In this document: positions 1-64,000 of the stretch, in pieces | Layout of the letters: the number at the start of each line of letters is the position of its first letter | Position numbering within the stretch: position 1 is the stretch's first letter | NCBI GenBank assembly: GCA_964187785.1 | Contig: OZ076410.1 | Coordinates: 69,192,001-69,256,000, forward strand | From: Amphiscolops sp. MND2022 | Lineage: Eukaryota | Length of the DNA stretch: 64,000 nucleotides | Reading direction: 5' to 3' | Notes under the pieces: model-generated | What the model was told of the DNA's origin: nothing | Seen by the model: the letters and a program-made list of their open reading frames with translations, nothing else | Databases searched by the model: none | Program-made: the position numbers and the translations under genes

Positions 1-181
1 TAATTGGTGATTGTACGCACCTGCGTCGGAACTCAATTGGTCATACTGAGAGTAATTTCACATCTGAAGGAGATGTCGTTCTGTAACAAACAAAGTTTGC
101 AGCTCGCTGCATTTCCGTCCCACTAAATAATTCTGTGCCCTTAAATACGTTATCACTAGACTTCAAGTAGTTTTGAGGGAG

Positions 182-379
182 ATGATAATATACATTGTTC
201 CCATTTTTGCGATTTTCGGCATTGGAGCGCAAAGTGCATTTGTGCCAGAAGAACATTTGGAGGAATGTCAATGCTTGGAGACAATAGAAGACCCATTTCT
301 CAATTTATGGGTGTCTAGCTTGGAAGAATGCTGGGAGTACTGTTCTCACATGCCCCAATGTTTCAGCATGCGTTTTTGT
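182..379 (+). CDS. Host gene exon 1: signal peptide and N-terminal part of a PAN/apple-like domain
   Basis: ATG at 182 (the ORF track starts at an upstream TTG). Hydrophobic leader MIIYIVPIFAIFGIGAQS, then SLEECWEYCSHMPQCFSMRFC. Consensus donor GTAAGT at 380, phase 0. Confidence 0.75.
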
Positions 380-888
380 GTAAGTTGCTAACCTAGTTTT
401 AGTTACTTTGTAATTTTAGCTATTCTTTGTTTTAAGATAACTCTCTAAGTTTTGAGTTGAACTCTATTTTCTGGTTGTTTTAATAAAGCAGACCAATCAA
501 TTGCTTCACAATGCTCTCTTCAATATCAAATCATACTTATCCACGGGTTTTTTGTGAAGTTATAGGTGTAGTTTTGCAAGGTACTTAAATAACTTATAAT
601 TGAGTGAATTTTTTTGGAAAGTCCTGAGCAGTTATTAGAGATCACCGACATACTCAAGTGAACTTAGAGTAGTCATCAATCAACCATGTGAACGGGTCAA
701 CCAATGCATCGTACGACTATTTCGAGCAAAATGCCTCAACATGTTTTCAACATGCTCGCAAGAACTTTGTTTGAGACTACAGTGATAATTAGGTTTTTGA
801 TTCCACTTTGCTGACGTATTATATTTAGGGTTGAATATACATGGATTGGATAATCATGTTTTTGTGGGTTTTGCTTTGTGATGTTTAG

Positions 889-1069
889 CCACTATACGGC
901 CAGTGTGAACTCTTCGACATGAACTCCATAGTGTACAAACGGACAGCGCTCAAAGCTGGGGTTTGTGAACATAAGGACAGGCCCATGGCAGCAAAACACT
1001 TTCTGGTGAAGTCAAGAAGCTTCGGCGAAACGAAGGATTGTGAGGACTTACTGGCCGCGGGTGACTCAG
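889..1069 (+). CDS. Host gene exon 2: end of PAN-like domain, linker, start of GON/FReD-like domain
   Basis: Acceptor tgtttAG at 887-888. The phase-0 join gives CWEYCSHMPQCFSMRFC-PLYGQCELF (PAN-type Cys spacing). The exon ends KDCEDLLAAGDS-g with donor GT at 1070, phase 1. Confidence 0.7.
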
Positions 1070-1233
1070 GTCTGAATGCTGAATTTGTTACGACTAAAAT
1101 ATAATTGGTACTTCATTGGAATTGAAGTTAAGTCTATCTAAAAGGCAGATCCAGAAAATGTACAGTGGTGATTTTAGAGTAAGCAACATAGCACGCGGAA
1201 AGAGACCGAAAGTGAGAAAATGGCATATCAATA

Positions 1234-2730
1234 TGTAGCAGGCTGCCGCCTGTGATGGCATTCTCTACCGAATAACGCCTGAAAGTGACCAAACTAACCC
1301 AGGACCGGGGGTCTTGCCCATATAAACTCTTCTGCCTACCTAAAAAGGTTTACAATAATAAACTGATGCAAGTTAATAACTTTGAAACCTGTACAATCAC
1401 TATTTTATACATCATGTATTTTCTACAATTTGACCAAAGGTCAACTGGACGGCAACTCCACATTTGAACTGTGACAAGTGCTGATTTGATACCATTTTAT
1501 ACAGCATACTGCAATCTTGATGTGCTAGAGAACAAAGTTGGAAGTGCCTTAATATACAGCGATACAAGCATGAAAGCGTGAAAACGCACTTAGCTGGTAG
1601 GTAAACTACTGCATTCAAACCGACGTGTAGTCAAACCTTTATTTCAACCAATCAGAACGCAGTATGGAATATCCACTGCAGTCATACTGACGCTAGGTCA
1701 GATTTGATGTATAGATAAATATTAAAGTTGTCGCCTCATGAATTGTTGCCTTTGAAGTAGAATTAGTTTCATGTAAATTGACATGTTGTTAGTTTGATAC
1801 TATTTATAACCTCCCCCCTAAAGTGACGCAATGTCACCACCCCCAGTCTATTTTTGAATCAGATGACGTAATTACTGAATTCGAGCTAAATTTAGCCTGA
1901 CCTTAATCCAAATTTAGTAACATGACGTGCGAATTTAGACTTGTCATGCTGTTACAGCTATTATTACGCGGAAATTGATCTGAAAGGAATCATTCTTTGA
2001 TAAACGAAATACTCTCAATACGCAACTTTGTTCATTTGTAACTTTCACCAATTCATTGTTGAACTGAATTTCCTCTCTTGAATATGCCTTCAACTAGAAA
2101 GCAGAAAGCTAAAGAGAAACACTCACGTCAGCTGACGTTATGTCAGACATTGAAAATCTTGATGTTATGTTAGGGAGTTATCAAAGGGATAACAGTAAAA
2201 TACAGGATAGAACAAGTGAAAACGGAATAGACTTAGGGTCAAATGGACGAGAAGATAGTTCAAATCAAAATGAAAATAACTACAGGTCTTACCTGAATAC
2301 TAACCTGAGTGAAAATAGTTGTTTGACTGTTGAAACTAGTAGAGCGATTAGCTCAGAAATTTCATCACAGATGTCAAGGAAGTTTGAAGAATTGCAATCT
2401 AGCCTAAACTCCCAGATATTGGACGTTATAAACACTGCAATTGACACTAGAGTGTTGCCCAGCATCAAAAATGCTGTAAGGATACATAATTCAGCAAAAA
2501 ATACAAGTTTGGACCTTCGGTCACACGGACTGCATCAAGATAATGCAGCTCAAGGAAATTCTCAGAAGGACCTTCGGTCAAATAGACTGCATCCAGAAAA
2601 TGCTAATATATCGGTCCAGGATGCTCAGAATGAGTTTCCAAGATTATTATCGATTAAAAGTAGCCAAACAAATTGCTGTAGAGAGAATTCAGTTGATTCT
2701 CACAAAGTGGGGATGAATTTGGTTACGACA
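1234..2730 (+). repeat. E1 5' LTR (1,497 bp, TG...CA)
   Basis: Starts TGTAGC, ends ...ttacgaCA directly before TGGTG. Positions 1234-2088 match 23420-24263. Confidence 0.85.
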
Positions 2731-2741
2731 TGGTGCCAACC
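2731..2741 (+). promoter_or_regulatory. E1 primer-binding site, apparently damaged by a 7-bp deletion
   Basis: TGGTGCCAACC directly after the LTR CA. E2 has (C)GGTGACAGGA at the same position. Inserting GACAGGA restores the gag frame from the ATG at 2730 to the codon at 2783. Confidence 0.6.
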
Positions 2742-3834
2742 TTACCCCTCCAACGGCCCCTGAGTTTCTGACTGGACGGCCCGTGCAATCCCGAAATAAA
2801 ACTCCGCATCAACAGTGTGTCAACAATGACACGCTTGACACAACCATCCCGGCACAAATACCAACAGTCCCCACCAATAGCCGAGATGTACCTTCCGAAC
2901 CACCAGTAGACCCCATCAATCGACTTGCTGACGTGATTATGGGCATGAACAACAAACCATCGGCACAGACACTGATGATACGACCAGTCAGTACGACCAC
3001 ACTGACATTTGATGGCAAATCTGAAAAATTTGAACTGTTTGAAGATCTTTTTCACACGATGATAAAAATGCAACCGGACAAGATCGAAACAATGAAAATC
3101 AATCATTTTCATTCACTGCTGCGCAAAAACGCACTACAGACATTCCGTAACATCAATTCAGCCAATAGACAAACCTTGGAAGATATACTAGCGGTCGTCC
3201 GTAGGAAATTTGTCAAACCTGAGTCCCAGGCAACCGCCAAACACAAATGGCATAAACTGATATTTGACCCGAATACTATGAAATTGCCTGATTTTCTTGA
3301 AGAACTTAATTAAGATGCTGAAAAAGCCTTTGGGGAACATGCTCAGGCAATGATTGACAGTCTGCTTTATGCTAAATTGCCGCCCAAACTGAAACGTTCA
3401 GTCAATATGGTGGGACTTGAAAATGCTACCTACGACGAGATTGTCACACACCTTGAACGTGAATTGGAGTTGAATGGACTTGAGGAAGGCGACGACATTC
3501 ACGTCCCGACAATGTCCACAGCCCCGACAGCAACACGACCGGGTACTGGCCTCCTCTCATCCGACATTGACCCAAATATTACTTGCAATTATTGCAAAAA
3601 ACCTGGGCATGTCTAAGATGACTGCCGAAAACTCAAAAGAAAGGAGGAACAACGCCGCAATGACGGGCAGGATACCAAGAAAATTTATCGAAAATGTCCA
3701 ACTTGCTACAAAACGAACCACTCGGCCGAACGATGTCGGAAAGGCGCAGGAGCGCCTTCTAAAACAGAGGAAACTACCATGAGTCAAGATGACTCCATCA
3801 ATAACAACCCCACCACCTCCATTCTCAAAAACCC

Positions 3835-3844
3835 AAAAAACTAG
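3835..3844 (+). promoter_or_regulatory. Putative -1 ribosomal frameshift site A AAA AAC followed by the gag stop
   Basis: AAAAAAC (3835-3841) then TAG. The same heptamer plus TGA occurs in E2 at 32421-32430. Confidence 0.55.
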
Positions 3845-6800
3845 ATTCGCCACGACTCTACTTTAAAGAAAAACTACGCGTCAGAGAAAATACAATTTCT
3901 GACCCTTCCACTATTTATTACACTGAATACTATTCATGACTTAAAGAAATTTCATCAGCTGACTGGCAGCAGCAGGTGAAAAATACCCCTACCGAACTAC
4001 ACGACTTGGACTACCAGTCCGATAGACAGCAATACGATAATAATACTATTCGTCCTCTCCCGCTCATAGATAACTACCATCCCTATTATCTAGACCCAGA
4101 CTTTGGCTTTGACCCCTACTGGGACACTCAGACCTACAACCAACATCATCTTCATTTCTATAACTATTTCCATAAAAATTTTACGGAAATAGAACCCGAT
4201 TCGTATGAAACTGACCAAAATCTCAACGTGGCCCTGACCGAGGCTCTTGTAGACCCATGGCAAAGAAAATGGACTGCCACCAATCTAGCAATTCAAGATG
4301 AACCAATGAAGGCGTCTTCTCAAGTCGGACCTGTGGTCACGCTAACTGCAACGGTGGAAGAACGATTTGTGAACACGCTAATTTCACGAGACGGTGAACC
4401 CGACTACGTCCCGTTGACTATCAACCTCGAACTAAAATACAAGAGACGCAAGCTCTACTTTCTAACGGATTCTGGCGAACAAAAATTAGATGGCCTTGTA
4501 GACACGGTAGCCCTATCTAGCGCGATCCCAGAAGCTCATCTACGTAAAAATCCGAGTATTAGCCCCTCAGTCGATAATCAAAGAGGGCCCAGCTCCAAAT
4601 TTCCAAGTTATGGTTGCTAACGGACACCTGGAAACTCCAAAGAGCACTGTCGAACTCAAATTTGAGGTAGGAGACATCAATTTCCATGAGATCTTTATAG
4701 TTATGGAATTACATACAAGCCCGTTATGTGGCCTTTCCTTCCTCCAAAAGAACAATACTATAAAAGATATGCGACAGGACATCCTACATTTTCCATTCTT
4801 TTCCTTGCAATTGAAAACAGCGGACCACAAGTGCACCAACGTCATGGAACCTATCTGCGCACGGGAGGATATAACTATTCCCCCAATGACAGACACATGG
4901 TCCCCATGTATTCCCAACTATATGATGACACAACTGTCACCGGTATCCTTCAACCAAGCAATGACCTTGCAGAAGATGGAGATATAACTTTCTGAGCTGC
5001 TCTAGTCACCCTGACCCATGGTCAGGTTACATTTCATGTGAACAACTTCACTGATCAATCTTACACCCTCAAAAGAGGTTCGCACATCGCAAATTTCTCT
5101 GTACTCACACCAGAACAGATGAAATACGTCAAACCCATTGACCCGGTGACCACATGGCACCTTTTACAAGACAATCCCGAAAATGCTGCCTATTATGGCA
5201 GCAGTCTGATCAAATCTCCGAAAACTGCCGACGACAGCGAAAACTATTGGTTCCCTACCCCAGAAGAACCTGGAGACACTCAGACACATACACCGATCCA
5301 ACAACGGATTATGAAGGAATTACGAAACCTCCAAGAATTAGAGAAACTTAACCCTCAAGATGGCCCTGAGTCTAGACAACAGTTTCTCGCTAACTTTGAT
5401 TGAGCTGACTCGACACTAAATCCAACAGAAATCGTCCAAATTGAAGAGCTGCTTGTCGAATTTCACGACATTTTTGCTCGACACCGCTTTGATATAGGCA
5501 TGAATGAAAACTTCGAGGTCAAATTGACTCCTAAAGATGACTCCCCTGCCTATAGTGAAAACTTGCCCACACAAAATTAATCTCAAGGAAGATATCCTTG
5601 TTGAACTAGCACTATTACATAGATATGGGAATATATCAACCCTCCCGTTTTCCAAATATGCATGTCCCATTTTTGACCTGAAAAAACCTAATGGCAATCT
5701 ACGACTCTTGGTCGACATCCGAAAGATCAATAATTTGATCTCCGATGACTACATCAACAATAATCATCCTGCAGTACGTTACCAGATGCCGCGCAACAGA
5801 TGGCAGGCGAACGATTATTTTGCAAGCTAGACTGTTCTCAAGCATATCACTGCCTACAGATGACTGACCGGAGGTCAATTGAGATGCTGGCTTTTAACTT
5901 TGCCAGCGGAACCTTTGCCTATCGCAGACTTGCGCAAGGTCTGAGTAGGGCCCTGTCAGCCTTCTCGAGCTTTATGCGTGAATATCTGGACAAGGTGATC
6001 AAAGCAGACTAATGCGCTCAGTACGTAGATGATATTGGACTTGCTGCCAACGTTGCTACGCAACTTATCAACAATCTGCGGGCAACCTTTGAGTGCATTA
6101 GGACCGCAGTTCTCAAACTAACGATGCATAAATGCCATTTTGGAGCCAGAGATATTGACTTCCTGAGACGTACCATCACTCCTACTCCTGAAGGTGTGCG
6201 GCCACAACGACCCAGGGTCCAAAACTTCCTAGAGAAAACGAAACTTCCAAAATCCAAAAAAGCACTCCAAAGATAGTTGGGCTTCCTGAACTACCATCGT
6301 AATTACATCCCAAGACTTTCAGAAAAACTGACTCCATTTTTCAAACTACTGAAAAATGACGCTAAGGTCACAGTGACGTCTGATCTGTTAGAACAATTCA
6401 CCGAGATCAACAAATCTCTTGACCGATGTTGTGAACTTTCCCTCAAACAACCACTGCCCAACAAACAAATAGCATCAATGACTGATGCTAGTTTTTCGGC
6501 AGCAGGTTATGCAGTTCTCATCGAGGATGATCCGAAGAAAAAATATAGTTCAATGCGGAAAGCTTTGCACCAGTAGCATATGGATCCAAGACCTTTAGTC
6601 CCGCCCAATTGAAGATGTCCATCTATGCGAAAGAATTCTTAGCAATTCTCTTCGCTTTTAAAGAATTTGAACACATCTTTTGGGGGACCCCGAAACCGGT
6701 GATCATACTAACAGACAACAAGTCCGTAACTCGCTTTGTTCAAACTAAAATCATTCCACCCACTCGGTGGATCGCGTTTGACTATGTTATCCAGTTCACT

Positions 6801-9026
6801 TTCACCATCGCCCATTTACCAGGCAAACACAACACCGCAGCTGACTATTTGTCACGCTTAGAAATCTGTCCTAAAGAGAAACTCATATCCCGCACACGGG
6901 AGGACATATCGACGTCGCCCATCGAACTCAACGTCCAATCGGCTGGAGTAACTGAATAACTGAAGAGGACCAGATATTTTTTACAGACGACGACGACGGA
7001 ACCGAAGAGCAAATATGGCAACGGAAAAAGGACGCCAGGTCCCTTCCGACAAACCAAGTACCTGACATTTTCCTTGAAAAACTCAGTGTCCACAGCAGTG
7101 CTTGTTCACAACAGACAACCTTACAAAAGCTGACAAATATAACAACCATGACAATTGAACAGCAAATTGATGTAATTTTGCACCAAAGACGTCCAAAACT
7201 GCAGAAAGAAGACTATTCGGAGACGATTCTACAGCAGGATATACGTTACCGACACTACTGCAGTCAACTTGACCGTCTGTCCGTGCAGGAAGACATCGTC
7301 ATCAGAGGTTATTATGACGAAACAGGAAACGTACAATATCACCAGGCACTTTTATCAAAACACCTAGTGTCAGAATTACTCCAATCACTACATGGAACGG
7401 CAAATAAACATCCAAGAATTTCCAAGATGCTTTATGAAATCCGTCAAAAATACTACTATCCAGGAACTGCAAAGATCGTCTTAAAATGGGTCCAAGGTTG
7501 TGAAATATGCATGAAAGATAAAAGAACCAAAAATCAATCAATAACGCCGGATCTACTCAATTTGCCCGAATGGGATCTTGGTTCTGAGGACACCTTACAA
7601 ATTGATCTTTCACCTAACCTCCCACCGAGTGGAGGATATGAAAATATCATTACTGCACTTGACGGCTTCTCCAGATACCTATTCACCTATCCTGTGGTCG
7701 ACGCCTCAGCCTTTGGCACGGCAAAAGTAATCATCGATATCATGACGAGACATGCCTACCTACCGACTACCCTGATTACTGACAAAGGAACAGCATTTAC
7801 ATCACGTCTAGTTGAAGAGGTTGCAAAAATGTTGGGAATTCAGATTAAATGTGCAACAACGAAGCAACCAAAAACAATAGGTAAATTAGAGAGAACTCAT
7901 GCCAGCCTTAAGAGCAACCTTAAAATGGCTTCTGGTGAATATCGTCGCCAATGGGCCTACAATCGTCGCCTACCATTGGCTGTTCTCAATTACAATACTA
8001 CTTACCATTAAAGCATCGGATGTGAACCTTCCAGGATTTTTCATGGAAGAGTACCATATAACATCCTAGACCATCGGTTAGGACTAAACTAGAAACCAAA
8101 GATTCTACCTACAGCAGATTTTGCTGAAGAATTACAAAGACGTACTCAAATTCTCATAGATAAGACAAAGAAAAACATCATGCACTCGTACTTAAAGTAT
8201 AAAGAATATTATGACCGCAAAGCCAAAGCAGCCCCATTACAACAGGGTGACTATTGTTTTATACTACAGCCACTCCACTAGCAGACCATCAAGGGTCAAA
8301 AATTCCGTTTCAAGAATTCCGGTGGATTGGACCACATGTCATCGAAAAGGTTTTACCGAATGAAAACTACATCGTCCGAAAACTCAACTCTAATAAAACA
8401 CAAATCTTACACCGCATACGATTACGAAAATATACTCCAAATACAGAGGTACGTGATGTTCGTCCGGAAGGAAACTTACAGCTGATGATGAAATTATTAT
8501 ACCGCAGGATGATCTTTACATTACTTCCTAGGAGACAGAATTTGACGATTTTCCGCAAAATTCCGAAATCAAAAACGCTTCTGACGATTTTCCAATGAAT
8601 TCTGATCAACGGGACACTATACTTACAAATTTGGACCTTGCGGCCCACTCGACGCGACGAAAATACTAATGACGCTACTACTGAGCAGCGTGGAGATGAA
8701 CTTGACGAATTGGACCTTCGGTCCGCTGGACTGCAACGCGATACTAACTCAACTGAGTCTGAGCAACTGTCTGAACAATCGGCAGAGAATGCGGCTGACG
8801 CGGACCATAGGTCCACTGGACAGCAATCGACTACTGATTTCGAAACTGGTCCGGCCACCTCTAGGATCACCTCAGAGGCAGGAGCTTCTGACTTTTGAAA
8901 TCCGTGCCCGTTTTATCAGACAAAGAAACAGATGATTCAGTTGTAGAGAATGAAAGTCCCAGGGGAGGAAAATATAATTTACGCCCTAACCCTACCCCCA
9001 ACTTCACTGATGAATACAGATACTAG
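3845..9026 (+). pseudogene. pol: E1 pol: aspartic protease, RT, RNase H, integrase (multiple stops and frameshifts)
   Basis: Protease LVDTVALSSA (DTG motif mutated, ~4495-4525). RT: KLDCSQAYH and QYVDD (~6022-6033). RNase H: TDASF, YAKEFLA, LTDNKS. Integrase: HHCC finger, LQIDL, ITDKGTAF, GKLERTH, WIGP. Ends PNFTDEYRY* at 9026. Confidence 0.95.
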
Positions 9027-9282
9027 AAAGAAAAGTTGAATTCATTGCCCCCCCCGGATTCTTTTCCAATAAATAGTATCTTTATGGGGCTTGGTCCGAC
9101 TTGCAGACAGAATAAGACTTGGTTTCAAAATTGACACAAACAAATGACCAACAATACAAATACGCAACCTAACTGATATAAATAACAGTATAAAGAGGAA
9201 ACTGAACAAATATGCAGTCTATAAACAATTGTACATGTGTACAATTAAAAATTAGAACAACTTGCGGACAACAAGTTCTTAA

Positions 9283-12200
9283 CAGACTGTGCCAACTCCT
9301 TCCTATCAAGGAAATGAGTCATCTTCTTAGCTGATCCAGACGTCTTGGACTTGTCTGGCTTGCTGACAACGGCAGGTTTGGAAGTTGACGCTAAATCTTG
9401 ACTGCCACTCTATGCTCTACTAGAATCCAACTGCTCTAGAATACCAGCGAGACAAACAAAATCCACACCGTCCCAAGGAATATTTACATCTGAAGTCCCA
9501 ACCCCAACGAAAGTAGGCTCGAGTCGGAGGAAAGCAGCAATAGAATTGTCGGAACTAACAGATTCCATACCATTAGTCACGTTCTGAAAGTAGGATTGAA
9601 CGGGCAATACCCCATCCACAAAACCACTCGTTGGATTTTCAGAATCCACTGAGCCAAATTTAACAGGAGGAAGAGTCTGAAATGGCTCGTCTAGACACAA
9701 GCTAGCAAAACGGAAAAGCTTCTGTAACAATGGTCGGCTATGGAGGGAAGGCTGCTCAATGAGGAAATTAACAGTATCTCGGATGAAGAGGACCGGCTGA
9801 TGCAATTCGGGATACTTACGCCGGAGTTCGTCAACAAATGACCTGTATTCCTCGTGACACTCAGCCTCTTGACCAGAAAAAAAGTATCCTCGTAGCCGGA
9901 AACTAGTGAATAGCTGAGTAAAACAATAGTCGGCATGAGAGAGAGGGTCATGTAGTAAGGTATCCAGATCAAAGCTTCCAAGCCCTTTCATCAAATCCGT
10001 CGTGAGAGACTTTTGGCTCTGCACTGTACCAAATAAATGCAAAATGTAACTCCGGGCAGATCTTCCAAAGTCATCTTTATTTTTGTTGGCCAGAGCATCC
10101 ATTGGTAGACCCTGATTCTGCTTGTCACGTAGGTCTCTTTCAGCCATAGCTCTACAAGGGACCCGCAGTCTGAAACCCAGCTTGATCCTCGAGATAAACT
10201 CAGTAACTGTGAGAGCAGTAACCTTCTTGATGTCGAGATGCAAGATGGCTAGCCTATTCTGGTCGTCTGGCAGATCTTGGGGATTGGTACACCTTCGAGC
10301 TAACTTGAATAAATACTAACATAACTCCCGGTACAGATAAAATACTCGGTCCTTGCGTCCACTGAGGTTGATGGTGAAACTGTTAGCGTCTAAACATTAC
10401 AAGATTTGTTTTGACTGCAGTCAGGAGGACGTTAGGTACACTAAAGGGAATCACATCAGGAAATCACGCTAGACTCCATTGACCAACATGTAAAAGCGTT
10501 GCCTTAGGAAATTTCAACTTTCGTCAACAATCTAAGCATACTAACAATCCCGCGCTAAACACTGGAAGAGTTCGAGTTTAGTGGTGAACAAGACGTCGTA
10601 CATAATAGTCCCCACCAGGTGCTGAGGCTTAAAGGAAATAAAACTATGACCTAACGTCAAGGCTCTAGTAGACTTTTAGTACTTTGGTCACGAATGAACT
10701 ACCTGGTTCTTTACTCCTTGCATTTCTTGGGGGAGAGAATTCGAACTCAAGAAGTCCAAGACAGAACTCCAGTTGGCCAGTAACTCCTCGCATAACACAT
10801 GCAATTTGGCAAAACCTAACTTGCAACTTCGGATTGCCTAATACCAAACATGAAACATGAATTGACAAACTAGTGAAGACCAGACTACATGTCAAAACAG
10901 TTAACTAGCCTTTGACAGCTCAGGTGCTAAAAGGGTACAATCTAAGTTGAGGCTCCCTCCAAGGAAGACGATCAGGTACTGTAGGACTGACACAAAGTCA
11001 ATCCGCCCAAAGACACAATGGGTACGCTTGTTCATAAGTTTCTGAAGAGAAAACTCCTCGAAATTCTGTGGGCTGTGGATGGCTAAGGGAATAGGGAACT
11101 GTTGTCCACTGATTACACTAATTCCAATGAGAATCCACTGCAAGAAACTAGAGAGGGTCTTGTGGCGATGGCAGCTAAAAGTCCGGAAAGTAAGGCAACT
11201 TCTGCTGAGGTTCTTCTTAAGACCCGTCCGGTTCGTTTCGGGAGAACGCGACAAAGCTGCTTGTCCTTCCAGAATCTCAAATGGAGGAAGAGGAAAACAC
11301 CCCTCACTTCGAACTCCATTGCGTAGAAACCAGTAGACACGACGTGGTGACCAATATCATCGAGCATTTGGACGAATATGTGATGGAATAAGACCTGAAA
11401 CACAAGATAATTACGACTAAACAAAGGAAGAGCATACTCAATGGGACAAAGTAGTCAGAATGACGACTAGTCAAATTAGATGCAACCAATTATGATTATA
11501 CATTAACGCAACTTCAAACTTTGATAGTTATACTACAACAAGGAAGTATCTACGGAATTGTTCGAAAGAACTTACGGAAAGTCTCTCCTTGCCCCAGTTG
11601 AAGTCCGAGAAGAGCGCTTGGTGGTTGACAACCTTTCCAACATCCTTCCACAATCCTCTAAGAAGCCCAAGGTCACCAATTGACGGAAGAAAGTGGCGAA
11701 GAATTGAAATCTGGACCCTAACTCGATTTTCCGAGAAGGACATTATGTGGGTATTACCAGACTTGGCTTCATGGTAGTACCTCAGTTTTTCCCCGATGTC
11801 CACTAATATAGCGTCTTTAAATTGTTGATATTCCTTTTGTAAATCATTTGGCGATAGCACCTGACCCTTTCCGTCTCTGACCTGGTGGTGTATTGCTTTG
11901 GTAAGAGGATCTTCGACTGCAAGGTGCTCATATCGCCACCTCTGGTCTTTGCGGAGGTGACGTTCGGTAGAATAATGCCTCGAAATATCTTTGACGCCTC
12001 GACCGTATATTGAGATGTTCCCCTTACAAATTTGACAATAAAATTTGTAAGGGTTCCACCTTGGGTCCAACGGACCAGACACGAATGCGCGCGCCCAAGT
12101 CATCCCATTTAACAGTTCGTCTCTGAGGATCTTACTGGATCTAGTCACAGCTCTGCGAGGGTTTTTCACTTTACCCTTGGGCGTGGGCTTCTTGCGGCCC

Positions 12201-15200
12201 TTCTTTTGGTCTTAGATGCTTCTCGCTTCAATTCAGCCAACGTCTGGTTTCCGGGACTTTCACATGCGCCAGAGTTAGGGGTACCGATGTCTGTTTTACT
12301 ACTGCCGGGAACGGGAAGACTGGGTACCTGGATGGCTGACAAACGGCTAGAACAATTCCCAGTGTCTTCGTCACCCCAAAAGTCTCTTCCACTGGTAGTC
12401 CCTCCCTCTACTGTCGATGTCCCGTCCTACATTATCTATCCCGAATGACGTCAGGTCTCCTTCAGATCCAGTCGTACATGAACGCACAGACCTGGGTCGG
12501 TGCATCTTCGTCTTCCGCATCGTGGGTCAATCTCGGATGCTCAACTGGCTGGCACGGGTAACTACACTATTCAGCATCTCAAACAAAGCCCTGGCCGTCT
12601 CGTCTGCAACGATGCGGAGAATATGGCCTACCTGTTCTTGGTTGAGGGAAATAGTATGATGGCCCTGGGGTAAACTGAATGAATGAGCCTTTTCAAAATA
12701 TGTACGGATGAGCTCCTGACTGTGGATTGAAAGGGGAGCCGGTCCTCCAGAACGCTGAATGACTTCATCAGGGGATACCTTATCTGATCCTTCATTAAAT
12801 CGAGGGGCAAAGTTGCAAACTGGGGCAGCAATAGCGTCAGCGAGTGTAGACCTCTTGGAGTGTTCTGACTCTAGGTCTGTGTTCGCCGGTCCTTCAATCT
12901 CACCAGTCGACATAAACTCTTCCTCTACAGACACCGCATTGGACGGTGGATCCACGTGACCTGATGCAGAGGCACTACTCAGAACACGATGTTCCAGGGC
13001 AGGGGAGAACGCAAACTCAATTGTAGGGGTTTCAATGTTGACCTTACTCTTGGGAAGTTTACTTCCTTGTCCTAGGCCTTGAACGCTAGGATGTAACTGG
13101 GAGGTGGAGAGAGGAATATCATCCTGTGTTGGCTCATCAGTTTGTGCAGAAGTCCCTATGAATTGGCCGACGGGAGCAAGACGGGTAGCGTCACTATAAC
13201 TGGCTTTCGGTGATGAACGGGGCTCGACTGTCCCAGATTGAACTTTACCAGGATTCATGGCTTCGACTTTTCTGGTACAATATGCGCCTACGCTCTCATC
13301 AGTGCCACTACTGCTGAAAACAAAACCTCCTCTGCGGTACATCTCAGCTAATAGAGAAATGCATAAATAAATGCGAAATGTAACTCCGGGCAGATCTTCC
13401 AAAGTCATCCTTATTTTTGTTGGCCAGAGCATCCATTGGTAGACCCTGATTCTGCTTGTCACGTACGTCTCTTTCAGCCATAGCTCTACAAGGGACCCGC
13501 AGTCTGAAACCCAGCTTGATCCTCGAGATAAACTCAGTAACTGTGCGAGCAGTAACCCTCTTGATGTCGAGATGCAAGATGGCTCGCCAATTCTGGTCGT
13601 CTGGCAGATCTTGGGGATTGGTACACCTTCGAGCTAACTTGAATAAATACCAACATAACTCCCGGTACAGACTGTGCCAACTCCTTCCTATCAAGGAAAT
13701 GACTCATCTTCTTAGCTGATCCAGACGTCTTGGACTTGTCTGGCTTGCTGACAACGGCAGGTTTGGAAGTTGACGCTAAATCTTGACTGCCACTCTATGC
13801 TCTACTAGAATCCAACTGCTCTAGAATACCAGCGAGACAAACAAAATCCACACCGTCCCAAGGAATATTTACATCTGAAGTCCCAACCCCAACGAAAGTA
13901 GGCTCGAGTCGGAGGAAAGCAGCAATAGAATTGTCGGAACTAACAGATTCCATACCATTAGTCACGTTCTGAAAGTAGGATTGAACGGGCAATACCCCAT
14001 CCACAAAACCACTCGTTGGATTTTCAGAATCCACTGAGCCAAATTTAACAGGAGGAAGAGTCTGAAATGGCTCGTCTAGACACAAGCTAGCAAAACGGAA
14101 AAGCTTCTGTAACAATGGTCGGCTATGGAGGGAAGGCTGCTCAATGAGGAAATTAACAGTATCTCGGATGAAGAGGACCGGCTGATGCAATTCGGGATAC
14201 TTACGCCGGAGTTCGTCAACAAATGACCTGTATTCCTCGTGACACTCAGCCTCTTGACCAGAAAAAAGTATCCTCGTAGCCGGAAACTAGTGAATAGCTG
14301 AGTAAAACAATAGTCGGCATGAGAGAGAGGGTCATGTAGTAAGGTATCCAGATCAAAGCTTCCAAGCCCTTTCATCAAATCCGTCGTGAGAGACTTTTGG
14401 CTCTGCACTGTACCAAATAAATGCAAAATGTAACTCCGGGCAGATCTTCCAAAGTCATCTTTATTTTTGTTGGCCAGAGCATCCATTGGTAGACCCTGAT
14501 TCTGCTTGTCACGTAGGTCTCTTTCAGCCATAGCTCTACAAGGGACCCGCAGTCTGAAACCCAGCTTGATCCTCGAGATAAACTCAGTAACTGTGAGAGC
14601 AGTAACCTTCTTGATGTCGAGATGCAAGATGGCTAGCCTATTCTGGTCGTCTGGCAGATCTTGGGGATTGGTACACCTTCGAGCTAACTTGAATAAATAC
14701 TAACATAACTCCCGGTACAGATAAAATACTCGGTCCTTGCGTCCACTGAGGTTGATGGTGAAACTGTTAGCGTCTAAACATTACAAGATTTGTTTTGACT
14801 GCAGTCAGGAGGACGTTAGGTACACTAAAGGGAATCACATCAGGAAATCACGCTAGACTCCATTGACCAACATGTAAAAGCGTTGCCTTAGGAAATTTCA
14901 ACTTTCGTCAACAATCTAAGCATACTAACAATCCCGCGCTAAACACTGGAAGAGTTCGAGTTTAGTGGTGAACAAGACGTCGTACATAATAGTCCCCACC
15001 AGGTGCTGAGGCTTAAAGGAAATAAAACTATGACCTAACGTCAAGGCTCTAGTAGACTTTTAGTACTTTGGTCACGAATGAACTACCTGGTTCTTTACTC
15101 CTTGCATTTCTTGGGGGAGAGAATTCGAACTCAAGAAGTCCAAGACAGAACTCCAGTTGGCCAGTAACTCCTCGCATAACACATGCAATTTGGCAAAACC

Positions 15201-18200
15201 TAACTTGCAACTTCGGATTGCCTAATACCAAACATGAAACATGAATTGACAAACTAGTGAAGACCAGACTACATGTCAAAACAGTTAACTAGCCTTTGAC
15301 AGCTCAGGTTCTAAAAGGGTACAATCTAAGTTGAGGCTCCCTCCAAGGAAGACGATCAGGTACTGTAGGACTGACACAAAGTCAATCCGCCCAAAGACAC
15401 AATGGGTACGCTTGTTCATAAGTTTCTGAAGAGAAAACTCCTCGAAATTCTGTGGGCTGTGGATGGCTAAGGGAATAGGGAACTGTTGTCCACTGATTAC
15501 ACTAATTGCAATGAGAATCCACTGCAAGAAACTAGAGAGGGTCTTGTGGCGATGGCAGCTAAAAGTCCGGAAAGTAAGGCAACTTCTGCTGAGGTTCTTC
15601 TTAAGACCCGTCCGGTTCGTTTCGGGACAACGCGACAAAGCTGCTTGTCCTTCCAGAATCTCAAATGGAGGAAGAGGAAAACACCCCTCACTTCGAACTC
15701 CATTGCGTAGAAACCAGTAGACACGACGTGGTGACCAATATCATCGAGCATTTGGACGAATATGTGATGGAATAAGTCCTGAAACACAAGATAATTACGA
15801 CTAAACAAATGAAGAGCATACTCAATGGGACAATGAAGTCAGAATGACGACTAGTCAAATTAGATGCAACCAATTACGATTATACATTAACGCAACTTCA
15901 AACTTTGATAGTTATACTACAACAAGGAAGTATCTACGGAATTAATAGAAAAAACTTACGGAAAGTCTCTCCTTGTCCCAGTTGAAGTCCGAGAGGAGGG
16001 CTTGGTGCTTGACAACCTTTCCAACATCCTTCCACAGTCCTCTAAGAAGCCCAAGGTCACCAATTGACGGAAAAAGTGGCGAAGAATTGAAATCTGAACC
16101 CTAATTCGATTTTCCGAGAAGGACATCATGTGAGTATTACCAGACTTGGCTTCATGGTAGTACGGCAGTTTTTCACCGATGTCCACTAATATAGCGTCTT
16201 TAAATTGTTGATATTCCTTTTGTAAATCATTTGGCGATAGCACCTGACCCTTTCCGTCTCTGACCTGGTGGTGTAATGCTTTGGTAAGAGGATCTTCGAC
16301 TGCAAGGTGCTCATATCGCCACCTCTGGTCTTTGCGGAGGTGACGTTCGGTAGAATAATGCCTCGAAATATCTTTGACGCCTCGACCGTATATTGAGACG
16401 TTCCCCTTACAAATTTGACAATAAAATTTGTAAGGGTTCCACCTTGGGTCCAACGGACCAGACACGAATGCGCGCGCCCAAGTCATCCCATTTAACAGTT
16501 CGTCTCTGAGGATCTTACTGGATCTAGTCACAGCTCTGCGAGGGTTTTTCACTTTACCCTTGGGCGTGGGCTTCTTGCGGCCCTTCTTTTGGTCTTAGAT
16601 GCTTCTCGCTTCAATTCAGCCAACGTCTGGTTTCCGGGACTTTCACATGCGCCAGAGTTAGGGGTACCGATGTCTGTTTTACTACTGCCGGGAACGGGAA
16701 GACTGGGTACCTGGATGGCTGACAAACGGCTAGAACAATTCCCAGTGTCTTCGTCACCCCAAAAGTCTCTTCCACTGGTAGTCCCTCCCTCTACTGTCGA
16801 TGTCCCGTCCTACATTATCTATCCCGAATGACGTCAGGTCTCCTTCAGATCCAGTCGTACATGAACGCACAGACCTGGGTCGGTGCATCTTCGTCTTCCG
16901 CATCGTGGGTCAATCTCGGATGCTCAACTGGCTGGCACGGGTAACTACACTATTCAGCATCTCAAACAAAGCCCTGGCCGTCTCGTCTGCAACGATGCGG
17001 AGAATATGGCCTACCTGTTCTTGGTTGAGGGAAATAGTATGATGGCCCTGGGGTAAACTGAATGAATGAGCCTTTTCAAAATATGTACGGATGAGCTCCT
17101 GACTGTGGATTGAAAGGGGAGCCGGTCCTCCAGAACGCTGAATGACTTCATCAGGGGATACCTTATCTGATCCTTCATTAAATCGAGGGGCAAAGTTGCA
17201 AACTGGGGCAGCAATAGCGTCAGCGAGTGTAGACCTCTTGGAGTGTTCTGACTCTAGGTCTGTGTTCGCCGGTCCTTCAATCTCACCAGTCGACATAAAC
17301 TCTTCCTCTACAGACACCGCATTGGACGGTGGATCCACGTGACCTGATGCAGAGGCACTACTCAGAACACGATGTTCCAGGGCAGGGGAGAACGCAAACT
17401 CAATTGTAGGGGTTTCAATGTTGACCTTACTCTTGGGAAGTTTACTTCCTTGTCCTAGGCCTTGAACGCTAGGATGTAACTGGGAGGTGGAGAGAGGAAT
17501 ATCATCCTGTGTTGGCTCATCAGTTTGTGCAGAAGTCCCTATGAATTGGCCGACGGGAGCAAGACGGGTAGCGTCACTATAACTGGCTTTCGGTGATGAA
17601 CGGGGCTCGACTGTCCCAGATTGAACTTTACCAGGATTCATGGCTTCGACTTTTCTGGTACAATATGCGCCTACGCTCTCATCAGTGCCACTACTGCTGA
17701 AAACAAAACCTCCTCTGCGGTACATCTCAGCTAATAGAGAAATGCATAAATAAATGCGAAATGTAACTCCGGGCAGATCTTCCAAAGTCATCCTTATTTT
17801 TGTTGGCCAGAGCATCCATTGGTAGACCCTGATTCTGCATGTCACGTACGTCTCTTTCAGCCATAGCTCTACAAGGGACCCGCAGTCTGAAACCCAGCTT
17901 GATCCTCGAGATAAACTCAGTAACTGTGCGAGCAGTAACCCTCTTGATGTCGAGATGCAAGATGGCTCGCCAATTCTGGTCGTCTGGCAGATCTTGGGGA
18001 TTGGTACACCTTCGAGCTAACTTGAATAAATACCAACATAACTCCCGGTACAGATAAAATCCTCGGTCCTTGCGTCCACTGAGGTTGATGGTGAAACTGT
18101 TAGCGTCTAAACATTACAAGATTTGTTTTGACTGCAGTTAGGAGGACGTTAGGTACACTAAAAGGAATCACATCAGGAAATCACGCTAGACTCCATTGAC

Positions 18201-21077
18201 CAACATGTAAAAGCGTTGCCTTAGGAAACTTCAACTTTCGTCAACAATCTAATCATACTAACAATCCCGCGCTAAACACTGGAAGAGTTCGAGTTTAGTG
18301 GTGAACAAGACGTCGTACATAATAGTCCCCACCAGGTGCTGAGGTTTAAAGGAAATAAAACTATGACCTAACGTCAAGGCTCTAGTAGACTTTTAGTACT
18401 TTGGTCACGAATGAACTACCTGGTTCTTTACTCCTTGCATTTCTTGGGGGAGAGAATTCGAACTCAAGAAGTCCAAGACAGAACTCCAGTTGGCCAGATA
18501 CTCCTCGCATAACACATGCAATTTGGCAAAATCTAACTTGCAACTTCGGATTGCCTAACACCAAACATGAAACATGAAATGACAAACTAGTGAAGACCAG
18601 ACTACATGTCAAAACAGTTAACTAGCCTTTGACAGCTCAGGTGCTAGTAGGGTACATTCAAGTTGAGGCTCCCTCCAAGGAAGACGATCAGGTACTGTAG
18701 GACTGACACAAAGTCAATCCGCCCAAAGACACAATGGGTACGGTTGCTCATAAGTTTCTGAAGAGAAAATTCCTCGAATATCTGTGGGCTGTGGATGGCT
18801 AAGGGAATAGGGAACTGTTGTCCACTGATTACACTAATTGCAATGAGAATCCACTGCAAGAAACTAGAGAGGGTCTTGTGGCGATGGCAGCTAAAAGTCC
18901 GGAAAGTAAGGCAACTTCTGCTGAGGTTCTTCTTAAGACCCGTCCGGTTCGTTTCGGGACAACGCGACAAAGCTGCTTGTCCTTCCAGAATCTCAAATGG
19001 AGGAAGAGGAAAACACCCCTCACTTCGAACTCCATTGCGTAGAAACCAGTAGACACGACGTGGTGACCAATATCATCGAGCATTTGGACGAATATGTGAT
19101 GGAATAAGACCTGAAACACAAGATAATTACGACTAAACAAATGAAGAGCATACTCAATGGGACAATGAAGTCAGAATGACGACTAGTCAAATTAGATGCA
19201 ACCAATTACGATTATACATTAACGCAACTTCAAACTTTGATAGTTATACTACAACAAGGAAGTATCTACGGAATTAATAGAAAAAACTTACGGAAAGTCT
19301 CTCCTTGTCCCAGTTGAAGTCCGAGAGGAGGGCTTGGTGGTTGACAACCTTTCCAACATCCTTCCACAGTCCTCTAAGAAGCCCAAGGTCACCAATTGAC
19401 GGAAAAAGTGGCGAAGAATTGAAATCTGAACCCTAATTCGATTTTCCGAGAAGGACATCATGTGAGTATTACCAGACTTGGCTTCATGGTAGTACGGCAG
19501 TTTTTCACCGATGTCCACTAATATAGCGTCTTTAAATTGTTGATATTCCTTTTGTAAATCATTTGGCGATAGCACCTGACCCTTTCCGTCTCTGACCTGG
19601 TGGTGTAATGCTTTGGTAAGAGGATCTTCGACTGCAAGGTGCTCATATCGCCACCTCTGGTCTTTGCGGAGGTGACGTTCGGTAGAATAATGCCTCGAAA
19701 TATCTTTGACGCCTCGACCGTATATTGAGACGTTCCCCTTACAAATTTGACAATAAAATTTGTAAGGGTTCCACCTTGGGTCCAACGGACCAGACACGAA
19801 TGCGCGCGCCCAAGTCATCCCATTTAACAGTTCGTCTCTGAGGATCTTACTGGATCTAGTCACAGCTCTGCGAGGGTTTTTCACTTTACCCTTGGGCGTG
19901 GGCTTCTTGCGGCCCTTCTTTTGGTCTTAGATGCTTCTCGCTTCAATTCAGCCAACGTCTGGTTTCCGGGACTTTCACATGCGCCAGAGTTAGGGGTACC
20001 GATGTCTGTTTTACTACTGCCGGGAACGGGAAGACTGGGTACCTGGATGGCTGACAAACGGCTAGAACAATTCCCAGTGTCTTCGTCACCCCAAAAGTCT
20101 CTTCCACTGGTAGTCCCTCCCTCTACTGTCGATGTCCCGTCCTACATTATCTATCCCGAATGACGTCAGGTCTCCTTCAGATCCAGTCGTACATGAACGC
20201 ACAGACCTGGGTCGGTGCATCTTCGTCTTCCGCATCGTGGGTCAATCTCGGATGCTCAACTGGCTGGCACGGGTAACTACACTATTCAGCATCTCAAACA
20301 AAGCCCTGGCCGTCTCGTCTGCAACGATGCGGAGAATATGGCCTACCTGTTCTTGGTTGAGGGAAATAGTATGATGGCCCTGGGGTAAACTGAATGAATG
20401 AGCCTTTTCAAAATATGTACGGATGAGCTCCTGACTGTGGATTGAAAGGGGAGCCGGTCCTCCAGAACGCTGAATGACTTCATCAGGGGATACCTTATCT
20501 GATCCTTCATTAAATCGAGGGGCAAAGTTGCAAACTGGGGCAGCAATAGCGTCAGCGAGTGTAGACCTCTTGGAGTGTTCTGACTCTAGGTCTGTGTTCG
20601 CCGGTCCTTCAATCTCACCAGTCGACATAAACTCTTCCTCTACAGACACCGCATTGGACGGTGGATCCACGTGACCTGATGCAGAGGCACTACTCAGAAC
20701 ACGATGTTCCAGGGCAGGGGAGAACGCAAACTCAATTGTAGGGGTTTCAATGTTGACCTTACTCTTGGGTAGTTTACTTCCTTGTCCTAGGCCTTGAACG
20801 CTAGGATGTAACTGGGAGGTGGAGAGAGGAATATCATCCTGTGTTGACTCATCAGTTTGTGCAGAAGTTCCTATGAATTGGCCGACGGGAGCAAGACGGG
20901 TAGCGTCACTATAACTGGCTTTCGGTGATGAACGGGGCTCGACTGTCCCAGATTGAACTTTACCAGGATTCATGGCTTCGACTTTTTTGGTACAATATGC
21001 GCCTACGCTCTCATCAGTGCCACTACTGCTGAAAACAAAACCTCCTCTGCGGTACATCTCAGCTAATAGAGAAATGC
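9283..21077. repeat. Near-identical internal tandem amplification, structure A-X-B-X'-A-X-B-X'-B (periods ~4,385 and ~3,333 bp)
   Basis: ORF sets repeat at 10665/15049/18382 and 12527/16910/20242. The ~305-bp X segment recurs at ~10031-10336, 13365-13670, ~14415-14720 and ~17748-18053. Confidence 0.95.
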
Positions 21078-21900
21078 ATTCAGCTTCCTTCTTGACTTGA
21101 GGGCTAGACTGTTGTCCGGGAGTGGCTGGTTTTGCTGGCAAAGGTTTCTTCAGGCTCGGTTGAAGATAAGGTGATCTCAAACATCTCAATGGCATCTTCT
21201 GTTCGATCGCTATCCTGTTCAGCGACGTCAACTCCAGTTTGGTCAATTTCCATATTCTCTTCAGTGTTCTGAGCTGGTTGGCCGTTTGAAATTTCTCCTG
21301 AACGGAAAGAAATAAACGAGCGCGGTTGACTTGAGCGCAGGCGACTGCATAAAAATCCATCTTACCGCTAAAATAAGAACCTTCCGGAAGTGAGTTTGAC
21401 ACAATGTTCATGCCTTTAGCAAACATTTCATGATGGAGGAAGTTAAGAAGTTGGAATTAAACCCTGATCAAGTTTACTTCTAACACAATTAAAAGAACCA
21501 ACCTGATGTCTTGTCCACAGGAAAAGGCAGAATTGATGATCCTCAGTTTGAGATTTCACGACAGAAGAGAAGTTACAACCCAACAGGAGGGGTGTCGTTA
21601 TGTCAATGTGACTGCAGTGCTTGGATGGGTAGAGCTGAATTGCCTGTGATCCGCAAGGTAACAAAAAATTTGAATCTGGAAAACCCGGGTAACAATACCG
21701 AATTTATCAAAAGGACGGAACTAAATTGAGAAGACAATAAATCAAAACGTTAAAACGTTTGATGTGAATTGAGCTTGTCAGTTAGTTGAAACACACGACA
21801 GAAATAGCTATAAAACCCAAGGTCAGAGAGACTACACGAGATACAAAACGTAAATCAATATAGTTCAAGTGATGCTGCTCGGGGATGGAATTACAACGAA
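9410..21900 (-). pseudogene. E1 antisense multi-exon gene: low-complexity N-terminus, BED-like zinc finger, long C-terminal body (putative hAT-like fold); central part present in three copies
   Basis: ORFs 20242-21426, 19288-19884 / 11528-12169 (FYCQICKGNISIYGRGVKDISRHYSTERH = C-x2-C...H-x5-H), 11113-11424 and 9410-10243 read colinearly on minus. GT-AG intron at 11395-11575. One copy would be roughly 1,400-1,500 codons. The 5' end is approximate. Confidence 0.75.
11395..11575 (-). other. Phase-0 spliceosomal intron (181 bp) in the E1 antisense gene; copies at 15779-15959 and 19111-19291
   Basis: Minus-strand GTAAGTT donor after FNWGKERLS and cttgtgtttCAG acceptor before VLFHHIF; the frame is restored on splicing. 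Confidence 0.8.
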
Positions 21901-22686
21901 GACTGAAAAAAGAAAAACGTTTGAAACTAATTCACTGAGTCTACTCGTGTGTAATATAGTGTTTGCTCAAGCTGCCCAAGCGTCGACTTGACAGCACTCA
22001 AATACATGTATCTTGTTACAGCGCTGCTAGAACCTAGACATAAAAATTACAACAAGTATTAGTTAGCTTAATGGCCTATTAGTTAATAATTGATTTGGCC
22101 AAGGTGTACTGAACCTGCCAGTGATGTACTCATTCCGGTACAAATCAACCAACTTCATCATGTTATTCTACCATAATCACTTTACTAATCATTCCACTTG
22201 AAATTCCTTCATAGTCATCGAATCTGTCCCAATTCATCATTTGCCTGCTATTTCATTCATTTTACTTCTTTACAAATTCTGAGATTCAACATGATTAGCC
22301 AAACCAATCATTGCCGTCAAGATGACCGACGGTCTTTGAAGCTGTTTGTTGACAGAGAGTTAACGGTAACACCTCTTCACGTAACGCTGAGACGCCTTTG
22401 AAGAGGAAAGTAAATTCAACTCGAGTGGCTAGTTAATAAGCCAACACCACCAATTAAATATGAATTGTTTGACGAACGTTAAGTAAGAGGAAAGCCTAAA
22501 AAAGAAAAATTAGGGAAAAGTGAAGATGAATTTCCCGCTTCCTCTCACCCGCGAAAATGAGATTGGACCTCACGTCAGTTTGACTGCACCAAAATCATTC
22601 TTCTACTAAAACTTCTCAAAATCAGCCGAACCCGAATCTCGTTCAAAATTGCCAAAAAACTGCTCCTCCAACGCTTCACCAAAGAG

Positions 22687-23511
22687 ATGTCTCTGCAATT
22701 CTCTATTGACGATCTCGCTAGACCGCTCGTTAGTCTTTCATATCAATCCTCAGATGAGGACATGGAGATAGACTCAGTCTCTGTGACTGATAGTTTTGAT
22801 AATCCCGATTCTGATGATGACATTCAAGTTCTCGCCTGTTTCCGGTAAAATATTCCTTTCCCCTCTCAATTGGCAGGAGGACGCGCTATGGCAACTGAAC
22901 TGACAAAGTGTCTCAATTACCTCAGTTTGCTCCATGAGGACTTAACTGACTCAATTAGCACTTTTACTGAACCTCCCCAGGAGCTGCTCGACTGGTGCGT
23001 CGGTGGTCCCCCAAACAATGACCACGATTGCTACACAGATGACCACCCAATCGCACAGTGCAGCCAACTCAACCCGATTCGAGATTCCCCCTGGTCAACC
23101 CCACCAGAAAAACAAGCCCCCGCTGCCAATTTCGTTAACCAACAATACCGGAACGACGATGTTGACTCATGGTATGGCAATGCACACATAACTGGACTGG
23201 GAATTAGTGTCAGCAGTTCCTGCGGCCTTCAAAACGAAACATTCCACAGAAGTTGTGTAGTTTGTGGCAAATCGTTTGAGGACATCAGGACCGAGATCAC
23301 CCTGGTGTATCTGGAGCAGACACACATCGCAGGAGAAACATATGAACAACGTGCAGCACGTCGCGACGCCTTCCAAGCTGGTATGAAAGCCCGGTCTTTC
23401 ATCCTAGTCCCCCGGGGAGTGTCGCAGGCTGCCGCCTGTGATGACATTCTCTACCAAATAACGCCTGAAAGTGACCAAACTAATCCAAGACCGGGGGTCT
23501 TGCCCATATAA
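22687..23511 (+). pseudogene. E1 sense ORF3 (~274 codons, one internal stop), acidic N-terminus and CxxC; runs through the PPT into the 3' LTR
   Basis: ATG at 22687 (MSLQFSIDDL...) is in frame with track ORF 22870-23511 across a single TAA near 22846. Contains SCVVCGKSF. The last ~30 codons lie within the LTR. Confidence 0.6.
23414..23419 (+). promoter_or_regulatory. E1 polypurine tract (short)
   Basis: GGGGAG immediately before the 3' LTR start TGTCGC at 23420. Confidence 0.65.
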
Positions 23512-24263
23512 ACTCTTCTGCCTACCTAAAAAGGTTTACAAAAATAAACTGATGCAAATTAATAACTTTGAAACCTGTACAATGACTATTTTATACATCA
23601 TGGATTTTCTACAATTTGACCAAAGGTCAACTGGACGGCAACTCCACGTTTGAACTGTGACAAGTGCTGATTTGATACCATTTTATACAGCATACTGCAA
23701 TCTTGTTGTGCTAATTTGGAAGTGCCCTAATATACAGCGAGACAAGCTTGAAAGCGTGAAAACGCACTTAGCTGGTGAACTACTGCAGTCAAACCAACGT
23801 GTAGTCAAACCTTTATTTCAACCAATCAGAACGCAGTATGGAATATCCACTGCAGTCATGCTGACGCTAGGTCAGATTTGATGAATAAATAAATATTACA
23901 GTTGCCGCCTCATGAATTGTTGCCTTTGAAGTAGAATTAGTTTCATGTAAATTGACATGTTGTTAGTTTGATACTATTTATATCCTCCCCCCTAAAGTGA
24001 CGCAATGTCACCACCCACAGTCTGTTTTTGGAACCAGATGACGTAATTACTGAATTCGAGCTAAATTTAGCCTGACCTTAATCCAAATTTAGTAACATGA
24101 CGTGCGAATTTAGACTTGTCATGCTGTTACAGCTATAGATAAGCGGAATCTGATCTAAAAGGAATCATTCTTTGATAAACGAAATACTCTCAATGCGCAA
24201 CTTTGTTCATTTGTAACTTTCACCAATTCATTGTTGAACTGAATTTCTTCTCTAGAATATGCC
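23420..24263 (+). repeat. E1 3' LTR, truncated just after the gag ATG
   Basis: Matches 1234-2088 up to aatatgCC, then switches to repeat R (ccaccgagacgc). Confidence 0.9.
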
Positions 24264-24657
24264 ACCGAGACGCAAGAAGCTTCGGACACAGGTATGGAAA
24301 ACTATTAAAACTTGCAAAATCTATTTACAGTGCAGCTTAGTCTTTTTCCGGATAACTAAATCTACTTAAGCGTTATGGAACAATTTTTGGAAATGATTTT
24401 AACCCAAGCTAAAACTTCCGGTATAACAGTTTACACGTGATCATTTTATTTCCAGTTTATCTTCTGAACTTCACATGCCGATCTAAATAGCAAAACAGAG
24501 ACAAATTACGTAACGGCAATTAGCTCTCCTTTTCCACCCTGAAATGAAAACATCAAAGAGAAAATATAACTCCGTAATCACAACGGAATTTATACAATCT
24601 AAAATGAAAAGGACATACAGAATAGTACAGTGGATTGTTCTTCGACATTGAAATAGT
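24262..24657 (+). repeat. Repeat R: 3' internal segment of an E2-like element (also 40987-41397; partial copies 26130-26360, 27837-28067, 29544-29750)
   Basis: About 90% alike by eye to 40987-41397, which lies between the E2 antisense-gene ATG and the E2 3' LTR. Confidence 0.8.
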
Positions 24658-27600
24658 TGCTCCGGTGTAACATTTCACACGTGTCGCGTCCACAAAGGTG
24701 CGGGGAATCCGGAGTGCACCGTGAGAAGATAAACAACGTCTGCATCAGACTGATAAGCTTTCAAAACTTATTGTTCAGTCATGTAATCTATTTTTTCTGT
24801 AAACTTTCATATAGTCAGAGTTATGTTTTGATTTCATTTGATAAGACTTGATGTATTTTGATCATCTTGAGCCCCCATAACGTTAATATTGTGCTTATAT
24901 CTCATTTTGTATTGCCCAGTGCTAATCGTCGCATAATGTTTTGAGTATAGTAGTAAATACGGTTTTATGCGCTTTTACAATGTTATTATATATAACTATG
25001 CATTTTTACAACACTAAGCGGTTCCATGTGACGTATTTACGTCACTATACGTTTTCACCATTCATGATGTTATACGTCATCCCTGCGTTTCGAGAAGTGA
25101 CCTATATGCGGTACTATACGTTTTCAGCAGTGTTTGTGCTATTTTGAAGTATTGCATTCATGTTTTAGTATATAAAGTTGGAAAGTTATATATGTCATTG
25201 TTTAACGTCATTCTACGGTCCTATAAACTTATAAACTCCTTTTGAAAGCATTTTGAACGTCATGAAAAGAGGACTCAGAAAATATAAATAGGATGACGGG
25301 ATTCTGACGTTGTGCTAGTTTTATACTTCCAGGAAAGACATCAGTAAAATTGAGGGTGATCCTTTCATAATTTTCGGAAACTTTTGGAAAATAAGAGAGT
25401 ATTGTTAAGAAAAACAACCTTCCTTGAACGCTGTTTGTTCTAAATTTCAACACAAACTCTGTAAATCTAATCTATTCTTGAATTTTCTGAACATCCTAGT
25501 TTGCTTTTAACAAACATCAAGTTCGAATTCAAGTCCTAAACCTTGCAACGCAATCTATTTCTCTGGAGTGAGATGGGCAATAAAAGAATTCGAAGGTCAA
25601 GAAGACTCGGAACACCCTCTCCAGAGAGAGAAATAAGCAGTACCGAAACAAACAACACATGTAACGAGACAATAACTTATTTTAATACTGTCGTTCAAAA
25701 AAGTTTAGATAGAAATAACTCAAGAAATCGGTTGATTGAACCCAGTCAAATTAGTAGATACAAAGCTGGACTCAGATATTTCAACAAAAGAACAACGATA
25801 AAATTGAAAGATGAGAGAAGAGATGGACAACAACCTTGAAGTCATCCTTAGATAAATTTAAACGAACAAAATTGCATCACCAGTAACAAACCCAAGGTCA
25901 GATATCAGTGAAACACAAGATCCACAACCTTCGGGATCCAAAATAGATAAGTCCATAGGAGTTCGCTCATTTAACAACAAAAATTGATACCCTGAAGACG
26001 ACGATTATCCTCTTAGAGCTTCAAAAATGAAAGACTTGAATCATACTGCGAAACCATTATTCCAAAATGAATCGGACGTAGATGTGACAATACTTTCAAC
26101 TGAAGAATCCAATGAAAAAGATTATCACAACACGTGATCTTTCTATTTCCGGTTTATCTTCTGAAAGCCACATGCCGATCTAAACAGCAAAACAGAAACA
26201 AATTACGTAACGGAAAATTAGCTATTCTTTTTCCACCCTGAAATAATTAAATACATCAAAAAGAAAATAAAAATCCGTAATCACAACGGAATTCAAACAA
26301 TCTAAATTGAAAAGGACATACAGAATAGTACAGTGGATTGTTCTTCGACATTGAAATAGTTGCTCCGGTGAAACATTTCAGACGTGTCGCGTCCACAAAG
26401 GTGCGGGGAATCCGGAGTGCACCGTGAGAAGATAAACAACGTCTGCATCAAACTGATAAGCTTTCAAAACTTATTGTTCAGTCATGTAATCTATTTTTTC
26501 TGTAAACTTTCATATAGTCAGAGTTATGTTTTGATTTCATTTGATAAGACTTGATGTATTTTGATCATCTTGAGCCCCCATAACGTTAATATTGTGCTTA
26601 TATCTCATTTTGTTTTGCCCAGTGCTAATCGTCGCATAATGTTTTGAGTATAGTAGTAAATACTGTTTTATGCGCTTTTACAATGTTATTATATATAACA
26701 ATGCATTTTTACAACACTAAGCGGTTCCATGTGACGTATTTACGTCACTATACGTTTTCACCATTCATGATGTTATACGTCATCCCTGCGTTTCGAGAAG
26801 TGACCTATATGCGGTACTATACGTTTTCAGCAGTGTTTGTGCTATTTTGAAGTATTGCATTCATGTTTTAGTATATAAAGTTGGAAAGTTATATATGTCA
26901 TTGTTTAACGTCATTCTACGGTCCTATAAACTTATAAACTCCTTTTGAAAGCATTTTGAACGTCATGAAAAGAGGACTCAGAAAATATAAATAGGATGAC
27001 GGGATTCTGACGTTGTGCTAGTTTTATACTTCCAGGAAAGACATCAGTAAAATTGAGGGTGATCCTTTCATAATTTTCGGAAACTTTTGGAAAATAAGAG
27101 AGTATTGTTAAGAAAAACAACCTTCCTTGAACGCTGTTTGTTCTAAATTTCAACACAAACTCTGTAAATCTAATCTATTCTTGAATTTTCTGAACATCCT
27201 AGTTTGCTTTTAACAAACATCAAGTTCGAATTCAAGTCCTAAACCTTGCAACGCAATCTATTTCTCTGGAGTGAGATGGGCAATAAAAGAATTCGAAGGT
27301 CAAGAAGACTCGGAACACCCTCTCCAGAGAGAGAAATAAGCAGTACCGAAACAAACAACACATGTAATGAGACAATAACTTATTTTAATACTGTCGTTCA
27401 AAAAAGTTTAGATAGAAATAACTCAAGAAATCGGTTGATTGAACCCAGTCAAATTAGTATAGAGATACAAAGCTGGACTCAGATATTTCAACAAAAGAAC
27501 AACGATAAAATTGAAAGATGAGAGAAGAGATGGACAACAACCTTGAAGTCATCCTTAGATAAATTTAAACGAACAAAATTGCATCACCAGTAACAAACCC

Positions 27601-29543
27601 AAGGTCAGATATCAGTGAAACACAAGATCCACAACCTTCGGGATCCAAAATAGATAAGTCCATAGGAGTTCGCTCATTTAACAACAAAAATTGATACCCT
27701 GAAGACGACGATTATCCTCTTAGAGCTTCAAAAATGAAAGACTTGAATCATACTGCGAAACCATTATTCCAAAATGAATCGGACGTAGATGTGACAATAC
27801 TTTCAACTGAAGAATCCAATGAAAAAGATTATCACAACACGTGATCTTTCTATTTCCGGTTTATCTTCTGAAAGCCACATGCCGATCTAAACAGCAAAAC
27901 AGAAACAAATTACGTAACGGAAAATTAGCTATTCTTTTTCCACCCTGAAATAATTAAATACATCAAAAAGAAAATAAAAATCCGTAATCACAACGGAATT
28001 CAAACAATCTAAATTGAAAAGGACATACAGAATAGTACAGTGGATTGTTCTTCGACATTGAAATAGTTGCTCCGGTGAAACATTTCAGACGTGTCGCGTC
28101 CACAAAGGTGCGGGGAATCCGGAGTGCACCGTGAGAAGATAAACAACGTCTGCATCAAACTGATAAGCTTTCAAAACTTATTGTTCAGTCATGTAATCTA
28201 TTTTTTCTGTAAACTTTCATATAGTCAGAGTTATGTTTTGATTTCATTTGATAAGACTTGATGTATTTTGATCATCTTGAGCCCCCATAACGTTAATATT
28301 GTGCTTATATCTCATTTTGTTTTGCCCAGTGCTAATCGTCGCATAATGTTTTGAGTATAGTAGTAAATACTGTTTTATGCGCTTTTACAATGTTATTATA
28401 TATAACAATGCATTTTTACAACACTAAGCGGTTCCATGTGACGTATTTACGTCACTATACGTTTTCACCATTCATGATGTTATACGTCATCCCTGCGTTT
28501 CGAGAAGTGACCTATATGCGGTACTATACGTTTTCAGCAGTGTTTGTGCTATTTTGAAGTATTGCATTCATGTTTTAGTATATAAAGTTGGAAAGTTATA
28601 TATGTCATTGTTTAACGTCATTCTACGGTCCTATAAACTTATAAACTCCTTTTGAAAGCATTTTGAACGTCATGAAAAGAGGACTCAGAAAATATAAATA
28701 GGATGACGGGATTCTGACGTTGTGCTAGTTTTATACTTCCAGGAAAGACATCAGTAAAATTGAGGGTGATCCTTTCATAATTTTCGGAAACTTTTGGAAA
28801 ATAAGAGAGTATTGTTAAGAAAAACAACCTTCCTTGAACGCTGTTTGTTCTAAATTTCAACACAAACTCTGTAAATCTAATCTATTCTTGAATTTTCTGA
28901 ACATCCTAGTTTGCTTTTAACAAACATCAAGTTCGAATTCAAGTCCTAAACCTTGCAACGCAATCTATTTCTCTGGAGTGAGATGGGCAATAAAAGAATT
29001 CGAAGGTCAAGAAGACTCGGAACACCCTCTCCAGAGAGAGAAATAAGCAGTACCGAAACAAACAACACATGTAATGAGACAATAACTTATTTTAATACTG
29101 TCGTTCAAAAAAGTTTAGATAGAAATAACTCAAGAAATCGGTTGATTGAACCCAGTCAAATTAGTATAGAGATACAAAGCTGGACTCAGATATTTCAACA
29201 AAAGAACAACGATAGAATTGAAAGATGAGAGAAGAGATGGACAACAAACTTGAGGTCATCCTTAGATAAATTTAAACGAACAAAAATGCATAACCGGTAA
29301 CAAACCCAATGTCAGATATCAGTGAAACACAAGACCCACAACCTTCGGGATCCAAAATAGATAAGTCTATAGGAGTTCGCTCATTTAACAACAAAAATTC
29401 ATACCCTGAAGACGACGATTATCCTCTTAGAGTTCCAAAAATGAAAGACTTAAATCATACTGCGAAACCATTATTCCAAAGTGAATCGGACGTAGATGTG
29501 ACAATACTTTCAAATGAAGAATCCAATGAAAAAGATTATCACA
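24658..29543 (+). repeat. Tandem array of three LTRs of a second Gypsy family (LTR-B: 24658-26129, 26361-27836, 28068-29543) separated by 231-bp R fragments
   Basis: Period 1,703/1,707 bp. Each unit runs TGCTCC...GATTATCACA and carries a gag-like N-terminus (MGNKRIRRSRRLGTPSPER...DYH). The same type of LTR end is seen at 57809 on minus. Confidence 0.85.
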
Positions 29544-29750
29544 ACACGTGATTTTGTTGTCCGGTTTATCTTCTGAAAATCACTTGCTGATCTAAACAGC
29601 AAAACAGAAACAAATTACGTAACGGAAAATTAGCTGTTCCTTTTCCACCCTGAAATGAAAACATCAAAGAAAAATTTTGACTCCGTTACCACCAGTAGTC
29701 TCCAGTAACAAAATAGAATAGTCTAAAAAAGTTGTCTAAAATAGAATAGT

Positions 29751-31471
29751 TGTCAAGTTTCACTTAAAATACAGTCAAGCATGTTATGCGAATAATTAAA
29801 AGGGTTGTGACGGCGTCACTCCACTAAGCTAGTAACTAGTGTCTCTTTTTTTTACGGACCAATAGCGTCATCCCTCAGCCGGGTTACTTGAGCTCAGTCC
29901 AATAAGACTCGAGCTTATTCTAATAAAAATGTCACCATAGCAAAGCCGACTTGTAAAGAGAAAGAGAATAAACGCCTACGCGTTTTGTGCGGATTGTAAA
30001 ATCGTAACTACGAAATGAGCCTTTGAACTTCATTTGAAAGGAGTTTCTTCAAGAAACGATGTATTAAGGGAACTTTAGAAACGGAATATCATATGACAAA
30101 AGCTGTACTGTAAGGAGGAATTAGTTATTGAATCAAATCTCTGAGCGTGATGATGTTTCAAGTTTTCAAATTGAGATTGCGTCAATCTCTCGTTGCGAAC
30201 GATTTTTGTCCAAAGAATCGAAGTTATATGTGCATATACGTATATCACAACTATAAGGTATGAATTCATAACCAATCCAAGAAATGAAACGTGAGGTTGT
30301 TTTCACCAAACCATGATTTCTCCACCTTTTTGTACTATACTTTAGGGTTAGAATAACTATGTTAAATTTATTTACGTTTTCACTAGTGGATACGGTTGTA
30401 AGTGAAGTTTTGTAATCATCATAAATTGTTTCAGTTGTGGTGGTGTTGCGTCGGGATGTTTCAATTTTTTTCTACACTAAGTATTTTTCTGTCGTTGCAA
30501 GCCATTTCAATTTGGATACCGTAATCTAATCTCAAATTCATGTTTATGATGTTTGTAATATGACACTTTAGCATCATTTGTTCCTTTCCCATCACTATTC
30601 GGAGTTTCTCATTTCCGGAATTTTTTGCTCCGTTCAAGCTGCGTTGCCATTTTTTGCGTGTGATACTTTTGTTTTGAAGGTTTGAACTTCCAACTTAGAG
30701 TTTGACTAAGTGATCACGTCGCTCTTCGATGAAAATATCAAGTAGGCTTTTATATTGCCGCGAAGCTCAAACAGGAAATGGAGTTGCCTGGACAAAAATG
30801 ATTTCAACAAATATTACGGATTAGCGACGCATCTAGGAATTTCGATACCTGATTTCACGGTGCAGGTATGAAAGGATTTGAATCATTAGAGTATTTTAGT
30901 GAACAAACCCGATTTTTTTTGATAATCAGGATTTTTTAGGTGAGAAACAAATGATGCTGGAAAAGTATATATAGAGAAAACTTGTAAAGTTAGTTGATAC
31001 TTTTGCTGTCTTGTGAATCATTATTCTACGTAATCGAAACGAAAAAAGTCTTTGACGAATTTACTGTTTCCAAAGACCAATTTCCATCTTTTCATTTCAA
31101 AAAAGGCAACTAGAAGCCAAAAAAGGAAAACTGCAGTAGAATTAGCATCAAGAGAGCTTCGACTTCTGAAAATAATCTAGTTGAGAACCTCGTAGCCGGG
31201 CCAAGTAAATCACCCCGAAATAAGACCGAAAAATTAGGGCGAGATTAAAACGTCCCTGAGTAGCAAAATTTTGTCTGACCTTACTGAAATTCTTGCATAC
31301 AATCAAAAGAAGATAATAAAGCTCATAACACCTGTGACTAAAAGGTTCTCAGACCAACAAGCCTTTGAGAATTCTGACTCTGAACCTTGACTATCTCCAT
31401 GACTCGAACGTGCACCCCTATAAAAATTGAAGCGACTACATCTAAAACCACCCTAATGAATAGTCGTAACA
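29751..31471 (+). repeat. E2 5' LTR (LTR-A, TGTCA...CGTAACA)
   Basis: Colinear with 41398-44648 once the MITE is removed; followed by the PBS-like sequence at 31472-31482. The left boundary is inferred from the TG after AATAGT. Confidence 0.75.
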
Positions 31472-32430
31472 CGGTGACAGGAATCCTAAATGATTCCACA
31501 AATCAATCCACAAAAAGCCGAAAGAGCAACGTTCACATAGCGAACACAATAATGGCCGTCATAGGACATCAAGACTGCTGTTTGCACCCCAACCACAAAC
31601 ATTCTAGCCACCAAACATGCTCCCAGTGCCGAACGCAATCCCTTCTTTAAAGGTAAGTCCGGAAAATTTGAATTTTTTGAGGACCTAATCAGAAACAGCT
31701 TTAAAATGTACCCACCCCGGAAATACAAAAAAAAACAATTATTTCCACCAAAAAAGACAACCTAGAGGAAATAATAGCGGCATTTAAACGTCGGTTTGGT
31801 GATTTCCAATCCTCTGCAAAAGCCAGGTGTGATTGGGACGCTCTGCATTTTGATCCCACAAAACAAAAACTACATAATTTTCTCGAGGTCCTCCAAAAGA
31901 CCGCCAAGGAAACATTCGGCCCAGAAGCTCAAAAATTCATTGACAAAGCGATCTACGCAAAAATGCCGGATCATGTCAAAAAGATCCTTAACCGGGCGTA
32001 CCTCGAAGAAAAGCCCTACAATGACACCGTCCTACATCTAGAGCGCGAGATGCGACTACTTGGTCTCGCTCGATGCGCCTGACGAAACTACGCCAATCCC
32101 GCTAAACTACGCAGTTTCTCCGGAAGAGAAAAAGGAACAACAACAGCGCGGTTACTGTTTCCACTGTGGCAGATACGCCACTACAAAGCACAGTGTCGAA
32201 AACACAAAAAAATGCTACTACGAAACCGAAACGAAAAACGCCGACAAAAACCAATTTGACGCCCACAAACCAAAGTGCGAGACGTGCGGCAAAATGCACA
32301 AAACGGAAAACTGCTGGGACGGAGCAAACGCAGCAAACGATACAAGACACAGAGACGCGAAATCACTATCCCAACTAAAAACAATGGTGAAGATCCGTTG
32401 CCCACTTGTTCAACACAGCCAAAAAACTGA
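31104..32430 (+). pseudogene. gag: E2 gag remnant (begins within the LTR)
   Basis: PFKGKSGKFEFFEDL, FGPEAQKFIDKAIYAKMPDHVKKIL, knuckles CFHCGRY..H and CETCGKMHKTENC. AAAAAAC-TGA at 32421-32430. Start is approximate. Confidence 0.8.
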
Positions 32431-35400
32431 AATCGGCGCGCCTACGTTTCGGGGAAAAAGTAGACGCGAGGGCGTACACCATCGAGGATCATCCAAATTG
32501 ATTCGAAGTAGGCTTCATGACTGAGTATAACGAAGAACCAACGCAAAAATAGCAACGAGGTTGGAATGTCGGCAGGATCTTCCGTCACAATGCTAGACAC
32601 CAGGACGACCCAACACCACTCTCCGAATGGATAGTGGAATCACCAGACAACTACGCTACACTGAAACGATCACTGCCAGAATCGAAAACAGAAAGAATGT
32701 ACGTCGATGACAACGACTGTCGCTGCGATCCGTGGGCCGAACCGGCAATCTACGATGCAAACACCCTATCTTTAAAATACAAGTCCCAAATCCACAGAAA
32801 CACTCAGAAGTGGTAACAGATTTCCCCCACCACTGTCACCCATTTTGAAAAAGACAGAACCAACACTGACAGAACCCGTCACTGTAACGTCTGCACCAAT
32901 AAACGCAGAAGAAATCACATCGAAGACAAAACTCTGTGGTCACAAAAACTACGCTAAATAACGGTCGACACCTAATCTCCCCAACCACCACAAACTGCAC
33001 CTACCACAGAAGCATCCGACGGCAACGAAGACACAACGGATCTCAAGATTTGGACGTCATCATAAAAATCATCCAACATGACAAAGATGGCGACTACATT
33101 CCGTTGATGTCAGCAATAGCCCTCAAAAAGGAGAAAGAATGAAACGATAAAGCATTTGCAAGCCAGTGCATCGTTAACAAAGCGCCACCACCCCCTTTGA
33201 AAGTACAATACACCAACGCGGAACTAGAATCACGGCTCGCAAGGTACACGATGCGATTTAAAGTCAGCGATAACATATTTGAAGAAACGTTCATTATAAT
33301 GACCCAGACATCCTTCCAAATATTCCGATTGGCGTTCTTCCGGAAACACGCTGCTATAATCGACACAGCTCAAGGAATAATAGACTTCCCAGAGATCCAA
33401 ATCACGATGGCACTCACGCATGAGATGCAGAATTGTTATCCGAAGCCGATTACCATCAAAACGGAAAGCAAGCACACAATAGCTACACAGTCGGAACTTA
33501 TCATACACGCGTCAATACTTGTGAGTAATAATCACCCAAGAACTGGGACAATACAACCCCTACCACAGTTTGACGGGTGTGCAAAGCTAATCGTAGTCCC
33601 AGTAATAACAACAGCAAGAGACAAGCGAGGAGTTATCATAAGCGCCAATACAACGGACTTTTCCAACACCATAAATCCTAATACCAAGCTAGTCGAGTTG
33701 CAGATCCTGAAACCCGAAGAAACGAAGTTGATCCTCCCAGTAGACATAGCTGGTACCTGCTAACAGACCATGGCATTGTTGTCACGTATATAATTGCCTT
33801 TATGCAAGTTGAACGACCTGAAGACAATGAAGAAAATTTCTGGTTCCCAAACCCATAGAACCCTGGAATTATAACGAATACTCCCCGATTCAGAAGCGAA
33901 ACTTTTGAAGCATTACGGGAACCATCCGAACGTGAAAAACTTGACCCAACAGAAAATGAAGTATCCCGAAACAAGTTATTTTCAATGTTCGAATGGACTG
34001 ACTAACTAATTACGGGAAACGGCCGCGAAAACCTAGAAGCTACAATACTAGAATTCAATGATACCTTTGCTCGACATGGACTTGATATCGGCATGAATAG
34101 GCAATTCGAAGTCAGTCTAACACCAGAAGACTACAAGCTTGTCTACACGCAGTAGAGACAAGTCCCAATTAACCTCAAAGGAAACCTGACAGCAGAGCTG
34201 GCTCTCACGCACCGATACGGAATCAACACGACGCTACCTATCTCCCATTATGCAAGCCCCATCTTTGCACAACGGAAACCCAACTACAAGCTGAGACTAC
34301 TGGTAATTCTGCGCAAAATCAACGCATCCATCGCAGACGACTACATCAACAACAACCACCCTATCAGCACCCTCTCAGATGCTGCACAGCACCTGGCTGG
34401 GAAAAAACTGTTCTGCAAACTCAACGCTCCCAAGCCTATCACTGCCTACAAATCGCGGATCGAAGGTCAGTAGAACTACTTGCTTTAAACTTTGCTAGTA
34501 GGACGTTTGCCTACCGTAGACTAGCCCAAGGACTCAGCAGGTATTTGTCTGCTTTCTCGATATTCATGCGAGAGTATCTAGACACAGTCATCAAAGCGGA
34601 CCAGTGCGCCCAGTTTTTTGACGACATTGGGATCGCCGCAAACACTCCGCAGCAGTTAATCAGAAACATCAGGGCAGTCTTCAAGTGTATCAAAACAGCC
34701 GGGCTAAGACTCACAATCGAAAAATGCAAGTTTGGGATCACCCAAGTGGAATTCATAGGCAGAACCATTACCCCTGACGGAGTAGCGCCGCAAGGTCAGA
34801 AAGTCAAAACTTTTCTCTCTAAAGTCCGTTTCCCAAATTCAAAGAAACAAGTGCAAAAATATATTGACTTTGTGAACTACTAACGAAACTATATACAACG
34901 ACTCTCAGAAAACTTCATTGGTATGTATAAACTTTTAAAAGCTGATACCAAAGTCACCGTCTCAGAACAAACTGTCGACAACTTCAAAGAATTCAACGCC
35001 AGCCTAGCGGAAGACCATGGACTTGCCCTAAGAGCCCCTAGCTGGAAAACAATACTTCCTAATGACGGATGCGAGCTTTCGTGTATCAGGTTATGCGCTC
35101 ATTATTGACTAAAACGATGACCCGACTCTCCTGTCAAAAAGGAAAACATTTGCGCCACTAGCGTTTGGTGCCCGTGTTTCTCGCCCAACTGAAAATGTCA
35201 ATCCACTGCAAAGAAATTTTAGTTTTATACCATGCCTTCCTGGAATATAGTCACTTCCTATGGGAAACGACAATACCGACAATATCGTAAGATCAGTTAC
35301 GAAATTTTTCCAGACAAAAACCACACCACCCGCATTATGGATTGCATGCGACTACGTTTTACAATTCAAGTTCCGTATCATGCACGTAGCAGACTCCCAA

Positions 35401-36540
35401 CGCAGCAGACTTCTTGTCAAGACTTGAATTTTCCGCAAAAAAAAGTTGAACTCAAATTACGCGAAGATATATTAACGTCGCCAATAGAAGTCAATCTTCA
35501 ATCGACAGATGTCGCTGTTGAAGAACAACTTTTCTTCCTACCAGATGAAGAGGAAGAGTCAGTAGACGAAATTTTTGCCACAGGAAAGCACTACAACGTG
35601 CTATTGACGAACATGAAAAAAAAACTCTCAACCAAAGCAACCGAAGTGAGCAAAACACCACTCAACCCCACAACATCGAATACAACGAATACCGTACAAC
35701 ATCCTGGACATCAAACTGGGACTTAAGCCAGAATGGAACAAAGAAGACAACGCAGAACTTACGGACAAATTACAGAAATAGATAGCTGAAATCCACCAAG
35801 CTGCCAAAGACGACCTCATTCAATCGTACTTGAAATACAAGCGATAGAATGAAAAAACGCCACAGCAACGCTATTGAAAGTCAATGACTTATGCTATGTC
35901 CTTAACCCGAAGGCTGATAAGCAGTCAATGAAAATCGCAATCAAAAATTACATCTGGACAGGTCTCTGCAAAGTCGTCAAAGTACTCTCAAACAACGACT
36001 ACGTCGTACGAAGAACGGGTACAAGGTACACACAAACCCTCCATAAAGTTCGCTTAAAGCTATATGCGTCCAAACAGCGAGTACGTGATCAAACGACGTA
36101 ATAGTCAGAAGGGAAGAATATCTTCCAGATCCAGTGGTTAAAACAACCCATAATGATTGGTACGACCAAGCTTGGGAAAACGAATTCGGTGAAGTTCTGT
36201 TCGGAACATCTACGGAAAACCCGCCAGAAGAAGCAACAATCACGGAAATTATAGGCAGAAGATGACGCAGTTACAACGGAAAATGAAGTGGTTAAAACAA
36301 CCACAGTTGAAATTTCTGAAGAGGATTAAACATCCTCCCTCAACCTTATGTCATTCAATCGGGATGTCAGCCATGATCCCTACATTTTGACTCCACCGCC
36401 TGTAGAAAGCCCTCCTAAAACGCCAGAATTACCGCCTATAGTTGTTGGATACAATCCTAGAAAGGTGATACGATACAAGTTACGACCTAATCTTAGACGT
36501 AATGCTTAACCTGACTTCCTAATGCTAGACTTACTCACTA
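32431..36540 (+). pseudogene. pol: E2 pol remnant
   Basis: RT: YRRLAQGLSR, MREYLDTVIKADQCAQFFDDIGIAAN (34545-34883). RNase H region ~34900-35450. Integrase C-terminus only (PYNILDIKLG, IWTGLCKVVKVLSNNDY). Confidence 0.88.
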
Positions 36541-36619
36541 CGAACAATGAACGTCAATCTCAATGCAGAATAAAAACAATCACTGAGCCAAACCGAACGG
36601 AATTACTACGTTATTTTCC

Positions 36620-39600
36620 GCCACACAAACAATAGATACACAACAGTGGCAACAAACACACAAAACTAGGATCACTTACAATAAATCAAAAATAACAAAG
36701 TCCCAGTATATCAAAAATGCAGTTGCATGCGAGAACTTTTTTCTGTGTACGACATCAGATTCTTTGTCTTCATTGGAACCGTTCTTTTGATTCTTTTTAC
36801 TACTTCTCGGTTTCTTTGGAGGTCCAGGCTTCCCAACATCTTTTTTGCTGACCGACGTCGCAGGAATAAAAACCCGTGATGATGCTGCTCCACCTTCACT
36901 AAATTTAGACACAGAGCTGAACTTGTTACTCGCTTCTGACCCGGAAGTTCCAACATTTGCACGAGCGAGGCGGCTAGCCCTATTACTATCCTTGTAAAAA
37001 CTTTCGGAAGACTTACACCGTTACAGTAAAAACGCACAAAACAGTTTCTGATAGTCCGCAATAAATGAATTCACAACACGATCACAAAAATCTTTCCAAT
37101 CGTCATCCCAGGTGTAATGAAGAACACCCCGGCATTTGCGATGGCACTCCGATCAGCATCTAGAGTCCAACCAGTGAAGAAGAGCTGGTGATCATACCCC
37201 GCACTCATCACGTAGGTCTGCATTGATCGCAAACATCATTGAAAAGCGGCTTCACTCAACAAGCTGCCACTTAGCTGAAAAGATTCCTGTGCATACGAAA
37301 CACGAGGCAAACCAATAACTAGGCAGCATAACTTCAATACACGACAAACGTCCGGGCGTGAATGAAAATTAAAATCACGTAGGAAGTACTGGACTATATC
37401 GATGCCTGTGGGATCGACATCTGACTTCTCGTGTTGTATCGTCTTATCTACAACGTAACTACTAAACTGTGCAACTACTTAATTTGACTCATCACAAGAC
37501 AACAGCCCACAAGTAACCAGCACTTTTGTCAGATCAGCAAACAAAGAAAAAAACAGCATGCTCATCACCCTCCAGTAGCATCTCAGGACTAAAACTACAA
37601 AGCCCCTTTGCGACTTTTGAGGACACACTTGAATTGCCCAGCACAACCGTATTCAATCGGTCCAGAAAGTCTCGACGTTGTGCACGGAATTCCTGAGCTT
37701 CAGTTGTCTTACCCGCGGACAGCTCACGTCAAAAATCACATTTGTCCAGAAACATGTCGATATAAGCAATCGCATAGGCAACAAAGTTCTCCACTTCCAT
37801 GTAATCCTTCCAATCATGAATACCGGGGAGAAACGATGGCACTCGAGTTTTCAACAACAAACAGTAGATAAAGTTGCACATCTCACTGTATCCATGGAAC
37901 CCGTATTCGCTTCGTCGCTGACGCAATTTCACGAATTTGATATGAGCTAAATCAACAGCAAACTTACAAAAAGAAGAAAACTTGCTGACAACTTAAAAAA
38001 AGACACGATCCAAATACTATAACCGTCAATCAAACGAAACAGACACACTCAGGACAACCGAGACAAACCGCAGCAAGCCAAAACGCTGCACGATCATATT
38101 ATCGGCAATTAAATGCCAATCTGTCCCCGTCATCTGACAAAAGAAATACATACGGATAACCCGATGATAAGAAAGAGCCCACACAAAATCTCGAACTTAT
38201 ACTAACACTAGCGGCCTTGCCCAGTGCCTCAGGATTCATGGTACACCGGATGTAAGGACGAATTGATGGCCAAAAATCAATCAACTCTGTCAACAGCTCA
38301 CAAGACTCACTGAAATTGACAGATCCTTTCCGGAGACTTCTGCGCAGAACGATATTGTCTTCAGTCCATTCCCCATAGACAGCGTGTTTGAGTCGGACGA
38401 CAACGTACTCCACTATGATAGTAATTTCCACCATCCCTAATATGTCTTCATGTGCTTGCCGGATACATTGCAAAACGACCTTCAGTGAAACCTTGAAACA
38501 CTACAAAACGACGACCATCCGTACAGTTATCGCCCACCACTTTCCGCAAACTGGGACTACCTCCATGAACAGCAAGTGGCATTTGCGTTTTGTCCAAACT
38601 GAACAACTCGTGACAAAGGTACCAATTCCGACTTGGAGACGGGCTGATATAGTGGCTCACTCCCTACAGAGACTTTCTTCAGATGCCTACACAGACTTTC
38701 TCCTCAATTTGCACACTGTACACACTTAAAGGTAGCATTGCCTGTGGTCAATAAGCGAACCACTTGCGGAGCAAGACTTTGTCAAAGGAAGGACTGAAAC
38801 AACAAGGATAACCAATGAAATACAATCGCGGAAAACAATCGCGGGATCTCCCAAAGACAAAAAAACGTTAGTAACTTACCACGGTCTCAGATCGCCTCCA
38901 ATTAAAGAAAAATCGGGTTTCTGTTTCCCAACGAGAGACAGAATTGGCTCCATAGACGTCGGAACAAGGCAAAGTCTCTTCCGCAACGCAACAGGTCACA
39001 CAAACAGCCCTCGAATGTCATGAAGGGCACCTTCGAGTCCACACCGTAGTGTTTTGGAAGTAGCTCTTCAGGATAGGGATATCCCTCACCCAACTCCACG
39101 AAAGGCTTCGCACTCGCTTATCCGCTTTTGCAGTAAACTCAGTAAAACCTACAAAAAACACATACCGGCATAACCCCGAAGAGGCAAAAGAAGAAAGGCA
39201 GACGCAAAAACAACATGTAACAAAGAAGCCACTACAATTATAAAAACCACCAACAACCATTTACCATTTCGAATGGTCCGGATAGTCCGGGAATTGACTT
39301 CTTCGACAATCTGCTCCGGACTCAGGAGCATCCAATTTTGAAGACTCAAAGCCATGTCTAACAAGTCTTCGTCATGACCTATAAAACCATTACCCACATA
39401 AAACTAATTTACCCGAACGGTCTTCGAACCCCATTGCTTTATGTTGCAATAAAAAACAAAACTAACTATTCCACCCTCAGGGCGCAGGAGTTGGTTGTGG
39501 AGGCGGAGGAAGAGCAACTTTCTTAGCACGTTTGGGAGGCGTCGAAAAACTCACAGTGAGGGTTTGGCCTCGACGAGCTGATGAACCTACTACAAATTAA

Positions 39601-40974
39601 CGCCCGATATATACCAATTTACTCAATCAAAATCAACATACAATCCAAATACATTTACAAAGTACTAACCCGTTTCTTCTTCGGAGGGGGAATCACTCTC
39701 ACCTTCATGAGACTCAACATCGAGTTGGCATCGAGAACTGGACCCAACTATCTCCTTCGTAGGAAGAAAAAGTTCAGGGGTCCTGGGGAATGTTGTATTT
39801 TCAGAAGTGGCCTCGGGAACTGAAGGATAGACAACTGACAACAAAATAGAAGCCGGTGGCAACACGGCAGCAAGAACTCCCGCGAGCTCCCCGGAACAGT
39901 GGGAGAAATATTAGGTTGAGTTACTGAAAATCAAGATCCGGATTCAGATGCGTCAGGGAATCGGGTAGGACTAACTGGCTGAGCATCAAAAAACAGTCCA
40001 ATTACCCATGGAATTCGGAAAGATTTTGCCAACTTGAAGTGGAAAGTCCATTCACTCCCTCCGAAAGAAAGACGTCATCATCAGAATAATTGTAGGTCGT
40101 TTCATTTCCACTCACAAAGCCAGTGGTAGCAACCACAGGACGAACAGATTACTATTCTCCCATCTCCAGAAACAAGGAACAACTGAAGATTCTTCAAAGC
40201 AATCTAAAAAAGAAAAAATATTTCCAGAAAAACTCAAGAAACAACGTTTTGAAATAGTGATGTCACACGGACGTAATTTCTCGGAGGAAAAAAGATGACA
40301 TCACAACGACGTAGCTGAAGAAGAAACGAAGGTTAACTCAAGACTTTCTTCCTTCTTCATATTTCGGCCAATCACAGCACAGAAAGAAGCAAAACGCTTT
40401 CAAAAAGTCAGGGCGGACCGGAACGAAGCAAGGAAATCAACCAACAAACATACAGCAAAGATCAAGGAAAAGAAAACCAAACTGTCATTTGTCGTCGAAG
40501 TATCACAAAATTCAGCTTGATTAGCCAAGTTTCCAAATAAAAAAGTTTTTAACCTTCACAAAACAGAAAAGACAACATGGGAAGTCTCACCACGTGTCAT
40601 CACCTCATCGTAGACATCTCGTCTGATGAAGGTGAGGAGTACTTCGAACAGAGCACTCCAATAAAAACATGGCTAGTAAACATGGTCATTTGCTAGTCTC
40701 ACTCTGAGCGGATACTCAATCTGAGCGGGGCGTCAACAGGAGCCCAGAAAGTAAATAAAAAACAATTAAACAGTTCATCCGTAAACTTAAACCTATCGAA
40801 TGCCTCGGCTTCAACTTTTGAACCCGGAAACTCGGGATAGACAGATTCCCCGAAAGGATCGCTTCTAACGAAAGGATCGCTTCTAACGAAAAATCGCTTC
40901 TTCACAAAGCAGATTCTTTGAAGAACCAGAATCCCGTTGCACGACCCCTTCCATGCCGTTGCACAACGTGCCAT
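36620..40974 (-). pseudogene. E2 antisense multi-exon gene, homolog of the E1 antisense gene
   Basis: VELGEGYPYPEE resembles E1 VDIGEKLPYYHE; LFRRLWSQF...FNWRRSETV resembles LLRGLWKDV...FNWGKERLS; VYSVQIEE resembles FYAMEFEV. Candidate start is MARCATAW at 40974. Several GT-AG introns. Confidence 0.65.
38794..38879 (-). other. Phase-0 intron (86 bp) in the E2 antisense gene, same position as in E1
   Basis: GTAAGTT donor after FNWRRSETV; ccttgttgtttCAG acceptor. Confidence 0.75.
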
Positions 40975-41397
40975 GAAGCGAGGGATCCACCGAGACGCAA
41001 GAAATTTCGGACACAGGTATGGAAAATACTATTAAAGCTTGCAAAGTCTACTTACCGTACAGCTAAGTATTTTGTAGATAGTTTTTCCAGGTAACAAAAT
41101 CTACGTAAGCGTTACGGAACAATTTTAGGAAATGATTTTAACCTAGCTAAAACTTCAGATTTAACATTTTTTACGTGATCATTTTATTTCCGTTTTATCT
41201 TTTGAACTTCACATGCGGATCTAAATAGCAAAACAGAGACAAATTACGTAACGGCTATTCGGCTCTTCCTTTTCCACCCTGAATTGAAAACATCAAAGAG
41301 AAAATATTACTCTGTAATCACAACGGAATTCATACAATCTAGAATAAAAAGGACATACAGAATAGTACAGTGGATTGTTCTTCGGTTTTAAAATAGT

Positions 41398-44300
41398 TGT
41401 CACGATTCACTTAAGTTACCGTCAAGCAATTTAAGCGAATACAACAATGTGACAGCGTCACTCCCCTAAGCTAGTAACTGGTGTCTATCTTTTTACAGAC
41501 TAATAGCGTCATCCTTCAGCCGATTTGTTTGAGCTCAGTCCAACAAGACTTGAGCTTAGTCTAATAAGAATGTCACCATAGCATTGCCGACTTTCTAAGA
41601 GAATAAGATTGAACCCCTACGCATTACGACGCCAATCGGGGAAAACCAGTGACTGCAACAAGTCTGTTGTAGTCTTATGTGGATTCTTCAACTGCATTAT
41701 AACACATGCTTTTCAAGAAATGAGAAAAGTTGAATGAAATATTTTTCTGGATTCTTGCACTAATACCGTGTGTAACCTGCGAAGAATCGCCAAAAGAAAA
41801 TTTCACTCGTTTATCTCGATTCTTGAAGTTCTGTGGATTCTTCAATGAACAATTATTAGTTTGCGTGGATTCTTCGCTATTTAGGTCACGTATTTGATTT
41901 ACTAAATCTTTGTGGATTTTTCGTTTTGTATAAATTCACCAAAATACCATCGCATCAACGAATATTTGTGGATTCTTCCTTTTGTATAATTAATTTTCGT
42001 TAGATATGTTGAAATGTTGTTCACAATATAAATTCCTTGTTTGCCTAAATCTGAAGACTTCCTATTTATTGTAATGCATTACGATACATATGCCGCAACG
42101 AACTAGCAGGATCTTGCTAGTACGATTAACAGCCAATAAAACGCGTTCTCATTTCAGATACGCGTTACGATGTTTGCTTGTTACACTGTGTGATTTGGCG
42201 TTACGCGTAGTGGTCAAAGTACAGTAAATGACTTCTTTACACTGTCTACAATTACGTACTTTGACTGGTTTTCACTTCACACATGAATAGAAGCATCTTT
42301 TGGAGTTATTTTTACCCACGGTGTGTACCAAAATGTGACTGGTTTCCACTTTCCTCTAATTACGTGCGCTCAATGATCGCAATCCGCAATTTCTGATTAC
42401 ACTGTGCATTACAATCCATGATGAACACGGTGCTCTGTTTGACTAGAATACGGTTCGCTCTCGTTTTACGGAAAATACAGTTTACACTTGATGATAATTT
42501 CCACTTTTGCGGCATATGTATTGTAATGTGAAACAAATGATCTGGTAACGACTCCAGGAGCGTTCAAGTAGAATGTCCAAAATAGATACACCCCCTGTTT
42601 GACAAATTCAAAAAACCCCTATTTCAAATAGGAAAATCCAGAAAAAAAAGAATTGATAATCATTAGTGTTTGAAGAATTCAGGAAAGCCTATGTAGAATT
42701 CAGAAAAGTGTTCATGATTTCAGAAGCGTGTTCAAGCTTTCAGAAATGTTTTCAAGAAAGGAGAAAAGTGTACAAGAAAAATCGAAATGCGAAGACTCCT
42801 CACACCAGTGATGTTACACGTGCAGCAAAAATTACCCTTAATATGAAGAATACACAAATCAATTTTCTCATTTCTTGAAAATTTCATTTTTGCATTGCTA
42901 ATATATGTGTGTGAGTTCTTCAATCAATTGGGGGGGGGGCACTGCCATTTTCTTTGAAGTGCACAACTTTTGTGAATTCTTGAAAACACATTTTGGTAGA
43001 TGAGAAAACCAACCTTTGTCAATTGTTGAAAAAATCAAAAATCTCCAGATTGGCGTCGTATTGCGCGCTTCGCTATGTCGCCGTCAGTCACCGCTCAGCT
43101 ACACCTAATCTTAATATGTACGGAGCAGTTACGGAGCGGATTGTAAAATCGTAACTACGAGTTGAACTTTGAACTAGATTTGAAAGGAGTTTTGCAAGAA
43201 ACGACCTTAAGGGAGCTTCAGCAACGGAATTGCATATGAAAAAAGTTGTACTGTGAGAAAGAATTAATTATTGAATCAAAGTTTTGAGCGTAATGATGTT
43301 TCAAGTTTTCAAATTCAGATTGCGTCAGCCTCACGTTGCAAACGATTTTCGTTCAGAGAATCGAGGTTATAAGTGCATATACGTCTATCACAACTGTAAA
43401 TTATGAATTCATAATCAATCCAAGATATGTGAGGTCGTCGTCACCAAACCGTGAATTCCCTACCTTTTTGCACTATACCCTCGGGTGAGAATATCTATGT
43501 TAATTTTATTTACTAGTGTAAATATGTACTAGTGGATACGGTTGTTAGGTGAAGTTTTTGTATTCTTTATAAGTTTTTTCAGTTACGGAAGTGTTGCGTC
43601 CGGATTTGTATTAATGTTTCAACTATTTTTTGCACTAGGTATTTGATCTGTCGTTGCAAGCCATTTCATATTTAGATGTAATCTAATCTCAAGTTCATGT
43701 TTATGATGTTTGTAACATGACACTTCAGCATCATTTGTTCCATTCCCATCACTATTGGGAATTTTACATTTCCGGAATTCTCTGCTCCGTTCTAGCTGCG
43801 TTGCCATTTTTCTGCGTGTCATTCTTTTGTCTTGAAAACTTGAATTTCCAACTTAGAGTTTGACTAATTTATCACTCCGGCGTACCTTCCTCGATGAAAA
43901 CATCAAGTAGGCTTTTGTTTTGCAATTTTGAAGCTCAAATAGGAAATGGTGTTGCCTGAAGGAAAATGATTCCAACAAATATTACGGGAAAGCGACGCAA
44001 ATAAGAATTTCGATACCTGATTTTACGGTGCACGAGTGAAATGATTTGAATCCTTAGAAACTTTTAGTGGACAAATCCGATTGTTTTGATACCTAGGAAC
44101 TTTTAGGTGAGGAACAAATGATGCTGGAAAAGTATATATAGTTAGAGAGAACATGTAAAGTTAGTTGAAACTTTTGCTGCCTTGTGAACCATTGATCTAC
44201 GTAATCGAAACGAAAAACATCTTTGACGAATTTACTATTTCCAAGGCCAATTTCCATCTTTTCAATTGAAAAACGACAGTTAGAAACTAGAAATGGGAAG

Positions 44301-44648
44301 CTGTAGCAGAATTTGCATCCGGAGATTTTGAAACTTCGACTTCTGAAAACAATCTAGTTGAAAACCTCTCTGCCGGGCCCAGTAAATAACCCAGATTTCA
44401 GACCGAAAAATCAGACGAGAACAAATCGTCCCTGAGAAGAGAAATTATGTCTGACCCTACTAAAATTCTTGCAGACAATCAAAAGGAAATAATAAAGCTC
44501 ATAACACCTGTGACTAAAAGGTCCTCAGACCACCAAGCCTATGAGAATTCTGACTCTGAGTCTGAGAATATGTCCGTGGCTCCAACGTCCACCCCTGAAA
44601 AAACTGAAGCGTCTACATCTAAAATCACCCCGATAAATAGTCGTAACA
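41398..44648 (+). repeat. E2 3' LTR (LTR-A), interrupted by a MITE; contains a gag N-terminal reading frame (...KITPINSRN)
   Basis: TGTCACG start; ends TCGTAACA at 44648, the same end as at 31471. Track ORF 44447-44722 reads out of the LTR into flanking DNA. Confidence 0.8.
41622..43063. mobile_element. Non-autonomous TIR element (MITE, 1,442 bp), CACTA/CMC-like termini, 2-bp TSD CG
   Basis: Left CATTACGACGCCAATCGG; right end reverse-complements to CAATACGACGCCAATCTG. CG on both sides. Removing it restores cctacgcg as seen in the other LTR-A at ~29976. Confidence 0.8.
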
Positions 44649-45022
44649 AGCATTTTTCAGAAATGACTGCTGTTTTTGATACGTTCGATTTTGAGATATG
44701 TCCTTTATTGCTTCTAGAATAACTACCGTAGATCCACTGTTTAAACAACCTTGCTACTACCAGGAATAAAATTCCAATTGCATTAAGAAACCAAACCCTT
44801 AGTAAATGCTTATGAAAAGCCGAAGAGGAAAAGAAAACCAGTAATTTTAATGCTTTACATAATTTTGCTCGTCATTTTGCTTGAATTGAGTGTTGATGGA
44901 ATGATAGTTTTAAGTGGAAGCAGATCGTGACTTTTTCCCGAATAATTCCAATACCTAAGTTCTAACTAGCTAGATATGTGAATGGAAATCTGGACGATGT
45001 TTCATTTAACTTACTGTTTCAG

Positions 45023-45330
45023 GAGGAAACGGGTATCGTGATCTGGAGATTAGGGGGGTACCAATTCGGGCCTACTGCAAGATGGATACAGACCCTGCTT
45101 GGACTTTCGTTGACATGAATGCAGTGTCTATGTACAAACCTGGTCGAGCGCTAGTGAAACCGAACTATGATGTCACTCTGACATGGACGAAAGTGAGAGT
45201 TAACATCACCCGGTGTCTAATATTCCTTTATAGATGGGGTACTACTTTTGCAGACTATGACAACCCCGTCACCTACCCCGACAATGAGCTCTCTTATGGC
45301 TACGCAATGGCAAGAAGTTTGTGGCGTTGA
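45023..45330 (+). CDS. Host gene exon 3: GON-like (ADAMTS GON / FReD N-terminal-like) domain; 3' boundary uncertain
   Basis: GGNGYRDLEIRGVPIRAYCKMDTDPAWTFVD...TWTKVRVNITR...TTFADYD...YGYAM resembles the YC.M..D..WT and KVR.D...FA...YG.A patterns. It may splice at a GC donor (~45310) or run to the TGA at 45330. Confidence 0.6.
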
Positions 45331-45644
45331 AATTTCCATTTTTAATTAGTGACCAATGTTAAATATTACGCGACCGAAAAAAACGGGAAAGCAAGAAAAT
45401 TCCTTCATAAAGTTCTATTCGATTAGAACATAGTTTGATGGGTCGCTTATGATGGGTAACCTTTTGAACCTCAGTGACAAAATTTGACCTACTGAAATGT
45501 TTTGATTAAAAAAATACTGACTGACTTTTTACCAAGCACTGGATCTCAGGGAAAAACATGTTTACAGCTTGACCTTGATTTGTAGATGACGCGTGATTAC
45601 TTAGTCGGCGCTTTCCTTAGGAAAAAAGAGGAGTATAGTCATGG

Positions 45645-45748
45645 CTTTTCGTCAGTGTTTTTTTCGGTAACACCTGAACTTTCCAAACTAGTTCTACAGT
45701 TCTTCAATTTTGGCAATGTCCCTTTAGCAATCTACATACTACCTTTGA
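45645..45748 (+). repeat. Direct repeat flanking the Polinton (second copy 56212-56300)
   Basis: cttttcgtcag...cacctgaact..ccaaa.tagttctacagttcttcaattttggcaat...ctacatactacctttga occurs on both sides. The right copy lacks 14 bp between two caat motifs. Confidence 0.9.
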
Positions 45749-47589
45749 CTAGTTCTACCGTAGTATAGGAAATGAGATCCCGGCCAGTGGGGTCGGCCCA
45801 GACACCAAAACTAAGTATTTTAGGGGTAGAACACCAAAAATTAGCCTTTTTTCGCTAATAAAACAACGTAAAAATCGGTGAACCATTTTGCTGTGTATGG
45901 TAATTTGTGTAGCCAAAATATTTTGGAATGAATTGTAGTGGAAACATTGAAAAAAGACTTTTGCATGGTATTGATATGAAACTTGAATACCAAATGCGCT
46001 CAAGTGGAACCAAGCGCATCACATGTTGAATTTTCCGAGACAAATGGAAAAACCGATACAAAAATCTCAAACTTGAACAAAACCGATACAAATATCTCAA
46101 AATATTTTTTTATTCATTTCACATTTTCATTCCATTTAGTGCTTGTATGCTGGATAACATTCGACTACCACTGGTATCTGAAAAATACATATATGGAAAA
46201 CGTTCATTTCTAATTTTAATACATGGGTAAAGATTACTTGCTCAATATTTCAACGGGACATTGTTCTAGGCAAAGTCCACAGAAATAAACATTTGAGTTA
46301 TTCAAAAATTACACATATACAGTTTCCGAGGGATTTCTATACAATCAACCCAGCAATAAGCACCTATCAAAACAGGTGTAAAAATGGGTTTTTCTCGAAA
46401 TTCTCGAGAATGACTCATCCCAGCGAAATGACACAAGAGATCTAAATTGTTGCCAATAACAAGATACTCATTTTTTGAAAAAAAACTTGTGTATCTTGAA
46501 CCCACTGATTACCAGGAAAGAAAACAGGTGTAAACATGGGTTTTGCCAATTGTCTCGAAACTGTGTCATCCTACTGTACCGACTCAGGAGATTAAAGTTA
46601 TAGACAACATTTATATTTTTTTTCGATCATTTTTCACTACTTGAACCCAATCAGCAACACTTTTAAAATTAGGTATGAAAAATTGGTTTTCTTCATTTTT
46701 CTCGATTTGGTCCCATCTTAAAAAGTCAGGAAAACAAACTTGTTCCTAGGGTGTGAACAACGTGTATACATTTTTCTGGACTTTCCACATTTTCATCCTC
46801 ATAAATGTCTCTGAATAAGTTTGGTTATTCTATAGAAATTTTTAAATTAAGAGAATATCAGGACCTTAAAAAGGTCTGATAAAAACTCAAGGAAAATTAG
46901 CCCAAATTTAGGAAAGATTTTGAAAATGAAATAGAAAACTTATAAACTTATCAGACGATCACAAAAAATTACTCGAGGAAAGAATACAGGCAAGCATTCT
47001 GAAAGCAAAAGTATCAGAACAATTTCAAGATAATTTATTGAATTCAAAATCAATAAAAGATATTCCCAGTTTTCAGACCTTCGAAAAACCATAATTAAGT
47101 TGAAACTAGATGTACTAGACTTAATCAACAAATGCAGTTTTGAAATGTTAACAGTCCAAAACCTAAAGTTAAATTCAAGTCCCGGCTCGTCCGGCACGAT
47201 TTCAAATGAAGTTCAAATATAATAAATCCTTATGACCTAGATCAAAATAAAATTACTATAAGCAACAACATAATTCAACTGCTATATGACGAAGGTTTAT
47301 TCAGTTGCTTTACCAACAAAGATCAAGTATTTGCAAATTATCTTACTTTTATTGAAGAATATTTACTGGGAAAGTATGGAGAAACAATACCTACTTCAGA
47401 TTTTTATTTGTCTGATTTAGAATATTCTACAAGATAACTCTTTTGAAGACATTGAAAAAAGATTCCTATATAGATACAGTTGATATGAAACACAGAATGA
47501 TGTTAACACCAACGGAAATAACTTTCCTTTTAAACGAATAAAGTTCATTTTATATGAAAAAAATATTTGAAGAAAACCGTTTTTCTTCA

Positions 47590-48130
47590 GTAATAAATAG
47601 TGCAAATACTCTATCCTTCTGCATCCGAATTATCCAGCGATGTAGAATCAATGATAAATAAGCAATTAGCAAAAGTATCCAGTGTCAATAATTCTATTCA
47701 AAATAACATGATGATAATGAAGTTTTATGAAATGGAGGAAAAAGAGATGAAAGAAAAAATATATTGAAAACAAGCTAATAAACAACCTAGTTAACTCAAC
47801 AGATGGTCTTATGAAAAAAGGAACAACTTCAAATTTCGTTACCTTATCACTTACTGGCGTTGGCATTATAGTTGTTCCCATTGCTGCAGGAGCCGGCGGT
47901 GCAACCGGTAAACTTGTTAAAATGTGATCCTCTTGGTTGGAGAAAAAAGAGCAAAATTATATCAAGAAGTATGCTTGTATTCAGAAGACACTTGCTTATT
48001 TTAGACAGTTTCATGCCGCTAGTCTAAAAGATAATCATATGGACGAAAAAGAATATCACCCCGATTCATGAATATATATGAAAGTTATCTCTACAACCAA
48101 AAAGACATCACCCATACAACAAAACTGGCT
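47590..48130 (+). pseudogene. Polinton small ORF with one hydrophobic Gly/Ala-rich segment
   Basis: Frame reads GTTSNFVTLSLTGVGIIVVPIAAGAGGATGKLVK (~47820-47925), broken on both sides. Confidence 0.45.
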
Positions 48131-48269
48131 TCGCATAATACAAACAAACGTGATAAGCAAAACAGGTTTTTATTATTAAATAATTCAATTTCAAGATAAG
48201 AAGTGAAAAAAAATTACATTCCAATATTTGAAAAAAGATTTTTTTGTTGAACTCTTTTTTCTTCAACAA

Positions 48270-51200
48270 AAAAAATGGAGAATTGTAGTATTTTTAATTC
48301 CCTATATAGAAAGTTTTTCAAGTCTGATCATCTAAAATCAGTAACACATCTCGAAAAACTAAATCGTTATTTTCGAAGAAAAAATGTCCTTTATATAGGA
48401 CCCAATCAGATAAACAAACACATTTAGATTCAGATGAACAAAAAAAACCACCACAATGAAATATGTTAAAGAGATAAAAATCTAAATATTACAGATAAAA
48501 CAAGGCTTTCTTATTCTGAGAAACAAATCCAGCTTTTTTTGAAAAAGCAAATTCAAACAAGCTCAATAAAGATAATACCTTCCGGGTTAGTTGTTGATTA
48601 TAAATCATACCACAACTTTTATGTGCTCAAACTTATATCCAAACAATCTTCAAGACCTCGAACAACAAACAAGATATATTTTCTTTCAGAAACTGTTTCC
48701 TAAAATTGAAATTCAAGTAACTTATCTAGTCAAGTTTGGTAAATACTGTAATGAAAAAGAAGAAGCATTTAACAGATGGATGAAATCGGATATTTTTTGA
48801 AATTTTGATATTTTTTCTAATATTCGTAATACAACAATCCAGGGGCTAGATGATGAACAGCTGGAAGAATCAGGTTTCCAATTTCAAGAAAATGAAGAAG
48901 CCGTAATAGAAATAAACAAAGTTAAAGATATTAAAGCATCTTGGTGGGTTCAATAGCCACCAAAGTCTAAAAACAGCCAATCAATTATAAATATAAAACA
49001 TGAACATCAATTATGTTTTTATGGTGTATCTTGGCCCATCTTCACTCGGTTGAGGAACATAAAAATAGAAAATCAAACTTATCAATGCATATGAAAAAAC
49101 TCAACCTGAACGGATTGGAATTTCCCATGAAAAAAAAAAGGTTTTCCCAAGTTCAAAAACCTAAATGATTTAAACAAAATGTATTTGAACTAAGCGGAAC
49201 AGTGTTAAACCCAATCCACATAAATACGAACTATGATCAACCACAAATCGATTTATTGTTTATTGAAAACAAATATTGATTGCATTATCAGTGAAAATTC
49301 ACACATGAAACATGTATGTAGAAGATGGTTAATTGCATTTAGTTCACAGTCGGTTCAAATTGATCATAAAGATCGTGGTGAAAAACAGAAACCAACCAGT
49401 ATCGCATTCAGTTATAAAGATCACCAAATATTTGACGATCACCATATGAATGTTCCTGTACCAATAAGAGTAACTGCAGATTTTGCATGTTTCAATCAAG
49501 CTCAAAATGATCCAAATAATCCCAACGTATTATTCAAATAAATACCTATTGCAGTAGGATTTTATCTAATTTCACCAAACGGAAAATAATACTCATCAAA
49601 TTCTGGATTAGACTGTGAGTTAGTTTGTTATTGAAATGTTTAATTTAGAACAAATGGCATCAGAATAATATAAAACTAATATATCGCATTCACGGGCCAA
49701 AACTCTAATGGGTTTGTAATGAGTCCTGACGAAGAAGGACACATTGAAGAGTCTACAACGTGCTGGTTTTGCGACGATCCTTTTGATTCGAGTACAGCAA
49801 CGCTGGCTCCGCATATTGTCAAAGTTAGACCACGATCATCTAAGGGAAAAATACAGAGAAGCAGCCCATAATAGGTGTAATCTAAATTGTAAACAAATAT
49901 ATTTGTAAACAAATAAAGTTTTGTGCCCATCATTTTCCATAATTTCAGTGACTATGATTGTCATCTCAACACTCAACACAAGCTCTCAAAATGGCGTATG
50001 AACCAACTATAAATCCAAAGTCAATGGAAAATTACGTTAATTTACAGGTAGGTTGTCTAAGATTTTTAGATTCTTACAGATTTTTACCTTCTAGTCTAGA
50101 CAAGCTTAGCAAAAGTTCAGACTGCTTCCCTATCATGGATTCCAACAATTTTAAAGAGAGAATTACTAAAAAAGAAATTGGTTTATTCTTATGAGTACCT
50201 TAATCTTATGAGAACCAAAAAATCTAACAAAAGAAACATGTTGGCCAACAATACAACAAGAAACCTTTCCAGATGAAGTAATGAACCGTACACAATTAAA
50301 TATTAAAAATGATTAACATAACGGCAGGCATAGATTTAACTATGTTCTGTTTGCAAATGGATGTTCTACAATTAGATGATATGTTTGAGAACTATGTGCA
50401 AACCTCCACTGAAGAGCTCGGCATCAATCCATTTTATTCATACTCAGCGCCTGGGTATACTTGGAGAGCTGGTTTGAAAAAGACCAAAATCAAATTAGAT
50501 TTGTTGAAAGACAAAGAATTGTTGTTACTTTTGGAAAGTAATATCCGTGGTGGATTTTCAAGTGTTATGGGTGACCGCAATGTTGAATCTGATGAGAACA
50601 CTTAACTTTTTTACATTAATGCAAAAAATTTATTTGGATGGGCAATGAGTCAACCTTTGCCGAGTGGCAATTTGAAGAATTAGACATTAGTCATTTCACA
50701 ACCCGAGAAATCATAGAAAATTTGTTAAGGTTACCTGATGATAATGAAAGCGGATTCTTCACAGAATGTGATTTAGAATGTCCTGTTGAAATTAAAGGGA
50801 AAACAAAAAACATTCCATTGTGCCCTTATCATACAAAAGAAGATCCAGAGTTGTTTACACCTTGTCTGATTAGTGTAAAACAACCCTATTACAAACCAAC
50901 CACTAAATTGATGTGTGATCAAACCAAAAAAAGAGAAAAATTTGACACATTATAAGATGTATAGGATGGGGAAGAACATTTACATCAACATCGGGAAGAA
51001 AATAACAAAAAAACACTAATTTGGCGATTCACTCAATCACTTTGGTTAGCAAAATACATTGAACATAATACCCGAAAAGCACTGTTGCAAAGTCAGCTTT
51101 TCAAAAAGACTTATACAAATTAATGAACAATACTTACTTCGGTAAGGCAATGGAAAACGTTCGAGACCGGACTATTTTAGAATTTTTTCCGCATTCAGAA

Positions 51201-52200
51201 AATCACCGAAAAATGAAAAGACAATCAAAATTTAGTTCCAAATGTATTGTAAATCAATACCCCGAATATAGTGTTTACAAATATACAAATGGATCAATAG
51301 TTTTCGAAGACCCAATATATCTGGGTTTTGGTGTTTTAGAATTTTCCAAATTGTTAATGTATGAATTCTATTATGACAAATTTTGATTATTATTTGGCTT
51401 ATTGGGGTAAAAAGGTGCAACTTCATTATTTGGATACAGAATCATTTTTTCTAAGTATCAAAATTTAGGACCTTATAAAAGACTTGGAACTTTTCTAAGA
51501 CACCTTTGATTTCAGCGAAAGAGATAAATGTATTGTAAATCAATACCCCGAATATAGTGTTTACAAATATACAAATGGATCAATAGTTTTCGAAGACCCA
51601 ATATATCTGGGTTTTGGTGTTTTAGAATTTTCCAAATTGTTAATGTATGAATTCTATTATGACAAATTTTGATTATTATTTGGCTTATTGGGGTAAAAAG
51701 GTGCAACTTCATTATTTGGATACAGAATCATTTTTTCTAAGTATCAAAATTTAGGACCTTATAAAAGACTTGGAACTTTTCTAAGACACCTTTGATTTCA
51801 GCGAAAGAGATAAATCTCATGATTTATATGATTGTAAATAAAAAAAGGTAATACTGAAAACAAAAAGAGAAACATCGCGTTTGTTTGAATTGACTGAAAT
51901 TATAGCATTAGGATCTAAATCAATAAGCTATTCATACGGGGCCAAAGACCCATACAGCGCCAAAGACCCGCACCACACCAAAACTTATTCGAAGCAGAAA
52001 AGGATCCAGAAAATTTCCTTTTTAAATGTATGTAAAACTTCCTTATTTGATCTCATTTAATTCTAAAACAACCGAATGTACAAATTATTCGATTCGTTCA
52101 AACGCAGACAACCTAAACGTTCAAAAACAAAATTAGCTAGCTTCGAAACTCTTCGATGATAAAAGAAGATTTTTAAATGGAAAACAAAGTCTTCCATGGG
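48270..52200 (+). pseudogene. polB: Protein-primed family B DNA polymerase remnant
   Basis: FHNFSDYDCHL (exonuclease II), LRFLDSYRFL, SAPGYTW, NIRGGFS, YINAKNLFGWAMSQPLP (motif A), KLMNNTYFGKAMENVRDR (motif B), IYLGFGVLEFSKLLMYEFYY, YLDTESF (motif C). Endonuclease VII-like CWFC...H.RCN at ~49750-49890. Confidence 0.93.
51240..51811 (+). repeat. Exact 286-bp tandem duplication inside polB
   Basis: 51240-51525 repeats at 51526-51811, with AAAT microhomology at the junction. Confidence 0.92.
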
Positions 52201-52519
52201 ACAAACACAAACAAAATGGTTATTGCCCATGTAGATTTTGTATACTGGTCATTCGGTTGTACTACAAAGAATTATCTGGAAATGATGACAACAGCAATAG
52301 AATATTTGAGGAATTATATTGGTATGTGTGGTATTACACAGAAAAACTTTCTCATCAAGAACTCTCAATTCTGTTATTGACCGTGCATTTTTTAATCAGA
52401 AAAATTGTTTCAACTTTTTCTATGCTTTGCAAGAAGAAAATATTCCTATTTTTTCTACAATTTTCAAGATAAAAACATCATATTGTAATTGATTTTTTTT
52501 AAATATCATACTTTAATTT

Positions 52520-53690
52520 TATTATGTTTATTACAAAAGATCGAAATGCCTTTGTCCCTTGTACTGATACTTACCAGATTGGGTGTTAGGACCAGGGTAT
52601 AGGCTGTATAATCTGCTACGATTATATTTGCACTAAACTCTAATCTAATAGGTTGACTCGCATTATGATCTTTTCGTTTGGATAAGTCAAATATATACAT
52701 ATTATATTTTGTCCTGAACTTATACAATTCAAATATTGGGTGGAGTAAGTTAGTTTCAGAATACAATCGATAGAAGTTTCTAATTTCGAAATATGGTTCA
52801 CGGTAATTGTCCAATCATAATCACACTCGTTTTCAAAAATATGATGTTTTTCTGATCTTTTTTTACAAACAGCATCTGAAATAGGCAAACGATTGAATGT
52901 TGCAATGTCATGAGTTTGTGAATCAATTTTGTTTCCAGCTTGAAGTCCAACTTATACAAAAGTAGGAGTATAATCAACAGCATTCCCCAATTCAAAGGTC
53001 CAATTATTTTTTAGTGTTTACATCTTTTCTTAAAAAATTCCGTTCCATGTATTACCATTCAGTTGGATTTTTATTCAATAGCTCATCCATCACAATTTGT
53101 TGGTTTTCTAAGCTAGGTGTAACGTGTGGAATATGCTAACCAGTATCTTTTATAACTTTTTTTGCACCATTGACTTCTGCAGCACGAATGATGGGGTCGC
53201 TACTTTTATTACGTTTTAATGTTAAATTATAAACACATTCCACAGGTTACTTTTTCCTGATCAGCAAACCCAATTTTGTCTTTTAATTTAAATCTGACAA
53301 AAAGTTTCTTTTTCACTTTTATTTGTTGTTAGACCTAATCGACTATTTGCTTCTGATTCTTCAAACCCTTACATCAATTTGTTGTTGACAAGTTAAAAGT
53401 TTGTTCATCAACTTCATCAACTTTTACCAGGTGTTTTCCCGAACTAGTTCTCAGCTTAGCCTCAACAAAAAGGGCAACGGGCCCAAAGTTTACTAGTGCT
53501 ATTTCACCACCATCGGCATATCTTGTATCATCGTTTTTAAGAACTTCAACTTCAATTGATATGTAGGAGTTTTGTAAACAAACATTTGCGTCTTCTCCTG
53601 GGAAACTATTCGAAGTATTAGAATTAATAGTATTGACTGTAGCTAAACTCGTTCTACTATGTTTTAGAAATCATTTTCATTATTATGCTT
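52520..53690 (-). pseudogene. Polinton major capsid protein (double jelly-roll) remnant
   Basis: EDANVCLQNSYISIEVEVLKNDDTRYADGGEIALVNFGPVALFVEAKLRTSSGKHL near the N-terminus; YIFDLSKRKDHNASQPIRLEF...YTLVLTPNLVSIS at the C-terminus. Family assignment from recalled Polinton capsid patterns. Confidence 0.7.
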
Positions 53691-54050
53691 ATCCAGAGTA
53701 TATTTATTTTTCAATGAAAACATAGAATTCTTTTATATTTAAAAAAACCTTCTTCTTAAAAATTTATTCCAATTAAGGAAAAGTATTGATACACTCTAGT
53801 GTTTTCGAACTAGATTTGAAAATGAAAGCAGATCTTAAAACTTCTTGTTCATAGTTATTTCCTTGAATAATCTCCTTGTTTTCAACTTTTAGATTATAAG
53901 TTACTGGACTTCTACTGTTGATGTTGTGTATTTTGAATAGTTCTCAGTTCCAATTAGTTGGATAACTTTTACTGTATAAACTCCGCTCATCAGGAACTTT
54001 TATGAAATCTTCCATATGGAATTTAGGAAATTTATTTCACTTTTCATTTC
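53690..54050 (-). pseudogene. Possible minor capsid (penton) remnant
   Basis: Position between integrase and MCP plus fragmentary frames; no decisive motif. Confidence 0.3.
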
Positions 54051-54059
54051 TAAATTTTA

Positions 54060-54640
54060 GATTAGGTTTTAGTTGACATTTCAAATGGTGTCATCTTGGT
54101 AGTTCTATGGGCACGTTATTATTCCTTTCTAAAGCAATTTCCAAATGATTCAGTCAACAAGCTTTACCTTCAAATTGTCTTGGTTCTTTAATTAAGCCCA
54201 AAAGTGCTTTTGTTTTTGAATCAGTCAACAAAAACAGCTTTAAAATCTGAATTGGTTGAATAAGTTTGATTGGTTTCTTCTATTAGGAAGTTTAGGAATG
54301 TTTTCTAACGAAATTCTTTACCTCTATCTGACCAATCTTTATCTGGTTTTCTTTTTGTTTTTTCAATAGGAGTTTTTAATGCATTTGTTGTATTTTTTCC
54401 GGACTTATCTTTGAGAGGAATCGGCTATGCATGTCTAGTTTGAATATCAACTATTGTGAAAGTAAACTTGTAGTTTTTGTTGTTTTTTGCTAAGCTAGAC
54501 CAGTTTATCAGATCAATACTGCAACATTCATCTTTATAAAAGGAAATCACTTCAATGCGAGAAAACTTTTTGATTACAAGAGAGGATATTTCTTTAGCAA
54601 TTTTTTTCTTTTCATTCATTCATTATTTTGGAATTTTTGT
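54060..54640 (-). pseudogene. int: Polinton retroviral-type (rve) integrase remnant
   Basis: SIDLINWSSLAKNNKNYKFTFTIVDIQTRHA*PIPLKDKSG...WSDRGKEF...KAVFVD*F...HRTTKMTPFEM. Confidence 0.85.
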
Positions 54641-54849
54641 TCTCGATAAGGCATCTGTTATAAGGAACACATGATAAGGAATCTGCAATATTTGAAGTGC
54701 TTCGCATGCATAGTGCAGTAACTGTTGAAAATTTTGAACAATTTTTTCTAACTAAATAAATAATGATTATATAAATTATTTAGCTTCAAAGCAAGGGTCT
54801 AAATATTTTCATTATTTCATCATCTAAGTATTTATATCTTCAAGTATAT

Positions 54850-55780
54850 TTGAAGTATATTTGTATTATATTCGCCCTAGAAGGTATTAAAAAATTTGAA
54901 AAACTAAAACAATCTAAAGGATTCACATACTCTCATTTGACAAACCAAGAAGAACAACTAGAACTTACTCCATCAATTGAAAACACAAACTATCACATTT
55001 TAATGTTTGGAAGTAGTGGGCCAGGGAGGACTAGTTTCTTGAAACATTACCTAGATCAATCTAAATCCGGTTATATAGTATTTTGTCGCGATGCAAAAGA
55101 GTTTCAAGACAACCGATATGTTGAGTTAATGCAATTGGAAAAAAAAATTGAAAAACAATCACGTGTTAATCAAACAATATTTTCAGGCAATGCAGGTGCC
55201 TCAAGACAAAAGTAGCAGACTTATTCCGGTTTGGTAGACATCATTATATACAAGTAAAAAATTTTGCGTATTATGCTTAAGACATCCTCCCAGCAGTGAA
55301 GGAAAACTGAGCAGTGAAGGAAAACTCCTCCCAGCAGTGAAGGAAAACCTCCCAGCGTATCAAATTGGAGATAAACAAAGGGAATCCGGCATGTCGCAAT
55401 GAAAAGCAACAATACCGCGATCTGATGGATTATAACCTAATAGAATTTGATACTAGATCATAAAAACACAAAATACTGAATCACAAGTATAAAATAAGAT
55501 TCAATTCTAGTAGGCGAAACAAGTTGAATCCGGAGGATTACGTTGCTTATGAAAGTCATTTCTTTACAGGCAAGGAATACAACAAGATGAAACTCTTTTT
55601 AGGGGAGATGTCCGACCAAACAAATGAAATATCACAATACAACATACCTGCTTATTTTGTATATTATTGCAAACAAAATAAAATGATGAAAGTGAATGAA
55701 TCCAAATTAGACAATTTTATAGATAATTCATCTAATTCCCGTAATATTAGTTATTTTTTCCAATACAATTGTTAGGTGTT
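54850..55780 (+). pseudogene. Polinton packaging ATPase (A32/FtsK-like) remnant
   Basis: HILMFGSSGPGRTSFLKHYL, a degenerate Walker A, in track ORF 54850-55215. The downstream fragment 55524-55775 is probably the same gene. Confidence 0.65.
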
Positions 55781-56337
55781 GAAGAAATCAATTTGGATTG
55801 TTTCCACTTGAACGCATCATGAATAATGTGTGAATTAAAAAATGGTTTCATCTGCTTTGTCTGTAAAATGGTTATAACGTAGCTAAGAAAAACTTGTTGT
55901 TCAATTACCGAGATTTTTTGTTGAGAATGATTAAATTTTTAGTTGTGAAAAAAGGCTAATTCTCAATGATTTGCCTTGAAAATGGTCCTATTTTAACAGT
56001 TTTACTAGTAATTTTTAATGATTTGCCTTGAAAATAATCCTATTTTACCAGTTTTATTAAGTCCGCGTTTTAACCCCGGCTGGCCATACGAAAAAATATT
56101 AATATTTTAGTTGCGAAAAAAGGCTAATTTTTTGGTGTTTTACCCCTAAAAAGACTTGTTTTTGGTGTCTGGGCTGAACCCCTGGCCAGGATCAGCATTT
56201 CCTATACTACCCTTTTCGTCAGTTGTTTTTTTGGTACACCTGAACTGTCCAAAATAGTTCTACAGTTCTTCAATTTTGGCAATCTACATACTACCTTTGA
56301 TTGGTAAAGGAGTCCCCTTCGTCAATAACACAACCCA

Positions 56338-56705
56338 TACCGGATTTAACGCATTCGGAAATAACGAATACCGTACCGGATATAACGTTTCTTAGAGAAT
56401 TTTTAAATGTTACAAAAGGGTCCCCTTTCGGTTGTTTTTGGCGCAAACCGGATTTAACGTGAACCGAGTATTACGAATACCCGATACAACGTATACCGGA
56501 TAGAACGCGACACACACCATACCGGGTTTACGGCATTCGGAAATAACGAATTCCAGATATAACGAATACCGGGTATAACGTTTCTTAGAGAATTTTTCAA
56601 TGTTACAAAAGGGCCCCCCTTTGGATTTTTTTGGCGCTAACCGGATTTAACGAATACCCGACACCACGTATACCAGATATACGGAGTTAACGCAAACCGG
56701 GTATA
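56338..56705. repeat. Two ~182-bp tandem units built from ~15-bp CCGGATATAACGAATA-like motifs
   Basis: Units begin ataccggatttaacgcattcggaaataacgaat (56338) and ataccgggtttacggcattcggaaataacgaat (~56520); both share aacgtttcttagagaattttt...gttacaaaaggg. Confidence 0.8.
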
Positions 56706-56749
56706 AATATTTTTTTCTTGAGACAGACGAAGTGACAGATTTCATCAAT

Positions 56750-57800
56750 TTCGATCAATTTTGTTCATTTTGTCCAACTTGCAGACAACTTTGCGTCCAA
56801 TACGTCCCGGGTACACTTGTGTCTTGTTTCGGCTTTGAGACTTTTTTCGAAAATTTACCCATGTCTTCAAAGGGTCCCCTTCAATTTGTTTGATACTTTG
56901 CAACAGAATGGATATTAAAATTCTGAAGGAGCACGTCAATTCGGTCCAACTTTTGGGTTTTTCGGGCTGTAGAAGAGAGTGCTTGACACTTTGAGCTTCT
57001 TCTGCTATTTTTGAGCATTAGATATGCCGCCGACTTGGGCCGTTCCCGGCTTGTTAACCCTTGTTGATAGCCGGCTAAATTTTTTCAGGAATGCTTTAGT
57101 TTGTCGTGCGAGACAGATGTTCATCGAATTCTCTTGAAATGTGTGAATATGAATGAATAAACCAAATGCTAAGAATCAGCCAATATGTGTACCCCAGAGG
57201 CCATTCCCGGCTTGTTTGTGTTTACAGCTGGTCAACCTGATTCTTGACCGATGAGAGGCACTTCGAAAAGCTTCACTTGGTTTCCTTATTGTCAATCTAA
57301 AAACAAACACGTTTGGAATACCCTGCGTCGTCGTGTGGAACAGATATTTCTGGAAGCTTTTTTTCAATTCTACCGAATCTCACCGTGCCAAAAACAGTAG
57401 TAGATACCTTTCAAGCTGACTAAGAATTTTATCAAAGTCAAAGCAACAAAAATTCAAAAAGAAACACTTGCTGAAATGACAAGCCAGTTCTGAGGAAGTG
57501 GCAACATTCTAATTTTATAACCAAACTATTGCATGGTGTGACAACCTAGGTTAACACATAGGCTGCCACCTTGCTTCCCATCACAGCTTCACCGGTATTT
57601 CTTACGATAGCAATGAAACTTGCGATGATCATGGAAGGACCTTCGATGAGCTTGTAACGGATAGATTTGAAGTTAATACAAAAGTTTGCAAAAACCGTGG
57701 CGTTAACCTGCAGACCATTCCTCAGGAGTCCGGAATTCTGCCTCTCGGCAGTTTTCTCGACTTGTTTTCTTTGTTTTGACTGACCTATTTTTGCTGCCTA
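56750..57800 (-). pseudogene. Highly degenerate DDE transposase remnant, piggyBac-like
   Basis: Broken frames give NGLQVNATVFANFCINF, TTVFGTVRFGR and VDQL*TQTSREWPL (cf. piggyBac GT.R.NR and D..DQ...TRRWP), plus Cys remnants near 56750-56800. TTAA-CCCTT at 57054-57062. Confidence 0.4.
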
Positions 57801-57808
57801 ACAGCTGC

Positions 57809-59376
57809 TGTGATAATCCTCTACATCAGAGTTTTCCTTTGAAAGTATTGTTACATCTACGTCTGATTCATTTTGATATAATGGTTTCGCAGAATGTTTC
57901 AAGTTTTTCATTTTAGAAGTTCTGAGAGGATAAAAGTTGTCTTCTGAATTTGAGTTTTCGATGTTCGATGCGTGCACTCCTGTGGACTTATTCACCTTGG
58001 ATTCCGACGATTGCATACTTTGCATTTCATTTGCTTCTGATCAGGGATTTGTTACAGTTGATGCACTTGTTTTATTTGATTCCTTTGAGGATAGTTTCAA
58101 GTTTATTTTCCAACTCTTCTCTCGTTTTTTTTCTATTCTATCATTGTTCTTTTGCTCATATTTTTGGGTCCAAGCTTGGACCTCGTTACTGATCTGACTA
58201 GGTTCAACCAAGAGGTTCCCTGAGTTGTTTTCACCGGAACTTTCTTGAACAACGGTATTAAATCCAGTTCAAGTGTCGTTACCTGTATTGGGAGTTTCTA
58301 CCTGAGTTCTTCATACTTCTCTATCTGGGGATGGCGTCTCAAGTCTTCTAGACCTTCGATTCCTCCTGTTTCCCCATTTCCCTCAAGTGAAAAGTTGTTA
58401 TGCTTGCTGGGGAAGAACTTGAATTATCAAGTTAGACAAATGTCCAGTTGAACAAGGAATTCAACAAAAGTTGAATATAACTGCAAATATACTATTTCAG
58501 ATGAAATGAAGCAACTAGTTTCAAGGAAAGTTTTTTCAAGGTTGTCTGTTTTCCCAGCACTTTCATGAAAAATTAAAACACCATTACACTCGCAATTTTA
58601 CTTGTCATCATCACCAAATTTTAAAAAACCTGACGTCAAATGACGCAATTCTATATATAACCCAAATATGTTTATTGCATGACATTCAACATCCATATAA
58701 TAAGAAAAATTCAAAACTCTAGAAAACTGTAATGTAATATAAATACGTTACTAAGAATCTGCAAGGTAACGTATAAACACTGCAAGGAATGGAATACAGC
58801 ACAGCATGATCAAAATGGAACGTTTTCGCACATTATCATACATACACCTCGTATCTTCCTCATAGTGACGTGTAGATTGTAACCATCTGGTCCGATATTT
58901 TGTCTTGTTGCATGACATTAAGGTTCCCTTGGTGGAGTGGTATCTGGATCATCAGGGGAGCGTTGTCATACATCGGTAGATTACCTTGCATATTAATATG
59001 CGTATTTTGCACAGGATCGTTAAGTTGCCAGAGTTAAAAACTTGTAGAATTATTCGTAAAACTAAGAGGGTATGTTGGAATGGGCCTGTTAATAGTGGTT
59101 GACCCTTGATTGTTCACTCTGGGAGTAAGGAGAATAGGCGATGATGGTCTCCCAAAGCTGTTTGTTGACACATGTCCAGGTCTAGTTGATTTCAACGGAA
59201 ACAAAGGGGAATATTCAAATTCGGTATCAATGAAACATGTTATTGACTATTCTCTACCGAAATTATGCTCTTTTACAACCTCCATGAGTTGGCGTTCGAT
59301 GTTAGTCCCGGCCGTATTAATAACTTCGTCTGAGTCAGGCTTTATTGATCGTGATGGGATTAGAGTAGCTGCGGCA
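57809..59376 (-). repeat. E3 3' LTR (start tentative)
   Basis: Right end of the LTR is firm. The start is guessed from TTGGGAG-C-TGCCGCAGCT, resembling E1 GGGGAG-TGTCGCAGGCT, and gives ~1.57 kb, similar to the other LTRs. Confidence 0.5.
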
Positions 59377-59782
59377 GCTCCCAAGAAGGCTGACATTACG
59401 TCTGTCTAGGTCCACCGACCCTGGATTTTTCTTCCAGTTCAGGTAAAGTTCCAGGCTACATCTGGAACTCTTCTTCACAATCACTGGACACGTCAATGAT
59501 TCCAGATGACTCGATTGGCATTTGTGGGATGTCTTCAAGAGTAAATTGGAGGTTGTTCATATTCCTTTTGTTCTTGGGAAAAGTGATCAAGTAATGATTT
59601 GCAGATGTAATAACTCTCCAATTAGTGTTATCTGTGGGAAATGTTGAAATTGACAAAGACTCAGTTTAAGCAGGGTTACTGTTCTTGATTCGAATGAAAG
59701 ACCATATAACGATTCTCCTTTCGATTTCTTCCATTTTTGCCAAATCTCCGAGAAAAAACTTTTTTGGGTTTACTTCGTCCAT
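58860..59782 (-). pseudogene. E3 sense ORF3-like remnant overlapping the predicted LTR start
   Basis: MDEVNPKK..FFLGDLAKMEEIERRIVIWSF... continues for ~300 codons with a few stops and frameshifts. Same position as E1 ORF3. Confidence 0.45.
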
Positions 59783-60305
59783 TTAGGGGTCATTCATTGA
59801 ATAAATGATCTCAAAATTGTTAGGAATCATCAGTTTTTGTGTCGATTAAGTGTAAACAAAATCTGTTTCTGCCGCCTGTGCCACCTCTTTTGAAGTGTTA
59901 TCACGCTGACTGATTTATTGTCGCGGCGTTCAACCAATTTAAATTATACGTAAACAAATCTATACTCACTTTCAAAGAGATGAAAACCTCATTTATTAAC
60001 AAGGGAAAAGTCAACAAATCTTTTGAAAATGTGGTGTTACATGACTTGATCATTTTGTTTTGTGAATGAAGTTTTGAATAAGGATGTTTTCTGTATGAGC
60101 ACATCTATGTCCTTGTAAATGTGTTATTATATGTTTATTCATCCAAAATATGTCCCGCACTTGAAAAATGCGTTATATCTGTGAAAATCATGAAATCCTA
60201 TTGTTCATCTGATGTTGCTTGTCCGAAGACTTGGATAAAACCTTCATATGTACATGAGAATTGTCAACCAGACGGTATTTTCTGCTCAGCTAGACATAAG
60301 CAGAC

Positions 60306-60680
60306 TTAAGCATCAGCTATTGTATTGCATAGCATCAAGCATGAATAAGGGTATTGGTGTTTTGCTGCTTTTGTTACATCTCCAACTGCCACTTTGTGCA
60401 TGGTGAGAATATTTGCCATCACTATGTACAGCCACTTACAAATCTTCGCATTATGCCGTATGTGTAATGGTAATCTTGTGCAATTAATCACACATGTTAC
60501 TGCGAATTTCCGTAAAACGCCGCATGTGGAGTTGCGATTTTTAGTACAATTCCGCATATGCAGCTCTGTGTTTCCGCATGATGCCACATTTGTAGCGGCT
60601 ATGTTGTATATCACTGCATGCTCGTTCCAGCGAAACAGCGTGTTGCCACACGAATGAAAATTTGTTTGATTTTCATTCAT
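60306..60680 (-). CDS. 124-aa Cys/His-rich ORF of unknown function inside E3
   Basis: Open from ATG to stop, with repeated SCGNT/SCGNT/TCGV. A CRE-like motif and a CCAAT box lie upstream. No family recognised. Confidence 0.3.
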   Translation of the reverse strand: MNENQTNFHSCGNTLFRWNEHAVIYNIAATNVASCGNTELHMRNCTKNRNSTCGVLRKFAVTCVINCTRLPLHIRHNAKICKWLYIVMANILTMHKVAVGDVTKAAKHQYPYSCLMLCNTIADA

Positions 60681-61004
60681 CTCAAACTTTGAATGTATTG
60701 ATTACGTCACCATCCACTCTGGCAGAAGCGAACGACGAATATTCAACCAATCACAATCGAGTAGTTTTTTCATCGTTGCACAAACTTTGCTCTCCTTTGC
60801 TTTTTGCCTGTTTTGTATACGCCACGCCTTCATCATCTTGATTTGTTATCGTTTTCGATCCTAATTCCATTTTTTATTTATCCAGATAACTTTGTCCAAA
60901 AATGGTTAGTCCAGTTACCTTAAATCAGTGTTGTACGTATTCCTTATCCTTTCCAAAAATCTCTTCTCCTAATCGCCAATTGTCCTTATTCATCGTCCTT
61001 CATT

Positions 61005-63657
61005 GTGCCATTTCTTCATCCTTCTTTTCCTTATTCCCTCATTCTCCTGGCAAGGCTACCATGTAGTCGCCGAGTAGGAGAAAACCCCGAGAGCTGTTGG
61101 TTTCAAGAAAGCAAAGGACTAGTTGGGGGTACAAGTCGCCAACAGGGAAAGTCTGATCAGAAGGATTTTTTTGTGAAGCTGGTCAGGCGAACAACGAAAC
61201 TGATCTTCCAATTTTTAATCGAGACTTCAATTTTGGTTTGGAAGCGTATCCACTTCCAGTTTTAGTTTTAGGGTTACTTCCGTTATTTCAAGATCTCGTT
61301 CAACCGCGTCCGGTTTCAGTAATCTTTTAGGACGGTTTCACCATTTTCATTCACTCTCTTTCTATTGATAGCAAATCGGTTTGTTTCAGTTGAAATTGGG
61401 TAACTGCTTAAGCACCTGGGCGATCCCTGAGCGAGGTGTACACTCTTCTTGAAGTTTTAACTGCGGACCCTCAGGATCCCCCAATTACTGAACAACCTCC
61501 GACAGCTACCAACACATAAGATAATGACGGTATTGTCCGAGAAGTCGCGGATGATTTGAACATTTCGTCTTCCCCTACTTGGCTCGTAAATGATGATAGT
61601 GTTAATTTTGATGAAGCTGAGAGAAGCGAAGAACACATAAAAGAGAGAGGTACGACTTCTGCATTTTTTAGCGAACAAAAAGGCTCTATTCAGCTGCCGG
61701 ATTTTTCTTCCATGATGTTTACATGCCCGGAACCTCCAACTTCGTGATCGATAGCACCGCGACGCTTACTGAAACTTCTCGGACTACCTCGCCAAAATTC
61801 GCTCCTTTCCTGCTGTGAGACATTGGCAATTCTGATTCCAAAAGTCCTCCATCCATGATAGCACGTGAAATCCTCTCCAATTAAACGATGCCAACGATAC
61901 TACTGCGCCCCAAACAAGTGGTATGGAGGTCGATATGGATCCTGTCGAACCCTCCAAAAGCATTGTAGTGACGGATCAGCAGATTGTAACCCTCACCAGT
62001 GCGGTGCGTTAGGAAGAATCCCAAATTCTCCAAACGAGGCTCTCGGGGGGAAAGCCAGGGACATCCGAGTGGATGTAATTGAGGATCCACTGCAATCCCC
62101 AACGCAGCAGTTACAAGCAAGCAAATCTGCATCTGAAATTGGCCAAATAAAAGGAGAAACCTGATTGCAATCGTGTGACGAAGATACTCCAGCCCAAAAA
62201 GAAAACGTCAAAGACCGAATCACGTCTTAATTTCCAGCATGCTGAGGAAGCACCCTGTAATAAAGTTCTTTGCAATCGGCCCATTAGATCGACATAGGAA
62301 TCCCTACAAGTGGTGGTGTCGCGTCTTTCGCGTCGAGCCTCACTAATGAGCAGGGGAGTTCTCGAATTACTCTCGCACTACCGTACAGAGTCACATCGTA
62401 TCACGGAGCACAAAGTCAGACTCGAAATTCTTGGAATGTCTCTTTATGATTGCTATGAGAATGAACTTAGTGGGATGAAATTACAGGAAGCAAATCGGGT
62501 TGCAAAAGAAACGCACCCAATCGCACCTCAACTCGATGTCTGTCGGCTTTTGGTTGGCCAGGACAAACTTACAGATATCAGCTCAACCTCTAGCCCAAGT
62601 GAAGACTTCTTGCAAAATTTGGGATTATTGAACATGGCTTGAAATTCGGCGCTCATATCACAGTCTCATTGGAAATTGGAACGAAATGATTACATTTTCA
62701 CCATCAAGTGGAGAGCATTCACTCTACTGCTGGAGTAAGCAACGTGTTTTTGTAAGTCCATTTGCTAATTCCTAAAATTGTTTCCAGTGGAGTTGTGAGT
62801 TGATTTTTTTATCGTTTTCTTTCCTTTTTAGGCTATGATCGTCTACATGTTGAGAGAGTTGCTCAACTACACCGTTACAGCGATCTCTACTTCTGAGGTA
62901 AAATCATTGTCTTTCCAATGCTCACACTTCTACAAGAGAATTCGTAGATTATTGGCTTGGAAACGTTTATCATCAAGATTGTCTTCTCAGCATTACTTCT
63001 TTCTTGAGTTTGTTCGATAAGTCTCCCTCTTGTGTTTGCCTGTTGAATAGGACTGAACTTCTTGATACATGTTTGGTAATTAGTTGCCTGGCAATTACCG
63101 CCCAAGTGTTACCAGCAGTTTCGGGCCTAAAGAGCTTGAAGGTTGTCTTTCGTTACCCACTTCAAAAAAAAAAACTCGAGCGACATGACTTTCGCTCTGT
63201 TCTTGATTATATACTCATGAAGCTCCGTAAGGCACTAGACAGCGAATGGTTACAATCACTTCCAGTTATGCACGAGGTATATCTTTGCGTTTTCTAGTTC
63301 CATTAAAAAAGGGATCACTTTTCAGCGCACTTCCGTTCGGTTTGTTTCTAGTGCGTGATTAACCTCTCACACACCCTCTCTGAAGCTTCGGAAATAATCG
63401 GATCTCTGTCCGCCCATTGGGAAATGGTATCGGAACACCTGATACGAGTATGCAAATTGCCAGCATGCAGGTTCCACATGAGGGATGTAGATTCTGTTAT
63501 TATGAATTGTATTTTTTGTTATTTCGTAGCTCAACGACTTTTTTTCCTTTTTAGCCCAACGTATTGGACGAGTTTTTTCGGCTCGATACAGCCTACCTGG
63601 CGAGGCTCTTCATCATTCGCTGTATCTTTGATCATAATTGAACATTTCCTCTTATAG
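61005..63657 (+). pseudogene. E3 antisense spliced gene homolog with BED-like finger
   Basis: KFFAIGPLDRHRNPYKWWCRVFRVE/LSLMSRGVLELLSHYRTESH aligns with E1 RAFVSGPLDPRWNPYKFYCQICKGNISIYGRGVKDISRHYSTERH. Conserved intron at 62752-62831. Boundaries approximate. Confidence 0.75.
62752..62831 (+). other. Phase-0 intron (80 bp) in the E3 antisense gene, same position as in E1 and E2
   Basis: GTAAGT after YCWSKQRVF; long pyrimidine tract ttttctttcctttttAG before AMIVYMLREL. Confidence 0.8.
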
Positions 63658-64000
63658 TTTCCTCAGCTATTTACTAATAGGTGTTTTCTGTCCAACCGAA
63701 TTCCCTTTTCTTCTTTAAACTCATTTGATCGGGAATTTTTCACCCAAAACTCGGCTCAAGAGAATAATTTAAGAATTACGTGTCCCACGTGTGAACTTTC
63801 CGGTTGTCAGCCAAATCGAGGGCCTCTGTTTCTTCATTTCAGTTTACAAGTAGTGACGCATAGCCCACATTCATATTTCTGCGTAGTGACGAGTAGTTGT
63901 GCAGCTGGATTACACACTAACACGTAACCTTCGTCGTTGTTACAGCACTATGGCGTGTGACAAAATGTCTCAGAAACAGCATATTAACGTATATACGTCA

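Follow-up and report, generated by a model that had tools for sequence, protein, structure and literature searches.

A large lineage of Ty3/Gypsy LTR retrotransposons in the 1.07-Gb animal genome that we searched carries an extra gene, antisense between integrase and the 3' LTR, and this cargo gene is a conserved part of the lineage under purifying selection. We propose, with slightly more confidence than doubt, that it is an intron-bearing gene likely derived from a hAT transposase whose catalytic residues have been lost, and that its protein would act as a nuclear DNA-binding accessory keeping element copies expressed. The window, by which we mean the whole 64,000-nucleotide stretch of DNA analyzed here, contains a broken member of this lineage. 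A preliminary description of the window had suggested a catalytically altered hAT-type transposase domesticated by a retrotransposon; our analysis supports most of that description and a phenomenon larger than it first outlined.

The carrier lineage is Ty3/Gypsy by its LTRs, primer site, PR-RT-RH-IN order and short target duplication (Table 1 for the window copy). Self-comparison of the window located the two LTRs, which are 94% identical to each other, and intact relatives have the Gypsy domain order protease-RT-RNase H-integrase. Target duplications of 5 bp were found in four of four elements with both ends located; two further loci lack one end. It is the retrotransposon that moves the cargo gene, which, as the preliminary description had held, is not a free transposon. 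The longest exact inverted match flanking the gene in 20 elements is 9-11 bp, as in shuffles, and no 8-bp duplication flanks it, whereas the element ends carry the 5-bp duplications.

The position and orientation of the gene are fixed in 59 of 60 sampled loci. Forty of these were chosen from cargo match lists and span 28-97% identity; in 39, integrase lies on the opposite strand about 1.2 kb past the end of the cargo gene (tail-to-tail), and the remaining locus adjoins the gag start of a deleted element. The reverse test used 20 integrase-picked elements from 150 listed matches (plus strand, open frame above 1,700 aa). All 20 contain the cargo gene, and 14 have no break in any of exons B-E or in the stretch of exon A that encodes the finger. 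The lineage is young and expanding, with at least 150 integrases at 98-100% identity among the matches listed. Among 15 copies of the window's family, median dN/dS is 0.04-0.18 over seven coding segments (pairs with dS above 0.15, which are 72-87 of 105); when two introns are read in frame, the values are 0.55 and 0.70. Between families the measure is saturated, each cargo exon leaving a single usable pair out of 276.

The cargo gene has five coding exons, A-E, and its introns and splicing are predicted. In aligned genomic copies, third-position variation falls in blocks edged by conserved splice signals, and intron positions with GT/GC-AG boundaries are the same across families, even where exon E identity is as low as 28%. 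Junction 1 is read through without interruption in eight unnamed database relatives, and junction 2 in one; these may be relatives without that intron rather than cDNAs. One locus considered as an intronless cargo copy (L031) was rejected, since it is a copy with a deletion. Joins across the candidate 5' intron yield no consistent frame. The upstream motif ACTTCCGGAAG is one that we take to be ETS-like.

In the window, self-comparison reveals three tandem minus-strand cargo units, 98-99% identical, between 9282 and about 21500, whereas six other loci of the window's family have a single unit in the same place and orientation. Only copy 3 retains the family start codon. All three copies are broken and have in common the stops and frameshifts given in Table 1 for exons A and B of copy 1, or their equivalents, so the triplication came after decay. 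The window copy is a pseudogene, a fossil of the gene.

The preliminary description overlooked both the introns and this pseudogene state. It listed an ordered series of motifs in 10300..12200, and those that we located do lie on the minus strand, but they do not form one frame: YKFYCQIC (12049) and STGFYAMEFEV (11337) are in different frames. The frame changes between motifs are mostly due to GT/GC-AG introns, plus real lesions in the window copy. Its C-terminal string PLLQKLFRFASLCLDEP exists, although at 9733 and so outside that interval, whereas the basic string it quoted, beginning KKKG, was not found; the basic stretch reads instead as given in Table 1, from about 12208. The strings cited from the decayed relatives E2 and E3, VYSVQIEE (38723, minus strand) and KSLSFQ (62901, plus strand), are present within about 40 nt of where weak profile matches place strand beta1 of these relatives, although their register cannot be confirmed.

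Table 1. Features of the carrier element, its cargo gene copies and distant cargo relatives in the window
Feature	Position	Strand	Description
5' LTR	1234..2730	+	TGT...GACA, then TGG primer site
U3-start inverted repeat	1238-1252; 23424-23438		GCAGGC-N4-GCCTG; overlaps sense ORF
gag-pol	2084..9025	+	Ty3/Gypsy; broken in window copy
Inverted repeat at cargo stop codon	9226-9247	-	short; two TGTA motifs
Cargo copy 1, exon E	9245..10389	-	helical insertion region and C-terminus; stop codon 9247-9245; premature stops 10318, 9412
Predicted intron 4	10390..10545	-	GT...AG, phase 1
Exon D	10546..10627	-	
Predicted intron 3	10628..10702	-	acceptor degenerate in copy 1
Exon C	10703..10837	-	region of hAT RW motif (absent)
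Predicted intron 2	10838..10909	-	GC-AG in window's family, GT-AG in most others
Exon B	10910..11394	-	predicted RNase H-like core; both catalytic Asp and CxxH substituted; in copy 1, stop 11115, frameshift near 11088
Predicted intron 1	11395..11575	-	GTAAGT...CAG
Exon A remainder	11576..13364	-	low-complexity N-terminal region, basic stretch, finger, helical region; in copy 1, stop 12529, frameshift near 12400, 5' end missing
BED-like C2H2 finger	11957..12097	-	W...C-x2-C-x16-H-x5-H
Basic NLS-like stretch	12170..12208	-	QKKGRKKPTPKGK
Extra partial exon E piece	13365..13671	-	junction of copies 1 and 2
Cargo copy 2	13672..17747	-	99.3% identical to copy 1; same lesions
Cargo copy 3	17748..21360	-	exon E truncated; broken; start codon 21360
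Conserved upstream motifs	21381..21508	-	CAGGTTGG and TGATCAGG (candidate short 5' intron), ACTTCCGGAAG
Sense accessory ORF remnant	22849..23511	+	extends into 3' LTR
3' LTR	23420..24263	+	shortened by later insertions
E2	37206..39108	-	decayed distant cargo relative; antisense to RT at 34173-34883
E3	62242..64000	+	decayed distant cargo relative; runs past window; tail-to-tail with integrase there

The preliminary description had the protein catalytically altered, and unbroken relatives of the window gene indeed have no DDE triad. hAT enzymes require DDE and CxxH (PMC4763223, available portion). In a control set of 63 hATs, D, D, E and CxxH are kept in 60/61, 63/63, 63/63 and 63/63 sequences, and the R of RW in 63/63. 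The corresponding positions in the cargo protein were located from the order of strands and the motifs beside them, not by residue-level superposition. On this assignment the first catalytic position is Glu in 49 of 73 sequences and Asp in at most one; an alternative register gives 65 Glu and 3 Asp. Two residues ahead of the first position, 65 of 73 sequences retain a Glu. The second position is Ser in 62 of 84 sequences and Asp in at most one, and the place of CxxH reads S/C-V-F-G, with His in none of the 84. The RW motif is absent from 39 exon C sequences, and 36 sequences of the C-terminal motif have no conserved Glu. As judged from these alignments, the cargo protein has lost D/D/E, CxxH and RW and is predicted to be a nuclease-dead transposase.

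The finger and the basic stretch, unlike the catalytic positions, are nearly invariant. The four finger ligands C/C/H/H are kept in 184/193, 185/193, 203/208 and 197/208 homologues (95-98%). One homologue search returned 102 sequences; 94 of these could be scored, and all 94 have a basic cluster ahead of the finger, compared to 7 of 2827 background windows. The finger and basic motifs are thus no chance pattern. Another search returned 1,342 homologues at E <=0.001, and no name is attached to any of the 102 or to any of the best 150 of the 1,342.

The body of the protein comes in many versions. At least nine divergent cargo versions ride on near-identical integrases, and the 20 integrase-picked elements contain nine cargo types (below 85% DNA identity in exon B), across all of which the finger is almost identical. 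Cargo and integrase trees, for which 24 of 40 loci were usable, have a patristic correlation of 0.92 at depth and conflict at well-supported nodes; the pol tree rejects two cargo-defined groups (10 elements, AU p 3e-53 and 1e-86). Each cargo type keeps its own 350 nt of upstream DNA, except that two types have one in common. We tested for a cognate pairing of cargo and LTR and rejected it: cargo types are mixed across the neighboring sense ORF and U3, are not linked to the LTR, and are uncoupled from U3 type. No array of repeated 6-8-mer motifs was found in U3 or the spacer of 13 elements. The uncoupling and the missing array count against a family-specific lock of the VANC kind. The sense ORF and U3 modules shuffle too, so exchange is not specific to the cargo and need not mean diversifying selection. 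To a broader proposal we give about an even chance, namely that a DNA-transposon enzyme with its introns and promoter has become an obligatory, swappable module, of which a single young pol lineage carries nine or more ancient versions, and that one DNA motif is read by a fixed finger while the bodies vary so as to engage host chromatin factors or escape them.

We suggest that an intron-containing hAT element inserted backwards into a Gypsy ancestor and then lost its ends and its active site. The introns would have survived because the packaged RNA is the opposite strand, on which the splice sites are not presented. Integrated copies would transcribe the gene from its own antisense promoter, marked by the conserved ACTTCCGGAAG and the candidate 5' intron, and the transcript would then be spliced. 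The basic stretch would import the protein of about 1,250 residues into the nucleus, where the finger, nearly the same in all versions, would read a single short motif shared across the lineage. The inactive body of the transposase would serve as a scaffold and the S/P/T/E-rich N-terminus would recruit host factors, and the bound protein would sustain expression of the element. Because the cutting residues are absent, the protein likely serves the element as a DNA-binding helper. We infer this accessory function by analogy: the Hermes BED domain binds short subterminal motifs separately from catalysis (PMC10368747, available portion), and the antisense protein of Grande is located in the nucleus and has a promoter of its own (PMC7264820).

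A protein of the same origin might instead act at integration, binding the DNA end of the element or its intasome and tethering it to particular chromatin or sequence sites. Transposases bind ends and capture targets, and all cargo versions have the finger in common. In addition, U3 opens with an inverted repeat in nearly all families (all 20 elements of one set and 19 of 20 of another; Table 1), and in some members of the window's family this repeat has undergone a two-sided synonymous change with pairing kept. However, the repeat may be an RNA or single-strand hairpin. The cargo protein would come from a separate antisense message and not from the packaged polyprotein, and the free recombination against integrase seen in the AU tests is unexpected for a tight partner. 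The four target duplications, moreover, have no common sequence. We regard a role in integration as unlikely.

We give still less credence to a self-limiting repressor of transcription or copy number, again of the same origin. Retrotransposon products that exert self-control are known, such as truncated Ty1 Gag (PMC6719617, available portion), and a dead transposase sitting on element DNA could silence the element. However, the gene is kept in a young and strongly expanding lineage, and a repressor acting in trans would favor copies that drop it, whereas all 20 sampled copies retain it. That no sampled member of an expanding lineage has lost the gene is better explained by a benefit to the carrier, as in the accessory role that we favor, than by repression.

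That accessory role is proposed for a protein of hAT origin. For structural comparison, we modeled P0086, a natural protein that covers exons A and B, with AlphaFold from a 71-row alignment, giving a mean pLDDT of 51 and mostly low confidence in the N-terminal 280 residues. Exon B is modeled at pLDDT 75-85 as helix, three strands, helix, strand, helix, an RNase H-like fold. Hermes accounts for 9 of the top 10 Foldseek rows for the finger plus exon B model (best E 0.0065) and ranks first in VIA with Z 7.3 and rmsd 3.9 over 142 residues, compared to about 75-100 residues for most other RNase H folds. The predicted fold thus agrees with the preliminary description, with Hermes as the best match. 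An important caveat is that the structural scores fall within the range that common arrangements reach: kinases, integrases and actin-like folds are within 1 Z unit of Hermes, and sugar kinases and integrases tie it in Z, although they align about half as many residues. A wide VIA search with the N-terminal model placed RNase H-like folds, with Hermes absent, among the top 50. Exon E folded alone (pLDDT 69) aligns in VIA with Hermes 368-609, the colinear part, over 164 residues (Z 4.8, rmsd 6.3, rank 4 of 48,161); for this exon Foldseek and PF05699 searches gave no match and an ESM Atlas search no usable one. ESM Atlas neighbors of the N-terminal part are hAT-type families (0.87-0.93).

Pfam searches of the cargo protein found no hAT family and no zf-BED match at the finger, where model confidence is 56-83; PDB profile and single-sequence searches and a search for exon B homologues found nothing. 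Searching the genome with PF14291 gave no match, and cargo profiles matched none of 65 genomic hAT loci. Comparisons in hhalign with 63 hATs of ZMYM/Buster type and with six of Ac type from the genome reached a probability of 0.6% at best, and one run, at a probability below 1%, aligned exactly the beta1 motif. Because the sequence profiles give no significant hAT match, hAT origin is likely and not proven; resting on modest structural scores and the language-model lead, it is in our judgment quite probable. Several hAT families of the genome do have long open frames in which DDE-type motifs are intact (L194-L199, L201, L222, L226), but none is detectably close to the cargo.

Alternatively, the cargo could be a real accessory gene whose RNase H-like domain came from another DDE superfamily or from a host gene. 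The missing sequence match to hAT and the closeness of the competing folds in Z would allow this. However, two non-overlapping parts match Hermes independently, in order and with the longest alignments, the predicted architecture runs from finger through helices and RNase H to a helical insertion, and the ESM Atlas neighbors are hAT families; we consider an origin outside hAT distinctly improbable. A nested independent hAT transposon or neutral passenger, which the broken window copies, triplicated after decay, might suggest, is refuted, barring free-standing copies with TIRs, by the fixed position and orientation, the low dN/dS and the absence of TIRs, 8-bp duplication and catalytic triad.

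Antisense extra ORFs between pol and the 3' LTR are known from Gypsy elements of plants and fungi, including Retand (TRP28, PF04195), maize Grande (gene23), rice RIRE2 and fungal Boty (PMC11963269; PMC7264820). The cargo gene resembles them in position, antisense orientation, near-universal presence in copies and conservation, and by position it belongs with the aORF-3R class (antisense pol-3' LTR accessory ORFs). Retand/Grande-type ORFs also have a likely nuclear DNA-binding role and their own promoter, both of which are predicted for the cargo. In contrast to these ORFs, whose origin is unknown and which have no similarity to other transposable elements (PMC11963269; PMC7264820), the cargo gene is from an animal, has at least four predicted introns, encodes about 1,250 residues, and has a fold that can apparently be traced to a hAT transposase. 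The text of PMC11963269 nowhere uses the word 'intron', and PF04195 did not match the cargo at E up to 1, or at 0.05 in another scan. Reviews consider the origin and function of antisense extra ORFs of LTR elements unknown and an origin from nested transposable elements unsupported (PMC7264820; PMC11963269). The present case would give such an ORF a traceable origin in a DNA transposase, likely hAT, and illustrates how an intron-containing gene can ride a retroelement.

Compared to Hermes and other hATs (PDB 4D1Q, 2BW3, 8EDG; PMC10368747; Kat1, PMC4763223; available portions), the cargo has the same predicted order of finger, helical region, RNase H-like core, helical insertion and C-terminal region. 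It differs in having no DDE, CxxH, RW, TIRs, 8-bp duplication or PF05699 match, in its long low-complexity N-terminus, and in moving inside a retrotransposon. Host-domesticated transposases (ZBED/ZNF862/FAM200 type, and FHY3/FAR1 from MuDR) are likewise transposase-derived DNA-binding proteins under purifying selection, the binding of the cargo being presumed; they are single host genes, whereas the cargo is maintained by a mobile element and exists as hundreds of copies of many different versions. Precedents for accessory factors are truncated Ty1 Gag and VANC of VANDAL elements, the latter also proposed to act on the element's own DNA (PMC6719617, available portion). As described there, VANC is family-specific and needs a tandem motif, unlike the cargo with its common finger, uncoupled U3 and no array found. 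Bdelloid rotifer LTR elements are also animal and Gypsy-like with modular extra genes after pol, but the ORF3s reported in the available portion of PMC5408684 are esterases, exonucleases or env-like, none of them transposase-derived; PMC6431247 likewise describes animal LTR elements that have captured extra ORFs (available portion). In our literature search, no LTR element was reported to carry a transposase-derived gene, although subscription journals, Repbase or supplements could hold one. If our reading is correct, one class of transposable element has domesticated the enzyme of another, giving a new kind of retrotransposon accessory factor, and the many unbroken natural versions with one conserved finger make its target and function directly testable.

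Several further features of the lineage were observed. The short inverted repeat at the cargo stop codon occurs in 9 of 20 elements in addition to the window and is possibly a 3'-end processing signal. The second accessory ORF is in sense orientation, divergent from the cargo gene, and encodes about 290-320 aa in relatives (e.g., L174:3336-4301); it gave no match in a Pfam search, was present in all 20 elements examined, and shuffles independently of the cargo. The gag frame begins about 650 nt inside the 5' LTR and continues through the primer site, so each 3' LTR bears a gag fragment of about 200 aa. A pyrimidine-rich ...CCCGCAG precedes the 3' LTR in the young lineage (L123-L141 group, L236-L255), and a purine tract, GGGGAG, in other families. 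Head-to-tail tandem elements with common LTRs lie about 14.5 kb apart (L123/L174; G000:C12:14845904-14875372). In the window, the 3' LTR is interrupted by three tandem units of about 1.7 kb (24433-29692), which are weakly similar to 57806-58392 on the opposite strand.
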